50,919 nucleotides of DNA, taken from IMG/VR virus record IMGVR_UViG_3300032144_000015, positions 1 to 50,919 of that record, one strand, 5' to 3'. The translations under genes were made by a program, and so were the position numbers. Under the pieces are notes generated by a model. The model saw only the letters and a program-made list of their open reading frames with translations, ran no database searches and was not told the origin of the DNA. The DNA is from a virus. This document shows, piece by piece, positions 1-50,919 of this stretch. The stretch's first letter is position 1; every line of letters begins with the position of its first letter.

Positions 1-127
1 TCCCCCAACGGCTGTTATAGGCCTGGGCGAGTTTCGTCAGGTGATCGGCCGTAACCTTGACCGGACCGTCGGCGGATTCGAAGTCGCCCTCGTAGACAAA
101 GCGTGCACGCCGGTCGATGAAATCAGG
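1..127. repeat. Terminal direct repeat identical to 50793-50919 (circular assembly overlap)
   Basis: Bases 1-127 (tcccccaacggctgttatagg...cggtcgatgaaatcagg) recur exactly at the 3' end of the window. An ORF is continuous and in frame across the junction. Confidence 0.95.
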
Positions 128-193
128 GATGACCTCGCCCGCCTTATAATCGAACAGGTCGATCGCCCCGGAGTTGGATAGTCGAACCAGCAT
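1..193 (-). CDS. N-terminal segment of the prohead protease/scaffold gene (same gene as 49516-50919, joined through the circular junction)
   Basis: Minus-strand ATG at 193 with AAAGGA upstream. It translates MLVRLSNSGAIDLFDYKAGEVIPDFIDRRARFVYEGDFESADGPVKVTADHLTKLAQAYNSRWG... and continues in frame into 50792 and downward. Confidence 0.7.
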   Translation of the reverse strand, partial: MLVRLSNSGAIDLFDYKAGEVIPDFIDRRARFVYEGDFESADGPVKVTADHLTKLAQAYNSRWG

Positions 194-205
194 ACGGTGT
201 CCTTT

Positions 206-1126
206 CTAGCGCCCTGTCCACTCCTCGGGAAGCGGGGCCGGGCTGTTGTTACGTCGCCAGCGCGAACGATCCTCGATCAGCGCACGGTGGCGAGGGTTTT
301 GCGAAGTCAGCGGCAGCACTTCGCTCCTGCAGTTCCAATGACATGGCGGCTGCTCGCGCTGAAACAGCGGATCGGTTTTGCTGTATACCAAGCCGTGACG
401 GGTTTTGCACCAATCTGTCGTCCGATGGTCTCTTATAGCCATGAACAGATAGTGCGTGACGTCGTCCGACTGATCGTAAACGTTTACCCGGGTTTTGTTG
501 TAATAGTACGTGGTCTCGGTCTCGACGATCATTTTCGCACGCGTGTAGGCGACGTCGGCGCCTTTCATGATTTCAGAGACAGCCTGCTTTCGCTCGCCGG
601 TCGTGCCTTTCCGGAACTGCTCGCCGTAGCGAACCCAGTATTCCTGCACGCGCCTGAGGTATTCATCGTGAATCCGCTTGGCCAGCGCACGCTGACGGGG
701 CGGGATGTAGTTTTTTTTCCGAAAGTAGTCCCACATTTGTCTCAGTTCAGCGAAGTTTTTCGGCACTCCTGCGCGGGGCGGGCTGCCCGACGACAGCTGG
801 CTTGGGCCAGGGACGCGGGGCTGATAGTCGACCGAGTGATCGAGGGCGATCTGCATAACGTCGAGGCTATGCCGCATGACGAGATCCTGAAAATCAACGT
901 CCGAAAACTTGAGACGGCCCGTCTCGGCCGCGTTCTCGAGGATACTTTGGGTCATCCGTTCCATTTCCCGCTCGAACCGCGATTTCCATTTTGAGTCGAG
1001 TTTATTCACGTCGGCGGCTGACAGCCGGACTTTCCGGAGGGTATCGGGGCCAAGTAAAAGGGAAAGCCGCGCCCAAAAATCATGGACGTCATCGCTGGCT
1101 TGTTTTACGCTGCGCATTGCAAGCAC
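206..1126 (-). CDS. Head morphogenesis protein, Mu gpF / SPP1 gp7 family
   Basis: 306-aa ORF. The C-terminal region (...HRTTDWCKTRHGLVYSKTD...PPCHWNCRSEVLPL) matches the conserved MuF-type Cys/His motif. It lies between the portal and protease-scaffold genes. Start is GTG 1126 or ATG 1117, neither with a clear SD. Confidence 0.8.
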   Translation of the reverse strand: MLAMRSVKQASDDVHDFWARLSLLLGPDTLRKVRLSAADVNKLDSKWKSRFEREMERMTQSILENAAETGRLKFSDVDFQDLVMRHSLDVMQIALDHSVDYQPRVPGPSQLSSGSPPRAGVPKNFAELRQMWDYFRKKNYIPPRQRALAKRIHDEYLRRVQEYWVRYGEQFRKGTTGERKQAVSEIMKGADVAYTRAKMIVETETTYYYNKTRVNVYDQSDDVTHYLFMAIRDHRTTDWCKTRHGLVYSKTDPLFQREQPPCHWNCRSEVLPLTSQNPRHRALIEDRSRWRRNNSPAPLPEEWTGR

Positions 1127-1159
1127 GCTTTATAACCTGTAGGAACGGAGGCTTGTGTT

Positions 1160-1690
1160 ATGGCGAACATTATCAAACTACACCTTGGTTGTGGACCTCA
1201 TATTTTACAAAATTTTAAAAATGTAGACTTAATGCCGGGCCCTGGCGGCATTCAGTGGGACCTTCGGCAGGGAATCCAGGAGGAGACCGGGACTGTCGAC
1301 GTCATCTTTACCGAACACCTTATCGAGCACCTGAAACAGAGGGAAGGGGTTTTTTTCCTGGCCGACTGTTACCGCTGCCTGAAACCTGGGGGCGTGCTTC
1401 GCGTGTCGACGCCAAGCCTTAAAAGTCTGGTAAATGACTATCGCATGAAAAAACTGGATCGGTTCCGCGGAACCTGGGAACCCGAAACGCCGGCACGCAT
1501 GCTGAACGAAGCATTCCGGCTTTGGGGCCATGAGTTTTTATATGATATCGATGAACTAGTGAATGTCTTATACAGCGTTGGATTCGCGGAGGTCATCGAA
1601 CGGGATTGGCACAAAAGCCGGCACCTGGACCTTCAGAACCTCGAGGTAAGGCCTTACCGAAACGATCTGATCGTGGAAGCCACCAAATGA
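1160..1690 (+). CDS. Class I SAM-dependent methyltransferase
   Basis: 176 aa with GGAGG 9 nt upstream. Motif I LHLGCGPHILQNFKNVDL, then DVIFTEHLIEHL and LKPGGVLRVSTP, typical of the Methyltransf_11/23-like fold. Opposite strand to the surrounding head genes. Confidence 0.7.
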   Translation: MANIIKLHLGCGPHILQNFKNVDLMPGPGGIQWDLRQGIQEETGTVDVIFTEHLIEHLKQREGVFFLADCYRCLKPGGVLRVSTPSLKSLVNDYRMKKLDRFRGTWEPETPARMLNEAFRLWGHEFLYDIDELVNVLYSVGFAEVIERDWHKSRHLDLQNLEVRPYRNDLIVEATK

Positions 1691-2523
1691 CAAAGCACGT
1701 GATTATCGGCGCTGGAAACCTCGGCGCTTCCCTCGCAATTTCCCTAAGCGATAAAAACCCTTCGATGTATGACCGAAAAATTTTGGAAATTTTCCCACAA
1801 TTTCTTAGGCACCTTCGCCAGGATCCGCCGGATTTTCTGTGGTGGTGTATCGGAGGAGGCTATAAAAGAAACCTCGACGAGGAGTTGTCGAGGCGCTTAT
1901 CGGTAGAAATGCCCCTCGAATTACTCGACCAGGTTTCCCCAAGTACCAGCCTGGCCTTTTTTTCGAGTGCGGATTGTGTAGATTCATCCTATCCCGAAGA
2001 TCCGAGAAAGCGCAACAATAGTCCTGCACGCACCGTGTTCGCAAAATATAAGGGCCAGCTCGAGGGAATCATTATGTCGAGGCGTCGCCCACGGACCGCG
2101 GTCGTGCGCGTGTCGGAAATTTACGGAACCCACCGGCCGCTCGACACCTTTCCCGGTCGGCTGCTGTCGACCGCCTGGCCCGATCAGCCCCTCATATTTC
2201 CGAGTAACGAAATAACGCCGACGCCGAGCGATTGGCTGGCCGAGGTGCTCGTCAAGTGCCTGTCGGAGGGCCTGTTCTCGGAGGAGGGCGAGACTTTCCA
2301 CCACGCAGCCCCCTGGGGTTCTGTCTCTACGCTCCAGTGGGCTAAAATGATATTCGACTCCACAAAGCCAAATAAGGCCAGGGTAAGCTTCATCGAGCGC
2401 GTCTGCTGGAACGATAAACGGCCAAGGGCCTCGGCGCTCGGCTGCTCGCTGCCGCTGAAGGTTGACCACTGGTCCACGCTATGGCTGAAGCACTTTCGGC
2501 GCGAGGACTATCAGAAACCCTAG
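1687..2523 (+). CDS. NAD(P)-binding Rossmann-fold (SDR-like) protein, possible sugar-nucleotide epimerase/reductase
   Basis: ATG 1687 overlaps the upstream stop (ATGA). N-terminus is MTKHVIIGAGNLGASLAISL (a GxGxxG-type dinucleotide loop). Size (~278 aa) and the FAKYKGQLE segment fit RmlD/epimerase-like proteins, but no canonical YxxxK is seen. Confidence 0.45.
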   Translation: MTKHVIIGAGNLGASLAISLSDKNPSMYDRKILEIFPQFLRHLRQDPPDFLWWCIGGGYKRNLDEELSRRLSVEMPLELLDQVSPSTSLAFFSSADCVDSSYPEDPRKRNNSPARTVFAKYKGQLEGIIMSRRRPRTAVVRVSEIYGTHRPLDTFPGRLLSTAWPDQPLIFPSNEITPTPSDWLAEVLVKCLSEGLFSEEGETFHHAAPWGSVSTLQWAKMIFDSTKPNKARVSFIERVCWNDKRPRASALGCSLPLKVDHWSTLWLKHFRREDYQKP

Positions 2524-2549
2524 GTGTTTTCCATGCCTCGAATCTCTTT

Positions 2550-2586
2550 AGGGGCGCTCGCGGTCGTAAACGGAGCGCCTGTTTTC
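2550..2586 (+). terminator. Rho-independent terminator after the plus-strand MTase/SDR cassette
   Basis: Stem ggcgctc (2553-2559) / gagcgcc (2573-2579) followed by tgttttc. Confidence 0.6.
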
Positions 2587-2736
2587 GCTGGATTTAACCG
2601 CTATGATGGTTTAGCATGTCTCTGTGGTTGGGGGCGTGTAGGCCTCGGGCTATAGATGTAATGGTCGATAGGCCCAAGGTCATCGGCCGCGCTCCTGATC
2701 ACAACCATCTCCTCCAGTTCTCACGCGCATACCCTC

Positions 2737-2777
2737 AAAAATAAAATCGCACGCCACCAATATTTAGGCGGCGTGCG
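2737..2777 (-). terminator. Rho-independent terminator downstream of the portal gene (minus strand)
   Basis: 8-bp stem cgcacgcc (2748-2755) / ggcgtgcg (2770-2777). On the minus strand it is followed by AUUUUAUUUUU (plus-strand A-rich run 2737-2746). Confidence 0.65.
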
Positions 2778-2863
2778 CGAGACTTCTGAGGTTCCTAAGA
2801 AAGTCCCTGTTGAAAAGTTGGATGATGAAAGCAAGACAGCTTTACGTCCAAGTTTATCATGAA

Positions 2864-4438
2864 TCAGGGCTTTTCATCGTCCCCTTCACTACTGCCTTTG
2901 TCTTGAGGATTTTCGTCATCTTTATATTCTCCTGCCACCCCTTCGTCACGCTCGTCAATGATTGGTTTGGTGCGAGGGGCGTAGCCGAGTTTATCCCGCG
3001 TCTGATTCAGGTCGGAAAGGTCGGTATGATCGATCGCGCCGGTGTTCACGGCTTTCTCGATAATGCCCATTTCCTTATCGCGCTCGTCCTGACTTAGCTC
3101 CTGTTTGGAAAAAATCCCAACTCCGTCCTGGCGCCAGGCACTTTCCGGAAAGTTATACATCAGGAGCTGGAAAATATAGGACTGCAGCCAAACGTCGGTG
3201 ACTCCTGCGTTCATCCCGTCGAGGATTTTATCCCATGTGCGCGCGTGCTCCTGGCCAAGGGCGAAGGATCCTGCGCCATCGCCGTTATTAAAGACGAGGC
3301 TGGGAATCAAAAGTCCCCGGAGGATTCCCTGATTACACTTATCGATCGCCGCCAGGAAATCGTCGGCGTTACTGCCCCGGCCCAGTTCCTGGAGCGAATA
3401 GACGGTATCCTTTCGGCCCGGAAGCGTGATCACGCTATCGTTATGGACGTTCGCAAAAGCCTTGGCGACGGCCTGGGCTGCGCTGATTCCCTTCATGACG
3501 TTGCCGCGTCCTTCGTTTCCCTTATGAACGCCCTGAGACTGATCCTGGACCGTGGCATTCCCATCGGCGAATACGACCGTCAGAGGCGTGCCCTTGCGAT
3601 CGAGGGCGACCGACAGCATGCGAATGTAGGCGTCCTTGGTAACCCACCACTTATAGACGCGGCGCAGGAGCGAGCGGCCATAAGGGTTCGCATTCTGGCC
3701 TGGACCTTGAAAGGCGAAGTGTATGCATTTTTGCCGCGGAATCCGGACGGACATATAGCTGTAGGTGTTGCCGGTTCGGACGGGCCAGGGCATGTCACCG
3801 TATTTCGCCCAAGGATCGGGGTAACCAGGCCATGCCGCTCCGATCGAAAACCCAAGGTAAGGCGTCTGGCCGTAGGATATTCCGCCGGGATAATAGTTCC
3901 GCTGATACTGCAGAATGCCGTCCCAAGTCAGTTCCCCCGTGCGCTCCGCTTCGAACAGGATACTGGACTGGGGCAGGGGCGGCATTTTTTTCGCGATGTA
4001 ACCGAGATCGGTATTCGCCCAGACCATCTCCTGAACTGCGAACCCCGCCCACGCAGCTTCGAGCGTGTTTCTGAGGTTCGAGTAGAACCCGCCCTCCAGT
4101 TCGGCCAGGGCTTTGTTGACGAATTCGGTGACCTCCTTACTCTTATGGACATACGGCCCGATCCGCGCAGCGAGGCAGATCTGAAGGAAATCGACGCCCG
4201 CGCCGACGGTCTCGTCGGTGTCGACCATCCGTTTAAACGTGTCGACCGACACCGTGCTCGGGTTCTGGATGAATTTATAGAATTGATTGTAGAGCGCTGG
4301 AATCGGCGTTCCGAGCTGGATCTGCTCGTTCTGACTTTGTGTTTCGATCTCGGATTTTTTCGCGAGCAGATTATCGTCGTTAATCGGATCAAGCTTGGCA
4401 GGAACTACGGGCATGATTGGCTTCATTCCCTCGGGCAT
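2864..4438 (-). CDS. Portal protein (Mu gp29 / DUF935-like)
   Basis: 524 aa, immediately downstream of the large terminase. N-terminal region (...FKRMVDTDETVGAGVDFLQICLAARIG...) and size fit DUF935-type portals. Acidic C-terminal tail. Confidence 0.8.
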   Translation of the reverse strand: MPEGMKPIMPVVPAKLDPINDDNLLAKKSEIETQSQNEQIQLGTPIPALYNQFYKFIQNPSTVSVDTFKRMVDTDETVGAGVDFLQICLAARIGPYVHKSKEVTEFVNKALAELEGGFYSNLRNTLEAAWAGFAVQEMVWANTDLGYIAKKMPPLPQSSILFEAERTGELTWDGILQYQRNYYPGGISYGQTPYLGFSIGAAWPGYPDPWAKYGDMPWPVRTGNTYSYMSVRIPRQKCIHFAFQGPGQNANPYGRSLLRRVYKWWVTKDAYIRMLSVALDRKGTPLTVVFADGNATVQDQSQGVHKGNEGRGNVMKGISAAQAVAKAFANVHNDSVITLPGRKDTVYSLQELGRGSNADDFLAAIDKCNQGILRGLLIPSLVFNNGDGAGSFALGQEHARTWDKILDGMNAGVTDVWLQSYIFQLLMYNFPESAWRQDGVGIFSKQELSQDERDKEMGIIEKAVNTGAIDHTDLSDLNQTRDKLGYAPRTKPIIDERDEGVAGEYKDDENPQDKGSSEGDDEKP

Positions 4439-4458
4439 GGCGCTTACTCCTAATCGGG

Positions 4459-5904
4459 TTATCCTCGCAGTAAACCATACTCGGAGCGGATCTGTGAAGA
4501 AACGTTATGGGCGTCATCCCGCACAAATTCTGAAATGGGCGGGAATAGCTTAAAGCATGCGTAGCCGCCGCCGTCCGAGGCATGCGTTCGCTGGACGTTT
4601 CCACCATCGGACAGCTTTCCGCGCCCGCTTTGGCCGGTCGTCGGTTTCCAGCCGACATACTTCATGTCGTCATCGAAGTGGGGGCAGGTGTCAGGGTTAT
4701 AGGTTTGATGGACTTCGCCAAGGGCGTTGCAGAGTAGCCTGTTCATGTTCTCGACGCGTTTTTTCACTCGCGGATTCTGGCCGTCGTCCGAATCGAAATA
4801 GTCGATAGAGTTTCCACAGTTGTTTTTATTCATGACCATCGCTATCTGATCGTAATCAGTGATTCCAGCGTTGCTCGTCGTGCCGACACCTCCGGAGCAG
4901 TCGCCAAATATTCGGTAAAAAAATCCTGGAAAGCGTGTAATCAGAATGATGGTCATCGATTCGGTGGAAATTTCTGATTCAGAGATCTCGGCGAACCAGT
5001 GAATCATGTCGCCGTAATACTCGCCATTAGGCCCGTAGAGATCGGGGCCGACCTGCCCCACCATCCAGATACACGGTGCCGGCGAGAAATTGAAATCGCA
5101 GCCGACGACGAGCGGCCGATCTCGATTCGGATATTCATCGCCCCACGGAGCGCGGGAACGCTTATTCTTCGCACTCGCGGCGTAATAGGCCCGTCCTCCA
5201 AGGACGTTCACGTGCTCGGCGTCCAGTTCCTGAGCAGCTTTCAGGGGGCTATAGCGGCGGGCCATGCCGTTATACCAGTCCATTGTCTGAATGCCGATTT
5301 TAACGATCTCGATCGTTCGTACGTGCATGCTGCCGTAAAGGAGATCGCCCGGCTTAGCTGCTTTGAAGAACGTGTTATAAACCCAGTCCTCGCCGTTTGT
5401 GGTCGTTCCCACCAATCCCTTGATGTATTTGGATTCGCGGAGTCGGCCGAGGATCACGTCGAACGTTTCTTCGGGCGTGTCCCTGGATTCGTCCATGACA
5501 TACCATGAAAACTCGAGACCGCGGAGGGCGTCTGGATCGGAAAGGACACGGATGAAAGCATACGACACGTTTCCCGTGCGAGGGTTCCGGACCGTCAGGA
5601 TATTTAGATAGGACTTGAATTTCCGCTCCTTCGTCCATGCAGGTGGCGGCATGCGATCGATGACGAATTCGAGACCGTACTCGGTCATCCAGTAAAACAG
5701 CGCTTTAAGCGTAACGCCCGACAGCTGATCGTGGCTGTTCGCTCCGATCAGTCCTGTCAGCTTCGGATAGTTCAGAAAGTGGAAAATCGCGAATATCGCC
5801 TCGGCCATGGTTTTCCCAAGGCCGACGCCGCCGAAGAAACAAAAGTGAGTGAAGGGATTCAGGACTGCTGCCGTCTGCCACGGGGTTAGGGCGACGGTAG
5901 GCAT
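4459..5904 (-). CDS. terL: Terminase large subunit
   Basis: 481 aa. Walker A FFGGVGLGKTMA and Walker B-like FSWYVMDESRD, with a C-terminal nuclease-size domain. Sits directly upstream of the portal. Confidence 0.9.
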   Translation of the reverse strand: MPTVALTPWQTAAVLNPFTHFCFFGGVGLGKTMAEAIFAIFHFLNYPKLTGLIGANSHDQLSGVTLKALFYWMTEYGLEFVIDRMPPPAWTKERKFKSYLNILTVRNPRTGNVSYAFIRVLSDPDALRGLEFSWYVMDESRDTPEETFDVILGRLRESKYIKGLVGTTTNGEDWVYNTFFKAAKPGDLLYGSMHVRTIEIVKIGIQTMDWYNGMARRYSPLKAAQELDAEHVNVLGGRAYYAASAKNKRSRAPWGDEYPNRDRPLVVGCDFNFSPAPCIWMVGQVGPDLYGPNGEYYGDMIHWFAEISESEISTESMTIILITRFPGFFYRIFGDCSGGVGTTSNAGITDYDQIAMVMNKNNCGNSIDYFDSDDGQNPRVKKRVENMNRLLCNALGEVHQTYNPDTCPHFDDDMKYVGWKPTTGQSGRGKLSDGGNVQRTHASDGGGYACFKLFPPISEFVRDDAHNVSSQIRSEYGLLRG

Positions 5905-5906
5905 GT

Positions 5907-6185
5907 CTATCCCAGTTCCATAACTGAATTTTCATCATCAGCAATAGCCTGTAGAACAGGATTTTCTACAGGAATCCAATCATCAGCAATAGCCTGTTCA
6001 ACTTTTATCGGACAGTTTCCATCCACGCTCAATATTGCGCCATTCAATGGATGATTCAGCCAAATTTTCCATATTCCATTTTCATCCAATATGTATGCTT
6101 TCCCATCCATTCCAAGCGCATATTTTTTTACAGCCCATTTTCGCTGCGCAAGAAATGAAATTGACAGTGCTTCATGAAGCCTCAT
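5907..6185 (-). CDS. Hypothetical protein (AT-rich insert between TerS candidate and TerL)
   Basis: 92-aa ORF, visibly more AT-rich than its neighbours. Contains an in-frame 19-nt perfect direct repeat (5934-5952 and 5979-5997) encoding QAIADD twice. Confidence 0.45.
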   Translation of the reverse strand: MRLHEALSISFLAQRKWAVKKYALGMDGKAYILDENGIWKIWLNHPLNGAILSVDGNCPIKVEQAIADDWIPVENPVLQAIADDENSVMELG

Positions 6186-6934
6186 GTTGTCTCCAATGGC
6201 GATTCAACGTCGATCACAGTCCCGTCGACAGGTTTATTATCGTAGAACCCAGCCATGATATCCCTTAGCGCCATGGCGTCCATGGGCCCCGATTGGCCAA
6301 GGACTTCGAGTTTCCAGCCCTGATCCTCTGCCGTTTCCGTCTCGAACTGCTTCGGATCTGTGAACAGTTCGGCGTCCTTGACCGACCAATTATCGAGCAT
6401 GAGGGCCTTATGCTTAAACTCGGTCGTGACTTTCATTCCGACGGCGAGCGAGGTCAGCTCGGAGGTTTTAATCTTACTGAACGCGGGAACGAAGTCCTCG
6501 AGTTTTCCCTGGTTCGCGTACTCGACACGGCGTTTATTATCGTCGCCGATGGTCTGGATAATGTCGTTCGTCCGTTTCTTTAAAATGGCCATGACCGCGT
6601 CAGCTGTTTCCGGGTATTCCCGCAGCGTTTTCAGGACGTCGGCGTGCCAGCTGGCACGGTGTTTAAAGAGACTTTCGCCGACCTCCTCGGACTGCTCGCG
6701 GGCTATGATCAGCCGTTTCTCGGTGGCCCAGTCCCTGAATTCATCATGGGGTTTTTCGATCCGCGGATTGAGGCCCATCGACTTGGCGAACGGCGTCCAC
6801 TCGATATGATTCGACTTCATGTAGAGGATTTTTTCCTGCTCCTTCGGAAACCGCTTTATAGGCTGGTTTTCCTGGCCCTGGGAACCGCTGCCGACGGAGT
6901 GCAGGTGGCGCTTTGGTTTTTCCTCGTCACTCAT
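6182..6934 (-). CDS. Putative terminase small subunit / packaging DNA-recognition protein
   Basis: Start re-picked to ATG 6934 (MSDEEKPKRH...), 5 nt after the upstream stop. Called by its position upstream of terL. No motif recognised. Confidence 0.4.
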   Translation of the reverse strand: MSDEEKPKRHLHSVGSGSQGQENQPIKRFPKEQEKILYMKSNHIEWTPFAKSMGLNPRIEKPHDEFRDWATEKRLIIAREQSEEVGESLFKHRASWHADVLKTLREYPETADAVMAILKKRTNDIIQTIGDDNKRRVEYANQGKLEDFVPAFSKIKTSELTSLAVGMKVTTEFKHKALMLDNWSVKDAELFTDPKQFETETAEDQGWKLEVLGQSGPMDAMALRDIMAGFYDNKPVDGTVIDVESPLETT

Positions 6935-6938
6935 TCGC

Positions 6939-7238
6939 TTAGCCCTGGGCCGCTGACAGCTGGCGAAGGTCGACGCATTCCCGCTGAAGCGATTCGAATT
7001 CAGTCGGCGAGATGAAATCACGGATCAGCGCGTCGCCGCAGGCCCGGATGAAATCCGAGACGGTCACGCCCTTGGTTCTGCAGATAGTTTGGATGAGCTC
7101 AAGTTTTTTGGGATGAAATCGGATATTCATGTTTTTCTTGGCGGCGGCGTGCAGCGCTTCGCTGGCGCGTGTAAGCTGAGTCGCTTCGTCCAGTGCGTCA
7201 TGCACCGTTGACAGACCAACGTCAAATTGCATTTTCAA
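6939..7238 (-). CDS. Small DNA-binding protein, ribbon-helix-helix-like
   Basis: 99 aa with RBS GGGGAGGA upstream. The segment NIRFHPKKLELIQTICRTKGVTVSDFIRACG has a beta-strand + two-helix pattern like CopG/Arc folds. Confidence 0.4.
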   Translation of the reverse strand: MKMQFDVGLSTVHDALDEATQLTRASEALHAAAKKNMNIRFHPKKLELIQTICRTKGVTVSDFIRACGDALIRDFISPTEFESLQRECVDLRQLSAAQG

Positions 7239-7316
7239 TAGTCCTCCCCTTATGGCGCTCGCGCAGCTGTTTTACGCTGCGTGATACACCTAATTTATCA
7301 GCTTACCAAGTCGCTT

Positions 7317-7709
7317 TCAATAATAAGGTTCGACTATGGAGATGGCTTCCTCCATAAGGATCGTGGTCAAGCCGAGGCTGTCCTCGAACTGGATCTGGAG
7401 GTTCGAACTGTCGGTCGCTTTCATCGCTAGCGTGTCGATCCGCGTGATTTCGAATATTATGGCGCCAGCCTGGTCGGGGCGATCCGAACCGACACCAAGG
7501 ACGAGCACGGGCGCGGTCCCGGTCGCTGGAGGGAAATAAGCCGAAGGGGGCTCGGACATGGCTGCGAACGGATAAGGCCTGTCGGTGCCGGCCCAGTAAA
7601 CCTGGACCACTATGTAGGCGTCCTCGCCGCGCACGATCGCGGGCGTACGGCGCTGCGTAATGCGGGCTTTGAGGCCGCCGTTATCGAACATGCCTATCTC
7701 CAGTCCCAT
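7317..7709 (-). CDS. Hypothetical protein
   Basis: Start re-picked to ATG 7709 (MGLEIGMFDNGG...), preceded by GAAGGGGGGAAG. 130 aa, beta-rich. Confidence 0.55.
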   Translation of the reverse strand: MGLEIGMFDNGGLKARITQRRTPAIVRGEDAYIVVQVYWAGTDRPYPFAAMSEPPSAYFPPATGTAPVLVLGVGSDRPDQAGAIIFEITRIDTLAMKATDSSNLQIQFEDSLGLTTILMEEAISIVEPYY

Positions 7710-7735
7710 GACTTCCCCCCTTCGTTTTGGATTTT

Positions 7736-8194
7736 CTACTGCGAGCATACCCCGGTCTGGCCGCCGCCGCCGATCGTAATGTCGGCTTCGATGGTTTTCC
7801 GTTCCGTGCAGCCAGGCCCCTCGTCGTCGTCATCGTCTGGCAAAAGGCCGACCGGTCCCATACAGTTATGCTTGACGCGCCGAAGGTTGACGCTGACACG
7901 CGACTGGGGTTCGAGCAGCATTCCAGCGTTCTCGAAAATCGCTTTCAGCACGGCCGCGACCTCGAGGGAATCGTCCAGATCGCCGCCGACGCGAAGGGCG
8001 TCCTGGGGCAGCGTGCCGAGCGTCGTAATCGTGCACTCGCCGTACGTGCAGAGGCGAAGGTCGGTCGTTCCTCCAGGATATTTCGCCGACAGTGCGCTCT
8101 GGACGGTCTGCTGGAGCTGCTGATTTTGGAGGCCAGCGGCTGCCGGCAGTGTAAAGACGAGACTAAACAGAAACGTGAAAATAAGGCGGATCAT
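7736..8194 (-). CDS. Secreted protein (signal peptide)
   Basis: RBS AAAGGAG. N-terminus MIRLIFTFLFSLVFTLPAAAG looks like a cleavable signal peptide. Several Cys residues and an Asp run (PDDDDDEGPGC). Confidence 0.6.
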   Translation of the reverse strand: MIRLIFTFLFSLVFTLPAAAGLQNQQLQQTVQSALSAKYPGGTTDLRLCTYGECTITTLGTLPQDALRVGGDLDDSLEVAAVLKAIFENAGMLLEPQSRVSVNLRRVKHNCMGPVGLLPDDDDDEGPGCTERKTIEADITIGGGGQTGVCSQ

Positions 8195-8196
8195 AC

Positions 8197-8442
8197 CTAC
8201 ACTCTCCTTTCGTAGCTATTTCGCGACAAAGGGTTAGTGTATTTCCTCCATGCCTTATTTTCGAGTTTTTTTAAGCAGCGCTTACAGTTGATTTCCGAAG
8301 TCTCTGAGAACAGCCAGCGCGTCTGGCGACGGCCAGGGGAAAGGCCGCAGGCCGATTGATAGAGGCGGACAGCATGATAGGTCGGGTGTTCACTCAGCAT
8401 GTCGAGCGTTCCCGTTCGGTATTCCTTATCCTCTACGCCCAT
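8197..8442 (-). CDS. Hypothetical protein
   Basis: 81-aa ORF whose ATG overlaps the end of the upstream glycosyltransferase gene. Contains CKRC plus an upstream Cys (possible small zinc motif). Confidence 0.45.
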   Translation of the reverse strand: MGVEDKEYRTGTLDMLSEHPTYHAVRLYQSACGLSPGRRQTRWLFSETSEINCKRCLKKLENKAWRKYTNPLSRNSYERRV

Positions 8443-9557
8443 GGATCGATCCTCGCCAGGCGCTCGATAATCTGGGCGCGTCTGCGGTTGATATTCGATA
8501 GCGTCAGGTTCTCGGCGATGAAATTTCGAGATTCCATAAGGAGCGCCTCGCGGCCGATATTTCCCGATAGAATGTGAAACAGCTTATTATAATAGTCTTC
8601 GCCGTTCTTATAGTTCACGATACCCGGCCGCTTCCATTCATCCCAGTCGGGCGCAAGACAGATCGCCCCTGCGTGGCAGGCCTCGATCCAGGCTATGTTT
8701 GATTTGCTTCGATTAAAAGTATCGTCGAGCAGCGGGACCTGCATAACATGGGGGCGGACGGCTGAAAGGTAATGCATGTATTCGATCACATCGAGGGCGT
8801 CCGTGACCTGGATTCGGTCCGATTCGATTCCGCGGTCTCTGAGATACTGAAGCGTCCCCCACCATGGCTTTCCCACAAAATTAAAGGTCCAGTCATGGCC
8901 GGCACGCTGGAAAGCGTTGGCCATGGGTGTAGTAAAAGCGGAAAGGTCCGAGTCATGCGTCGCCGAACCCCTCCAGAGGAGCAGCTTCAGCGGATCGGGG
9001 GCCGGTTTTTTCCAGGTCCGAAAGGAAAGGTTAAAGAGTTTTTCGTCATAGGCGTTCGGAACGAGTACGAATTTATCTGGATCCAGCTTCAGCCGGTCCT
9101 CCTCGGGAACCTCGTCGCCTTTCTTTTGCTTAAAGACGGTCTCGACGATATCCTGCAGGCGCTTTAGGAGATAGGGCGTCGACACCGAGACCATGTCGGC
9201 CTGCATAAGGAGGTGGACAATATTGTTCTGAACGTCCTTTCTCGAGTAGGTTGAGAAAGTCGGATTCTGCATGGGAACTGAAAACAGGTCATCGTCATAA
9301 TCCAGCCAGACCGGGCAGCCATTGGCCTTGGCCATTTTCATGATCCGGACGTGATCAGCTGTGAAGGGGCGCTGCATGAACAGACCGTCTATTCCAGCGA
9401 AGTAGGCCCATGTGATCGCGTTACTCATTTCGATTCTGATATCGTCGCCCAGCTCCTTTTGAAGTCTAAAGAGTGGGCCGGTGCCGCGATAGAACGAAGT
9501 GCCGTCCTGCGCGGGTATCTGAACGCCGAGACGAAACGGTTTACGGCCAGAATGCAT
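8433..9557 (-). CDS. Glycosyltransferase, GT-B fold-like
   Basis: 374 aa. Two Rossmann-like halves. The C-terminal half (LLLWRGSATHDSD... NRSKSNIAWIEACHAGAICLAP) resembles the donor-binding E/helix motif of GT1/GT4-type enzymes. Confidence 0.55.
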   Translation of the reverse strand: MHSGRKPFRLGVQIPAQDGTSFYRGTGPLFRLQKELGDDIRIEMSNAITWAYFAGIDGLFMQRPFTADHVRIMKMAKANGCPVWLDYDDDLFSVPMQNPTFSTYSRKDVQNNIVHLLMQADMVSVSTPYLLKRLQDIVETVFKQKKGDEVPEEDRLKLDPDKFVLVPNAYDEKLFNLSFRTWKKPAPDPLKLLLWRGSATHDSDLSAFTTPMANAFQRAGHDWTFNFVGKPWWGTLQYLRDRGIESDRIQVTDALDVIEYMHYLSAVRPHVMQVPLLDDTFNRSKSNIAWIEACHAGAICLAPDWDEWKRPGIVNYKNGEDYYNKLFHILSGNIGREALLMESRNFIAENLTLSNINRRRAQIIERLARIDPWA

Positions 9558-9840
9558 GTTTCAGCTGCTCCTCTAATCGTTTCAGCCGTTCTAGCATTTC
9601 GTCTGTCGAGATTCGATGGTTTTTCCAATTATGCCAAATATGGCGATAGAACCAGGTCAAGCGAAAGGCCTGACGGTCGGCGGCTGCGAGGGTTTCGCAG
9701 CGCACCGTGATCGACCTCCGCCCGAACCCATTTTCCCAGCATACGAAGTGGAAGCGCTCGCGCTTCGCGGTTTCCTCGCAGTGGGCGTGCACTCGTTTAA
9801 AGTGCAGTCTGTCGATGAAGTTTTTTAGCGGGTTTTGCAT
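9541..9840 (-). CDS. Hypothetical protein
   Basis: 99-aa ORF with an ATG start. Overlaps the upstream gene by 44 nt. Confidence 0.4.
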   Translation of the reverse strand: MQNPLKNFIDRLHFKRVHAHCEETAKRERFHFVCWENGFGRRSITVRCETLAAADRQAFRLTWFYRHIWHNWKNHRISTDEMLERLKRLEEQLKHAFWP

Positions 9841-10096
9841 AGCGTTCCCCCCACCTGAGCGTCATCGGGCCGGGATTGAACGAGCGAACGACATGTCCCT
9901 GGCTGTCGACGAGTCGAACCCCGCCCTGACGCAGACGCTCGTAGATTTTTTTATAGCGCTCCATGGCTTTACCTTCATCATTACTAGCATACACCTGTCG
10001 CCACTTGGCGTTGAAAAACCCGCTATTTCTGTAAATTTTCCACTCGCCGCCGATCGACTGCCGATAGAGAACCAGATTTTCGTCCATTGACATCAT
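9797..10096 (-). CDS. Hypothetical protein
   Basis: 99 aa. AAAGGAG RBS 6 nt upstream of ATGATG. First gene after a terminator/promoter region. Confidence 0.55.
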   Translation of the reverse strand: MMSMDENLVLYRQSIGGEWKIYRNSGFFNAKWRQVYASNDEGKAMERYKKIYERLRQGGVRLVDSQGHVVRSFNPGPMTLRWGERYAKPAKKLHRQTAL

Positions 10097-10111
10097 AGGA
10101 AGCTCCTTTGT

Positions 10112-10141
10112 CCTTCATGCAGATATATAATGCCATGAAGG
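10112..10141. promoter_or_regulatory. Operator-like inverted repeat around an AT-rich core
   Basis: ccttcatg (10112-10119) and catgaagg (10134-10141) are a perfect 8-bp inverted repeat flanking cagatatataatgc. It lies about 15 nt upstream of the 9797-10096 gene start on the minus strand. Confidence 0.4.
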
Positions 10142-10170
10142 CGTACGTTGTTGGAGCCTTTATACCACAG

Positions 10171-10207
10171 AAAAAACCCCGCCGAGCAGAAAAACCTGCC
10201 CGCGGGG
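10171..10207 (-). terminator. Rho-independent terminator (minus strand)
   Basis: Imperfect GC-rich hairpin ccccgccgagcag/ctgcccgcgggg (10177-10207). On the minus strand it is followed by UUUUUU (plus-strand A-run 10171-10176). Downstream of 10250-11056. Confidence 0.65.
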
Positions 10208-10249
10208 CGACTTCACTTGAAAATTTGAGGTTCGGCCTGGGATCAGGCC

Positions 10250-11056
10250 TTAGATATCATAGCAGACAGTCTCCTCCTCTGCAGTCTCGCCAAGGGGGCC
10301 GCCCTTAATGATAATCGTGTTCGAGACGCAGACCTTCATGCCGGGCACTGAAGTCCAGCCCCCATCGCCCCCGGTTCCCCCCGGGTTATATTCGCCAGGA
10401 GGAGGATCGCTGAAGTCGATCTCGGGCCGAGGCGGAGGGTTATCGGCTGGCAAGAGTTTCGCTTTTTTACCTTTCTCGACTCGCTTCAGGCAGGTCTCCG
10501 TGTCAGCCCCCTCCTTACAGATCTCTTTAATCTGTTTGATTTCCTCCTCGTAGCGCTTAATCGAGTCGTCGCCTCGGACCTTGCAGGCTGTAAGTGCAGC
10601 CCCGCAGCCAGAATAAACGAACACGGCCCATGCATTCAGCTTTACCTTGGTTGCCAGAAACAGGCAGGATCCGGCCATGGTAACGCAAGCGGTTTCCAAA
10701 TAGCTTATCACGTTTCTCTGATATTCCATTTCCTGAATGTAATCGTTAACTGGATCTGGCGCAGGCTGTCCGAATGAAGTGTTTTTCTTTTGTTCCTGAT
10801 CGCTTAGAAATCTAAGACCCTTTTCAATTACCTCTGGAGTCACGTAGAAAACCCGTTTCGGTTTTTCCAGATCGAAATTGAATGAGGCCATTATGATATT
10901 TTTCGCATAATCATCGCACTTGATCGATGTGTCGACGGCGCACATTTTTCTGAACTGTTTGATGTAGCCCGATTCTGTAGGATCGGGCGTTCCAATCGCC
11001 GAAGAAAAACCAGTGGTCGAGAAAAATAGTGCTGAAGCGATCACTGCCGTTCTCAT
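10250..11056 (-). CDS. Exported protein (signal peptide), Cys-containing
   Basis: 268 aa. N-terminus MRTAVIASALFFSTTGFSSA. Pro/Gly-rich C-terminal region. Confidence 0.6.
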   Translation of the reverse strand: MRTAVIASALFFSTTGFSSAIGTPDPTESGYIKQFRKMCAVDTSIKCDDYAKNIIMASFNFDLEKPKRVFYVTPEVIEKGLRFLSDQEQKKNTSFGQPAPDPVNDYIQEMEYQRNVISYLETACVTMAGSCLFLATKVKLNAWAVFVYSGCGAALTACKVRGDDSIKRYEEEIKQIKEICKEGADTETCLKRVEKGKKAKLLPADNPPPRPEIDFSDPPPGEYNPGGTGGDGGWTSVPGMKVCVSNTIIIKGGPLGETAEEETVCYDI

Positions 11057-11313
11057 GCTGCACTTACTCCTATAGCGTCGCCGTCGTCATTATTTTTCTT
11101 AACGTGCTTTCTGATTTCACTCCACTCCACCCAGCTGGCTGCTGCTCCTCCTACAAAAGTTGATAGGACGACAGCGAGGGTAAGCACTGTCCTGTCATGG
11201 TTTCCGCCGTAAAAGCTGACAGGAATCGCGATTAATAGATAAATGGCATTCGAAATAATCAAGCGCTTCATTCGCTTGGTAACCAGAACGCTGTATTCTT
11301 CAAGTGTCATCAT
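11053..11313 (-). CDS. Small membrane protein (2 TM)
   Basis: 86 aa with hydrophobic segments LIISNAIYLLIAIPVSFYG and LTLAVVLSTFVGGAAASWV. 4-nt overlaps on both sides. Confidence 0.55.
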   Translation of the reverse strand: MMTLEEYSVLVTKRMKRLIISNAIYLLIAIPVSFYGGNHDRTVLTLAVVLSTFVGGAAASWVEWSEIRKHVKKNNDDGDAIGVSAA

Positions 11314-11732
11314 ATGGCATGTCCTCCTTTACGAATCATGATTTCGACCGGCGGTTTCCGCGGCGTATGATAGATAAGGTCCCACTCCTCGTCCGGCACG
11401 TATTCCCAATGGGGCTTTCCGCCACGCAGATAGACGCGGCAAACCTCGCTTAGGTCATCCCGCGGAGGGGAATAGCTCGCGCTGTTATACTCCTCGTACC
11501 AGAGATAGGTAAGCTGCTTTCGCGCCAGCTTCAGCGACTTATGCACTTCAGTCCGTAGGATCGCATGACAGTCGGTTATGCTCGGCCCCGGGTTATCGGC
11601 TCGCTCGGTGACGAGGATCGAATAGCGCCCCTTCGGATCGAAGAACGTTTCGAGGCGGCAGCATGCGAGGCTTTTATCGTCGCAGCGAAACCACCATCGA
11701 TCGAATTTACAGATCGGTGTTCGCGTTACCAT
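11310..11732 (-). CDS. Hypothetical protein
   Basis: 140 aa with RBS AAGGAAAA upstream. Coupled to its neighbours by overlaps. Confidence 0.55.
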   Translation of the reverse strand: MVTRTPICKFDRWWFRCDDKSLACCRLETFFDPKGRYSILVTERADNPGPSITDCHAILRTEVHKSLKLARKQLTYLWYEEYNSASYSPPRDDLSEVCRVYLRGGKPHWEYVPDEEWDLIYHTPRKPPVEIMIRKGGHAI

Positions 11733-12153
11733 GAGATTTTCCTTTCGCTTTATCGAGGAGCACGGCCGCCATGTCGAGCGCGTCCTGGGCCAGGATCGGC
11801 TTTAGCGCAGGATCCAGCGGGAAACGGTTCTGATACATGCCCTGGAGGAGCGCCACGGCTGTCGTCTCAAGCCTGAAATCCGAGATTTCCGCGGCGATAT
11901 CGAGGTCGGATTTATCCGCCGCGGCCAGCATGCCAACGATCATGGACGTCGACATGGCTGCGAGGAAACTTCCTTCGGACTGCCAGTTATCGTCGCCCTC
12001 GGTGATATCCTGAAACAGCCGGTCGGTGGCGCTCGATAGTTTTTGATACTGCTCCTCTGAAAGATCCTGCAGCGTTTTTACGGCGCCGGAACCGTGCCCC
12101 TGGGACTGGACGATATCGAGCAGCCTGTCGAGTATCTGATCTGTGATTTTCAT
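11707..12153 (-). CDS. Hypothetical protein
   Basis: 148 aa. ATG overlaps the upstream stop (ATGA). Helical and acidic. Confidence 0.55.
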   Translation of the reverse strand: MKITDQILDRLLDIVQSQGHGSGAVKTLQDLSEEQYQKLSSATDRLFQDITEGDDNWQSEGSFLAAMSTSMIVGMLAAADKSDLDIAAEISDFRLETTAVALLQGMYQNRFPLDPALKPILAQDALDMAAVLLDKAKGKSHGNANTDL

Positions 12154-12614
12154 GATCCGCCCCCGAATATCGCGTCGATTATGGCTTTAATAATTGCGGC
12201 TACGATGACTCCGATCGCTCCACCAAGACACAAAAGCGCTGCTCGATTCTTCATGGAATAGCCTTTATCTGATCTGTGATAGTGATCCTCCAGGATCGTG
12301 TTCACTCCGATCGCTGGAACGCTAGGCTTATGGACGCGCGGACGCCAGGAAAAATCTGTGTTAAGCAGCCAGCGCTGCCGTTCCTCGGGTTCCGAAACTG
12401 GCGACGATGGTTCGAAGAAAGCGAGGCGATATCGGTTTCCTGGAAACACGACACCGACCGAACGCCACAGTCTATCGTCGGTCATGACCTCGAGCGCCAC
12501 GTGTTTTTTATAGGACATGAGGCCCGCCGGCCCTGCGATCAGCGCCCAAGGGTTTTCTGGATCGATCGCGACGAACACGACCTGCGGGCCAGGGCCAAGG
12601 TTAACTTCGTTCAT
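12150..12614 (-). CDS. Tail-anchored membrane protein
   Basis: Start re-picked to ATG 12614 (MNEVNLGPG...), preceded by AGGAGG. C-terminal TM segment AALLCLGGAIGVIVAAIIKAIIDAIFGG. Confidence 0.55.
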   Translation of the reverse strand: MNEVNLGPGPQVVFVAIDPENPWALIAGPAGLMSYKKHVALEVMTDDRLWRSVGVVFPGNRYRLAFFEPSSPVSEPEERQRWLLNTDFSWRPRVHKPSVPAIGVNTILEDHYHRSDKGYSMKNRAALLCLGGAIGVIVAAIIKAIIDAIFGGGS

Positions 12615-12927
12615 CCCGGTCCTCCTGCCTCTGCAGCATAGCAGCCGCAATACCTGACTTAATCTCATTCGATTGGTCGAACATTTCTGGAGGAATTCCC
12701 ATTTTATGTTCTGGTACTCCATAGCATTGCTGAAATTTATCGAGCGATAGCATGATCTCGGTCCGCAGTTCGCCTAGCGGCTGCAGCAGAGGCGATTCGT
12801 CGTGCAGTGCCGAAGCTTCGAGGCGATTCAGCTGCTGCAGTAAATTCGATATCTGCAGCGTTACGATCGCGTAAATGTTTCCAGTTTTATCGAAGGGAAT
12901 CACAAAGTGCCCTCTATCACGGATCAT
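12601..12927 (-). CDS. Hypothetical protein
   Basis: 108-aa ORF in the overlapping-gene chain. Confidence 0.5.
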   Translation of the reverse strand: MIRDRGHFVIPFDKTGNIYAIVTLQISNLLQQLNRLEASALHDESPLLQPLGELRTEIMLSLDKFQQCYGVPEHKMGIPPEMFDQSNEIKSGIAAAMLQRQEDRDERS

Positions 12928-13082
12928 AGCAGCCCCCTTATCATGCTCGAAAATAATGCCATGAGCAGCGCCCCGATTCCCACGCCGATAAGCATGGCGG
13001 CGAACAGAAATTTACGCGCCTCGCGGTGCACCTGCCGCGCGAAATCCTCGTCGGACAGCGGGCGGCCCATTATGTTTTTCAT
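12924..13082 (-). CDS. Small membrane protein (52 aa; below the ORF-track cut-off)
   Basis: My translation is MKNIMGRPLSDEDFARQVHREARKFLFAAMLIGVGIGALLMALFSSMIRGLL. Its ATG overlaps the upstream stop (ATGA) and its stop overlaps the next ATG, so it fills an otherwise empty 150-nt gap. Confidence 0.4.
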   Translation of the reverse strand: MKNIMGRPLSDEDFARQVHREARKFLFAAMLIGVGIGALLMALFSSMIRGLL

Positions 13083-13324
13083 CCCAAACCGCCCTGCTCG
13101 ATCGCTTTTAGGCGATCGTGCTTATCATGATCACGTCCAGTCAGAATACTGATATCCCGGCGTAGGTGCGCAATCTCCTCGCAGAGAAATGCGATAACCA
13201 GCCCGGCGCTGGCCGGACCTGGAGATCGATTTTTCACATAGCCGTCCATGTCCTTCCAGACTTTCATGCCGCTTTCTGTAAGATGAATTCGGTCATCGCC
13301 TAAAATTTCCATGCTCAACTCCAT
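13079..13324 (-). CDS. Hypothetical protein
   Basis: 81-aa ORF in the overlapping chain. Confidence 0.5.
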   Translation of the reverse strand: MELSMEILGDDRIHLTESGMKVWKDMDGYVKNRSPGPASAGLVIAFLCEEIAHLRRDISILTGRDHDKHDRLKAIEQGGLG

Positions 13325-13596
13325 TTCCAGAATACATGCCAGACGAATCTGCCTTGAAAAACTGTGCCAGCGTGCGCTAGATTATGCATGATCTCTTCGT
13401 CGAAATCGTGTCCAGTTCCGAAAATTCTGAACGTCGCTGGCTTTTGTTTTTCTTCTGTCGCGACAATAGCCCACACGCATAGCTGATTATTGAAATCAAA
13501 TTCAACGTGAATAATTTTAGAAATCGGCTGAACCATGATTTCCTGTTCTTCGATCACCTGAAGCGGATACTTGTAAATGGCCATTCTTCGCGTCAT
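13315..13596 (-). CDS. Hypothetical phage protein (YKYPL... beta-rich family)
   Basis: Start re-picked to ATG 13596, forming an ATGA overlap with the recT stop. The pattern YKYPLQV...LCVWAIV...FRIFGTGHDF recurs in small phage proteins of unknown function. Confidence 0.5.
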   Translation of the reverse strand: MTRRMAIYKYPLQVIEEQEIMVQPISKIIHVEFDFNNQLCVWAIVATEEKQKPATFRIFGTGHDFDEEIMHNLAHAGTVFQGRFVWHVFWKWS

Positions 13597-14540
13597 TTCA
13601 GTTTTTCCCATACCGCGAGGAGTTTCTCGGTCGACAGATCGTTAATCGCGTCGATCGGCATGCCGACGAGCTGCTCGATATCGGAGGGTTCCTGGCCGGC
13701 ACGCATGCGTGCCGAGATCCTGTCCTCGACCTTTCCGAGCATGGCCTGTCTATTCACTTCGTCCTGACTGGCCCTCTGTTCGTCCGCCAGTTCCCCCAGT
13801 ATCTCGCCCATGACGACGCTGGCGTCAGCTGGCGGCCCCTTATTTTCAAAGGTGTATGGGTTCCCGGGCGTGCCGTCGCCGCCGCTGATATCCTGCGCTT
13901 CGTCCTCGGTCATCGAGAACGCTCCGAATATATGAGGCGCGCACTCGCGGATCAGCCACGTCGCAGCGCGTTTTTTTAACATATAGGCCGGCATGGTTTT
14001 CCATTTCGAACCTTTCTTATCGATCCAGCCCTCGTCCTTGGCCATTTTCAGCGAGACGGCCGTGCCGACCGCTTCGGTGCCGTCGGGATAAGTGCCGACC
14101 GCCTGGGCCCACGCCGTGCCGTCCTCGATCTTACCGCCGGTCTTATAGACGAGTTTCTTAAACACGCCGAGCGACAGCACGCGCTTAATCATGAATTCGG
14201 TATACCACGCGTAGCGCCCACCGATAAAATAGACGCCCTGCAGGACCTCGACGAGCGGCATTGCCATAGATTCAGCGACGGTGGACATGGTGTAGAGCGA
14301 ACGTACGTCGCCTTGAAAATGGTCGGGAACTAAATTATTTCCGATACCCGCGAAGAAAAAGGCGTTCTTCAGGTGCACTAGCGATTCAGGCTTAATCGCG
14401 TAAACCTTCGCGGCCAGTTCGATATCGGCCTCGACGGCCCTGCACTCGGCCATGAAGCTATTCATCATGGCCCGCGCTTTACCGCCGCCGCCCGACTGAA
14501 CGATCGCCCCTTTTACTTCCGTCTCTGCTGCTGCTGACAT
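13593..14540 (-). CDS. recT: RecT-family single-strand annealing recombinase
   Basis: Start re-picked to ATG 14540 (GAGGG 7 nt upstream). The conserved region ...EGWIDKKGSKWKTMPAYMLKKRAATWLIRECAP... matches the RecT core motif. Preceded by a Gp157-like gene, a common arrangement. Confidence 0.7.
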   Translation of the reverse strand: MSAAAETEVKGAIVQSGGGGKARAMMNSFMAECRAVEADIELAAKVYAIKPESLVHLKNAFFFAGIGNNLVPDHFQGDVRSLYTMSTVAESMAMPLVEVLQGVYFIGGRYAWYTEFMIKRVLSLGVFKKLVYKTGGKIEDGTAWAQAVGTYPDGTEAVGTAVSLKMAKDEGWIDKKGSKWKTMPAYMLKKRAATWLIRECAPHIFGAFSMTEDEAQDISGGDGTPGNPYTFENKGPPADASVVMGEILGELADEQRASQDEVNRQAMLGKVEDRISARMRAGQEPSDIEQLVGMPIDAINDLSTEKLLAVWEKLK

Positions 14541-14551
14541 TCGGATTACCC

Positions 14552-15154
14552 TCACGACGATTTTTTAAACTCTGTGTTTATCGAAAATTCGACCTTGGTG
14601 CCATGCTTAAGTGTGGCGATTTCCTGGGCGAGCGGATCGCCCGACTTTAGCGCGTCCTTGATCACATCGAGATTCCACTCGTAACTCGTCCGAACGAATT
14701 CGTCGTACTTGATTTTGTGATCGACGGTGGGTTTTTTCGTGCCAGTGATACTGCATGACGCCGGGTTTTTCTTTAGCTTCACTGTGAATTCATTTCCAGT
14801 GAATTTCTCGAAATTATTCGTCTGAAGCGAATGAATGATGTATTTGTGGAGGCTTTCGATTTTCGTGTTTATCGCTTTCTCCTTGGCTGCGTACTCGTCC
14901 TTCATCCCTCCGAAATACGTGGCCATGACCTTCAGCCGATCGAGGACGTGCTTCAGGCCGTCGACCTTGGCTTTCCCATCGTTCATCAGATCGATCTGCT
15001 GATCGAGATTCGCTTCGATCACCTCCTGATCGATCGCTTGAAACAGCTGCAGGATTTTAAAGAACGTCGGATTATCTGCGTGCGGGCTGGCAGCGGGAAG
15101 CGGGGGCGCAGGGATTTCATCGGCGGAAATTGAAAGGGCGGCTTCGCTAATCAT
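14552..15154 (-). CDS. Gp157-like protein (recombination-module partner)
   Basis: Start re-picked to ATG 15154 (GGAG upstream). 200 aa with an N-terminal coiled coil. Its position upstream of recT resembles Sipho_Gp157-family genes. Confidence 0.45.
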   Translation of the reverse strand: MISEAALSISADEIPAPPLPAASPHADNPTFFKILQLFQAIDQEVIEANLDQQIDLMNDGKAKVDGLKHVLDRLKVMATYFGGMKDEYAAKEKAINTKIESLHKYIIHSLQTNNFEKFTGNEFTVKLKKNPASCSITGTKKPTVDHKIKYDEFVRTSYEWNLDVIKDALKSGDPLAQEIATLKHGTKVEFSINTEFKKSS

Positions 15155-15190
15155 TGGATAATTACTCCGTGCTGTATTCAGTTCGGAGTG

Positions 15191-15219
15191 AGTATGCCGC
15201 GCGTATTGCGAAGTGTAAA
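15191..15219 (-). promoter_or_regulatory. Sigma70-like promoter for the gp157/recT leftward operon
   Basis: The minus strand reads TTTACA (15219-15214), a 17-nt spacer, then CATACT (15196-15191), about 35 nt upstream of ATG 15154. Confidence 0.5.
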
Positions 15220-15238
15220 ACGAAAAACAACCAGGTTG

Positions 15239-15272
15239 AAAAAAAATCCGGTCCCACCGAAGCGAGACCGGA
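15239..15272 (-). terminator. Rho-independent terminator after the 15415-15849 gene
   Basis: Stem tccggtc (15247-15253) / gaccgga (15266-15272). On the minus strand it is followed by U8 (plus-strand A8 at 15239-15246). Confidence 0.7.
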
Positions 15273-15414
15273 CCGACACCGCAAGTCGGCAGGAAACTAA
15301 AGCTGACACCGCTGACCACTTAACGGCGTCATGTTTTCGCAATACCCAAGCGTAGCGAGAGGTCGTTTCCCGATGGGTTTTGACGGTGTCATAAGTATCT
15401 TATCACAAACTGTC

Positions 15415-15849
15415 TTACCTCGATTTCTTTTTGACTATGAATTTTGATGGCATAGGAAAAAATTGCGGTATCGGAATCGGCGCGTCCTGCAAAATTTCAT
15501 ATCTGCTAAAATTACGCACATTTTCGTGCTTTTGACGTGTTTTTCGTTTAGATTGCGAACTGCGTCCGAGTTTCGAGCCTTTATTAACATTGCGTCCCTT
15601 CCAATCGAGCACGCATACGAGGGTAAAATCTGGCACTGGCGTCAGTTGGAAGTGATACACCTTTCCAATCTGTTGCCGCCAGATCCTGCCATCGTCTGCG
15701 AGGTTATGCAGTGCCCGCGCAGTTTGTGCTATCCAGCATTTGGATTCATCGGCCAGCCAGGAAAGCTTAACACCTTCATCTGGATCGCCTGCTGATAGTT
15801 TCAAAAACGCTTGATACACGCGTTCCAATACTTCTTTTTTTTCTTTCAT
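15415..15849 (-). CDS. Putative winged-helix DNA-binding regulator with a basic C-terminal tail
   Basis: 144 aa. The N-terminal ~90 aa are helix-rich (VKLSWLADESKCWIAQTARALHNLADDGRIW then a beta hairpin KVYHFQL). The C-terminus is Lys/Arg-rich. Monocistronic, between the ORF-free region and a terminator. Confidence 0.45.
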   Translation of the reverse strand: MKEKKEVLERVYQAFLKLSAGDPDEGVKLSWLADESKCWIAQTARALHNLADDGRIWRQQIGKVYHFQLTPVPDFTLVCVLDWKGRNVNKGSKLGRSSQSKRKTRQKHENVRNFSRYEILQDAPIPIPQFFPMPSKFIVKKKSR

Positions 15850-17551
15850 TAATTTTTTCCTTTCAAAACCTTTTTTTTAGGCAATAGAGCCCCCCTTCTT
15901 TCTTGCGACCCCCCAGGCTGGGGATTAGGGGCCGCCGAAATACGAAACGTGATTTGGATTTTTCCTGATCTTTATGACTTCTGCTTGGGGTCTTTGTGGG
16001 CGATGAACTTCCACTAACTCTTTAGTCGCAAGAGTTCTCAGACCAAACCGAAAAAGAAGGAGGTAGACTACCCGAGCGTTGTTTTACCCCTCGGGTCATC
16101 CTAAGCCCCTGGTTCCTGGGTTTCAGGAACGCATAAGTCATTCAACCAGGTCCCGGTCAGGTTCAGCTGCCTTTAACCCAAGGTCCCCCGGTTATCACGC
16201 CCCACCGTAGCAGGCACGCCCAGGTTACCGGGTTAGAGGACAAGCCATGCCCTAACCGTATTGTGAGAAACGTCTATCCAACCAATCCAGGCACCGGCTA
16301 CCCCAGGGGGGGCCTACTCACCCGTGACAGATGGTAGGGCTTGTGTTCGGTTTCCAGGGGTATTTCATACCCGGCACCTTCCAAAGAATTGGCTAAACGC
16401 CTGGGGCTATTAACCCCAGCAGACCTAAAACCCCGTTTCATCCACCATGATTCTGGTCTTCCGAATCATGGTGCTTGGCATTCCTGTTAACGGTCGCAGC
16501 CGTCCCCGCACCGACCTCTTCGGATCGCTTTGTGTATCTGGGCCGACGCGTTGGAATTTCGGATCTGGGGCTTTCGGTGTAAACCTGCGCTTGCGTTTGA
16601 GCGGAATGTCGTGGCAGGATTTTCTTGCTTGATCTGCGGCTGACTAGCTGCTAGAAGCACAAAACCCTGCAGCTTCACTGCAGTCGAAAGCCTCAGAATC
16701 GAGTGTCTCCGGGTCGGCAAAACACAGAGGGCACAAAGATTCGAATAAGTTTGAAGGTTTTCGCTCGGTCCGCTGAAAATGGAAAGTGTTTTTTTCGGTC
16801 CGCCTAAATGTTCCCCAGCACTGTCTAGCTAGCAGCCTGGGGAAAATCCCCCTCCTCCGCCCCCTGGGAAATCCCTGTACAGAATGTACCAACCGAAATG
16901 ACGTCGCTACGGAACGCGACGCAAACGGGGTTTTTACCGCCCTCGTTTTTCCTGCCGAGGATTTACCGTCCTCGGCTTTAGCGCGTCTCAGAATCGAAGC
17001 TGGAGTGCCCCAGCGCGATTTCCGGGGCTGAGATCGGTTCGGGAAAAACCTCCGAACCCATCGGCTATGCAGTTTCTGCTTGGTTTATAGCATTTATGAC
17101 GGCATGCCAGACGCAGCGGATTTTTTTTCCTGAATCGATTTTTTCGTTTTACAACGTGCAATGCATACGGCATAACCGGCCATGCATTTTCGATGAAAAC
17201 CGTTCACCTGTATGCCGGGAAAAACTGGATTCATCGTTATGCTAAAGCGGACCGTTCCCGGCCGCACTCCGCATGCGTGCCCTGCCGGGCTGGAATAAAA
17301 AAACGCTGCCCAGGCTTGACTGCCGAAAGCGAGGAGGACCATGGGAACCAAGGCTGATCGAAGTAAACGCTATTCCTTCGATCGGCCCCAGGATCTCGGA
17401 CCATAGCAGCCAGGACGTTTTCACTGCGTTCTGCCTTAGCAGTGTGACGGCCGGCCCGTAAGCAGAACCGGGCCACGCGGTCATCGAAAATAGACGGCTG
17501 CACGACGATAGACGGAGGGCCTCCGCGAACTAGCACTCGGCTGGGGGCCCT
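15850..17551. ncRNA. Candidate large structured non-coding RNA(s) / non-coding control region (strand unresolved)
   Basis: No ORF >99 codons in any frame over 1.7 kb. The ORFs present are low-complexity and lack an RBS. Many perfect local helices are present (listed in the findings). No family could be assigned by eye. Confidence 0.35.
16954..16979 (+). terminator. Terminator-like hairpin inside the ORF-free region
   Basis: 8-bp stem gccgagga (16954-16961) / tcctcggc (16969-16976) followed by only ttt, so the U-tract is weak. Confidence 0.3.
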
Positions 17552-17579
17552 TTGACTTCACATTCATTATCACTAAAAA
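17552..17579 (+). promoter_or_regulatory. Sigma70-like promoter of the rightward arm
   Basis: TTGACT (17552-17557), a 16-nt spacer, then TAAAAA (17574-17579). GGAG at 17588 and ATG at 17603 follow. Confidence 0.5.
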
Positions 17580-17602
17580 ATTTTAACGGAGTGGAAAGTG
17601 TC

Positions 17603-18037
17603 ATGATCAGCACGCTGATCGAGGATATTAAAAAACAGCTAGGCGACTATAACGCGCAGATCGATCACATTAACCGTGATATCCGCGAGGCCCAGGACTT
17701 CGCGTGTAGCCTTGGATTCATCGGCAGAAAGGTTGAGATACCGCTCGACGACGATGGGACTGTTATGTATTTCGATCCGAACCGAGGAAAAAAAATCATG
17801 CTGTTCATGAAGCGTGGCGGCGATCGTGATTTCGATTCAGTCAAGCTCCATGAACGAATCGAATACCATAAGCACCTGCCGAAATTCCTCGACGCGCTGA
17901 AGAACGCGGCTATGCAGTTCATGCAGCAGAAACTGCCCGCAGATCGGAAAGCCGATCGAAAGGCGCTTGATCCTCTGGAACCCGACGACTTAAAGTGGAA
18001 CCAGATCACGACGAAGAAAACGAAGGGAATGTATTAG
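17603..18037 (+). CDS. Hypothetical protein (first rightward gene)
   Basis: Start re-picked to ATG 17603 (MISTLIEDIKKQL...) after GGAG. The ORF-track start at 17552 is a TTG inside the promoter. Confidence 0.55.
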   Translation: MISTLIEDIKKQLGDYNAQIDHINRDIREAQDFACSLGFIGRKVEIPLDDDGTVMYFDPNRGKKIMLFMKRGGDRDFDSVKLHERIEYHKHLPKFLDALKNAAMQFMQQKLPADRKADRKALDPLEPDDLKWNQITTKKTKGMY

Positions 18038-18144
18038 CCGTGCAGAAATTTGATAGAAAAATCCTCGAAACAGAAAAACGGGCTATCTCGAGGACCGCTT
18101 CAGCTAATAAGCCTCGATGAATTTATAGCGTAAAGGGAAAAAAC

Positions 18145-19167
18145 ATGAGCACTAAAACCCACAAAAAACTGGAACGCTTCGCCGAGCATGCTTTCAAGGG
18201 CGAGGCCTGCAGCTTCGTCCTCTATGAAAGTGCCGGCGAGATCCGCCGCGAAGGAAAGGAGGACGTCGCATACCTCCAACTATATAACGGGCATTTCTGG
18301 AACGCCGGCACTGGCCACGGCCAGCTGTCCTATCTCGGGCCCACGCCGGAAATAGCGGGCATGATGTATCACGCCTCGGAAACCGATGACACAGAGGAAT
18401 TCGAGGATTTCCCGGAGCACTCGCGAAAAATCCTCGAGGATATTTTCGACGACGGCGGAAGCGCGCTGCCGGGCGTGCTCGGCCAAATGATGAACGAGCT
18501 GATAGGTCATGAAGAACGGCCCCCGCTCGAGGAGCGTGTGAAGAAATATAACCCGCGTCCCATGCAGCCCTCGCTCGGAAAGCCGATTATGAATCAGCCG
18601 AAGGAATGGGACGAGCGGCTGCGCCAGGAACTGAGTAAGTGGGAAGTTATCGATCCAGTTACCATGCAGCGCCGGCCGGCCTATCCTGATAAGCCGCGCT
18701 ATGGCTTTCGCGCGTTCTGCACGCGCGCCCGGGAAATCCTGAGAACCGAAATCTCGTACGAAGTTTTTTCCCACGATGAAAACGACGAGACCACAGAATA
18801 CGCATGCCAGCTGGATCTCGGCTACGATAAGGACGGCGATCTGATTTCGTTCTACTTCGTTAAAGTCGGGAACGCCTACTATAACAGTAACGCCGGCCTT
18901 ATGCTCGAGGTTCTCGGCGTCGATCCGATCAAGGCTGCGCAGTTTTGGTGTCACTGCGAAGGATGGTGGAACCCGGAACCGGAGGACATGGGCAAGGATG
19001 ACTTCGATCCTGAATTCGATCACGATCATGATTACTGGGGCGATATCGACGAGGTCCAGCATGACAACCGGAATACGGTCTACTGGCCCTCGGAGTGGAC
19101 GGACATGATTAAGCGGAATCAGACGGAGGCGGCCCTGTATGAAAATGGACGGACAAAAAACCCATGA
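18145..19167 (+). CDS. Strongly acidic hypothetical protein
   Basis: 340 aa with RBS AAAGGGAAAAAA. Asp/Glu-rich runs (ETDDTEEFEDFPE; EPEDMGKDDFDPEFDHDHDYWGDIDE). The antisense 304-aa ORF is Arg/Val/Leu-rich and looks like a shadow ORF. Confidence 0.65.
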   Translation: MSTKTHKKLERFAEHAFKGEACSFVLYESAGEIRREGKEDVAYLQLYNGHFWNAGTGHGQLSYLGPTPEIAGMMYHASETDDTEEFEDFPEHSRKILEDIFDDGGSALPGVLGQMMNELIGHEERPPLEERVKKYNPRPMQPSLGKPIMNQPKEWDERLRQELSKWEVIDPVTMQRRPAYPDKPRYGFRAFCTRAREILRTEISYEVFSHDENDETTEYACQLDLGYDKDGDLISFYFVKVGNAYYNSNAGLMLEVLGVDPIKAAQFWCHCEGWWNPEPEDMGKDDFDPEFDHDHDYWGDIDEVQHDNRNTVYWPSEWTDMIKRNQTEAALYENGRTKNP

Positions 19168-19354
19168 CGCGATCTGTCGAATCGCTGCGCACACAGATCA
19201 GCCTTACGAGACCTGCAAGGCTGCTTTTTACGCTAATAATTGCGATGAAGTAAAGACGGTCGAACAGATGACAAAGGATGTTAAGCATGAATCAGGATTT
19301 TCCGCCGGCGTACTTTCAGGGACGGACACGCATAACCAGCGGTTCAAAATATGA
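19139..19354 (+). CDS. Hypothetical small protein (uncertain)
   Basis: 71-aa ORF overlapping both neighbours. No clear RBS. Confidence 0.3.
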   Translation: MKMDGQKTHDAICRIAAHTDQPYETCKAAFYANNCDEVKTVEQMTKDVKHESGFSAGVLSGTDTHNQRFKI

Positions 19355-20261
19355 AAACATGAAATTCGAAATACATGATCGTGATCATCACGGTTGGCGC
19401 GAGATGACTGAAGAAGAACGCGCAGCCTTTGTGCGCGAAAATCCTCAGCAGCCTATCAAATTTTCACCATGGTATTTCCTGGGCCGCGTGCGGCTTATGG
19501 TTACCAAGTTTACCAAGGATAAGGACACCAATGGCAGTAACTGCAGGCTGCAGATAAACGATAAACATTGCGGCTGGCGGGATTTCACTGAAGAAGAATA
19601 CGCAGCCTGGAAATTACACGATCAGCCCGGAACGCCAGTTCCAACTATCGCAGAGGAGTTTAGTAACGTGCTATCAGTCGAGGGAATCAGATCACTCTAT
19701 CAGAACCGCATTAAGGCAGCGTTCGAAAAAAATTTCGACGGTGTTCGAGAAATAAACATGCAGCTGGCCGAGGCGATACCCTATCTGCTTGGGCAGATCG
19801 ATGTCTATAAAGCCGGTGTCTTTACATCCCTGCCGAACGAACCGCAGCAGGACGAACCCCAGATCGATCCGCCCTTTCCATGGTCTGAAAGGCTTTCACA
19901 GTTTATAGATGAAATCACGGCGATCGAAGAAACGCCGACGCAGCTTTATTGGGAAAGTAAGCTATCGAAATCAGAGATCCTCTACGCACTTCGTATGCTG
20001 CTTAGGCAATACGTCCCTTCGATTCCTGGCCATAAGATACTCGACCGCCAGGGCTGGCAGCCGATTGAAAACTGGCAGGATCCTGGGGAACCTGACTGGG
20101 TTCTCGTATGGTCTCGGCGCGCTGACTTACCGAATGATGACCTTTACCCAAATGAAGCGGTCTGGAATCCGACGACGAAATGTTTCTATACCACAGACGA
20201 GGAATGGAAATTCCACGTAACCCACTTCATGCCGCTGCCGAGGGGCCCCCATGGCGAGTAA
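19287..20261 (+). CDS. Hypothetical protein with internal repeat and C-terminal DUF551-like domain
   Basis: ATG 19287, 8 nt after AAAGGA. Internal repeat HDRDHHGWREMTEEERAAF / NDKHCGWRDFTEEEYAAW. The C-terminus (GWQPIENWQDPGEPDWVLVW...VTHFMPLPRGP) fits the DUF551 pattern W...P...VLV...THWMPLP. Confidence 0.55.
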   Translation: MNQDFPPAYFQGRTRITSGSKYENMKFEIHDRDHHGWREMTEEERAAFVRENPQQPIKFSPWYFLGRVRLMVTKFTKDKDTNGSNCRLQINDKHCGWRDFTEEEYAAWKLHDQPGTPVPTIAEEFSNVLSVEGIRSLYQNRIKAAFEKNFDGVREINMQLAEAIPYLLGQIDVYKAGVFTSLPNEPQQDEPQIDPPFPWSERLSQFIDEITAIEETPTQLYWESKLSKSEILYALRMLLRQYVPSIPGHKILDRQGWQPIENWQDPGEPDWVLVWSRRADLPNDDLYPNEAVWNPTTKCFYTTDEEWKFHVTHFMPLPRGPHGE

Positions 20262-20484
20262 CATGAATTTATTCGACGCCATGGACCGCTACGATAGGGC
20301 CCTGAATAAAATTATCGAGCAGAAAGCCGCAGAGGCCAAGGCTGCTGGAATCAAAACCCCGCTCCTCCTATCCGACATTATGAAAACTATCGGCGACGTG
20401 CCGCTCGGCAATGGGATGGTAGCACGTCATTATGCGAATGGAAAAATGCGTTTCGAACCAGAGGATCCAGCCAAAGGATCATAG
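20251..20484 (+). CDS. Hypothetical protein
   Basis: 77-aa ORF overlapping the upstream gene end by 11 nt. Confidence 0.5.
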   Translation: MASNMNLFDAMDRYDRALNKIIEQKAAEAKAAGIKTPLLLSDIMKTIGDVPLGNGMVARHYANGKMRFEPEDPAKGS

Positions 20485-20538
20485 TTGCGGCTTACGATAT
20501 TTCCCCCTAAAATGGGGGAAATTTTTTGGAGTTTCCAA

Positions 20539-21213
20539 ATGAAAATCGTGAAGCAATTTCTCTTCATTGCCAGTATCGCTATTTCTGGATTTTCCCAGGC
20601 ACAAACGCCGACGCCATTGCCTGCATGCGATCCTCAAATCAAAGAAACTATCGCCCGTCGACTGAATGCGATCACCGCATTTTCTTATCAGGAGCAGCTT
20701 CGAATTCAGCAGCAGATCTATGATACCTATTTTTACTGCGCAGCAGACGGCGCCAGCGTTCCAACGACAGATCCGATTTACACTGCAGCTTCGCAGTGCG
20801 GGGCGAAAATTTCGTTTCTGGGCAGCACGTACTTCGAGGAACTAAGCTGCTGCGGCTATGATCCGCAGCGCCGGCAGTTCGCATGCCCGATCCGAATCAA
20901 ACAGGCATTTGGTTTTGGTGGCAGCCCGCTTCCGGGCAGCCGCGAGCACGTCCTTCACTGCATTCGCAACGTTGTAAATCAGTGGGTTCCTGTTTCGTTC
21001 GACAGCGTGCATTTATCGAATTCTGCTTTCGCCCCCAGCTGGCAGTTCGGAACTGTATCTGACGTGAATACATTTCTTCATTTAGTGCAGCCTATGAACG
21101 GTGTCGTAAGACAAGCCCGCACTATCTTATCCTGGGGCCTGCTGCCTACAGGATGTCAGTACCAACCTATTTGGGGAAATTCAATCGACTATCAGATTCG
21201 CCTCGATCAGTAA
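20539..21213 (+). CDS. Secreted Cys-rich protein
   Basis: Start re-picked to ATG 20539 (GGAG 8 nt upstream). Signal peptide MKIVKQFLFIASIAISGFSQA. The mature part has about 9 Cys, including a CC pair. Confidence 0.6.
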   Translation: MKIVKQFLFIASIAISGFSQAQTPTPLPACDPQIKETIARRLNAITAFSYQEQLRIQQQIYDTYFYCAADGASVPTTDPIYTAASQCGAKISFLGSTYFEELSCCGYDPQRRQFACPIRIKQAFGFGGSPLPGSREHVLHCIRNVVNQWVPVSFDSVHLSNSAFAPSWQFGTVSDVNTFLHLVQPMNGVVRQARTILSWGLLPTGCQYQPIWGNSIDYQIRLDQ

Positions 21214-21276
21214 AATCAATACGGTTTCCCCTGGCCTCTGTTACAATATTATGAAACAGATAAAGGGGAAGCCGCC

Positions 21277-21882
21277 ATGCTAGTCAGCAAATACATCATA
21301 GCAGGTCAGCCTGATCTGGCGGCCACACGGGCCGCTGGATTTGTGTTTCCAAGGGTTATGTCAAGTCCGGCCGTCATCGAGATCGAAAGGCTGTTTAATC
21401 AGCCCCTGGCCGACGGTGTCGTCGAAAACATGGCCGTGAACGCCAGCGTCGCTTCCCCTCGGACATTTCAGTATCAAGTGCCCGCCGATAAGTTTCTGAT
21501 CATTTCCGAGATAAACATGATCCTCGTCGATTCCGGCGTCTCGCTGGATCGCTTCGGCGGCCGCACGGCCCTCGTCGGCGGAGTGATCTGGCGCGTGGTG
21601 GACGGCGATAATAACCTCGTCTACACCTTTCGAAACAGTAACGATCCAGTCCTCCGAACGAATGCCGATTTCTACTCTGTGGCCGGCGGCCAGATCTCGA
21701 TCCAGCCTGGAGATGACAGCGTCACGGTCCTTTGGCGGCCGATCACGATCGGTGTCGTCGTGCTGATCAAAAGCGGTTATAAGCTGCAGATGGTTATCCG
21801 TGATGACCTTAGCGCGATGAAAACTTTCAAGGCCCAGGTGTTCGGCCGTCTGATCGAACCTGACTTTGTCCAGAACGTCTAA
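21277..21882 (+). CDS. Paralogue A of a tandem 201-aa beta-rich protein pair (unknown function)
   Basis: RBS AAAGGGGAAG, with the extended -10-like tgttacaat upstream. Shares NMAV(N/D)A, FQYxVPAxK, FGG, G(V/I)IWR(V/I)VD, KSG(Y/W)K(L/V)Q..RD and GR(L/I)..P with 21895-22500. Confidence 0.65.
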   Translation: MLVSKYIIAGQPDLAATRAAGFVFPRVMSSPAVIEIERLFNQPLADGVVENMAVNASVASPRTFQYQVPADKFLIISEINMILVDSGVSLDRFGGRTALVGGVIWRVVDGDNNLVYTFRNSNDPVLRTNADFYSVAGGQISIQPGDDSVTVLWRPITIGVVVLIKSGYKLQMVIRDDLSAMKTFKAQVFGRLIEPDFVQNV

Positions 21883-21894
21883 GGAGGAAGCGTC

Positions 21895-22500
21895 ATGCAG
21901 TTAAATCGCGATTTCATCGGCGCAGGTCCCAATGTAGCAGCTTCCCAGGCAGGAGGGGCCGCGTACTTTAAAGTCCAGACGTCGCCGTTTTTCCTCGAAA
22001 TGTCGGGCGACATGATCGTTCGTTTCCTGCTGAACGGATCCTCGAGAAACATGGCCGTGGACGCCACGCCCGCCGCGCCGGCCATTTTCCAGTACGTCGT
22101 GCCAGCTGGAAAATATTTCTCGATGAACGGGCTGAATCTCGTAATAGTCGATGACGCGATCTCGCCCCTGAAATTCGGTGGGATCGGTTCCGGGCCGCTG
22201 GCGAACGGAATCATATGGCGGATAGTCGATCAGTCGGACGCGCTCGTCATCAATTTCCACGCTGGCGTCAGTATCGTTTCAAATTACGAGTTTCATCATT
22301 TGATGAATGCCGATTTCGTCGTGACGCCGGCCCAGGACGTCATGCTCGTCAACTGGCGGTCGACAAGTTTCGGGGCTATGCCGATCCTGAAATCGGGCTG
22401 GAAAGTCCAGATTCTCGTCAGAGACGCCCTATCTCTCCTGGATCGCTTCGAGGCCTCGATCGTCGGACGGATCCTGGATCCAGTGACGTTCGCGGTCTAA
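21895..22500 (+). CDS. Paralogue B of the tandem 201-aa pair
   Basis: RBS AAGGAGGAAG. Same length and the same ordered motif set as 21277-21882 (roughly one third identity by eye). Confidence 0.65.
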   Translation: MQLNRDFIGAGPNVAASQAGGAAYFKVQTSPFFLEMSGDMIVRFLLNGSSRNMAVDATPAAPAIFQYVVPAGKYFSMNGLNLVIVDDAISPLKFGGIGSGPLANGIIWRIVDQSDALVINFHAGVSIVSNYEFHHLMNADFVVTPAQDVMLVNWRSTSFGAMPILKSGWKVQILVRDALSLLDRFEASIVGRILDPVTFAV

Positions 22501-23072
22501 AGATAGGCGCATAGACGCTTAAGGTTTTCGTCATGATCAGCCCAGGTCTCATTTACAAGAGTACGCGCGCCGAATACGCGCGCGGTTCCCCAGACTTTCC
22601 CTGCCTTGGATTTAAGCCATGCCCCGCTTTTAGCGTACGGTTTTTTCGAACCGCCCCGTTCGAGACGCAGTTCCTTCGAAGCTGTCAGGATAAGCACGAT
22701 CAGATCAGAGGAGTGATCGCGGCATGTCTTTAGAAAGTGCTGGCCGAACAGGCGGTCGCCCTCGAACAGGATCACCGTTTCCTTATGCGTGCTGGGACGG
22801 ATCGCTTTCAGGCTTTCGACGAAGCGTCTGGCGTCATCGAGGACATTCGTCGACAGACGGTCCGTTCCCCATGGTTCCGGTGGGCTGTCGCGCGTCTGGG
22901 GGGCGACGGGATACACACCGAGTATGATCAGATTATCTCTACTGATTCCTCTAAGCAGCCCGTAAGTGAACTGGCGGAATGATTCATAGCCGTACTGATC
23001 GATCAGGGACTTAACCAGAGTGGACTTTCCCGTTCCGGGTTCGCCCCCGATCGCTATGATTTTTTTCGTCAT
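22497..23072 (-). CDS. P-loop NTPase / small-molecule or nucleotide kinase-like protein
   Basis: 191 aa. Walker A IAIGGEPGTGKSTL and Walker B-like VILFEGDRLF. Size and layout resemble uridine-kinase/zeta-toxin-type kinases. Its stop overlaps the convergent paralogue B stop. Confidence 0.65.
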   Translation of the reverse strand: MTKKIIAIGGEPGTGKSTLVKSLIDQYGYESFRQFTYGLLRGISRDNLIILGVYPVAPQTRDSPPEPWGTDRLSTNVLDDARRFVESLKAIRPSTHKETVILFEGDRLFGQHFLKTCRDHSSDLIVLILTASKELRLERGGSKKPYAKSGAWLKSKAGKVWGTARVFGARTLVNETWADHDENLKRLCAYL

Positions 23073-23084
23073 GGCGCGCGCCTT

Positions 23085-23273
23085 TCAGGCCGATTTTGCG
23101 TTTTCAATCCTTTCGTTATGCAGGATCCGCGCGCGTTCGCCAAGGACTATCCGAATATAAAGAGACAGTTCCAGGCCGAGTTTACTCGCCTCAAGCTCCA
23201 GTTCCAGCGCCACGGCCTCGCTGATCGTGGCCCTGATCTGGAGGGTTTTCAGATTATCTTTATCGCCAGACAC
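23085..23273 (-). CDS. Ribbon-helix-helix (CopG/Arc-like) protein
   Basis: GTG start 6 nt after GGAGG. LKTLQIRATISEAVALELELEASKLGLELSLYIRIVL fits a beta strand plus two helices. Ends 12 nt upstream of the kinase-like gene. Confidence 0.5.
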   Translation of the reverse strand: MSGDKDNLKTLQIRATISEAVALELELEASKLGLELSLYIRIVLGERARILHNERIENAKSA

Positions 23274-23392
23274 AGGACACCTCCGATTATGAGCAGATCG
23301 ATCACGACGAAGTAGAGGTCATCGCGATTTCCCTTTCGTTCCAGTTCATCCGAATAAAGCAGGTTATGCCTATCGTCCTTATGCTGTTTCAT
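23249..23392 (-). CDS. Small membrane protein (47 aa; below the ORF-track cut-off)
   Basis: My translation from ATG 23392 (GGAG upstream) is MKQHKDDRHNLLYSDELERKGNRDDLYFVVIDLLIIGGVLCLAIKII. Its end overlaps the RHH gene start. Confidence 0.35.
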   Translation of the reverse strand: MKQHKDDRHNLLYSDELERKGNRDDLYFVVIDLLIIGGVLCLAIKII

Positions 23393-23438
23393 GGGTTTAC
23401 TCCGGTATTCAGGAGGGGGCCGCAGCCCCCGGGTTTAC

Positions 23439-23654
23439 TTAGGTCCGAAAGGTATGGCCGACGGCGCCCAGCTTATTCAGCGTCTCAGAGATACTCTTAC
23501 GGAAGCACTTACGTTCGCTGATCATGAAGTCGGTATACTTCTGGCCGTCGACGAACACGCCCCAGAAAATTCCGGTGTTCGTGGTTTTTACTTCGAAGGT
23601 TTTGCCGTTCACTGTGTGGGTCATTACTGTTTTGATGTATTCTGCGTTTGTCAT
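23439..23654 (-). CDS. Small hypothetical protein (71 aa) behind promoter-repeat copy 1
   Basis: AGGAGG 6 nt upstream of the ATG. Followed by the GC hairpin 23415-23430 (gggggc/gccccc). Confidence 0.6.
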   Translation of the reverse strand: MTNAEYIKTVMTHTVNGKTFEVKTTNTGIFWGVFVDGQKYTDFMISERKCFRKSISETLNKLGAVGHTFRT

Positions 23655-23671
23655 TTTGTCCTCCTGCGTTA

Positions 23672-23726
23672 CTTACAAAATACTTATCGACACATTCCGG
23701 CAAAACTTGAATGTTTTTTTCGGTAA
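23672..23726 (-). promoter_or_regulatory. Conserved ~55-bp promoter/operator element, copy 1 (drives 23439-23654)
   Basis: The minus strand reads TTACCGAAAAAAACATTCAAGTTTTGCCGGAATGTGTCGATAAGTATTTTGTAAG. It aligns end to end with copies 2 and 3. Confidence 0.5.
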
Positions 23727-23773
23727 TAAGCTTGAATTTGGCATGGGGGGCCTGTTTCAGCCCCCCCAGGTTT

Positions 23774-24031
23774 TTAGGCTTTCATGACGTAAGAGTAGAA
23801 TTCCATGCCGTCAGAATCCAGGCCTTTCGAGGTCATGGTGCACGAGCAGTCCAGTTCCTTTGCCAGTTTTTCGAAGAAATGAGGGCGCTTCGAGCTGCTG
23901 AAGGTCACCGTGCGGGCGTCGGGGTTAACCTCGATCAGAGTGGTGTTATTCACGGCCTCGATCTCCTCGGCCACGGTGATGGTCTTAAGGTTCGCTGCTT
24001 TACGGATGGTGGACTGGATGAAGTTTGTCAT
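23774..24031 (-). CDS. Small hypothetical protein (85 aa) behind promoter-repeat copy 2
   Basis: AAGGAG 7 nt upstream of the ATG. Followed by the GC hairpin 23744-23768 (tgggggg/cccccca). Confidence 0.6.
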   Translation of the reverse strand: MTNFIQSTIRKAANLKTITVAEEIEAVNNTTLIEVNPDARTVTFSSSKRPHFFEKLAKELDCSCTMTSKGLDSDGMEFYSYVMKA

Positions 24032-24047
24032 GCTTATCTCCTTGCTG

Positions 24048-24102
24048 CTTACAAAAGACTTATCGGGACATTTTCCAAAACCTCAAACATTTTTTTTGGT
24101 AA
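24048..24102 (-). promoter_or_regulatory. Conserved promoter/operator element, copy 2 (drives 23774-24031)
   Basis: The minus strand reads TTACCAAAAAAAATGTTTGAGGTTTTGGAAAATGTCCCGATAAGTCTTTTGTAAG. Confidence 0.5.
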
Positions 24103-24162
24103 CAAAGTCGGCCTAAGTCAGGGCCAGCTTCATATATAGAGATGGGCCTTTATTTGCCATCC

Positions 24163-24217
24163 TTACCAAAAAAAATACTCAAGATAGCAAAAAATAGTCC
24201 GATAAGTCTTTTATAAG
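24163..24217 (+). promoter_or_regulatory. Conserved promoter/operator element, copy 3 (drives 24254-25473), inverted relative to copy 2
   Basis: The plus strand reads TTACCAAAAAAAATACTCAAGATAGCAAAAAATAGTCCGATAAGTCTTTTATAAG. A 5'-UTR hairpin cgcagg/cctgcg (24219-24236) and GGAGG follow. Confidence 0.5.
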
Positions 24218-24253
24218 GCGCAGGAATGGACCTGCGGAGGAAAGGGAAAAACG

Positions 24254-24664
24254 ATGAAAACGAACTATAAAATGCGCGCTGAATGCTCCGCTGATCTTGG
24301 CCGATTCCTTATGGAAGTTTCGATCGTGACTTTTACCGCGACGTCCACGGATATCGACGGGGCCTGGATTCCCGACATGGAAGTTACCTTCACTTCGATC
24401 CTTCACATCGATGAAATCCGCGCGATACTGGCGAATATCGTCGATGGTCACGTCATGCTCGAATCTCTTAACCTCGCGCAGCAGTATACTGGCGAGCGTT
24501 ACCATGGTCATCTGTTCGGTGATCAGCCCGTAAAGGAGGGCCCTGACGGACGCTGGTTTATCACGATGGGCCACGCCGGCTTTAACTCGCCAGCGAATAA
24601 CCGGTCGGGTTATGCCTCGAAGGAAAGCGCTCTTCGGGCCCATAAGAAATACGCCTCTAAATAA
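24254..24664 (+). CDS. Hypothetical protein
   Basis: 136 aa. GGAGG RBS. Ordinary amino-acid composition, unlike the antisense 269-aa shadow ORF. Confidence 0.65.
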   Translation: MKTNYKMRAECSADLGRFLMEVSIVTFTATSTDIDGAWIPDMEVTFTSILHIDEIRAILANIVDGHVMLESLNLAQQYTGERYHGHLFGDQPVKEGPDGRWFITMGHAGFNSPANNRSGYASKESALRAHKKYASK

Positions 24665-24712
24665 CGAGAACGGGGGCGAAAGCCCCCTAAACCCTAACTG
24701 AAAGGTAACGAC

Positions 24713-25162
24713 ATGAAACTGAACACCATCAAAGTCCTGCAGGAAGCGTTTAACTGTAATGAAAGCGTCGCTGAACAGCTGCAGAACCTGCTCGATCCGA
24801 TCGTGATCGCGCGTCTGATCGCCGATCGCATGCAGAAAACTGTGGAAGCGCAGACCGTCGTCGTCGCCAAACCGGCAGTAGAACCATCTAAGCCAGTGCC
24901 AGACGAACATCAGCCGTCCAGGGTAAAGCAGAGGAAAGTCACGACAGAACAGACCGCGTCTGGAAAGGGCGGTAAGAAAATTTCTCAAATGGACTTGGTG
25001 CGCATAGCCCTGAAAAACTTTCCGAAAGGCGCTCCTGTTACTGCGGCAGATATCGTCGCGGCGACGGGCATTACCCGGAAATATGCTAACAACTATCTCT
25101 GGAATCTATGGAAAGCTGGCGATCTGAAATCGGAGGAGGTCGGCGTTTACGTCACTCTCTGA
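24713..25162 (+). CDS. DNA-binding protein with C-terminal winged-helix/HTH
   Basis: 149 aa. The C-terminus (DLVRIALKNFPKGAPVTAADIVAATGITRKYANNYLWNLWKAGDL) has an HTH pattern. The central linker is Pro/Lys-rich. Confidence 0.55.
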   Translation: MKLNTIKVLQEAFNCNESVAEQLQNLLDPIVIARLIADRMQKTVEAQTVVVAKPAVEPSKPVPDEHQPSRVKQRKVTTEQTASGKGGKKISQMDLVRIALKNFPKGAPVTAADIVAATGITRKYANNYLWNLWKAGDLKSEEVGVYVTL

Positions 25163-25221
25163 TCATGGCCCCATGCGGTCCCTACAGTGGGGGCCGCTTT
25201 CCTCCATTAGGAAACCGGAAA

Positions 25222-25473
25222 ATGAAAATTTCAGTCTATGATAACGAAGGACGGTTCGACAGATACACGATAGTCATCGAGGTGGGAATGCTCGTAGATT
25301 TCTACACTATGAGCAGTAACCCACTTGATAACGACGGTTTCAATCAATGGGTGGGTTCGAATAATAGCGACATGAAACTGAAGAAAGGAAAGCACCTCGG
25401 AAAAAATATCGGCTGGGACGGCGCGAACGATCAGATAAAACAGGCGATCCTGAATCACTTGAAAGGATATTAG
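25222..25473 (+). CDS. Hypothetical small protein
   Basis: Start re-picked to ATG 25222 (MKISVYDNEGRFDRYTIVI...). 83 aa. Confidence 0.5.
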   Translation: MKISVYDNEGRFDRYTIVIEVGMLVDFYTMSSNPLDNDGFNQWVGSNNSDMKLKKGKHLGKNIGWDGANDQIKQAILNHLKGY

Positions 25474-26528
25474 GACGACGGGCCAGGGACGGCCCCCAGC
25501 CATTGCTGCTCGATCTGATCTGCGATCCGCTGAATCATGAAGGGCGGAACGCTCATTCCACACAGATAAGCCGTCAGGATATTACTCGACACCTTAAAAT
25601 CCCGCGGGAAAGTCTGCAGTGAAAAATATTCTTCATTCGATAGATTTCGCATGCTTTCGAAATGAAACATCGTCCAGGCCGAACCCAGCAGCGTCGGCGC
25701 CGGGCTGTCGATCGGCAGCCTTAGCCAGGTAAAGCAGTAGCCCTTCGGATGGTAATCAGAAAAATAGTCGCCGGGCTTACACAGATCATAGAGGTGGGCA
25801 TGCTTCGAACCACTCTGATCCTTTCCCCTCGTCGTGATACCTGCGAAAGCTTCCTTCACAGAGATCTCAGGTTCCTCGAAATTCAATGCCAGATCAGAGA
25901 ACCCAAGGTCATCCCTGCGGGCGATGAAGAAAACCCGCTCGCGCCTCTGCGGAACGCCCATACGCGAGGCGTTCAGTAAAAACAGCTGGCAGGAGTATCC
26001 AGCCTTTCCGATCGCTTCGAAAATCTCCTTCACATAGCCCCTGGCGTTCCCGATTATGAGGCCCTTTACGTTCTCGGCCACGATGACCTTGGGACGAAGC
26101 TTTCCCGCCGTTTCGATGAAATGGAAAAACAGGTCATCGATGACCTGTTCGGCCTGGCCCTCGCGGAAGCGAAACTTAGTTCCCCATTTCCGTTCACGTG
26201 CGCCGGACATGCTGAAGCTGCTGCAGGGCGGCGAACCGTCGAGGATATCGAGGTCGAATAGCTGATCGGGCAGCCCCACGTCTGGAATGCGATTGAAATC
26301 CTGGATTCCCATCTCGTAGCTGAATTTGGGCTTATGGTTTTTGCGATAGATCTCCATCATGTCCTGATCGATCTCGACGCCCCCCAGCACATCAAAGCCC
26401 GCCAGCTTATAGCCCATGGTGGAACCGCCCCCGCCGTGAAAGCAGCTAAAGACTTTCAGCCCGTTCCTTGGAACTGTCTCGAGGTCGGCCAAGGTCCAGG
26501 GGCCATGTCTTAGCGGGGCGACCATCAA
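25470..26528 (-). CDS. DNA (cytosine-5)-methyltransferase
   Basis: 352 aa with motif I FSCFHGGGGSTMG, motif IV GSPPCSSFS, motif VI AENVKGL and motif VIII QRRERVFFIA, in the canonical order. Confidence 0.9.
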   Translation of the reverse strand: MMVAPLRHGPWTLADLETVPRNGLKVFSCFHGGGGSTMGYKLAGFDVLGGVEIDQDMMEIYRKNHKPKFSYEMGIQDFNRIPDVGLPDQLFDLDILDGSPPCSSFSMSGARERKWGTKFRFREGQAEQVIDDLFFHFIETAGKLRPKVIVAENVKGLIIGNARGYVKEIFEAIGKAGYSCQLFLLNASRMGVPQRRERVFFIARRDDLGFSDLALNFEEPEISVKEAFAGITTRGKDQSGSKHAHLYDLCKPGDYFSDYHPKGYCFTWLRLPIDSPAPTLLGSAWTMFHFESMRNLSNEEYFSLQTFPRDFKVSSNILTAYLCGMSVPPFMIQRIADQIEQQWLGAVPGPSS

Positions 26529-27214
26529 TTAAACTCGAAGCTGCACTTGGGGCACTTATGCCGAAATTCGGCGAAGTCCTCTTTTGGCAGTTCCTTCGAA
26601 CCCTGGGGCTGGCTGACGCTGGCCTCATAAGGCTGTCCCTCTGCCGGCCCTCCGCTCGGAATCGATTCGACCGCATAATTATGGTGGACTTCGGGCTGCT
26701 GCTGGGGAATCGACAGGTCCGGTTCCTGGCGAGGCGTCCAGCCGTCGAACCCGGTCATGATCTCGTCGATATTTTCCAGCTTAAACCCCGTCAGTTCGAG
26801 GTCGACCGAATCGCTGTCGATACTGTCGATAATTTTCTGAAGCTTATCGTTATTGAGAGTGCTCATACGCGCCAGCTGGTTATCGGCGAGGATATCGGCT
26901 AGCTCCTGATCCTCGCTGTCGTAATTTTGATAGTCGACAGGAACGACAGCCAGCCCCATTTCGAGCGCCGTGATCAGCGCGCCGTGGCCCTTGGTGATAA
27001 AGCCGGAGCGCTTCGATACCGTGATCGGCCGACGCCAGCCCTGATAGAGGAGGATATTTTTAAAAAACTCGATCTGCTCGGGCGGGTGTTCGTTCGGATT
27101 TTTCGGATGGTGTTTTAAAAGCTTCGGATCGACCTGGGCACTATGCTCGCACTCGATTCGAACGTACTTCGTTGGCACTTCAGCTTCGATGGTTTCCTCG
27201 GTTATCTGCTGCAT
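26525..27214 (-). CDS. ParB/Srx N-terminal-domain (ParB-like nuclease) protein with C-terminal zinc ribbon
   Basis: Start re-picked to ATG 27214 (TAATG overlap with the upstream stop). LLKHHPKNPNEHPPEQIEFFKNILLYQGWRRPITVSKRSGFITKGHGAL fits the ParB-N domain. The C-terminus has HKCPKCSFEF. Confidence 0.7.
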   Translation of the reverse strand: MQQITEETIEAEVPTKYVRIECEHSAQVDPKLLKHHPKNPNEHPPEQIEFFKNILLYQGWRRPITVSKRSGFITKGHGALITALEMGLAVVPVDYQNYDSEDQELADILADNQLARMSTLNNDKLQKIIDSIDSDSVDLELTGFKLENIDEIMTGFDGWTPRQEPDLSIPQQQPEVHHNYAVESIPSGGPAEGQPYEASVSQPQGSKELPKEDFAEFRHKCPKCSFEFN

Positions 27215-27528
27215 TAATTTTCCTCGAGACGGTGGGGTTTTTGTGGTGTCGTTGTCGGCTGGCAGGTATTTCCACAGACCGAAGGGCATACAACCTGCTG
27301 CTGGGGACAGATCGAAAAATATGAAACATTAGTCCCATCGACGACACGGAATACCCCGCAGCCGTCGATCGTAAGCAGCCGCACGATAGGGACGTCGAGG
27401 CCGGAGGCCCCCTTGACTATCGTCGTGGCGTTCGTTTCCTTCATGCAGCTAGTCGAGATCATGATCAGAAAAAACGCGCCCAGAATCACGGTAAAGATTA
27501 TCGAAGCGAATCGCATTTTCCACCTCAT
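27214..27528 (-). CDS. Putative lipoprotein / exported small protein
   Basis: 104 aa. The hydrophobic N-terminus ASIIFTVILGAFFLIMISTSC ends in Cys (lipobox-like). The mature part has several Cys. Confidence 0.5.
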   Translation of the reverse strand: MRWKMRFASIIFTVILGAFFLIMISTSCMKETNATTIVKGASGLDVPIVRLLTIDGCGVFRVVDGTNVSYFSICPQQQVVCPSVCGNTCQPTTTPQKPHRLEEN

Positions 27529-28070
27529 ACGATAATAGGCTTTATTCGACGGGCCTTTCGCCTGGGACTGCCAGCTTCCTTGGAATCGAATCCGTCGAGG
27601 TTTTCCACAGAATACCCGTCCATGTCGACGAGCACAACGGGGGAACCGGTTCGCGTCTGGATTTTCCGCTCGACGTCAGCCTTGGAAATGAATTTCCCGT
27701 CATCGCCCTTGGGCGAGGCCTCGACGAGGGCCGCGCGCTCGCGATAGGGGCGCCTTGGAATGAAATGATCGGGCAGTTCCAGCCGCACAATAGAATTCGT
27801 TTCAGGGACCGCCCAGCCCACCTGGACGAGAACCTGGGCGAAGGTCAGCCGGCGATCGGCGGGCCATTGCACGACACGGTCCAGTTCGAAAGTGGAATAG
27901 TATGTCTTTTTGCAGCGAAGAACGTCCAGACAAAGTACCGCGATTCGGCCGACGCCTAGAACGAAGCTGTCCCTGGACACGCCGAGATACTGCCTAAAAT
28001 CCTCTGCCTGGGTGATCTCGAATGATATTCTGACATGGTCATGTTTCACGCGGCGGTCTGCTGTTTTCAT
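27525..28070 (-). CDS. Hypothetical protein
   Basis: Start re-picked to ATG 28070 (MKTADRRVKHD...) so as not to overlap the divergent 28120 gene. 181 aa. Confidence 0.45.
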   Translation of the reverse strand: MKTADRRVKHDHVRISFEITQAEDFRQYLGVSRDSFVLGVGRIAVLCLDVLRCKKTYYSTFELDRVVQWPADRRLTFAQVLVQVGWAVPETNSIVRLELPDHFIPRRPYRERAALVEASPKGDDGKFISKADVERKIQTRTGSPVVLVDMDGYSVENLDGFDSKEAGSPRRKARRIKPIIV

Positions 28071-28119
28071 GCTACGGTGATCCTTTAAAATCGCGAACAA
28101 AGCCTTAAGGGATTCGGCT

Positions 28120-28995
28120 ATGGACCTATCTTTAACACGCCTTTCCACTGCACGCTGGGATGATCTGACAGAACCCCAGCCTGAGAACACAAAAACATAT
28201 CTCGAGCGTCATTTCCCGAACGTCGGGCTGGAACTGAGCGACTGGATCGACGACGGAATCCTGCGACTGGACTTCAGTAAAGACGAAGAATTCATGGCAC
28301 TGATCGACGACTACATCGCGGAGCGTTCGCAGCTTCCGAAGGATCGTTTGGCCCCAAATAATTTCTGGCACGGCTGGCATTTTCCGACGAGCTATCTCAT
28401 GTCGCCGGCTATGATGAATCTCGGTCTCTGCCGGCAGCTGTCGCAGTTTCTATCGAAGCTCTTTAACGAAAGCCCGCTCCTTCACCTGGCGCTGACAGGA
28501 TGGGTGTCGACGGAACGGAACTGGCACCAGGACAGTTACCTGAATCCGCCGAGTGTCTGGAGCGGCTATGCCGCGGCCTGGATCGCCCTAGACGATATCG
28601 ACGTCATGTCTGGGCCCTTCGAATACGTGCCGGGTTCCCATCGATGGGACGTGCTTCGGCGCGAAAAACTGTTCGGGTTCCTCGACGATCAGATCAGATC
28701 AAATCCAGACTGGCCCTCGATCACACAGGCCCACGTCGCGCGCGTATGCGAGAAAAAAATCATGGCCATGGACGCCCAGAGGAAATATTTCGTTCCTAAG
28801 AAAGGCGAGGTCCTCCTTTGGCATTCGAACCTGATTCACAGAGGAACTAAACCAAGGAATCCTGATCTCCTGCGAAAGGCCCTGATCCTGCATTATTCCG
28901 GGTTTTCCCGCCGAGTGGACATGGAACCGAAGGTCCGCTATGGTTATGGTTTTTACTTTAACGGTCCGACAGACGGATCAGTGAGGATGAAATGA
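28120..28995 (+). CDS. PhyH-like Fe(II)/2-oxoglutarate-dependent oxygenase
   Basis: 291 aa. HxD in NWHQDSYLNPP, a distal His in LLWHSNLIHRGT and Arg/Lys further on, spaced as in the phytanoyl-CoA dioxygenase family. Confidence 0.6.
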   Translation: MDLSLTRLSTARWDDLTEPQPENTKTYLERHFPNVGLELSDWIDDGILRLDFSKDEEFMALIDDYIAERSQLPKDRLAPNNFWHGWHFPTSYLMSPAMMNLGLCRQLSQFLSKLFNESPLLHLALTGWVSTERNWHQDSYLNPPSVWSGYAAAWIALDDIDVMSGPFEYVPGSHRWDVLRREKLFGFLDDQIRSNPDWPSITQAHVARVCEKKIMAMDAQRKYFVPKKGEVLLWHSNLIHRGTKPRNPDLLRKALILHYSGFSRRVDMEPKVRYGYGFYFNGPTDGSVRMK

Positions 28996-29207
28996 AACCG
29001 ACTATAGGACGGATTGTGCATTTTGAGGACGGCGCTTATGGAACATGCGCTGCTTTGATTACAAACGTCGATGACGAAAGCAGCGTAACGCTCGCTTTAT
29101 TTCGAAAATATCCGCCCATCGAGGATCAGGAACCTGTCGTCTATGTGAAAGCTGAATATTCGGACACGCCTGAAATCGGCCATTGGAGTTGGCCGCCTCG
29201 CATATGA
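28992..29207 (+). CDS. Hypothetical small beta-rich protein
   Basis: 71 aa. ATGA overlap with the upstream stop. Confidence 0.5.
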   Translation: MKPTIGRIVHFEDGAYGTCAALITNVDDESSVTLALFRKYPPIEDQEPVVYVKAEYSDTPEIGHWSWPPRI

Positions 29208-29419
29208 AGCTGTCCCGCCGTCGCCAACGCCTCCTTGGTTACTGGCGAGGAATGAGCCCCCAGCAGCGTGATTGGCAGCGGCTGATCGCGCTCGAGATTC
29301 CAGCTGGCGAATCGCATGATCCTGAAACTGAAACCGGCATGCTATGCCGAAAGCTTATCGAGGATTGGTTTAGGGAATCTCAGCAGGGCTTAGCGAAAGT
29401 CCAGGACAGCCAGCGTTAA
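29204..29419 (+). CDS. Hypothetical small protein (uncertain)
   Basis: ATG 29204 overlaps the upstream stop (ATGA). Its 3' end overlaps the convergent glycosyltransferase gene by 50 nt. Confidence 0.35.
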   Translation: MKLSRRRQRLLGYWRGMSPQQRDWQRLIALEIPAGESHDPETETGMLCRKLIEDWFRESQQGLAKVQDSQR

Positions 29420-30164
29420 GATAGCTTTCAAAATCGCCGCGCCATGTATCTGTATGTGAATGAAACCACTTATAAGCTACGTATTCTCTGTCATGTAAAT
29501 TTCTCAGCTCGTCACTTTCCCTGTAGTCGGGTAGTATTGCCCAGCGCTCGCTATTTCTCAATCGTGCCCACATCTCGGCTTCCAAGTGCCCGTAGAATGC
29601 CCTTGGTTCAGCCAGGAATCCGACAGCTTTTAACCAACCGTAGCGCCAGGCACAAACGGAGTTTGTCACTGCGGTTCTCGCCAGTCTCATTCTCAGATAC
29701 CCGTCTGCCACTGCTTCATCATACCCTCTATCCTCAATATCGGAAAGGCTGCGAGGATTACCGAGCGTACTCCACACGACGGCCTCGTGCGAATTCATTC
29801 CAGACCTGCGACCTTCGATCGCCCTGACGAGAGCCATGTCCCAGCCTTGATGAATCGGCAGTGAATCACCGTCGTAGCCGATCACGATATCGTTATTTCC
29901 GATAGAACCTATCTGTCCCATGGCCCAGTTGAAACCGTTATGCAGACCAAGGTTGCGTCCTGGACGGAGGATCGTGATCGGCAGATCCGCAGCGAGCGTC
30001 CTAAGGGTTCGATCGACCTCGGGTCTGTGCATGGGATAGCACTGATCGACGATGAAGTGCCCGCCCAGCTTAAGGTCCAGGTTGCGAGTAGAATGGAATT
30101 GTCTTAAAGATATGTCCAAAATCCCAGGATTGCAGAAAGCGAGCGTAATCGCGTAGACGCTCAT
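29370..30164 (-). CDS. Glycosyltransferase, GT-A (family 2-like)
   Basis: 264 aa. The N-terminal YAITLAFCNP, then NLGLHNGFNWAM and a DxD-like IGYDGDSLP, follow the usual GT2 motif order. No TM segments seen. Confidence 0.55.
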   Translation of the reverse strand: MSVYAITLAFCNPGILDISLRQFHSTRNLDLKLGGHFIVDQCYPMHRPEVDRTLRTLAADLPITILRPGRNLGLHNGFNWAMGQIGSIGNNDIVIGYDGDSLPIHQGWDMALVRAIEGRRSGMNSHEAVVWSTLGNPRSLSDIEDRGYDEAVADGYLRMRLARTAVTNSVCAWRYGWLKAVGFLAEPRAFYGHLEAEMWARLRNSERWAILPDYRESDELRNLHDREYVAYKWFHSHTDTWRGDFESYLNAGCPGLSLSPAEIP

Positions 30165-30273
30165 CGATGGCCCCCATGAATGCAGGATCGTCGGTGCACA
30201 TGCCTACAGTAAAGCCGATAAGAACCGCGATTAAAAGCCAGAACACGACACGGCTATTTTGTGGGAAGCTCAA
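30070..30273 (-). CDS. Possible small membrane-anchored protein (doubtful)
   Basis: 67-aa ORF with the hydrophobic segment VVFWLLIAVLIGFTVGMC. It overlaps the glycosyltransferase start by 95 nt in another frame. Confidence 0.25.
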   Translation of the reverse strand: MSFPQNSRVVFWLLIAVLIGFTVGMCTDDPAFMGAIDERLRDYARFLQSWDFGHIFKTIPFYSQPGP

Positions 30274-30664
30274 GTTTAGGCTCCTTATCGTCTCTGAACT
30301 GTTTTAGAAATTGGTGGCCGAGAACCTGAATAGCCCCAAGGGTATTGGAGTGCATAATCGCCGACTGCCAGTCGAATCCCTCGCCGCGGAGGACCGTGAC
30401 GCCTGTCAGCATGGAAAGGGACTGCACGATAAGCAGCTTATACTTGCCGGGCAGCCTAAGGAAGCGATCGCCGAAGAACATGATAATCGCCTGAACGGCA
30501 GCGATAGTCAGCCCGAAGGAGTTGAGGCCCTGATTACCCTTGATCGCCTGCATGAACACGTCCCATTCGTTCAGGGCGGCCGGATCCGTACCGGCGTAAA
30601 GCGCTATAGCAATGACGAATGGGGACGCGATAAGACATACGATAACCCAGAAAATCGGCTTCAT
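30254..30664 (-). CDS. Multi-pass membrane protein (holin-like or glycan-translocation-like)
   Basis: Start re-picked to ATG 30664 (MKPIFWVIVCLIASPFVIAIALYAG...). 136 aa with about 3-4 hydrophobic segments. Confidence 0.5.
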   Translation of the reverse strand: MKPIFWVIVCLIASPFVIAIALYAGTDPAALNEWDVFMQAIKGNQGLNSFGLTIAAVQAIIMFFGDRFLRLPGKYKLLIVQSLSMLTGVTVLRGEGFDWQSAIMHSNTLGAIQVLGHQFLKQFRDDKEPKLELPTK

Positions 30665-30707
30665 GGTGCACCTGCTAAAAAATGATTTAAGCTCTAAGGG
30701 GAATATT

Positions 30708-31289
30708 ATGGCATGGCTTGAAGAAAATGAACTACGAAAGTTTAAACGGGTTGGCCGCGGTGTTAAAATCAGCACAGGAGCTATTATCTACGGCGCAAAT
30801 AACATTGAGGTCGGCGACAATGTTCGAATCGACACCGAAACTGTTATTTTGGCTTCGCAAGGTTCGCTCAAAATTGGAAGCCATGTTCATGTGGCTGCAC
30901 GATGTTTACTCGCAGCCCGCGGTGGGATAAAAATCGGCGACTTCGCCGGCCTGTCCTTCGATGTAAAAGTCATCTCGGCGTCCGACGACGCCAGCGGCGA
31001 ATATCTCGTCGGTCCGCAGTTCCCTGATTTTTTCAGAAAGGTTGTAGCGGAGGAGACCGTGATTCGCGAGTACGCATTCATAGGCGCCGGCGCGACCGTG
31101 CTCGTCGGTGCGAATGTCGATCAGGGGGCTATGCTGGGGGCCAACTCCGTGGCACTGCCAGGCGAAACGCTAAAATCCTGGACGATATATTTCGGCGTTC
31201 CCGCCCATCGCATTCGCGAGCGAAAGCAGGATCTCATAGAGAAAAGCCTTGAAATGCATGATTGGTGGCAGAATAATCCTGATCTGTGA
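30708..31289 (+). CDS. Left-handed beta-helix (hexapeptide-repeat) acyl/acetyltransferase
   Basis: Start re-picked to ATG 30708 (AAGGGG RBS). Has consecutive hexapeptide repeats (GVKISTGAIIYGANNIEVGDNVRIDTETVILA...KIGSHVHVAARCLLAARGGIKIGDFAGLS). Confidence 0.8.
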   Translation: MAWLEENELRKFKRVGRGVKISTGAIIYGANNIEVGDNVRIDTETVILASQGSLKIGSHVHVAARCLLAARGGIKIGDFAGLSFDVKVISASDDASGEYLVGPQFPDFFRKVVAEETVIREYAFIGAGATVLVGANVDQGAMLGANSVALPGETLKSWTIYFGVPAHRIRERKQDLIEKSLEMHDWWQNNPDL

Positions 31290-31312
31290 TTTGAAAGAAC
31301 CTAGTGTTACTT

Positions 31313-31363
31313 AAAACCGGGTATCTCCTTTCCGGCACAGTTTTCGAGATTCCCGGTTTTTTT
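31313..31363. terminator. Bidirectional Rho-independent terminator between convergent genes
   Basis: Long hairpin aaaaccgggtatctc...gagattcccggtttt (31313-31360), flanked by an A-run on the left and T7 on the right. Confidence 0.65.
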
Positions 31364-31658
31364 AGTCCGACATGCCGTTTCCGTTTCCACCGTGTCCGCT
31401 AAAGTAGACATCCTTCTTCAGTAATAGATCCAGCTGCGCCTCGAGTTTCCCCAGCTGCTTATCGATCGCATGAACGCCCTTCATGTCTCGCCTGATTCCC
31501 TTCAGCTGATCGACGAATGTCGCTATTGCCGATTCGAGCTGCGTGGCTTTCTGTGAGGCAGTACGGGCTATTTCCTCGGTTTTATCGATTTTATCAATTA
31601 GTCTCTTGATGAAAAAAACGTTCACGGCCAGCAGTGTCGAGATCACAAAGGCGACCAC
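31362..31658 (-). CDS. N-terminally anchored coiled-coil protein
   Basis: 98 aa. TM segment VAFVISTLLAVNVFFI followed by heptad-like helical sequence and a Gly-rich tail. Confidence 0.5.
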   Translation of the reverse strand: MVAFVISTLLAVNVFFIKRLIDKIDKTEEIARTASQKATQLESAIATFVDQLKGIRRDMKGVHAIDKQLGKLEAQLDLLLKKDVYFSGHGGNGNGMSD

Positions 31659-31687
31659 AGAGACGATCAGATTTTGATCAATTGCCG

Positions 31688-32770
31688 CTATTCGCTTAGC
31701 CTTTTGACGATTGAATCGATATCGTGCGCAATCGCCAGCGCTGTATCAATCGTACAATCTGACGGCAGTCCGACGCAACGGCTGAACAGTGAGCACTTAT
31801 TACCCACAAATGGAAGCCTTTCGAATCCAGGCATGGAGGACAGAGGGATATAATATTGAGCAGCGATGAAATTATGAGCATACGCGGTTTTCTCGAATTC
31901 GCGAATGTCGATTCCTTCAGGCAGCGGGGCCACGCAGAGAGACAGATTCATCGAGGTCAGATCTCCGTCGTCAGACAGCAGCGCTGTCGAATAGATCCTC
32001 TGCAGGTTACGCCGGTGGCTTATCCGCTTATCGATTCGCTTCAGTTGATGGTGCTCCAGCTGCGCTGCGAGCACGGCAGAGGATAGCTCGCTTAGTTTAA
32101 AGTTGGTTCCTCCGTGATCGTAAATCATGCGATCCGGGTGGGTTCCAAAGTTGGATAAACATTTCAGACGGTCGGCCCAGCTTTGGTTTGGCAGGAGGAT
32201 CATACCGCCCTCGCCGATCGGAAGTGACTTCGTTGCATGGAACGAATAGACCGTCGCGAATTCATCGTCGTACTCGAAATCGCCCCACGCCCCGCAGTAA
32301 TCGAATATCAGATCGACGCGATATTTCCTGGCCATGTCCGCGTATGCGTCCCTGTCAATGCCGCGGCCGAATGGGTTTACGACGACGATGGTTCCGATAT
32401 CGTTCGTTCCGTCATTTGTGCGAAGGATGTATTCGAGTGTCCCAAGGTCCATGGCCCAGCTGCGAGGATCGCATTCGACCAGCCACACGTCCATGCCGGC
32501 GTTAAGAAACGGCAGGATCGTCCCTGCATGCGTGAAGTCGGGAACCAGAACCGTTTTCGTCCTGTCGATCGATCGCGTCAGGAGATCCAGCCCGGCTGCG
32601 CCAGATGAAACGAGGACCGGATTTTTTTTTCCGGTGATTTCTTTGAGCTCGTCCAAGCAGTGCTTATGCACCTCGCCGAAATTTGACCAGGTGCCCGATA
32701 GATAGCAGCCAGAAAGCCAGGAAGCTATCGAATCAGCATGCGGCATAAGTGGTTTTATTAGTGGGATCAT
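31688..32770 (-). CDS. DegT/DnrJ/EryC1-family PLP-dependent sugar aminotransferase
   Basis: Start re-picked to ATG 32770 (MIPLIKPLMP..., GAGG 7 nt upstream, 8 nt after the fibre stop). PLP-lysine motif SFHATKSLPIGEGG. Length is about 360 aa. Confidence 0.85.
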   Translation of the reverse strand: MIPLIKPLMPHADSIASWLSGCYLSGTWSNFGEVHKHCLDELKEITGKKNPVLVSSGAAGLDLLTRSIDRTKTVLVPDFTHAGTILPFLNAGMDVWLVECDPRSWAMDLGTLEYILRTNDGTNDIGTIVVVNPFGRGIDRDAYADMARKYRVDLIFDYCGAWGDFEYDDEFATVYSFHATKSLPIGEGGMILLPNQSWADRLKCLSNFGTHPDRMIYDHGGTNFKLSELSSAVLAAQLEHHQLKRIDKRISHRRNLQRIYSTALLSDDGDLTSMNLSLCVAPLPEGIDIREFEKTAYAHNFIAAQYYIPLSSMPGFERLPFVGNKCSLFSRCVGLPSDCTIDTALAIAHDIDSIVKRLSE

Positions 32771-32778
32771 GTTAAACC

Positions 32779-35700
32779 TCAAGCCCAAGTTGGTCGACTG
32801 TCTAACTCTACGTCACCAGAAATCGAAACGGCTGTATTCGCACTGCCTGCATTCGTTGCGAAGTTTATATTGCCAGTAGCCGATACAGTATTACATTGTG
32901 TTGGCGCTGCCGGGGTTCCGCCGAATAGCCAACCTGATATCGCTTGAGTAAACCCAGTCTTAAAAGTCACTCCAGGTATCGTAAATGTAGATGTGGTATG
33001 AGCTATGGAAGTCATCGAACCGACGAAATTGAATTTTATTCGGTGATTACCATCCTGATCCTGATAGTATATGAAAGCAGATCGAATCACACCCCAGCCA
33101 GCCAGCGTGCTCGTCGGAAGCTGATTTGTAACTTCGCCTTTCCTCGGAGCGACTAAGCCGGTTTCTACGGAATTTGCCTTTCCGAAACCGACGGGGGAAC
33201 TAGGGTTAGCCTTAACCAGACGATATCTGGTATTAGCTGTCATTCCTGACCATACACCGCCGCCAGCTGCACGGAATTTTCCGCGAATGATCGTATAGTT
33301 TCCGCTGTTATAATAGACACCAAGTCCAACATAGTTCGTTCCGTCGAATACGAGATCGCAGATATCAGCGCTAGGAAGCTTAAGCCAGGGACCGATACCG
33401 CCGGTTTGTATTTCGATACTGACGTCATCAGTGACTTGTTGCGGATTTATCCAGGGCTGAGCACCGATGAAAATCTGTTCATTAGTTCCGGCTGGCGTTG
33501 ACGTTGGAAGTACAGTCCCTTCGGGTCCTCTAACCGGAACGAAGGAGGAAAATCCTGTTGATAAATATTCCTGTTGAGCGCCAGCGCCGACGCTACTCGG
33601 CGTAGAGAATGTGGTTGTTTTCAGACCGCGAACAGAGATCCTTATGATATTACCAGAGGCCCATGTGAAAGGAACTGCAGCTGCATAATCGCTTTGATTC
33701 CTGACAACTCCAGTCTGCGCACCGTCTGTCTGCTGCATGGGCCTGAAGCGGATTCTATTCCCAGTAACAGTAACATCAGCTAAACCATAAGTTAGAAAGG
33801 TCCCATCGAATGCCTGTATCGTACCTTCGATATAATTCTGGCTGGCAGCGAATTGAAAATCGCCGCTCGGTATTTCCAACTCAAGGCTAGTCCCTGCTCC
33901 TGTCCATGCTGACGTAAGAGTGACGTTTACGCTTATATCTGCAGAATCACCTATCTGACGATACTCATAATGATTCTGAGTAAACGTAAAGGCTATGTTT
34001 CCTGATCCAGTTCGGAATGCCAGGCTTCCACCGGTCCTCCATGGTCCTCCTGAAAAACCTGATTGGCTTATTCCTGGGCCGATGTAGAAATCATCAAAGT
34101 AAGGGGCATAACCGAGTGCATTCGGTGTCGAGCAGTGAATGCATAGCCTATAGTTCACGCTGTTGCTTGTGGAAATGAACGTGATTCCATAAGCGTTATT
34201 CAATTTAGGAATCGGCGTTACGGATGGAGCGATAACCGCGCCCGTCGTCACGTCGACTATCCAAAAACTCAGATCACCGGCCGTGTAATTTGTGACGTCA
34301 GTTCCGAGCAGAACGTTAACGCCGATCATGCGGCCGACCTGCCGCCAGCCAAGGGGAATCGAGAACGATCTCGCCCAGCCCTGGCCCATGCGGTTCGCAG
34401 CGTCCTTGGTCATGACTGCCGAGACAGTTCCGTCGAGTGGGTTCGTTCCGGTCGCCAGGAAAGTAATATTCGCCGTTCCGCCGGTTCCAGTCTTTACCTT
34501 TCCCCTGACCATGGTTCCAGTGCCGTTCGTCGTCAGCGGCAGCGCAACGCCACCGGCCGTGGCCGACAGCTGGAAAGTAAGGCCGGTCGGATTTATCACA
34601 AAATAGAGGGTATTGATTACGATACCGGTCGTGCTGGTTATCGTCTGGAATGAAACGGTCTCGCCGGCAGCCGGCAGACCGGAAACCACGGTGACGAGAT
34701 CGCCGGCGTCAGTGAAGGTCACCGATTCCGATTCAGAGTAAGCCGCCCAGCTTTCAGGCACCGAACCAGGCGAGGACTGCTCGAAATTTCCATTCGTCAA
34801 AAAATTGACAGGGAAGTCCGAACCGCCGGGGCTGCCGCCCCCCTGGAGGATTCCGCGTGCGTCGAAAATGTCATGCTCGGTGATCGTGGCGCCGTTACTG
34901 GATCCGAGCAGCGAGAACGCAATGGGCTGGCCACTCGTTGGTATCGAGACGGATCCAGCGCCGGAGGCTGCCTGATCACGGATTCCGTTATAGCACTGCG
35001 CGCGCGTTCCAGCCGTCCCATAGCTGATCGATAGCGTGCTATCAGGGCGAAGGACTGTCGTCGCAACGATGAAGTTTCCGGCCGAAGGAACGCTCGGAGT
35101 GAAAGCGCTCGAGGCCCCGTCGCCGCCCGTAATGGCCCCGGTCTGAAAATTGACGAAGGTATCGTTACTGTTAAACGCGCCGGCCGGGGTTTTCGGGAAT
35201 ATCGCCCCTCGGTTATTCGCTGAGGCCTTGAACTGGCGCTGATTCCCACGCGCGGGGGCCAGCTGACTTGGCTTAATACCGAGGACCTGGCTGCTTAAAC
35301 GGTAAGGCCTGAGACGGTCATCGAACTGCGCCACGTTCTGAAGGTATGCCGAGTTTTTCGCGAGCGTGTCCCTGACGCTAAAGTCCATGTCCTCCATACC
35401 GATCACGGTCTGGCCCGGGAAGGTTCGAACGCCGACGATGACCACGTCATTCGGTTCGGTCGCGGGATATTCGGGGGCCGACGCGGCAGTTCCTGGAAGC
35501 GAGATCACATGCGAACCCAAGGTCGTTTTCAGAAACACCGTCTGGACCGGATTCGTCGGGTTCGTTATCGGGTTGGTATCTGTCAGGATCGGCCGCGCCA
35601 CGATCAGAGACCGCGTAAAGAGACTGCCGGTGGGCGCCGTAAAGCTTAGCGGAGTGTCGGCCGTCACGTTATGAAAATAGCCGCTCGCGCTTTTAGCGAG

Positions 35701-35889
35701 GCCTGCGCTGATAGTCAGGGCCATGGCCCCGCCCGTCGCCGGAATGAGGCCTGACAGGATCGATCCGTTCATCAGCCCCTCGAGCATGCCGGCCGGGTAA
35801 TCTCGCAGTTCGGCCTGGAACGAAGTCATGTCCGCCGCTAAAACCCGATACCGTTTAAACCAATTATAGATGAATGGGACCTGGGCCAT
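32779..35889 (-). CDS. Tail fibre / receptor-binding protein
   Basis: 1036 aa, Gly/Thr/Ser/Ala-rich and beta-rich. It is the last gene of the baseplate module, after the gp48-like gene. Confidence 0.7.
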   Translation of the reverse strand: MAQVPFIYNWFKRYRVLAADMTSFQAELRDYPAGMLEGLMNGSILSGLIPATGGAMALTISAGLAKSASGYFHNVTADTPLSFTAPTGSLFTRSLIVARPILTDTNPITNPTNPVQTVFLKTTLGSHVISLPGTAASAPEYPATEPNDVVIVGVRTFPGQTVIGMEDMDFSVRDTLAKNSAYLQNVAQFDDRLRPYRLSSQVLGIKPSQLAPARGNQRQFKASANNRGAIFPKTPAGAFNSNDTFVNFQTGAITGGDGASSAFTPSVPSAGNFIVATTVLRPDSTLSISYGTAGTRAQCYNGIRDQAASGAGSVSIPTSGQPIAFSLLGSSNGATITEHDIFDARGILQGGGSPGGSDFPVNFLTNGNFEQSSPGSVPESWAAYSESESVTFTDAGDLVTVVSGLPAAGETVSFQTITSTTGIVINTLYFVINPTGLTFQLSATAGGVALPLTTNGTGTMVRGKVKTGTGGTANITFLATGTNPLDGTVSAVMTKDAANRMGQGWARSFSIPLGWRQVGRMIGVNVLLGTDVTNYTAGDLSFWIVDVTTGAVIAPSVTPIPKLNNAYGITFISTSNSVNYRLCIHCSTPNALGYAPYFDDFYIGPGISQSGFSGGPWRTGGSLAFRTGSGNIAFTFTQNHYEYRQIGDSADISVNVTLTSAWTGAGTSLELEIPSGDFQFAASQNYIEGTIQAFDGTFLTYGLADVTVTGNRIRFRPMQQTDGAQTGVVRNQSDYAAAVPFTWASGNIIRISVRGLKTTTFSTPSSVGAGAQQEYLSTGFSSFVPVRGPEGTVLPTSTPAGTNEQIFIGAQPWINPQQVTDDVSIEIQTGGIGPWLKLPSADICDLVFDGTNYVGLGVYYNSGNYTIIRGKFRAAGGGVWSGMTANTRYRLVKANPSSPVGFGKANSVETGLVAPRKGEVTNQLPTSTLAGWGVIRSAFIYYQDQDGNHRIKFNFVGSMTSIAHTTSTFTIPGVTFKTGFTQAISGWLFGGTPAAPTQCNTVSATGNINFATNAGSANTAVSISGDVELDSRPTWA

Positions 35890-35901
35890 GTTTTCATTCC
35901 T

Positions 35902-36603
35902 TCATGGTGGCGGGTTTAGAGCGTCGGCTGGATCGAGGCCGGACGTGATCACGTGATTGCTTCGCGCGGGTTCCGCGATATTCAAGGCCTTATGAATTTC
36001 GTTATATTCCTCGGCTGTCAGCGTGTAGCCGAAAATTCGGACTTCATACGTGTATGCCTCCGTCTGCATTTCCGCCCATTCTGCTGGCGTCATGCCGTGA
36101 TCAGAGGGTTCGTCCTCGCAGAGATTCGGGCCGGTCGCGAGCAGAAAATTCGTTCCGTTTAAGATGGTAGAATAATCGAGGAGCGATACATCGAGGATCC
36201 AGCCGCCGTCGCCGCAGCCCCATTCGATAATCTCGATCAGCTTATCAGTGCCGATGACCGACTGCACGGTGACGAGCATGTCGTTTTTTGTGAGGCCTTT
36301 GCGTGATCTGATTTTCGCGGTAACGCGGTCCTGCCGCTCCTGGATCGTTTGTGCAGCGTCCTGGGCGACGCCGAATGCCGTGATTTCCCAGTCAGTGATT
36401 TTCTCGACGGCCGTACTGGGAAAATAATTATCGTAGATCCGCTCCTGATTATCGTATGCAGTGCCGATACAGCCAGCGATCGAATCATTATCCGCTGTCG
36501 AGAAAAACGCCGAGGGCGCTCCGTCTGGATAGGCGAAGTCAGGCAGTTCCCGCTGCAGGAGGCGATAGACTTCTTCACGTGTCAGAAACTTCGGCATAAT
36601 CAA
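35902..36603 (-). CDS. Baseplate wedge/tail protein, Mu gp48 (DUF2313/YmfQ)-like
   Basis: 233 aa. Its position directly after the baseplate-J-like gene (4-nt overlap) and the N-terminal FLTREEVYRLLQRELP pattern are typical of this family. Confidence 0.55.
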   Translation of the reverse strand: MIMPKFLTREEVYRLLQRELPDFAYPDGAPSAFFSTADNDSIAGCIGTAYDNQERIYDNYFPSTAVEKITDWEITAFGVAQDAAQTIQERQDRVTAKIRSRKGLTKNDMLVTVQSVIGTDKLIEIIEWGCGDGGWILDVSLLDYSTILNGTNFLLATGPNLCEDEPSDHGMTPAEWAEMQTEAYTYEVRIFGYTLTAEEYNEIHKALNIAEPARSNHVITSGLDPADALNPPP

Positions 36604-37808
36604 ACCATCTCAATTATGGTTATCACTCCTGGAATCGCGACCTCATTTCCAAGGAGCGCGCGGTTTATACTGCTCGGACTTAGATTTTGCACCTGCCGAT
36701 CGATCAGGATCTGCGCGATATTTCCGATCGTGTAGGGACTGGCCGAAAGGTTCCCGTCGATCACCTCCTCCATTTCCGAGGCGACCACAAAACCGGACGG
36801 CCCAAGGATTCGGCCGCCGGGCGGCGTCTTATAGATCGCCCGCTGCACTTCGCGCTGAACGAGCTGATTTTGTGTCAGCGTCTGTCCTGATAGAACCGTG
36901 CTTCCGTCGCCAGAGGCATAGCGGACGCGAACCGTCACGTCCTGGATAGTGGAAGCTGGAGGTAACACCGTCGCACAATCCGTGATCGGATTTTGTGTTT
37001 CCACGTAATCCTGGACTTTCGCGACGAGATCGTCGGAGGGCAGGATGACGACAGGATCGCCGTTATCCAGCGCTTCATCGATATTTGTCGTGCCTGCGGT
37101 GATAATGACGCCCACCGTTCCAAAGCCAAACGGAAATCGAAGCACGTTGGCGGACGTCACCGAAGGATCCGCGGCGAGGGCGAACTGGATATAATCGTCG
37201 ACCTTTCCGCCTGCGAGCGGGGTTCTGATCTGCCGGAGGATTCGATCTGCGGCCTCGGCGTTCGATTCGATATCGCGGCCGTCTGAGATATTCGCCGCGT
37301 AGACCGAAGCGTTCGGCAGAATCCCTGCCGGCGGGGAAAGGAACGCGAGCGGGCTGTCCATAAGGAGATTCTGATCCTGGCCGGTGGAAACCGATCTGAC
37401 GGGAACCGATCCAGTAACAGCCCCGCCCTGGAAAGTGAAGTCCTCGGTTGTGGCGTAGATATTCCCATTCGGAGCGTACTGCAGCTGGGTTCCGGCTGCC
37501 AGAAACGAACCGGTCGCCGAAGCATTGATAAGGGCGTCGCCCTGGGCCTGGGTTGGCTGCCGAAATCCCTCGCCGAAATAGGTAAAGAGATGACGCTCGA
37601 GCGCCTCGCGCCGTGCCGATTGTGGGAAAGCGTCGTTCGATATTTTCAGTTGATCAGCGTAGACGCCAGATAAAACGCCGCCCACGACATGTCCACGGAT
37701 CCACCAATCGCTATCGGTCTGGCCGGTGTTGACTTCCGGTTTCAGAATTTTCAGATTGAGCAGGTATTCCTGCGCGATCTCTTCGGGCGTTTTATAGTCG
37801 AGTGCCAT
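36600..37808 (-). CDS. Baseplate J-like protein (Mu gp47 / P2 gpJ)
   Basis: 402 aa. Size and position fit, as does the N-terminal pattern YKTPEEIAQEYLLNLKILKPEVNTGQTDSDWWIRGHVVGG. Confidence 0.7.
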   Translation of the reverse strand: MALDYKTPEEIAQEYLLNLKILKPEVNTGQTDSDWWIRGHVVGGVLSGVYADQLKISNDAFPQSARREALERHLFTYFGEGFRQPTQAQGDALINASATGSFLAAGTQLQYAPNGNIYATTEDFTFQGGAVTGSVPVRSVSTGQDQNLLMDSPLAFLSPPAGILPNASVYAANISDGRDIESNAEAADRILRQIRTPLAGGKVDDYIQFALAADPSVTSANVLRFPFGFGTVGVIITAGTTNIDEALDNGDPVVILPSDDLVAKVQDYVETQNPITDCATVLPPASTIQDVTVRVRYASGDGSTVLSGQTLTQNQLVQREVQRAIYKTPPGGRILGPSGFVVASEMEEVIDGNLSASPYTIGNIAQILIDRQVQNLSPSSINRALLGNEVAIPGVITIIEMV

Positions 37809-37811
37809 GTG

Positions 37812-38204
37812 TTACCCACCTAGATGTTTCATCAAAGGTAAAGCTGGTATTTCAAGCTGATCAAAAACTCCGCGCTGGCGTTGGATCACAATATCAAGTC
37901 CGACGCTATTGCGCGCGGCTAAAATCGTCTCGACCGTGATCGAAATGGCCCGGCCATCGTCGAGGATCGGCTGGAGCGCCACAGAACCGGTGTTCTCGAT
38001 TTTAGTGGTATCGCCGCCGCTGGGATTTTTTTTGATCTGGTTAAAGGTCGAACCATAATTTCTGTCAGGTGCATACATCCAGCCGTCGCGCGCGATTTTC
38101 AGGCGATAGTAGGCTGGCACGACGAGCGAATCGGTCTGCAGTGGAGCGCCGTTTTCCATTTCATAATCGCCCGTTTTAGGGTTTACCATCCAGTTCTGGG
38201 CCAT
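37812..38204 (-). CDS. Baseplate protein, Mu gp46-like
   Basis: 130 aa. The start MAQNWMVNPKTGDYEMENGAPLQTDSLVVPAYYRL resembles the GP46 family. Sits between the gp45-like and gp47-like genes. Confidence 0.55.
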   Translation of the reverse strand: MAQNWMVNPKTGDYEMENGAPLQTDSLVVPAYYRLKIARDGWMYAPDRNYGSTFNQIKKNPSGGDTTKIENTGSVALQPILDDGRAISITVETILAARNSVGLDIVIQRQRGVFDQLEIPALPLMKHLGG

Positions 38205-38215
38205 TGCTTTCCACC

Positions 38216-38452
38216 TTATGTTATCTGCAGAGGAACGGGCGCTGGAGGCCCGACTTGCGAAGCTGCGCTGCCTGACGTTTGGATCGCTGCCGGCGGTATC
38301 GTCACGACACCGGCCGTGGTTATATGCTGCACGATCGCCTTGGCAATGGCCTGGGCGAACTTGTCCACCATCGCCGGCTCGGTGATCGTAGGATCCGAGT
38401 TTTTCATTTCGGTCGCTATGAGATTCGCGAGAACGCTGTCGCTTAATGCCAT
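38216..38452 (-). CDS. Small baseplate-module protein (unknown)
   Basis: 78-aa ORF abutting the upstream stop. Confidence 0.45.
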   Translation of the reverse strand: MALSDSVLANLIATEMKNSDPTITEPAMVDKFAQAIAKAIVQHITTAGVVTIPPAAIQTSGSAASQVGPPAPVPLQIT

Positions 38453-39046
38453 TTAGAGGCCCCCATCGGTTGTCGAGATAAGCTTATCAGCTTCGACTAT
38501 TTCAGTTTTCAGCTTGGTAAAATCTGCGACGTTATTCGCTGGCGATCCAGGAGATGGGTGGACGTGGGCGACGATAAGGTCGATTATCTGGCCCAAAAAA
38601 TCGTTACTCTCGACACCAAGGAGGAGCGGCTTATCAGCCGTGCCGCCCTTTCCGACGAATATCCCATCGGCGTTCGAAGTAATCATGGGCCCTTTCTCTG
38701 CCGCATACATCGCCGCCGCGCCCTCGTCGATCTCGGGCCTATCCTTATCACGGTGACCAAGGACGATAAGATTTCCAGGATCCGAACCCATGCGTCCGAT
38801 CACGCTTATGATTCCCTGGGGGGCGCGCGAGACGAACCCAAACGGGTGCATGACGGGACGTTCCTCGATCGAGTTGGCGCCTGGGTAACCGGGCGTTTCT
38901 ATCGTTTCAGTCATCGATGTATTGACGCCGACCTGTCCGGAAAGGATCAGCATAAGCGAGCGCTGAATCTCATAGCGGATAAATTGTTTCACTTCAGGAT
39001 CTATCATGGCGCTCTTATGTCCCCCACGATAGCGCCGAAGCGGCAA
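38453..39046 (-). CDS. Baseplate assembly protein V / central spike (Mu gp45-like)
   Basis: 197 aa. The motif ERPVMHPFGFVSRAPQGIISVIGRMG is typical of gpV-type OB-fold spikes. Confidence 0.65.
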   Translation of the reverse strand: MPLRRYRGGHKSAMIDPEVKQFIRYEIQRSLMLILSGQVGVNTSMTETIETPGYPGANSIEERPVMHPFGFVSRAPQGIISVIGRMGSDPGNLIVLGHRDKDRPEIDEGAAAMYAAEKGPMITSNADGIFVGKGGTADKPLLLGVESNDFLGQIIDLIVAHVHPSPGSPANNVADFTKLKTEIVEADKLISTTDGGL

Positions 39047-40227
39047 AACTGAAGCGTCGTACGCTGTCCGCCGTCGTCTGTTAGTTCATATTCGACACCG
39101 TAGAGATACATTTCCTCGTCGAGGCCCTCGCGTTCGACCGTGATTTTATAGACCGTGTCGACGACATAGGGTTCGCCCGCTTCATTAAAGTGCCCCTGCA
39201 CGATCGCATGCACCTGGATCTCGTTAATGTTCTGTCGAGCAGCCTCGCGCTTGACGTAAGCCTGGAGGAGGTTCCCGGCACCGGCGGCCGTGATCTGGTT
39301 AATGCCGGCCAGCCCCTGCGGATCGGTGGCGTTTGGCGCTGAGACGACCACGGTTTTCGGAACGAGGTAACCAAGCTTTCGAAGTCTGTCCGGCCCCGGC
39401 GCAGCGTTATTCAGAACGCCCTCGGGCGCGACGCGGGCGACCACGGATTCCTGCCCGGTCCAGACGGGAAACAGCATGTTGGCGATCTGCGTCGAGGAGC
39501 GCACGACACGGATCGAAAGGACGTTAGAGGAACGCTGCGAGCGCGAAGCGATCAGCGCGCCCTTGCTCGGCTGGGCCATGTTGGGCTTTCCGATAATAAG
39601 CTGGCCGCTTGAACCCATCCAGGCGACGCAGTTCAGGGGTTCCAGAAAACGCAGCAGCCCCTGGAGTTTCGATTCACTCGGTTCCGTTGCGAGCAGATAT
39701 TTCGCCTGGGGCGCGTCGCGCAGCTCGACGCTCTTTATTTTTGTGTTCTCTATTATCAGATCGACGCCGCCCTTGACTGTTATGTCCTTGGCATAAATCT
39801 GCTTACTCTGAATGCTGACGGCGTCCTGATCCTCGAGCTGTCCCATAAGGTCCCGGCCCGTGATCGAGGCGCGTTCGCCGGCGTCGGCGTCAAGGTCGAA
39901 TTCGGTCTGATCGATAATACCGGTCGCGATCGGCACGTCATTCGCCGTCAGCGTTATGATATCGCCCTCCTTTATAACCTGGTTAAGCGGGGGGCCGTCG
40001 GGAAAGGCGAAAGTGAAGCTAAACGAATCGACCGGTATCAGAATGTTACTCGAAAATTGGTATGACATGAATCGATCGAGGGCGATGACCTGGCTGCCGT
40101 CGAGCGGCTTAATGATTATGCTGATCGGCGGGCTTTGGCCGGTTTTTTCGAGCGTCCGCAAAAGTCCCCCAGATCCTAACTGGGAAAACTGCGCGACGTT
40201 CACATTTGGAAAACTCGTAATCGCCAT
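39004..40227 (-). CDS. Baseplate hub protein (Mu gpP/gp44, P2 gpD-like)
   Basis: 407 aa. Lies between the gpN-like and gpV-like genes, as in Mu/P2-type tails. Confidence 0.6.
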   Translation of the reverse strand: MAITSFPNVNVAQFSQLGSGGLLRTLEKTGQSPPISIIIKPLDGSQVIALDRFMSYQFSSNILIPVDSFSFTFAFPDGPPLNQVIKEGDIITLTANDVPIATGIIDQTEFDLDADAGERASITGRDLMGQLEDQDAVSIQSKQIYAKDITVKGGVDLIIENTKIKSVELRDAPQAKYLLATEPSESKLQGLLRFLEPLNCVAWMGSSGQLIIGKPNMAQPSKGALIASRSQRSSNVLSIRVVRSSTQIANMLFPVWTGQESVVARVAPEGVLNNAAPGPDRLRKLGYLVPKTVVVSAPNATDPQGLAGINQITAAGAGNLLQAYVKREAARQNINEIQVHAIVQGHFNEAGEPYVVDTVYKITVEREGLDEEMYLYGVEYELTDDGGQRTTLQFCRFGAIVGDIRAP

Positions 40228-41438
40228 TAGCTCACCGGTATTTTAAGGACCACGCCGGGCGTGATGTAGTTGGTCGAAAGCAGAAACGGGTTTAGGAGAT
40301 CCAGTTCCTGCACTCTGTTGACGTCGACGCCGTTGGCGAACGCCACCTCGCGGAGCGACATGACGCGCGGCACCTGATAGTCGATCACGCGCGCCTGGGA
40401 CGAGGCGACACCTTTCTCGAGAACGTCCTGAAGGAGGACCGCGGTTTGTTTGAGCTCTACCACGGTATCGTAAAGCTCGAGCGCCCCGCCGTTATCGTAG
40501 ATCGTATTAATGATCTGCGATAGTTCATCGCGACGTGCTATGACCTGCTTCGTCAGGTTATTGACGGCCGTGGCGACCAGAACGTCCTGGCTTAGAGCGT
40601 CGACCGGCACTGCATTAAACGGATCCGAAGGAGTGGACACGGTTTTAAAAGTGTCGCTCGAAGTCGTGCCATCTGAGTTTCGAATCCCTCCGAATTCGGT
40701 GGGCAGCAGCCCCGGGATATCAGCGCTTCCCCCCTTGGAGTTGAAAGTCGAATTCATCTGCGTCAGCGTGCTGGCATTGTTTTTGTTGTAAGTCGCCAGA
40801 TAGGAGTTAAGGAGGTTTTTCACGCCCCGGGCGAGGAGGACCGCCCCCTCGATTTTCGCCGCAGCTGCATTAATGATATTAAAAATTTTCAGGGCTGCCG
40901 ACAGCGCGCCCTTGACTGTGCTGTCTTTTAGCTGGCGGATATTTCCGATCGTAAAGTTGTGCTCGATGAATTTCACTTGCAGCGCGACAGCCTTTCGCGT
41001 GCCAGATTCATGCGTTTCGGTGTATTCGTCGACGACGCACGTGATCTCGCCCCGGACCGGGTGGACGAGCTTGCCGGGCGTTGGCTTATCGAATTCAGCG
41101 AGGAGCGCGCGATAGCCCTCCATGTAGTGGAGGCCGAAAATCAGAATGTCCATGTCGAAGGTGTTACCCTTTCGCCCAAGGTCATCCGTCGTCTGTCCGT
41201 CGCGATAGGGATATTTATAGACGGCCTTTCGCCGGCCTCCGCTTCCCTGCGCGCGCGACAGCGCGCCCTGCCAGGAGGTTTTCGAGCTGAATACATGGAA
41301 AATAACGCCGTTATAGGAACCCTCCTTGAGGTCCCATAGCCGCGGATCCTGGCCCCCGAACAGGCCCAGCGTGGCACCAAATGCCCCCTGGGTTATGACG
41401 TTAAAGTCGGCGGCCTTGCTTATGTCTAATTTCGGCAT
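40227..41438 (-). CDS. Mu gpN-like 'DNA circulation' tail protein with C-terminal LysM-like segment
   Basis: The N-terminus (GSYNGVIFHVF...GSGGRRKAVYKYPYRDGQTTDDLGRKGNTFDMDILIFG) matches the gpN signature (GRR..P.RDG...DLGR). The C-terminus (LREVAFANGVDVNRVQELDLLNPFL...ITPGVVLKIP) looks like LysM. Confidence 0.75.
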   Translation of the reverse strand: MPKLDISKAADFNVITQGAFGATLGLFGGQDPRLWDLKEGSYNGVIFHVFSSKTSWQGALSRAQGSGGRRKAVYKYPYRDGQTTDDLGRKGNTFDMDILIFGLHYMEGYRALLAEFDKPTPGKLVHPVRGEITCVVDEYTETHESGTRKAVALQVKFIEHNFTIGNIRQLKDSTVKGALSAALKIFNIINAAAAKIEGAVLLARGVKNLLNSYLATYNKNNASTLTQMNSTFNSKGGSADIPGLLPTEFGGIRNSDGTTSSDTFKTVSTPSDPFNAVPVDALSQDVLVATAVNNLTKQVIARRDELSQIINTIYDNGGALELYDTVVELKQTAVLLQDVLEKGVASSQARVIDYQVPRVMSLREVAFANGVDVNRVQELDLLNPFLLSTNYITPGVVLKIPVS

Positions 41439-41575
41439 ACTTTATTCCGCTGTTTTTTCTTTTTTTTCCGGCGTTTTTTTGCGACAGCTTCACGCATTGC
41501 ATACAGAGCAGCTGGCGCGGTTTCCCCAACCTTAAGTACGTCGTCTCTAAAATGAAGGTTTCCAACTTTTGCCAT
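41423..41575 (-). CDS. Possible Lys-rich micro-protein (50 aa; doubtful)
   Basis: The ATG follows the tape-measure stop directly (TAAATG). My translation is MAKVGNLHFRDDVLKVGETAPAALYAMREAVAKKRRKKKKKQRNKVCRN. It spans three homopolymer tracts. Confidence 0.25.
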
Positions 41576-43333
41576 TTAGTTCCTCGGCCCAGTGGACTGT
41601 CCACGTGGCGGTTTCTGTGAAGCTTTAAGCCCTGGCACTGGAGCGTCGATCTTAATGTTAACTTCGGGCGTTACGCCGTGGCGATTCACTTCAGCATAAT
41701 TGGAACCGAGAAGGTTATTCAGCTTAATGATCGCGTTAAGCAGTCCTTCGGTCGCAGCCCCACCAATATCGCCGCCGTATTTTTGCGCCAGTTCTGCTGT
41801 TTCCTGGGCCGAAGGACCGGTTGGAACGCCTTGGGATTGGAGGTAACCAACCCCTTCACGCGCTGCGACACCGACGCCCAAAGCGATACCGGCAGCGCCG
41901 AGCACTTTCCCTGCAGTGCCGCCCCCTCCTCCTCCGCCCCCGAAACCGCCGCCGATCTCGGCTGCGTTAACGACGTAGACGGGCTGCACGTCCTCGCCCG
42001 TTATAGCCGAGGCTGCTGCACCTTTAGCCGCAGTTCCGACGATACCTTTACCAAGACCGCGTGCGCCAAATCCGGCCAGAACTGCTGCAAGAATTCCTGC
42101 TCCTCCAGCAACTGCGCCTGCGCCCAGATCGGACTCGGAAGCGCCGGACAGCATTCCCGTGAGGCCCTGAGTAATTGGCTCAAGAAATCCGCTGAAGGTG
42201 GCTTTAACGCGGTTGAGGTTGGCGTTAAAGGCTTCGCCAAGTCCCATGCTGGAGCGATAGCTTTCGGCGAGAGAACCGGTGGACTTTTTGATTTTGTCCT
42301 GGGCGAGGGCGACCTGATCGAGCGATTCTGCAAGGCGTACAAAGCCTTCAGCAACTTCCGGCGTAAGGCCAAGCGTTTCGGCTGATAGCCGCTTATCTCC
42401 TGGTATCCGTCCGAAAATTTGCTGAGAAAATGCCTTGAATTTTTCAATATCAATCCCTTCGTTTGTAAAGACACCTTTGCCGCCCTGCTGCTCAAAAGCC
42501 CTCCGCATTACGTCCGACTTACCAAGGTATTCTTCCAAAAACTTGATAGCGCCAGGTCCACCGACAGCCTGCGCTGCAGCGAGGTTTGCCAGGCCAGTGC
42601 TCGAGATAGATTTTCTAAGGTCATCAGGCATTTTCTCAAACAGCGATTCCATGCTCGAAAGGATCGCGCTCGGCGCCTGTCCGGTCTGGATCGCGACGCG
42701 CCGGACCGATTCGGCCAGTTCCCGCAGTTCGTTCAGGTTCTCGACGTTTCCGCCCTTGGCCCTGATCACGTTCGCAAGGCCGCCAGCGATATCGCCCTCG
42801 CGGCCTTTCTCGCCCCCAATCGAGGCGAGCATGCCGGCTGTCTTGGAATATTCGAGCACGCCCTGCTGGCTTCGGACCGGGGTTTTCGCGAGCGCCTGGA
42901 GGGTTTTAACGGCTACGTCCGAGCTAAGGCCGATTTCGCCAAGGCCCTGCGTCAGATACTGCTGAAAGGAAGCGAAGTTTTTCTCGGTCATGCCGAACGT
43001 GGCGCCGAGTTTTCTGATCGCGTCAGACAGCTGGATCGTTTCGCTGATCGTGTTCTTAAATTGGTTGGAAATCTTTAGAGCGCCCTGGAGGGATTCGAGG
43101 GAAATGAGGGTTCGAAAGTCCCGGCGCAGCTGATCAGCCGTCCGGGCGCCCATACTCCGCAAAGATTCGAAGAACGTTTCGCTTTGCTTTCTGTTCTTAC
43201 CCAGTTCCTTGGCAGTTTCGCCAGAACCTTTTCGCAAGGCCTCCTGAACCTCGGAAGCTTTCTTCTTAAGCGCCTCGAGGTCGGACAGGATATTATTCAG
43301 ATTTCCCGTAACCTTTATCTCAGCGCCAGCCAT
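41576..43333 (-). CDS. Tail tape measure protein
   Basis: 585 aa, helical N-terminal two thirds, with Gly/Ala-rich hydrophobic segments (GAGAVAGGAGILAAVLAGFGARGLGKG; GGGFGGGGGGGGTAG). Located after the chaperone genes. Confidence 0.8.
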   Translation of the reverse strand: MAGAEIKVTGNLNNILSDLEALKKKASEVQEALRKGSGETAKELGKNRKQSETFFESLRSMGARTADQLRRDFRTLISLESLQGALKISNQFKNTISETIQLSDAIRKLGATFGMTEKNFASFQQYLTQGLGEIGLSSDVAVKTLQALAKTPVRSQQGVLEYSKTAGMLASIGGEKGREGDIAGGLANVIRAKGGNVENLNELRELAESVRRVAIQTGQAPSAILSSMESLFEKMPDDLRKSISSTGLANLAAAQAVGGPGAIKFLEEYLGKSDVMRRAFEQQGGKGVFTNEGIDIEKFKAFSQQIFGRIPGDKRLSAETLGLTPEVAEGFVRLAESLDQVALAQDKIKKSTGSLAESYRSSMGLGEAFNANLNRVKATFSGFLEPITQGLTGMLSGASESDLGAGAVAGGAGILAAVLAGFGARGLGKGIVGTAAKGAAASAITGEDVQPVYVVNAAEIGGGFGGGGGGGGTAGKVLGAAGIALGVGVAAREGVGYLQSQGVPTGPSAQETAELAQKYGGDIGGAATEGLLNAIIKLNNLLGSNYAEVNRHGVTPEVNIKIDAPVPGLKASQKPPRGQSTGPRN

Positions 43334-43334
43334 G

Positions 43335-43924
43335 CTATCTCCTGGGTTCCGTCCACGTTATCTTACCAGCCGCTATGGAGTGCACCAGCCACCAGGTCAA
43401 CTGTCCCTTTGTAAGTAGTCCACTGTTATGCAGGTCAATAGATCCCTGGCTTGCCAGAAAGATAACAAAGTCAGTTCGTCCCTTAGATCCTTCGGCGGAG
43501 TTTTTTTTAGTGCCGAGACCATGTCGTCGATCTGCTTTCTCGAAAGGTTATCGACAGACGGATCGCACTTATCACAGATCGACTGATACTCCTTCATGAA
43601 TGCGATAAGCTCGGCATTTGTGAACTGATTCAGCGTCAGTTCCGTCAGCTGCGGATCGTACTTTCCAGGCGACGAGGTCGAGGCCATTTCCAGGACTATC
43701 TTGGCTTTCATGGCCGATTCATTAATCTGGATCTTATAGGCCTGATCCTTGGATTTCATGGCCTGGGCGACACGCGCCTCGACCTCGATCTCCTCGCCTA
43801 TCGATAGGGGACGCAGGAAAACTTCGAAGTTTCTGAATTCAATGGGCCAGCGCCATTGCGTGCCCATTCGCATGCGTTTGAGGATCTCGTTTTTATCGTC
43901 GTAGCCGATGTGATCTGCTTCCAT
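43335..43924 (-). CDS. Predicted -1 frameshift product of the tail assembly chaperone
   Basis: Slippage at cta-aaa-aaa-act (A8; plus-strand T8 at 43501-43508) opens a stop-free 55-codon -1 frame. It ends at TAG 43337-43335, 1 nt before the tape-measure ATG, and fills the 63-nt gap. Confidence 0.45.
43397..43924 (-). CDS. Tail assembly chaperone (zero-frame product)
   Basis: 175 aa, between the tube and tape measure genes. Contains an A8 slippery tract. Confidence 0.6.
   Translation of the reverse strand: MEADHIGYDDKNEILKRMRMGTQWRWPIEFRNFEVFLRPLSIGEEIEVEARVAQAMKSKDQAYKIQINESAMKAKIVLEMASTSSPGKYDPQLTELTLNQFTNAELIAFMKEYQSICDKCDPSVDNLSRKQIDDMVSALKKTPPKDLRDELTLLSFWQARDLLTCITVDYLQRDS
43501..43508 (-). 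other. Slippery A8 tract (A AAA AAA) for programmed -1 ribosomal frameshifting
   Basis: Read directly from the sequence. It lies 34 codons before the zero-frame stop. Confidence 0.5.
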
Positions 43925-43936
43925 TATGCTGTTACC

Positions 43937-44353
43937 TTATAGACTGATATCAAACAGTGCACTGTTACCGACGGCGTCCGTCAGCTTCAGCGCTCCGAAA
44001 TTGAATGTCGACTTCACTTCGTCACCGATACCGCCGGCGTTATCCTCGGCGTCCTTCAGATAGACACCGGTGGCGATAAAGATTTCGGCCCCACAAACCC
44101 ATGTGATCTGAACGTCGGCCAGTTCATAGTCGATCGCCTCGAGCTTGGGACGCGCGAGCGTGTTCTCGTTGGCGATCTGTGCTGTAATGTCGACGTCCGT
44201 GTTTCCTTGCACAAAACCGCGGTTCCAGCGATCTGGCGTCATGCTCGGCACCGATCTGGAGTTAAGGTTCTGCTTCAGCGAGGCGCTTTGAATGTTAACG
44301 AGCTGCGCGCCGTTGACACTCAGGAACGCGCGATCTGCATACTTGGTGGCCAT
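43937..44353 (-). CDS. Tail tube protein
   Basis: 138 aa, beta-rich, immediately downstream of the sheath gene. Confidence 0.7.
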   Translation of the reverse strand: MATKYADRAFLSVNGAQLVNIQSASLKQNLNSRSVPSMTPDRWNRGFVQGNTDVDITAQIANENTLARPKLEAIDYELADVQITWVCGAEIFIATGVYLKDAEDNAGGIGDEVKSTFNFGALKLTDAVGNSALFDISL

Positions 44354-44384
44354 GGGAATGATCCTTTCTGCGTTTTACCGCGCG

Positions 44385-45578
44385 TTATATGACAAGAGTA
44401 TCGAACATTGTGGTCGCTTCGATATTTCCAGCGATCACATGGAGGCCTGGAATCACGTTAACCGGTGTCTTGAAATCAAAGCGGCTGCGATCGGAGGCGT
44501 TCCGCTCGACCTGGAAAAACTTCGCCAGTTCATTTACGAACTGAAACATATTTTGTGTTTCGAACTGCTGGGCCAGCCTGATCAGCTCGCCCTTGAGCTG
44601 CACGGCTGCACTCTGCGAGGCCTTTCGCCGTTTCCACGTCGGCTGGCTGAATGTCGTCCACAGAGTTTTTCTGAAGAAATAAAGAACCTGAAAGTCCTGG
44701 ACGTCATAATACGCGCCAACGACCGGGGCCCCGGTTCCGTCCGCACTGATCCGCCCGGTGACGGACCGCACAAAGGCGACCTCGCCGTTCGGCTTCGTTC
44801 GCAGAGGCGTCCAGCCCTGCTGCAGGGCCGCCTCGCTTTCCAGGCCTGCGCCCACTGTGATCCAGTCATCGGTTTTCTTCGGCGTTGGAACGCTGCCGAG
44901 CGTGAGATCGTTTACGGGGTTGAATGGGATTCCGTTCCCTGCGAGACGTGCTGCAGCTGCGGCTGCGACTTCGGCCACGGTGTAGGTGCTAAGGTCGGGC
45001 CCGGTGCCGGTATCTCTAAACCAGATACCGATCAGAAACTGGGTATCGAACATGAATAGCGCGGAGGGCGATTGGACGGCCATGTTCGCGCCTAGGCCGA
45101 AGGTGCCAAATTGGTTGTTATCCGTTCGCTGCGCCCCAGACATGCTGAGAGCCATGGTTTTCAGAATATCCCTGCTCGCGGTATCGGCGTCCAGATCGTA
45201 GGGGCTGACCACAAACTCAGCCTTAACGGCCATGATCGCATTCTGCGCAGGAACCGGAATACTCGTTTCCCCCGAATCGAGCGGGCAGACTTTCAGGGCG
45301 GGAAGCGTCGACTGTCCGGCGTTGGCCTTGACCGCGGCGATGACCATCCGTGCCGCTTCGGAACCGGCGCCGAATTTCGTCTCGGCTTCGGCCGAGGCTG
45401 CCGCGAGATCTCCTGAGTTATCGATTTTAATGATCGTGTTCAGGCCTGTCGCCCCAGACGCTGCGTGCCCGATCAGCAGAACCTCCTGCGAATCGCTGGG
45501 CAGTCCTGTCTCAGCGGCGAAGGTAATCTCGATAGGCCGCCCGGGCGTTTTCTGCTGTCCTATGCTCGTCAATGCCAT
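44385..45578 (-). CDS. Contractile tail sheath protein
   Basis: 397 aa. Its position upstream of the tube and chaperone genes and its size fit Mu gpL-like sheaths. Confidence 0.75.
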   Translation of the reverse strand: MALTSIGQQKTPGRPIEITFAAETGLPSDSQEVLLIGHAASGATGLNTIIKIDNSGDLAAASAEAETKFGAGSEAARMVIAAVKANAGQSTLPALKVCPLDSGETSIPVPAQNAIMAVKAEFVVSPYDLDADTASRDILKTMALSMSGAQRTDNNQFGTFGLGANMAVQSPSALFMFDTQFLIGIWFRDTGTGPDLSTYTVAEVAAAAAARLAGNGIPFNPVNDLTLGSVPTPKKTDDWITVGAGLESEAALQQGWTPLRTKPNGEVAFVRSVTGRISADGTGAPVVGAYYDVQDFQVLYFFRKTLWTTFSQPTWKRRKASQSAAVQLKGELIRLAQQFETQNMFQFVNELAKFFQVERNASDRSRFDFKTPVNVIPGLHVIAGNIEATTMFDTLVI

Positions 45579-45604
45579 GCGTATTCCCCTTCCGTGAGAA
45601 ATAT

Positions 45605-46300
45605 TTATTCGTCTGGGTTGGTTGATTGCTGGATTCCGACCGTTACATCGACGGCGTCTGGATCCTCGCTCCTTAGTCCTTCGATCACGCCGACGAGCAG
45701 CCGCAGATCCTTCAGCGTCCGCTGGAACGGTTCGTCCTTGGTTCTGTTATCGCTTTCGAGATAGCGGGCCCACGCAGCCAGATCAATCCGAAAGCCGACC
45801 TTCAGCCGCGTGAACGGGTATGCGTCATCCTCGCCGTATGAGAAAAATTTACTCATGTCGACGTCGAGGCGCTTTCCGAATTCATTGAGGCCAGGGACCT
45901 TGGCACAGAGGGCCTCGAAAAACTTTGGCGATGACAGCTGCTGCTCGAGAGCCGAGGCGATGGTCATCGGTATCTGCTGCAGCTCGGTCCGGCGTATGCT
46001 CGCCGGCCAGATAATGTCGATCTGAAGGTCGCCGTTGTTATACCAGGTCTCAAAATTTCTGCCCCACTTGTCACAGTAGACACGCATGGACGGGAAGTTT
46101 CGGGCGCTGTAGTCCATTCGCATGTAAGGATCGATATTATCGCCGAACAGCTTCAGCCAGAGGGGCTGCGCTTTCAGGAGGTCGCAGAATGTTCTGATCA
46201 GAAACTCCTGGGGGCCTGTCAGGAATAGATCGGTCTCGACTCCTTCGATGGTCGAGGCGTGTTCGGCCGGCTGATAGTTGAGGTTATCAAGCCTTTCCAC
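45605..46300 (-). CDS. Head-tail joining / tail terminator-region protein (unknown family)
   Basis: 231 aa, between the gpG-like and sheath genes. Confidence 0.5.
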   Translation of the reverse strand: MERLDNLNYQPAEHASTIEGVETDLFLTGPQEFLIRTFCDLLKAQPLWLKLFGDNIDPYMRMDYSARNFPSMRVYCDKWGRNFETWYNNGDLQIDIIWPASIRRTELQQIPMTIASALEQQLSSPKFFEALCAKVPGLNEFGKRLDVDMSKFFSYGEDDAYPFTRLKVGFRIDLAAWARYLESDNRTKDEPFQRTLKDLRLLVGVIEGLRSEDPDAVDVTVGIQQSTNPDE

Positions 46301-46916
46301 GTTTCATGATCTCCACTAGTTTTACCGACAGTGCTTCGTTCAGTTCCGAGGCGTCCTGCTCGTTCCAGTCAGTGAAATTTCTGGCAGGGATTCGGACGAA
46401 TTTTCTAAAGATGACTTTCTGTTTTTTCATGACGCCGTCTGCGGCTTCATACGAAACCGTCTTAGCCGTTTTCCTAAGCGCCTTGGCGTAATCCGTTGCG
46501 TTTTTTCCCGCTGGCAGTGGGATTTTCAGCGCCTTGGCATTTTTCGGACGCAAAACCCCGCCCGGCATTTTTGTGGTTCCGTCGTTCATCATGGAGGCGT
46601 AGATCAGCTGCGAACCGACGATAATCACATCCGAGGAAAAACGGACATACCCTTCAGGGCCCGGGGTTCCGGTTGGGTTCGCTGGGGCGATCGACTTTCG
46701 AAGAACTCCGCGATCGGACAGGGCCTGGCCGACGCGGAGTCGCAAAGGAGCCCACTTGTCATGGCCATTAAACTGGCCCTCCTGATCGAACAGCATGCCG
46801 CGATTGGTCTGGATCTGGGCAGCGATGAATAGATTGATTTCCTCCTCGGCCGCCTTGAATACGCCGTAAAGGTCGGGAAATTTGAAATCAATCTCAGCAC
46901 TCATAGATTCCACCAC
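46287..46916 (-). CDS. Virion morphogenesis / tail completion protein (Mu gpG-like)
   Basis: 209 aa. The patterns KWAPLRLRVGQALSDRGVLRKSI and IIVGSQLIYASMMNDGT resemble the virion-morphogenesis family. Confidence 0.55.
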   Translation of the reverse strand: MVESMSAEIDFKFPDLYGVFKAAEEEINLFIAAQIQTNRGMLFDQEGQFNGHDKWAPLRLRVGQALSDRGVLRKSIAPANPTGTPGPEGYVRFSSDVIIVGSQLIYASMMNDGTTKMPGGVLRPKNAKALKIPLPAGKNATDYAKALRKTAKTVSYEAADGVMKKQKVIFRKFVRIPARNFTDWNEQDASELNEALSVKLVEIMKRGKA

Positions 46917-47488
46917 TGATCATGCGTCGGCAGTTCCCCATACAAAAATGTCTTGCTTGGATCATTAACCCGGCGCGAGGGAAAGCTATCGGAATCTCCA
47001 CTGGGACCGATGACGAGGACTTCGCCGACGAAACCGCTGTCGCCCTGGGCGTTCCCCCACATCAACTTGAGACCTGGCAGGGGCGGATATTTCCAGCCAT
47101 TGCCGTATTCGCCGCCACGATATTCCATGGTCTGTTTGATAATGCGGTCATAGCGTTTTTCGAGCGTCTCATAGTATTTTTCAGCACCTGCGACAGTCCC
47201 GCGCCCGAAATCTGTGTCGAGGATTTTCATAACGCCTTGCAATTCGCATAAGGCCTTTATAAGTAACTTCGTAGGAGTAGGAAGCGTAGAGAACGCTTCA
47301 CCGTTTAAGCCTTGAAATGGCGCTTCATACCGGGGGCTGAGGTCCAACTCGACCTGGACCTCGCCTTCATTTATCAGGGCGTTCGCTAGATCGACGTGCA
47401 TTTTATTTTCATCCAGTTCACTCGTGGTGTATTTCACCTTGCCGAGCGTTCGGACGCGGATTTCTTCGTATGAAATGTAGCGACCCAT
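46901..47488 (-). CDS. Head-tail adaptor, DUF1320 (Mu gp36)-like
   Basis: The N-terminus (RYISYEEIRVRTLGKV...LANALINEGEVQVELDLSPRYEAPF) fits the DUF1320 pattern (Y.t.edi......d...l..ai..a...id..L..RY..P). Confidence 0.55.
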   Translation of the reverse strand: MGRYISYEEIRVRTLGKVKYTTSELDENKMHVDLANALINEGEVQVELDLSPRYEAPFQGLNGEAFSTLPTPTKLLIKALCELQGVMKILDTDFGRGTVAGAEKYYETLEKRYDRIIKQTMEYRGGEYGNGWKYPPLPGLKLMWGNAQGDSGFVGEVLVIGPSGDSDSFPSRRVNDPSKTFLYGELPTHDQWWNL

Positions 47489-47510
47489 TGTAAGCCCTTT
47501 TACATTTTTT

Positions 47511-47792
47511 TTAGACGAGCATGGCCCGGCGAATCACTGGACGATCACGCAGCGCTGATTCCTCGGTCCATTCGCCCCCCTGGCCAAGATAGGTTTCGAT
47601 TGGCAGACAGAAATCGTGCGCGAGTTTTTCAGGTACTTCGGCCGTGTCGCCTGCTACGAGCAGCGTGTCGCGATCGATCTGACAATCGCGAAGCGCCTTA
47701 ATTTTAACCATCTTGGTTTTAGGTGCCTCGGGGGCGACCATCCGTGCGATATCTGAGCTGGGTTTTTTTTCTTCGGCTTTTGGTTCGTTCAT
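47511..47792 (-). CDS. Hypothetical head-module protein
   Basis: Start re-picked to ATG 47792 (GAGG 6 nt upstream), downstream of the post-capsid hairpin. 93 aa. Confidence 0.5.
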   Translation of the reverse strand: MNEPKAEEKKPSSDIARMVAPEAPKTKMVKIKALRDCQIDRDTLLVAGDTAEVPEKLAHDFCLPIETYLGQGGEWTEESALRDRPVIRRAMLV

Positions 47793-47810
47793 CGTGGCCT
47801 CGTTTTTCAT

Positions 47811-47851
47811 TTTCAAAATTGGGAATCGGCACGGTTTTCGCACCGATTCCC
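47811..47851 (-). terminator. Hairpin/attenuator after the major capsid gene
   Basis: 9-bp stem gggaatcgg (47821-47829) / ccgattccc (47843-47851). On the minus strand it is followed by AAUUUUG. Confidence 0.45.
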
Positions 47852-47930
47852 GGTGGTAACAACTGTAACTAAGCTTCCTAAAAACAGATCACATCGCCTG
47901 TTGGCCCCGTGCAGGGGGCCGCAGGTCGTA

Positions 47931-49013
47931 TTATGCGACGACTTTCGCAGTCAGAACGTCGAACGCCCGATCGAGTTTCGGGCCACCGTAAACGCCGGCC
48001 GTGATATCGACGAAGGGGTTCTTCGGACCGCCGCGGGTTCCAGGTGCAATGCACTCCTCGACGACGAGGAATTTCCCGACGCCCGGGGTTTCGATCGTTC
48101 CCGACGAAAGGTTAAGCCCCATCACAAACTCGCCGATTCCGTCGTTATCGGGCAGCTTGGTCTCGAAGTACAAAAATCCGTCGGGAATGAAGAAAATCGC
48201 GTCCCCCACGGTAATCTTGTTATTCACGATGGTCTCATTCTGATACCAGCCGCGGTAAACAGTGACGGGCGGGATTCCGGGAATCAGAAAACCGAGCACG
48301 ACGTTAATGTCGTACTTGTCGATATTCGGATTTGCGCCATAGCTGGACAGCCATTGCCGGGTGTTTGGATTATCCAGGATCCAGCGGGCCGTATTCGCGT
48401 TCATACATATGCCCGTGGGAACGTACTTTCTATAAGGCGCATAGCCGCCCATAAGCCAGTAGCGGAGGTCCACGATCGGATCGGCCGCGGGGTTCGCCGT
48501 GGTTCCGTTCAGTGACCAAAGGGCGCCGATAGGGACGGCGCGGTTGGCTGACGGAATCCCAAAACTCAGGGTTTTTCCAAGGTATGAGATTCCGCCATTA
48601 AAGATGGTCTGCCAGCGGAGCAGCTCGATACGCGCCTCGAGGCGCCGATTCAGCTGCTTAATGGACTTGTCCATGTAGTCGGTAATGCCTCTGCGAGACG
48701 GATCGTTTTTCCCCAGTTCCCGAAGAAACAGGATTTTCTCCTCGTCATAGAGGATCGTTTCCTTATAGGCAGGAGGCAGATACTCCTGCACGCGCCAGCC
48801 GAAGGACTGGATGTATTTCGGATCGGTTCCGATCACGTGCTCATTCGTCAGCCCGCCCGTGGCCTCGATGACTTCAGTCCGGATTTTACGCGCAGGGACG
48901 GTGACGGACGGCAGGTATTTACTGCCGAGATAGGTGTCGGGATCGTTCACGACCTCCTGCACGATTTTCTGATTTACCGCGGTGTATTCGTCCGTGAAAA
49001 ACTCGTTAGCCAT
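47931..49013 (-). CDS. Major capsid protein
   Basis: 360 aa with TAGGAG RBS. Follows the decoration and protease-scaffold genes, a lambda E/D-like arrangement. The antisense 220-aa ORF has shadow-like composition. Confidence 0.8.
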   Translation of the reverse strand: MANEFFTDEYTAVNQKIVQEVVNDPDTYLGSKYLPSVTVPARKIRTEVIEATGGLTNEHVIGTDPKYIQSFGWRVQEYLPPAYKETILYDEEKILFLRELGKNDPSRRGITDYMDKSIKQLNRRLEARIELLRWQTIFNGGISYLGKTLSFGIPSANRAVPIGALWSLNGTTANPAADPIVDLRYWLMGGYAPYRKYVPTGICMNANTARWILDNPNTRQWLSSYGANPNIDKYDINVVLGFLIPGIPPVTVYRGWYQNETIVNNKITVGDAIFFIPDGFLYFETKLPDNDGIGEFVMGLNLSSGTIETPGVGKFLVVEECIAPGTRGGPKNPFVDITAGVYGGPKLDRAFDVLTAKVVA

Positions 49014-49062
49014 TTCAGAAAACTCCTAATGAGGGTTGATTGAATGAAAAAGCCAACGGCTT

Positions 49063-49473
49063 TTAGAATTTAATGAGTGACGTTCCACTGGCGTCGATAA
49101 TCTCTGTGCCTTTGAGTGCTGTAAGGGCGGCTGCGTCATAGCCTGTCAGCCGATCCTTATAGACTGTGCAGCCGCCGAAAATACCCTGGGACACCGTCGA
49201 GGAGGTCGCTGCCGTTCCGTCGAAGTCTTCGGGCTTTCTGCCGGTCCACAGAATACATGCTGCGGTTCCAGTTCCCGAAGCGCCCCCGCTCGCATAAGCC
49301 TGATAGAGGCCGTCGGTCGTATTCCGCGCCAGCACAGTGCCCGAAGGATATCCGCCGGCCTGCCAGCGCAGACGAACGCCGAGCAGAATCGCCGACGCGC
49401 GATTCGAAGCGATGACGAGCGGCTGATCGTAACGAGTGATCTCACCTTTAAAACCTGCGTCGATGTTTCCCAT
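49063..49473 (-). CDS. Head decoration protein (lambda gpD-like)
   Basis: 136 aa. The pattern YDQPLVIA...GYPSGTVLARNTTDGLYQAY...GTGTAACILW...GIFGGCTVYKDRLTGYD, and its position just upstream of the capsid gene, are typical. Confidence 0.6.
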   Translation of the reverse strand: MGNIDAGFKGEITRYDQPLVIASNRASAILLGVRLRWQAGGYPSGTVLARNTTDGLYQAYASGGASGTGTAACILWTGRKPEDFDGTAATSSTVSQGIFGGCTVYKDRLTGYDAAALTALKGTEIIDASGTSLIKF

Positions 49474-49515
49474 AATACACCTTCCTTGGTTGGTTAAAGC
49501 CTTGCTTGATAAGGG

Positions 49516-50919
49516 TTACACGCCAGCCGCGGCAAGGCTTTGGGCCAGCCCGATGGCTTCGTCGAATTTTTTCGTCAGTTCCACGATATCCGTTTGAAGC
49601 GCTGCCAATTCATTCCCTGAATTTTCATGCATGGCTGGTTCCGACATGCCGTAGCCGCCGCGGGACTTGAAGCGCTCCATGAGTTTTTTCAGCGCTTCCT
49701 TGGCTGCAGCTCCATTGCCGCCGTCGATCAGCGAGCAGATCTCGCCGTACTCGGATTCCATGGCGGCATAATCAGCGTGCGGATCGGTGTCGACGTGAAT
49801 ATTCACGACGTCATCGTCGCCAGTTTCGTCGCCGTTCATGGCTGCGAATTTCGCCTCGAGTTTTTTATAGTCGTCTTTGCTCATGCGTCCATGATTCATA
49901 AGGCTTCGGGCCTGCAGTTCAGTGATAGGCTGGCCCTTATATTCGACACGTTTATACTTGGCCATGATTTCTTCATGCGTCAGCGTTCGCATGCTTCCGA
50001 TCTGCCCGACCATGATAACGGGCTGACGGTCCTCGTACGATTTCAGGACCGAGGTCACGGTGTCATCAGGCTTTCCTGCGAGATCCTTCACGTTCAGTTT
50101 TTTGATTTCAGCCGGCGTGATTTTTCCGGAGGCGCGAAGGCCGGAAAGGCGCTGATAGAGGCTGGCCGTGCGCGCCTTAAGCTGCGCTCCGTTAAGTGTA
50201 GTCCGAAAATCATTCGAGAGCTGCGTGATACTGCCACGGCCCGCCGCAAGTTTCTCGTCTTTCTCTTTCTTATCCTTATCTTTCTTTTCATCTTCATCGT
50301 CCATCTCCTTGGCGAGTTTTTTAAGCTCCTCCTCGTCCTCCGCTTCCTCCAGGCGCTTCAGTTCTTTCTCTGTGTCCTCGTCAGACATTTTCTTCGTCAG
50401 CTTGAAATATTTCTCGGCGCGTTTTTTCATGAGAATGAACATGGGTTTTTTATCCTTTGGCTTGGAATCGTCCTTGGCTTTCATCATGGAAGCGTTTTCA
50501 GCGGCAGGGAATGGGGTAACGGTCATCTCGTAGAGTTTTGCGGTATCGAAGTCGGCACCGATCGAAAGGTTATGCCAGCGGCCGTCCATGACTTTCTCGA
50601 CGTTCTCTTTACCGAGAAATCTAAGATTCCCGTAAAGGGCTTTCTTCGTCTTTCCGTCGTCGTCGGTGAAGTCATCGACAGACAGTTCGCCGTTCAGCCG
50701 GCCGACGGTGTCCTGGGCGGATCTCGTATGATCGAGCTGGATCGGCGGGTTCGCTCCGATCGGGACCTCGCCCGAGGCGAGGCGCTTCAGCTTCCCCCAA
50801 CGGCTGTTATAGGCCTGGGCGAGTTTCGTCAGGTGATCGGCCGTAACCTTGACCGGACCGTCGGCGGATTCGAAGTCGCCCTCGTAGACAAAGCGTGCAC
50901 GCCGGTCGATGAAATCAGG
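49516..50919 (-). CDS. Prohead protease (HK97 gp4 / Mu gpI-like, S78-type) fused to a scaffolding domain; 5' end continues at 193..1
   Basis: The frame is open from 50919 down to the stop at 49516 and continuous with ATG 193 through the junction, about 489 aa in total. Putative catalytic motifs are IQLDHTRSAQDTVGRL (His) and HNLSIGADF (Ser). The C-terminal half is a charged coiled coil (KKLAKEMDDEDEKKDKDKKEKDEKL). Confidence 0.65.
   Translation of the reverse strand, partial: PDFIDRRARFVYEGDFESADGPVKVTADHLTKLAQAYNSRWGKLKRLASGEVPIGANPPIQLDHTRSAQDTVGRLNGELSVDDFTDDDGKTKKALYGNLRFLGKENVEKVMDGRWHNLSIGADFDTAKLYEMTVTPFPAAENASMMKAKDDSKPKDKKPMFILMKKRAEKYFKLTKKMSDEDTEKELKRLEEAEDEEELKKLAKEMDDEDEKKDKDKKEKDEKLAAGRGSITQLSNDFRTTLNGAQLKARTASLYQRLSGLRASGKITPAEIKKLNVKDLAGKPDDTVTSVLKSYEDRQPVIMVGQIGSMRTLTHEEIMAKYKRVEYKGQPITELQARSLMNHGRMSKDDYKKLEAKFAAMNGDETGDDDVVNIHVDTDPHADYAAMESEYGEICSLIDGGNGAAAKEALKKLMERFKSRGGYGMSEPAMHENSGNELAALQTDIVELTKKFDEAIGLAQSLAAAGV
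50793..50919. repeat. Second copy of the 127-bp terminal overlap
   Basis: Exact copy of 1-127. Confidence 0.95.

Follow-up and report, generated by a model that had tools for sequence, protein, structure and literature searches.

The gene-free stretch of about 1.75 kb (15850-17602) at the divergence point of the two gene arms of this phage is tentatively explained, with a probability of about 0.4, as a cis-acting control region of composite make-up that was probably acquired horizontally, and not as one large ornate RNA gene. The sequence-only reading had proposed a large structured RNA and had named an atypical origin or control hub as the alternative; the alternative fits the anatomy better. 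What was directly established is that the region lacks coding capacity, has an excess of hairpins and folding energy, deviates in composition and is missing from relatives, and that the inverted promoter-like blocks and the terminator are present.

The window is the whole 50,919-nt IMG/VR record IMGVR_UViG_3300032144_000015. A 127-nt terminal overlap of the sequence indicates a circular assembly, and the Logan and JGI assemblies of the genome were 100% identical. Gp157-like, RecT-like and terminase genes are present, in agreement with the phage context that had been claimed. Kilobase-scale gene-free stretches are uncommon in tightly packed phage genomes; the one described here, flanked by a 144-aa gene on each side, occupies 3.4% of the genome.

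Coding capacity and composition

The earlier statement that no ORF exceeds 99 codons was confirmed, the longest within 15850-17551 being 99 aa (17237-17536, minus strand). The gene callers of the JGI and Logan records placed no gene between the two flanking 144-aa genes. TAA, TAG and TGA were each present in all six frames of 15850-17602; hence a recoded stop codon cannot restore a gene, and an alternative genetic code was ruled out by the presence of all three stop types in every frame. In a log-odds model of codon usage, for which 21 long genes of the same genome served as the training set, all ORFs of the region scored negative (-0.03 to -0.40 bits/codon), whereas real genes scored +0.07 to +0.43. 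When six-frame translations were compared with Pfam and PHROGs at E<=1, nothing credible was found, and the single PHROGs match (E 0.073) covered 16 residues. An array of micro-ORFs was ruled out, as a Shine-Dalgarno (SD) sequence together with ATG was found on just one small ORF (17341-17406). A pseudogene remnant was also considered; nothing significant came from scanning all six frames with Pfam and PHROG, from tblastx against the junction genes of relatives and against the genome itself, or from tblastn with the initiator-like proteins of relatives. The start of one relative's gene shares 13 identical nt (GGACCATGGGAAC) with the region, a chance-level match that did not extend. The region is truly non-coding.

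The GC content of the region (54%) equals that of the genome. By oligonucleotide composition, it is the most deviant 1.75-kb block of the genome, with a dinucleotide distance of 0.148 vs 0.057±0.020 and a tetranucleotide correlation of 0.556 vs 0.83±0.045. Furthermore, CTAG is 6.7-fold under-represented genome-wide, yet is not avoided in the region. The deviant composition, the escape from CTAG avoidance and the atypical codons of the adjacent orphan gene fit an acquired island.

Hairpins and folding energy

All 12 helices listed in the sequence-only reading were perfect Watson-Crick helices at their coordinates, and the TTT after 16976 was present. The main hairpins and palindromes, to which no strand is assigned, are as follows.

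15911-15923: palindrome CCCCAG-G-CTGGGG
16070-16096: perfect 7-bp hairpin, ACCCGAG/CTCGGGT
16108-16150: 7-bp outer helix around an inner hairpin at 16112-16130
16443-16473: strongest hairpin, with a perfect 11-bp stem and a 9-nt loop; pair probability 0.99-1.0 on both strands
16811-16844: 8-bp hairpin on CCCCAG/CTGGGG, enclosing the palindrome CTAGCTAG
16954-16976: perfect 8-bp hairpin, GCCGAGGA/TCCTCGGC, then TTT
17036-17058: perfect 7-bp hairpin, GGTTCGG/CCGAACC
17356-17383: perfect 8-bp hairpin within the putative leader, GATCGAAG/CTTCGATC; the arms extend to 15 nt at 87%

Perfect 7-bp stems with a loop of 3-30 nt were counted against 1000 dinucleotide shuffles. The region contained 11 such hairpins; the shuffles had 2.9±1.7 and in no case as many as 11, and genome blocks of equal size had 3.7±2.3, with a maximum of 11. 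The z-score of the minimum free energy (MFE) of the whole region was -5.0 on the plus strand and -5.5 on the minus strand, against -0.14 to -1.65 for five coding control blocks. Accordingly, the region differed from shuffled controls in both hairpin density and MFE, the comparison by which the original proposal could have fallen. The excess folding energy amounts to -55 to -70 kcal/mol and is accounted for by about eight extra local perfect hairpins; the mean z of local 150-nt windows was just -0.85.

In total, 18 hairpins were recognised, 13 to the left of 17110 and 5 to the right of 17150, with loops of 3-29 nt and mutually unrelated sequences. The absence of a common consensus argues against one binding protein. 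A strand call from G-U asymmetry was attempted: raw counts favoured the minus strand, and the signal was gone once the composition of flanks and loops was controlled (z -0.68 for the 13 left hairpins and +0.14 for the 5 right ones). The hairpins are Watson-Crick palindromes that are symmetric between the strands and unrelated in sequence. A U-tract is present in one or two of the 18 at most, and the majority are therefore not terminators of the classical kind; likewise, terminator-like sites in 15300-18200 numbered 4 vs 4.4±2.4 expected, most of the 18 hairpins being without a T-run. The long-range 8-bp pairing suggested earlier was not significant, since simple arithmetic predicts about 22 complementary 8-mer pairs in 1.7 kb through chance alone.

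Promoter-like blocks, terminator and putative leader

The elements that surround and divide the ORF-free DNA are listed below.

15191-15262, minus strand: promoter-like block A (T8, N10, TTTTTCG, TTTACA at 15219-15214, N17, CATACT at 15196-15191)
15239-15272, minus strand: intrinsic-terminator-like hairpin (11-bp stem including 2 G-U, UUCG loop, T8; perfect 7-bp core at 15247-15272)
15415-15849, minus strand: orphan 144-aa gene, the first of the left arm, called in the JGI and Logan records
15835-15869, plus strand: partial third copy of the T-rich block, 77% identical to 17121-17155 and overlapping the start of the left 144-aa gene
17110-17176, plus strand: promoter-like block B, an inverted copy of A (T8 at 17121-17128, TTTTTCG, TTTACA at 17148-17153, N17, CATAAC at 17171-17176)
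17182-17602, plus strand: structured stretch of 420 nt, a putative right-arm leader provided that block B is active
17341-17406, plus strand: 21-codon ORF with a strong SD (GAGGAGG), the only small ORF of the region with SD and ATG
17552-17581, plus strand: sigma70-like site, TTGACT-N18-AAAAAT, 9/12 matches

Blocks A and B form an inverted repeat of 74% identity over 61 nt with exact sub-blocks of 14 and 13 nt, and each of these two words occurs exactly at blocks A and B alone in the whole genome. Both blocks share TTTACA-N17-CATAMY, with 9/12 matches each to a sigma70-type promoter. That the blocks are promoters of the sigma70 type is an assumption. Block A lies about 35 nt upstream of the ATG of the Gp157-like gene (15154; SD GGAG), a suitable distance for a promoter, and directly downstream of the terminator-like hairpin with its UUCG loop and T8. 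This hairpin, which combines a GC-rich stem with a U-tract, is located outside the ORF-free region, 3' of the left 144-aa gene.

The plus strand of the putative leader had an MFE of -153.7 kcal/mol (z -3.08), and none of 100 shuffles was as good; in a separate sub-region test, z was -2.3 on the plus and -1.3 on the minus strand. The 21-codon ORF within it could encode a leader peptide or could be there by chance. As for the sigma70-like promoter of the sequence-only reading, the site exists (9/12), although such sites are no commoner than in shuffles (1 vs 2.4±1.7 expected). Promoter-like sites were not enriched overall, an observation that counts against the control-region reading.

No promoter was found for the orphan 144-aa gene, which had a codon score of about 0 and low codon adaptation. 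Its protein had no match in Pfam, PHROG or PDB, and a word-indexed search of 5.8 billion proteins gave no homologue beyond itself. In an exhaustive HMMER search of 1.84 billion representatives, the sole match was weak (E 7.6e-6) and corresponded to a repeat unit of about 81 aa in an unannotated 624-aa protein. A role as a winged-helix regulator was unsupported, given an unusable AF2 model (pLDDT 42) and no PDB or Pfam match.

Searches for known RNAs and for relatives

Membership in the GOLLD/ROOL class, to which the region had been compared, was not borne out on any testable point, as there was no covariance-model match and no tRNA in the genome. In cmscan against Rfam, the whole window gave 0 matches at gathering thresholds, and in a permissive search of 15500-17900 (E<=10) the 7 hits were all at chance level and did not include GOLLD. 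The ROOL model (RF03087) had no match at the gathering or the permissive threshold, and neither Rfam nor ARAGORN searches detected group I/II introns, RNase P, tmRNA, 6S, OLE, raiA or HEARO/omega RNA. ARAGORN detected neither tRNA nor tmRNA in the 50.9 kb of the genome; a neighbouring tRNA is the typical context of GOLLD and ROOL and not an absolute requirement.

The search for homologues of the region, proposed earlier as a check, retrieved no relative from any collection searched. No DNA homologue was found by blastn among INPHARED phages or PLSDB plasmids, and 0 of 85 related loci that were fetched were similar to the region. As DNA patterns, the conserved promoter-like block had no match in IMG/VR and 185,579 GTDB species genomes, and the 11-bp hairpin at 16443-16473 had none in IMG/VR. 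At the protein level, the flanking proteins had no match in IMG/VR, the right-arm 340-aa protein had none in JGI metagenomes, and the Gp157-like protein matched only itself in large protein databases (E<=1e-10). A RecT-based search of GTDB genomes gave no relatives. The closest relatives detected by RecT-based searches were RecT-syntenic phages with 42-52% identity.

In these relatives, the junction between the arms measures merely 66-416 nt and the region is absent. Their first left-arm gene, at the syntenic position, encodes mutually homologous proteins of 291-359 aa; one of these matched PHROG "replication initiation protein" families (E 2.4e-6), and in two relatives the gene contains 4-7 tandem 24-nt repeats. 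No homologue of this initiator-like protein was detected in the present genome (best tblastn E 0.34). Intact ORFs at homologous loci had been named as a sign of a decayed gene: relatives do carry intact syntenic genes, but the region has no similarity to them.

Discussion

According to the control-region reading, block A (minus strand) probably drives transcription outward into the Gp157/RecT operon, and block B (plus strand) probably does so towards the right arm. An island of 1.9 kb separates the two; it is composed of the orphan 144-aa gene, with its own strong terminator, and of some 1.26 kb of ORF-free DNA in which there are 13 unrelated perfect hairpins. On the right-hand side of block B, the putative 420-nt structured leader, which includes 5 further hairpins and the 21-codon ORF, precedes the first right-arm gene. 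The ORF-free DNA may be transcribed as a long untranslated leader and/or as antisense RNA, and the hairpins may act locally and singly as signals for pausing or termination, as processing sites, as stability elements or as palindromes bound by proteins. A 1.26-kb leader without recognisable function is itself odd and counts against the control-region reading.

We consider it unlikely that the island is a replication-origin module that replaces the initiator/iteron-origin cassette of the relatives, namely an initiator-independent origin that is transcription- or RNA-primed or recombination-dependent, to which the hairpins would contribute by forming in single-stranded DNA or in complementary sense and antisense RNAs. 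Lambda O is an initiator gene with an internal ori, and the repeat-bearing gene of the relatives appears to have a similar layout. The region, with its hairpin excess beyond chance, occupies the exact spot of that initiator-like gene of the relatives (291-359 aa, with internal 24-nt repeats in two), and this genome lacks their protein and has no other recognised initiator. Strand-symmetric palindromes suit a role at the DNA level or in sense/antisense RNA, AT-rich T-tract blocks are present at 15835-15885 and 17117-17157, and the origin of PLE satellites lies within a non-coding region of about 3 kb between oppositely oriented gene clusters (PMC7567579). However, the PLE origin is of the RepA/iteron type with a marR-like neighbour; here the neighbour is an orphan, and iterons and tandem repeats are absent: there was no TRF array, the repeat search gave only two-copy pairs spaced by about 30 nt, and no motif had more than 5 loose copies. 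DnaA boxes (TTATCCACA) with <=1 mismatch were missing from 15850-17602, their genome-wide count being that of chance; GC is that of the genome and GC-skew was not diagnostic; the region is several-fold bigger than typical phage origins; and an orphan right-arm protein could be an unrecognised initiator acting elsewhere. More doubtful is a single large structured non-coding RNA of about 1.2-1.7 kb and of a new family, a functional analogue of GOLLD/ROOL or of the ICP1 RNA. The non-coding status and the crowding of helices on which the sequence-only reading had based this proposal stand, the latter as a statistically robust excess of structure potential, but a single 1.7-kb ornate RNA gained no positive support, as local hairpins explain the energy and the internal block at 17110-17176 splits the stretch. 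In its favour are the ORF-free sequence with an MFE z of about -5, the long-range helices of the plus-strand whole-region fold (pair probability about 0.9, against 0.1-0.3 on the minus strand), the partial promoter-like copy at 15835-15869, which is directed into the region, and the T8 at 17121-17128, which could end a plus-strand RNA of about 1.2 kb. Nevertheless, no hairpin directly precedes this T8, and the sub-region 15886-16500 had z -1.2 on the plus vs -2.7 on the minus strand with a plus-strand ensemble more diffuse than shuffles; these sub-region statistics contradict a plus-strand RNA. G-U usage showed no strand asymmetry and the stems are perfect Watson-Crick, whereas ornate RNAs typically have irregular, G-U-containing helices; the chance-level Rfam results, the lack of tRNAs and the lack of a homologue in the collections searched also speak against it. 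An unseen phage RNA of this kind (1.2-1.7 kb) is a long shot; in one form it would be a sense/antisense structured pair that primes or controls replication instead of the initiator and iteron origin of the relatives, and it would then be an RNA-based replacement of the phage replication module.

A non-functional remnant also seems unlikely to us, that is, foreign or decayed DNA (a recombination scar or dead cassette) under little selection whose palindromes arose by template-switch (quasi-palindrome) mutation. Perfect, unrelated, strand-symmetric hairpins are what a mutational origin predicts. The sequence is unique to this genome, with no DNA or protein similarity in the searches, the relatives manage without it, its oligonucleotide composition is extreme with relaxed CTAG avoidance, and the adjoining orphan gene is poorly codon-adapted. 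On the other hand, the hairpin excess is strong (0/1000 shuffles; MFE z about -5), 3.4% of junk is seldom retained in phage genomes, frame-shifted traces of Pfam or PHROG families or of the relatives' genes were not found, and part of the region is flanked by two promoter-like blocks with exactly conserved sub-blocks. The region is a single orphan sequence from one metagenome sample and may equally be an acquired, partly decayed island. It is very improbable that 15193-17174 represents a defunct mobile element, about 2 kb long and with terminal inverted repeats, that carries the orphan gene. The island is indeed bounded by the 61-nt inverted repeat (74% identity, two exact blocks) and is atypical in composition; against this, no target-site duplication was read at the boundaries, a transposase or recombinase is absent, no other copy of the repeat occurs in the genome, IMG/VR or the 185,579 GTDB species genomes, and the repeats read well as correctly placed promoters.

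The control-region reading resembles the early control and immunity region of lambda, in which PL and PR flank an island. Here, an island lies between two related divergent promoter-like blocks, its gene points leftward and ends in a terminator ahead of the leftward promoter, and the first left-arm gene of the relatives, though not of this genome, resembles lambda O in its internal tandem repeats. Unlike in lambda, most of the island is non-coding, an O-like gene is absent, and neither a repressor or Cro nor operator repeats were recognised. ColE1-type origins are RNA-primed. P4, P1/P7 and N15 have RNA-based immunity or antisense leader systems (PMC7567579). With these systems and ColE1, the region shares, by analogy only, untranslated hairpin-rich leaders beside early promoters, and stem-loops on complementary transcripts used for such regulation or priming would explain the strand-symmetric hairpins; however, their elements are 70-600 nt long and have defined complementary target sites.

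An ORF-less locus of about 1 kb in phage ICP1 yields the most abundant transcript of that phage, a non-coding RNA of about 800 nt (PMC7567579), and phages are known to make abundant large non-coding RNAs from ORF-free gaps. The likeness to ICP1 and PLE is a kilobase-scale ORF-free stretch in a phage or satellite genome; their sequences have no similarity to the region. GOLLD (RF01998) and ROOL (RF03087) are, similarly, large phage-associated non-coding elements with a predicted multi-hairpin layout. They differ from the region, which has no covariance-model match and no tRNA nearby or genome-wide and whose hairpins are perfect, simple and strand-symmetric; in addition, ROOL averages 581 nt and the region is 2-3 times longer. 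The kilobase-scale gene-free stretches that have been studied (ICP1, PLE and GOLLD/ROOL prophages) hide abundant RNAs or origins, with mostly obscure roles. If the present one proved to be a new large RNA, or an origin that is RNA-based or needs no initiator, a new way to build a phage replication or control module would be added. It provides a well-characterised candidate for transcript and origin mapping.

As a minor observation, the words CCCCAG and CTGGGG, which make up the palindrome at 15911-15923 and the hairpin at 16811-16844, occur 11 times in the region vs 1.2 expected (p 6e-8).

Coding capacity of the junction region

The stretch between the two diverging gene arms had been described as ORF-free and hairpin-dense in the sequence-only reading, and this observation was confirmed, beyond chance. 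The longest ORF within 15850-17551 was 99 aa, and the public gene calls (JGI, Logan) contained no gene within 15850-17602, hereafter the region. When a codon-usage log-odds model was trained on 21 long genes, all ORFs of the region scored negative (-0.03 to -0.40 bits/codon; real genes, +0.07 to +0.43). Furthermore, six-frame translations gave no credible match to Pfam or PHROGs at E<=1. Stop-codon recoding was excluded, as TAA, TAG, and TGA were present in every one of the six frames. The combination of a Shine-Dalgarno sequence (SD) and ATG was observed in only one small ORF (17341-17406), which may encode a leader peptide or have arisen by chance.

Hairpins and folding energy

All 12 helices that had been picked out by eye were perfect Watson-Crick pairings at the positions given for them. 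The region contained 11 perfect 7-bp hairpins (loop 3-30 nt), exceeding both dinucleotide shuffles (2.9±1.7; 0/1000 reaching 11) and genome blocks of equal size (3.7±2.3). The minimum free energy (MFE) of the whole region was also lower than that of shuffles, by 5.0 SD on the plus strand and 5.5 SD on the minus strand; five coding control blocks gave z of -0.14 to -1.65. The proposed 8-bp long-range pairing was at chance level, about 22 such pairs being expected per 1.7 kb.

The MFE excess relative to shuffles, -55 to -70 kcal/mol, is about the contribution of the eight surplus perfect hairpins, and the mean z of 150-nt windows was -0.85 in the region versus -0.3 in the genome. The stems were unrelated to each other, with loops of 3-29 nt. 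The sole recurring stem word, CCCCAG/CTGGGG, occurred 11 times in 15850-17602 against 1.2 expected (p 6e-8) and builds three hairpins, with both orientations represented. On folding of sub-regions, the minus strand was better in 15886-16500 (z -2.7 vs -1.2), the strands were equal in 16500-17110 (z -3.3/-3.5), and the plus strand was better in 17182-17602 (z -2.3 vs -1.3; plus z -3.08 in a separate run). Raw counts of G-U-compatible extensions gave an apparent minus-strand preference left of 17110; this assignment vanished once flanks and loops were shuffled as a composition control (z -0.68 and +0.14). The plus-strand whole-region fold assigned high pair probabilities to long-range helices, which sub-region ensemble statistics did not support. 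Therefore, the structure signal consists of palindromic hairpins that are strong, local, and strand-symmetric.

Inverted promoter-like blocks and putative leader

The following features were located around the region.
15191-15262, minus: promoter-like block A
15239-15272, minus: intrinsic-terminator-like hairpin (11-bp stem, UUCG tetraloop, T8) following the orphan 144-aa gene (15415-15849, minus)
15835-15869: partial third block copy, overlapping the start of the 144-aa gene
17110-17176, plus: promoter-like block B
17182-17602: putative right-arm leader
17341-17406: 21-codon ORF within this leader, with a strong SD (GAGGAGG)

Segments 15193-15262 and 17174-17110 are linked as an inverted repeat (61 nt, 74% identity) containing two exact sub-blocks, TGTAAAACGAAAAA and GAAAAAAAATCCG, whose exact occurrences in the genome were confined to the two repeat copies. 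Each copy reads outward as T8, N10, TTTTTCG, TTTACA, N17, and CATAMY, with 9/12 sigma70 matches. In this orientation, the blocks look like paralogous divergent early promoters on either side of a 1.9-kb island; their combined motif was absent from IMG/VR and GTDB genomes. The left copy precedes the ATG of the Gp157-like gene (SD, GGAG) by about 35 nt and directly follows the strong terminator-like hairpin. With this hairpin, the orphan gene is a self-contained, moron-like unit. The right copy would begin a 420-nt structured leader ahead of the first right-arm gene. From this anatomy, the 1.75-kb stretch is composite: about 1.26 kb of ORF-free DNA, which belongs to the island between the blocks, then block B, then the leader. 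The sigma70-like site noted earlier at 17552 is present, but such sites are not enriched in the region.

The 11-mer TGGATTCATCG had three exact copies in the genome, all in plus orientation and inside a 2-kb span, in the left 144-aa gene (15741-15751, antisense), the leader (17226-17236), and the right 144-aa gene (17713-17723, sense). The outer two copies lie within a shared 14-mer, which would make the flanking mRNAs complementary to each other along 14 nt.

Known RNA families and homologues

Bases 1-127 and 50793-50919 of the window were identical (127-nt terminal overlap); it therefore represents a phage genome of about 50.8 kb whose assembly is circular (or terminally redundant). The same genome was recovered identically by JGI and Logan from one sample (SRR9694932). 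Gp157-like and RecT-like proteins are encoded immediately to the left of the region; the genome also has genes for a large terminase and DNA methyltransferase/ParB-like proteins, and many further genes are orphans. Two adjacent right-arm genes (21277-21882 and 21895-22500) are paralogues of 201 aa each (34% identity, E 5e-41), for which no family assignment was found. GenBank phages shared 22-27% identity in terminase and 30-35% in RecT, and the phage has no close cultured relative.

Rfam 15 gave no match over the entire window at gathering thresholds and only seven chance-level hits in 15500-17900 at E<=10, and ARAGORN detected no tRNA or tmRNA in the genome. Membership of GOLLD or ROOL was therefore not supported by those features that could be tested. 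When the region was searched by blastn, none of 50,697 phage records or 72,556 plasmids gave a match. Likewise, no relatives were found for the flanking proteins in IMG/VR, for a right-arm 340-aa protein in JGI metagenomes, or for the left 144-aa protein in a 5.8-billion-protein index; an exhaustive HMMER scan with the latter (1.84 billion representatives) gave a single weak match, the target being a repeat unit in a protein that lacks annotation. Only RecT gave a handle on relatives (42-52% identity), none of which was found in GTDB genomes. Neither nhmmer nor blastn detected similarity between the region and any of 85 fetched loci, and pattern scans with its most conserved internal motifs gave zero matches. 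As judged by these searches, the region appears to be a singleton orphan.

The same position in relatives

In IMGVR_UViG_3300000271_000005, whose left arm is syntenic with the window (50-69% amino-acid identity), the junction between the diverging arms measures about 357 nt; it is 66 nt in a JGI contig and 416 nt in Logan contigs. The first left-arm gene of the relatives encodes a family of mutually homologous 291-359-aa proteins, located as follows.
L061:1-528 joined to L003:1-453: fetched loci of IMGVR_UViG_3300000271_000005
L062:8035-9114: fetched locus of a relative

One member matched PHROG 'replication initiation protein' families. Two members carry 4-7 tandem 24-nt repeats within the coding sequence, encoding SPEIGGTA/ETPLRGGT, and every repeat contains a CCCCC..GGGGG palindrome. 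In IMGVR_UViG_3300000271_000005 the gene spans the contig ends, where the repeats seem to have interrupted the IMG/VR assembly. The lambda O gene carries an internal ori, and the internal repeats give the relatives' gene a similar layout; by this analogy, it looks like an initiator-plus-iteron origin. No homologue of the initiator-like protein was found in the window (best E 0.34), nor any trace of its gene in the region. Therefore, the region and the orphan 144-aa gene sit where the relatives have their replication-initiator module.

In one relative, an Acb2/Tad1-hairpin-family gene (anti-CBASS/Thoeris sponge; L065:5041-5319) adjoins the initiator-like gene, which shows that the junction is an accessory-cargo hotspot in this phage group.

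Composition and possible functions

In composition, the region deviated more than any other 1.75-kb block of the genome; its dinucleotide distance was 0.148 (other blocks 0.057±0.020, maximum 0.135) and its tetranucleotide correlation 0.556 (0.83±0.045, minimum 0.63). CTAG is 6.7-fold under-represented genome-wide (29 vs about 196 expected from base composition) and near-random in the region (2.85/kb vs 0.49/kb). In 15850-17602, CCWGG was about 2-fold enriched and GATC, TCGA, and GCGC were 2-4-fold depleted versus the rest of the genome. The left 144-aa gene had a codon score of about 0. The composition of the region and this neighbour fits a non-coding and/or foreign origin.

A real structure signal and a suggestive genomic position are seen, but in one orphan sequence. 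The best-supported reading, to which we give a probability of roughly 0.4, is a composite cis-acting control region that was acquired. A replication-origin module in place of the relatives' initiator/iteron cassette would suit the position that the region and orphan gene share, but no tandem repeats, iterons, or DnaA boxes were found in the region, its GC content matches the genome mean, and its skew is uninformative; we consider such a module unlikely. A non-functional foreign or decayed remnant, its palindromes enriched by mutation, is about equally doubtful. Taken together, the folding analyses did not point to a global architecture. One large structured RNA of a new kind seems less probable still. 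A defunct mobile element bounded by the inverted repeat is very improbable.

Under the control-region reading, transcription of the stretch would give long untranslated leaders or antisense RNA, and its hairpins would act locally. Since kb-scale ORF-free regions with abundant ncRNAs or origins are found in the phage ICP1 and the satellite PLE (PMC7567579), the region is not categorically new.

Follow-up and report, generated by a model that had tools for sequence, protein, structure and literature searches.

In Bacillus anthracis and Bacillus cereus, the anthrose pathway comprises the aminotransferase AntC, the N-acyltransferase AntD and the glycosyltransferase (GT) AntB, and its product, a 2-O-methylated sugar linked to a chain of rhamnose, is displayed on the exosporium glycoprotein BclA. 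Mimivirus, a eukaryotic giant virus, works with UDP-linked sugars. The fibril clusters of Mimivirus and other Megavirinae encode the dehydratase R141, the aminotransferase L136, the N-acetyltransferase L142 and GTs (PMC10117803; PMC8456856). The viosamine island of Pseudomonas syringae pv. tabaci, which groups vioA, vioB, vioR, vioM and vioT with fgt1 and fgt2, is involved in flagellin glycosylation and builds modified viosamine on protein-attached rhamnose (PMC3927599). In mycobacteriophages of clusters O and F, an O-methyltransferase and tandem GTs modify the capsid and the tail tube (PMC11600133, citing Freeman et al. 2023).

Here we describe a sugar module in an uncultured tailed phage of ~51 kb with a Mu-type baseplate (IMG/VR virus record IMGVR_UViG_3300032144_000015). 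The window analyzed is the whole record of 50,919 nt, considered a complete genome on the basis of a 127-bp overlap of its termini. We tentatively interpret the module as a late-expressed, phage-encoded system for nucleotide-sugar tailoring and transfer that would glycosylate a virion protein, the tail fibre being the leading candidate (probability about 45%).

Gene content of the locus

A sequence-only reading of this DNA had counted at least seven carbohydrate enzymes. Six are well supported (Table 1), whereas a PhyH-like oxygenase and a multi-TM protein could not be confirmed as members of the sugar cluster.

Table 1. Features of the sugar module, its neighbours and its distant partners in the phage genome
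Feature	Position	Strand	Basis or remark
Class I SAM methyltransferase	1160..1690	+	Pfam Methyltransf_11/23, weak
RmlD-like extended SDR	1687..2523	+	RmlD_sub_bind 2.4e-9; NCBIfam rmlD 1.7e-7, below cutoff
GT-B fold glycosyltransferase, GT4-like	8433..9557	-	phrog_7162 glycosyltransferase 4.5e-20
DNA-modification operon	25470..28070	-	181-aa gene, 104-aa gene, ParB-like gene, Dcm; outside sugar module
Dcm-type C5 DNA methyltransferase	25470-26528	-	Pfam DNA_methylase; NCBIfam dcm 5.6e-37
ParB-like gene	26525-27289	-	PHROG ParB-like
PhyH-family Fe(II)/2-oxoglutarate dioxygenase	28120-28995	+	Pfam PhyH 6.3e-16
71-aa ORF	28992-29207	+	Same unit as PhyH (28120..29207)
Terminator-like hairpin	29334..29350	-	Just past GT-A stop; zone where GT-A and PhyH/71-aa ORF converge
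Soluble GT-A fold glycosyltransferase, divergent GT2	29370..30164	-	AlphaFold and Foldseek
136-aa protein, 2-3 TM segments, charged C-terminus	30254..30664	-	TM prediction
AntD-like left-handed beta-helix (LbH) N-acyltransferase	30708..31289	+	AntD match; antisense to neighbours
98-aa protein	31362..31658	-	phrog_6179 (annotated unknown function); TM segment at residues 1-19
DegT/DnrJ/EryC1-type PLP sugar aminotransferase, 360 aa	31688..32770	-	Pfam DegT_DnrJ_EryC1
Tail fibre, 1036 aa	32779..35889	-	PHROG tail fiber (weak match); follows Baseplate_J and Mu gp48
Phage genome	50,919 nt		IMGVR_UViG_3300032144_000015

The oxygenase does belong to the PhyH family, as first read, but its place in the sugar cluster is not secure: present in only 7 of 22 loci, it probably forms a separate divergent unit. 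In five genomes (this one, L003, L004, L053 and L054) it lies on the opposite strand, adjoining the operon headed by the 181-aa gene or its counterpart. That ParB-like/Dcm operon, directly next to the cluster, had been overlooked in the first reading; in relatives, Dcm is replaced by other DNA-modification enzymes. The hairpin that follows the GT-A gene is a consensus match only, the count of such sites in the region not exceeding the shuffled expectation.

The multi-TM protein of 136 aa has strong hydrophobic segments at residues 4-22 and 46-64 and a weaker third one read by eye. Its membrane nature stood, but its assignment to the sugar cluster did not, since relatives place its homologues in lysis cassettes: one lies two genes ahead of a GH108 endolysin with no sugar genes nearby (L030), and others adjoin Amidase_2 (L056, L009). 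The likeliest identity of the protein is a holin, its gene being interleaved with those of the sugar module, and not a sugar flippase. The 98-aa protein, in which the region after the N-terminal TM segment was read as a coiled coil, is possibly lysis-related, and its homologues follow the aminotransferase gene in L011, L012, L040-L043 and L053.

Aminotransferase and N-acyltransferase

The predicted DegT-type aminotransferase is confirmed by a Pfam DegT_DnrJ_EryC1 match of 1.1e-38 (133.8 bits against a cutoff of 19.8) and by conservation of the PLP lysine; D157, S176, H178 and K181 are invariant in 27 members of its clade, which is found mostly on phage-sized contigs. Its best PDB relatives are 3ju7, WbpE, QdtB, the perosamine synthases and Mimivirus L136, the latter matching the clade at 1.6e-29. 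The hexapeptide-repeat transferase recognized earlier, for which Pfam Hexapep gives a weak match (2e-6), turned out to be AntD-like, with a full-length match (residues 6-180) to the AntD structures 3vbi-3vbp at 2.2e-27 and ~40% identity by our own count. PDB entry 3vbn is AntD (PMC6031040). AntD acts as a dTDP-4-amino-4,6-dideoxyglucose N-acyltransferase. The antisense orientation of the gene is kept in all 16 loci carrying the AntD type, and six loci devoid of it have a PglD/VioB-type N-acetyltransferase directly after DegT; the two types are non-orthologous replacements of one function.

The expectation that an aminotransferase and an N-acyltransferase would yield a viosamine-type N-acylated amino-deoxy sugar holds for DegT and the AntD-like enzyme. 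Beyond this the pathway is inferred: which sugar is made, which acyl donor is used, what the methyltransferase and SDR do and, most of all, which acceptor receives the sugar. The intermediate would be dTDP-4-keto-6-deoxyhexose, to judge from the RmlB-/RmlC-like genes that directly extend the module in relatives; it would come from the host or, in certain relatives, from these phage enzymes. DegT would add an amine at C4, which the AntD-like enzyme would N-acylate with acetyl-CoA or a short hydroxyacyl-CoA as donor. The SAM methyltransferase would probably O-methylate the sugar, the RmlD-like SDR may provide a second, rhamnose-like 6-deoxyhexose, and the soluble GT-A and GT-B would move the sugars in the cytoplasm onto a virion protein, the tail fibre being the first candidate.

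Glycosyltransferases and distant partners

The GT-A product has no sequence match in Pfam, NCBIfam, PHROG or PDB. Its assignment, already made by the sequence-only reading, is borne out by the fold: the AF2 model (pLDDT 96.6) retrieves GT-A/GT2-type structures with Foldseek in PDB and BFVD at probability 1.0 and E ~1e-7. The protein founds a family seen solely on phage-sized contigs. A word search recovers 77 members and an exhaustive HMM search 470 representative clusters, and the family alignment has conserved columns NLGLH, YDxDS and YGHLE. By our own reading YDxDS would be the DxD motif of GT-A enzymes; D100 is invariant and D98 present in at least 90% of the sequences. More remote members are recognized by Pfam Glycos_transf_2 and carry fused sugar O-methyltransferase domains (Methyltransf_24, RMNT_CmcI or TylF).

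The three remaining enzymes are encoded far from the module. The GT-B model (pLDDT 95.3) matches MshA, BshA, GlgM, PimA, PglA and GtfA in Foldseek, with SenB also among its relatives. The methyltransferase is a probable sugar O-methyltransferase, and its stop is overlapped (ATGA) by the SDR start, the true one probably being the ATG at 1687. Their early association with the module is upheld by the GT-A-methyltransferase fusions and by adjacency in relatives: methyltransferase homologues directly follow GT-A in L008, L010 and L016, the module is flanked by an SDR homologue in L004, L014 and L049, and in L009 and L013 a GT-B homologue is found 2-4 kb away from GT-A. Against the proposed pathway counts the SDR of this genome, which aligns a Phe with the expected catalytic Tyr.

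Linkage to the tail fibre

Gene linkage is established by comparison of 23 distinct related loci. In 22 of them no more than ~4 kb separates GT-A, which is better conserved than any other module gene, from a DegT-clade gene, an LbH N-acyltransferase or both, a frequency judged to exceed chance. The loci bearing the module span two phage lineages. RmlB-/RmlC-like genes directly adjoin DegT-LbH-GT-A in L009/L047 and are also present in L013/L056 and L014/L049.

The claim that the aminotransferase gene starts 8 nt past the fibre stop proved exact: the TGA occupies 32779-32781 and the ATG lies at 32770, preceded by a GAGG that overlaps the stop codon. The two genes are probably translationally coupled. 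Several further features argue for a virion acceptor. In six genomes (this one, L002, L003, L012, L053 and L055) DegT starts 0-20 nt past, or overlaps, the last fibre-region gene, and in L056, an unrelated 104-kb phage, a 1702-aa fibre gene stands within the cluster, in the order RmlB, RmlC, fibre, 351-aa gene, DegT, LbH, GT-A. The module is also found alongside four DNA-modification cassettes, each different and self-contained: Dcm only (L002), DpdA with QueCDE (L004), ParB, 5mYOX, GATase, AADT and an apparent P-loop kinase (L012), and an N6/N4 methylase (L055). The absence of TM segments from the enzymes, and of Tet_JBP, ThyS and integrase matches from the complete genome, points the same way. 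Of the three targets first proposed, virion glycosylation is the best supported.

Other observations count against a virion acceptor. In many loci DNA-modification genes adjoin the module, and no motif or domain that might mark the acceptor was found to correlate with it. No isolate carries the module. BLAST and jackhmmer mapping resolves the fibre into a conserved N-terminal baseplate anchor of ~350 aa and a central domain (~460-680) common to fibres of 104-152 kb phages bearing the same sugar module; this domain is found in three lineages only.

DNA as a possible alternative acceptor

The neighbouring operon raises a rather unlikely alternative, hypermodification of phage DNA, in which GT-A and/or GT-B would put the N-acyl amino sugar on a hydroxylated base: Dcm would make 5mC, PhyH, possibly with the ParB-like protein, would oxidize 5mC (or T) to a hydroxymethyl base, and the GTs would glycosylate that base before packaging. 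The sequence-only reading had set this aside for want of a hydroxylase; profile scans of the complete genome did find no Tet_JBP or ThyS homologue, but the dismissal was too quick. The ParB/Dcm operon lies less than 1.5 kb from the module. In several genomes PhyH is divergent from that operon, and in the loci seen PhyH (seven loci) and TET-like enzymes (three loci) are mutually exclusive. L050, without DegT or LbH, interleaves distant homologues of both GTs with DNA methylases, in the order N6 methylase, GT-B homologue, C5 methylase and GT-A homologue (34% identity). Phage GT-A and GT-B enzymes add hexose, HexNAc or heptose glycans to 5hmC (bioRxiv 2023.12.21.572611), ParB-like proteins activate phage 5mYOX enzymes (PMC13229309), and MshA-like top matches have also been reported for phage DNA-glycosylating GTs. 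Late expression equally fits post-replicative DNA modification (PMC13326640).

The clusters of DNA GTs dependent on a methyltransferase and 5mYOX (Pyle et al.) likewise have GT-A/GT-B near a C5 methyltransferase and ParB-like genes in a late/structural neighbourhood. However, this phage has neither 5mYOX nor ThyS, and its NLGLH, YDxDS and YGHLE differ from R...DDD...EDY/F, the motifs that have been reported in DNA GT-As. The nearest PDB sequences to PhyH (GriE, EvdO2, MysH and SnoK) are small-molecule oxygenases, with no nucleic-acid oxygenase among them. In L002, L007, L009, L013 and L055 the flanks fetched around the module contain no dioxygenase; the 5hmU of L012 is already served by its complete AADT, GATase and kinase cassette; and in L004 the module accompanies 7-deazaguanine genes, which provide no hydroxyl group to receive a sugar. 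The mildly acidic median pI of the GT-A and GT-B families (6.2 and 6.5) is a weak argument against DNA as well. We know of no amino-deoxy or O-methyl sugar on DNA.

Host glycans and other cytoplasmic acceptors

N-acyl-4-amino-4,6-dideoxyhexoses are typical O-antigen sugars, and phage genes modifying the O-antigen often adjoin tail fibre or tailspike genes. Along these lines the module could place its sugar on O-antigen, capsule or core at the cytoplasmic face, diverting host dTDP-sugar pools and masking receptors against superinfection or loss of progeny on debris; GT2- and GT4-type enzymes, to which Foldseek relates GT-A and GT-B, are the usual O-unit transferases. This remodelling, which had been proposed from the start, is weakened to the point of being improbable. 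All profile scans of the genome returned no integrase, recombinase or transposase match, and no repressor was identified, small ORFs being scanned in part. A search of 185,579 species-representative genomes gave no relative of the GT-A family, hence no prophage copy was seen. None of the module enzymes has a TM segment, no GtrA-, Wzx-, GT-C- or Acyltransf_3-type protein accompanies them, and the sole multi-TM protein is holin-like. Coupling to the last late gene would moreover leave freshly made glycan little time to reach the surface before lysis.

Solubility of the enzymes, and the presence of the small-molecule GTs MshA, BshA and SenB among the GT-B relatives, would also suit another cytoplasmic acceptor, a host protein or small molecule, or a drain of dTDP-sugars crippling host envelope synthesis. 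We consider this very unlikely: a drain would make two conserved transferases and a methyltransferase needless, and the conserved position after fibre genes in two phage lineages would stay unexplained.

Comparison with known systems and implications

The phage shares with the anthrose pathway the AntD relationship, a DegT enzyme, a GT2-like transferase, a methyltransferase and, in relatives, RmlB/C/D-like genes, but its system is phage-encoded, its GT-A forms a separate family unrecognized by Pfam, and no homologue of the enoyl-CoA hydratase AntA was seen in the phage. The likeness to the viosamine island lies in the inventory of functions (aminotransferase, N-acyltransferase, reductase, methyltransferase and dedicated transferases); the phage SDR is RmlD-like and not obviously a VioR-type acyl reductase, and the proposed target is a virion protein instead of flagellin. 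Mimivirus also encodes a viosamine-/bacillosamine-type pathway for N-acetylated amino-deoxy sugars and uses the product on its own fibrils, whereas AntD and the RmlB/C context point to dTDP-linked sugars in a tailed phage. To our knowledge, mycobacteriophages with virion glycosylation have not been described as encoding nucleotide-sugar tailoring enzymes. They too combine GTs and an O-methyltransferase beside structural and lysis genes, acting on virion proteins in the cytoplasm (PMC11600133), but the present phage, of a different lineage and with no sequence relatives among 50,697 deposited phage records, has its own aminotransferase and N-acyltransferase, and its relatives RmlB and RmlC.

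The chemistry being well supported by sequence analysis, this phage appears to equip itself to make and attach a rare N-acylated amino sugar with enzymes encoded directly after its tail-fibre gene. If a virion protein is indeed the acceptor, the particle would carry a bacterial-type glycan, like the anthrose-rhamnose of BclA or the modified viosamine-rhamnose of Pseudomonas syringae flagellin.

The predicted amino-sugar enzymes

Every ORF of the sequence-only reading is present at its assigned coordinates, and the features discussed here are collected in the table. The aminotransferase that it had placed 8 nt after the tail-fibre stop indeed begins there, with its ATG preceded by a GAGG that overlaps the fibre stop codon, and it belongs to the DegT family (133.8 bits against PF01041, cutoff 19.8; matches in PDB sequences from 1e-43 to 1e-29). 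The proteins nearest to it, 345-365 aa long, group in a clade of their own, mostly from contigs of 40-57 kb. In 27 members of this clade D157, S176, H178 and K181 do not vary, and the PLP lysine (SxHxxK) is thus retained; in this family these positions include the PLP lysine and the aspartate contacting the pyridine N. A lysine at the PLP site marks an aminotransferase and not a dehydratase. The NCBIfam equivalogs PseC, LegC, DesI, WecE and ArnB all scored far under their cutoffs with the window protein (PseC, 91.9 against 423.5).

Coordinates of the features discussed, in the window unless a related locus (L) is named
Feature	Position	Strand	Basis or remark
SAM methyltransferase	1160-1690	+	Pfam
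RmlD-like SDR	up to 2523, start probably ATG at 1687	+	Pfam
GT-B	8433-9557	-	PHROG, AlphaFold/Foldseek
Dcm C5 cytosine methyltransferase	25470-26528	-	
ParB-like gene	26525-27289	-	
ParB-linked slot	25470-28070	-	
ParB-linked slot, L004	12654-16973		
ParB-linked slot, L012	15144-19110		
ParB-linked slot, L010	14264-15716		
ParB-linked slot, L032	19112-20840		
PhyH	28120-28995	+	Pfam PhyH family
GT-A	29370-30164	-	AlphaFold/Foldseek fold match
136-aa membrane protein	30254-30664	-	2-3 TM segments; charged C-terminus read from translation
LbH AntD-like N-acyltransferase	30708-31289	+ (opposite to neighbours)	full-length AntD homology
98-aa TM protein, coiled-coil-like	31362-31658	-	interleaved with sugar genes
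DegT aminotransferase	31688-32770	-	Pfam PF01041, 1.1e-38

The gene that had been read as a hexapeptide-repeat acetyltransferase encodes a left-handed beta-helix (LbH) enzyme whose residues 6-180 align with residues 24-196 of the 205 of AntD (2.2e-27, about 40% identity), and the DDxSG...GP loop motif of AntD is conserved in it as DDaSG..lvGP. AntD is the dTDP-4-amino-4,6-dideoxyglucose N-acyltransferase of the Bacillus cereus anthrose pathway.

The window glycosyltransferase has no match in Pfam, NCBIfam, PHROGs or PDB sequences. An AlphaFold model built from a 57-sequence alignment (pLDDT 96.6) nevertheless predicts a GT-A Rossmann-like fold, in agreement with the call made from the sequence. 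Foldseek matched the model with probability 1.0 to GalNAc-Ts, PcManGT, SpsA, TarS and AvpGT in the PDB (TM about 0.5-0.6) and, with the same probability, to GT2-like phage proteins in BFVD (TM up to 0.72). A putative DxD lies in the motif YDGDS (YDxDS); all 57 sequences have D100, and at least 90% of them D98. An exhaustive profile search extended the family to 470 representative clusters at 50% identity; most of the 150 listed have a single domain and a length of about 230-265 aa. In some members the enzyme is joined to a Methyltransf_24, RMNT_CmcI (rhamnosyl O-methyltransferase) or TylF domain, and two distant ones match Pfam Glycos_transf_2 (P0446, 44.2 bits; P0426, 24.4 bits; cutoff 23.3). 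The members found by word search have no precomputed Pfam domains, and hardly any has a name; this GT2-like group is an unannotated enzyme family.

Profile or fold matches also upheld the three enzyme calls outside this interval, namely the methyltransferase/SDR pair and the GT-B. PDB sequence searches with GT-A, SDR and GT-B gave nothing useful. The methyltransferase and SDR genes overlap by ATGA, and the window SDR has Phe at the catalytic Tyr position (FAKYK against YARIR/YALSK of its homologues in the related loci L004 and L014). The pair is inserted on the plus strand, with a Mu F-like gene (206-1126) on one side and the portal gene (2864-4438) on the other, both on the minus strand.

Genome and relatives

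The two ends of the window overlap exactly over 127 bp (1-127 and 50793-50919), which identifies it as a complete, circularly assembled phage genome with a true size of about 50,792 bp. Its head and baseplate genes are of the Mu type (Mu F, Mu portal, DNA_circ_N, GpP, Baseplate_J and gp48), it also encodes RecT and Gp157, and a search for tRNA genes found none. The tail fibre is encoded at 32779-35889, the sheath at 44385-45578 and the major capsid protein at 47931-49013. The sequence comes from Logan contig SRR9694932_10716. No scanned ORF of the window matched an integrase, a transposase, Tet_JBP or a thymidylate synthase, and a promoter and terminator scan of the region gave site counts not above the shuffled expectation. 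No close relative was found among 50,697 deposited phage records, and megablast with 8 kb of the window returned no isolated relative. Baseplate J is 28-30% identical to that of the Mu-like phages SuMu and 3927AP2, DegT has only remote matches in deposited phages (25-26% identity), and tblastn with GT-A against the 50,697 records gave no match. Searched for prophage or host copies with a GT-A profile, 185,579 genomes yielded zero matches.

Conservation was assessed on 57 related locus records fetched from viral, metagenome and assembly collections (labelled L with a number), with window homologues located among all their ORFs; 23 distinct loci remain when duplicates and records with too little flanking sequence are set aside. 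In 22 of these 23, a DegT-clade gene and/or an LbH N-acyltransferase is found no more than about 4 kb from GT-A. The AntD-type LbH is present in 16 loci, in every one antisense to its neighbours, and in six others its place is taken by a PglD/VioB/NeuD-type acetyltransferase directly 3' of DegT on the same strand, a non-orthologous displacement of one function. The enzymes that lie apart in the window are found beside the module elsewhere: the methyltransferase homologue directly 3' of GT-A (L008, L010, L016), the SDR homologue adjoining the module (L004, L014, L049) and the GT-B homologue 2-4 kb from it (L009, L013). The cluster additionally includes genes for an RmlB-like 4,6-dehydratase and an RmlC-like protein in phages of 104 kb (L056/L013) and 152 kb (L009/L047) and in L014/L049; these neighbours give indirect support to dTDP-4-amino-4,6-dideoxyglucose as the predicted LbH substrate.

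From this linkage we infer that the six enzymes dispersed in the window form one network around dTDP-6-deoxyhexose chemistry. Both the enzymology and the linkage are solid, and we put the probability that the genes constitute a dTDP-amino-sugar tailoring and transfer module at about 80%.

A Glyco_transf_9 gene is located directly upstream of DegT in L054 (5451-6464) and also in L011, L016 and L040; this heptosyltransferase family comprises LPS heptosyltransferases and enzymes glycosylating autotransporter adhesins. Near the module of the 104-kb phage L056 (12937-13746 and 15960-19947) are genes for DnaJ, a CobT/VWA and AAA_5 (CbbQ-like) pair and a histone-deacetylase-family protein.

A fibre domain that would track the module was sought and rejected. 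Fibre residues ~460-680 (about 33850-34510) form a domain that the window shares only with the fibres of L009 (17514-20330) and L013 (3834-8942), in the latter duplicated; these belong to phages of 104-152 kb with the same sugar module. The domain is absent from all other relatives that have a Mu-type baseplate, and the remaining fibre segments are unique to the window. The shared domain suggests exchange between phages, which may share a host or receptor.

Membrane proteins and lysis genes

The multi-TM protein that the sequence-only reading had assigned to the sugar cluster probably does not belong there. Computed to have 2-3 TM segments and devoid of any Pfam match, this 136-aa protein has a homologue in L030, a locus without sugar genes, flanked by a coiled-coil protein and a GH108 endolysin, and others adjoining an Amidase_2 endolysin in L056 and L009. 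Its features fit a holin, and the lysis cassette and sugar genes are interleaved at the late operon end. At the corresponding place the relatives encode SLT, GH108, Amidase_2 or NlpC/P60-like endolysins; homology to the SLT, GH108, Amidase_2 and NlpC enzymes of relatives revealed no endolysin in the complete window, nor was a recognizable endolysin or spanin found in it.

A small TM protein beside a GT2-like enzyme could also recall an undecaprenyl-phosphate (Und-P) sugar system of the GtrA/GtrB or Arn type. This candidate was rejected because the TM protein occurs in a lysis cassette without sugar genes (L030) and beside Amidase_2 in L056, and because GT-A has no TM segment. Such a system comprises a small multi-TM flippase (GtrA or ArnE/F), a membrane-anchored GT2 and a periplasmic GT-C; no GT-C-like ORF was found in the window.

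PhyH and the ParB-linked slot

The PhyH gene had likewise been counted in the sugar cluster. It encodes a genuine PhyH-family protein, whose nearest solved relatives are small-molecule oxygenases, but its membership of the cluster did not stand. Only 7 of the 22 module loci have it, and in L003, L011, L053 and L054 it lies 3-5 kb from GT-A. Together with a 71-aa partner it makes up a separate plus-strand unit, convergent with GT-A and divergent from the operon of the 181-aa, 104-aa, ParB-like and Dcm genes, and it is found on the strand opposite to this operon, beside it, in the window, L003, L004, L053 and L054. PhyH was on these grounds rejected as a core sugar-tailoring enzyme; it may have a DNA-related role.

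The adjacency of a C5 cytosine methyltransferase and a ParB-like gene, as in the window, is a trait of phage MT/5mYOX- or ThyS-dependent DNA-glycosylation clusters. Pfam scans of the complete genome detected no TET/JBP 5mYOX or ThyS homologue, and a TET HMM built from relatives gave no match in the window at a threshold as loose as E = 10, in keeping with the earlier remark that no hydroxymethyl-pyrimidine-forming enzyme was to be seen. L002 and L016 have the same partner for the ParB-like gene as the window, Dcm; in L008, L010, L012 and L032 the partner is a TET/JBP-type dioxygenase (5mYOX), and in L004 it is DpdA with QueC, QueD, QueE and FolE. In L012 the ParB-like gene is accompanied by 5mYOX, GATase, AADT (PF18724, 1.9e-19), an apparent GNAT and an apparent P-loop kinase; together they make up the complete thymidine-hypermodification equipment known for ParB-dependent T-dioxygenases (PMC13229309). 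In L032, with ParB and TET, the sugar module is absent from the 10 kb after the baseplate genes. Close relatives appear to swap whole anti-restriction cassettes at one position headed by the ParB-like gene, which is also the relative position of mom in phage Mu.

Candidate acceptors of the sugar

None of the six enzymes has a TM segment, which points to a cytoplasmic acceptor. A virion protein is our tentative choice, at a little under even odds. Gene order argues for it: in most genomes the DegT gene is coupled to the final gene of the fibre region or overlaps it, and in the unrelated large phage L056 a 1702-aa fibre gene is located inside the cluster, between RmlB/RmlC and DegT/LbH/GT-A. By analogy, the predicted sugar type would resemble known protein glycans, among them the anthrose-rhamnose on BclA. 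A modified viosamine-rhamnose is present on P. syringae flagellin (PMC3927599), and Mimivirus fibrils carry comparable protein glycans (PMC10117803, PMC8456856). [quoted passage not shown] What defines systems of the mycobacteriophage and Mimivirus type is a glycan that is attached to virion proteins and depends on the viral genes; for the window phage, gene context suggests one.

DNA is an unlikely acceptor, although the module is near ParB and Dcm and although PhyH (7 loci) and the TET-like gene (3 loci) were mutually exclusive in the loci seen. A further point in its favour comes from the distant locus L050 (6493-10392), where homologues of GT-B and GT-A alternate with DNA methylases in a tight run, in the order N6/N4 methylase, GT-B, C5 methylase, GT-A. 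This high-GC contig of 67.8 kb, in which the run follows a DUF927 primase and neither DegT nor LbH is present, is the sole locus tying the GT-A and GT-B families to DNA methylases. Against DNA, the complete genome is devoid of TET and ThyS, and the module co-occurs with DNA-modification cassettes that give no hydroxyl acceptor or already consume one. The GT-A motifs also appear to differ from those reported for DNA GT-As: the conserved columns, read by eye, are NLGLH, YDxDS and YGHLE, against the R...DDD...EDY/F of JGT/TarP-like enzymes, and TarP is absent among the best 50 PDB structure matches. The paper on phage 5-hydroxycytosine arabinosylation makes no mention of aminotransferases or dioxygenases. 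One particular form of DNA modification is more doubtful still, namely that PhyH, a non-TET enzyme beside ParB/Dcm, would hydroxylate 5mC or T, and that GT-A and GT-B would then add an N-acylated, possibly O-methylated 4-amino-4,6-dideoxyhexose.

The remodelling of a host glycan is improbable, since no lysogeny genes were detected in the window, no prophage copies in the 185,579 genomes and no membrane machinery. Other acceptors rank last in likelihood.

Biological significance

The ParB-linked locus, swapping Dcm, 5mYOX/AADT and DpdA/Que among close relatives, is a clear case of modular anti-restriction evolution. The choice between virion and DNA makes the sugar module a compact system for separating virion glycosylation from DNA glyco-hypermodification, both of them active fields; should the PhyH/GT hypermodification be true, it would give both the first example of an amino-deoxy sugar on DNA and the first DNA base oxygenase of the PhyH type. 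The module is a new form of virus-encoded glycosylation machinery around an unannotated GT2-like family. Provided that the virion is the target, the tailed phages of this lineage would have a nucleotide-amino-sugar pathway of their own with which to coat the particle, or the fibre, in a glycan of bacterial type. To our knowledge, only giant viruses have so far been shown to do this; the virion glycosylation of mycobacteriophages has been described through an O-methyltransferase and GTs. Such a coat could influence host range and stability, recognition by the immune system, and phage engineering.
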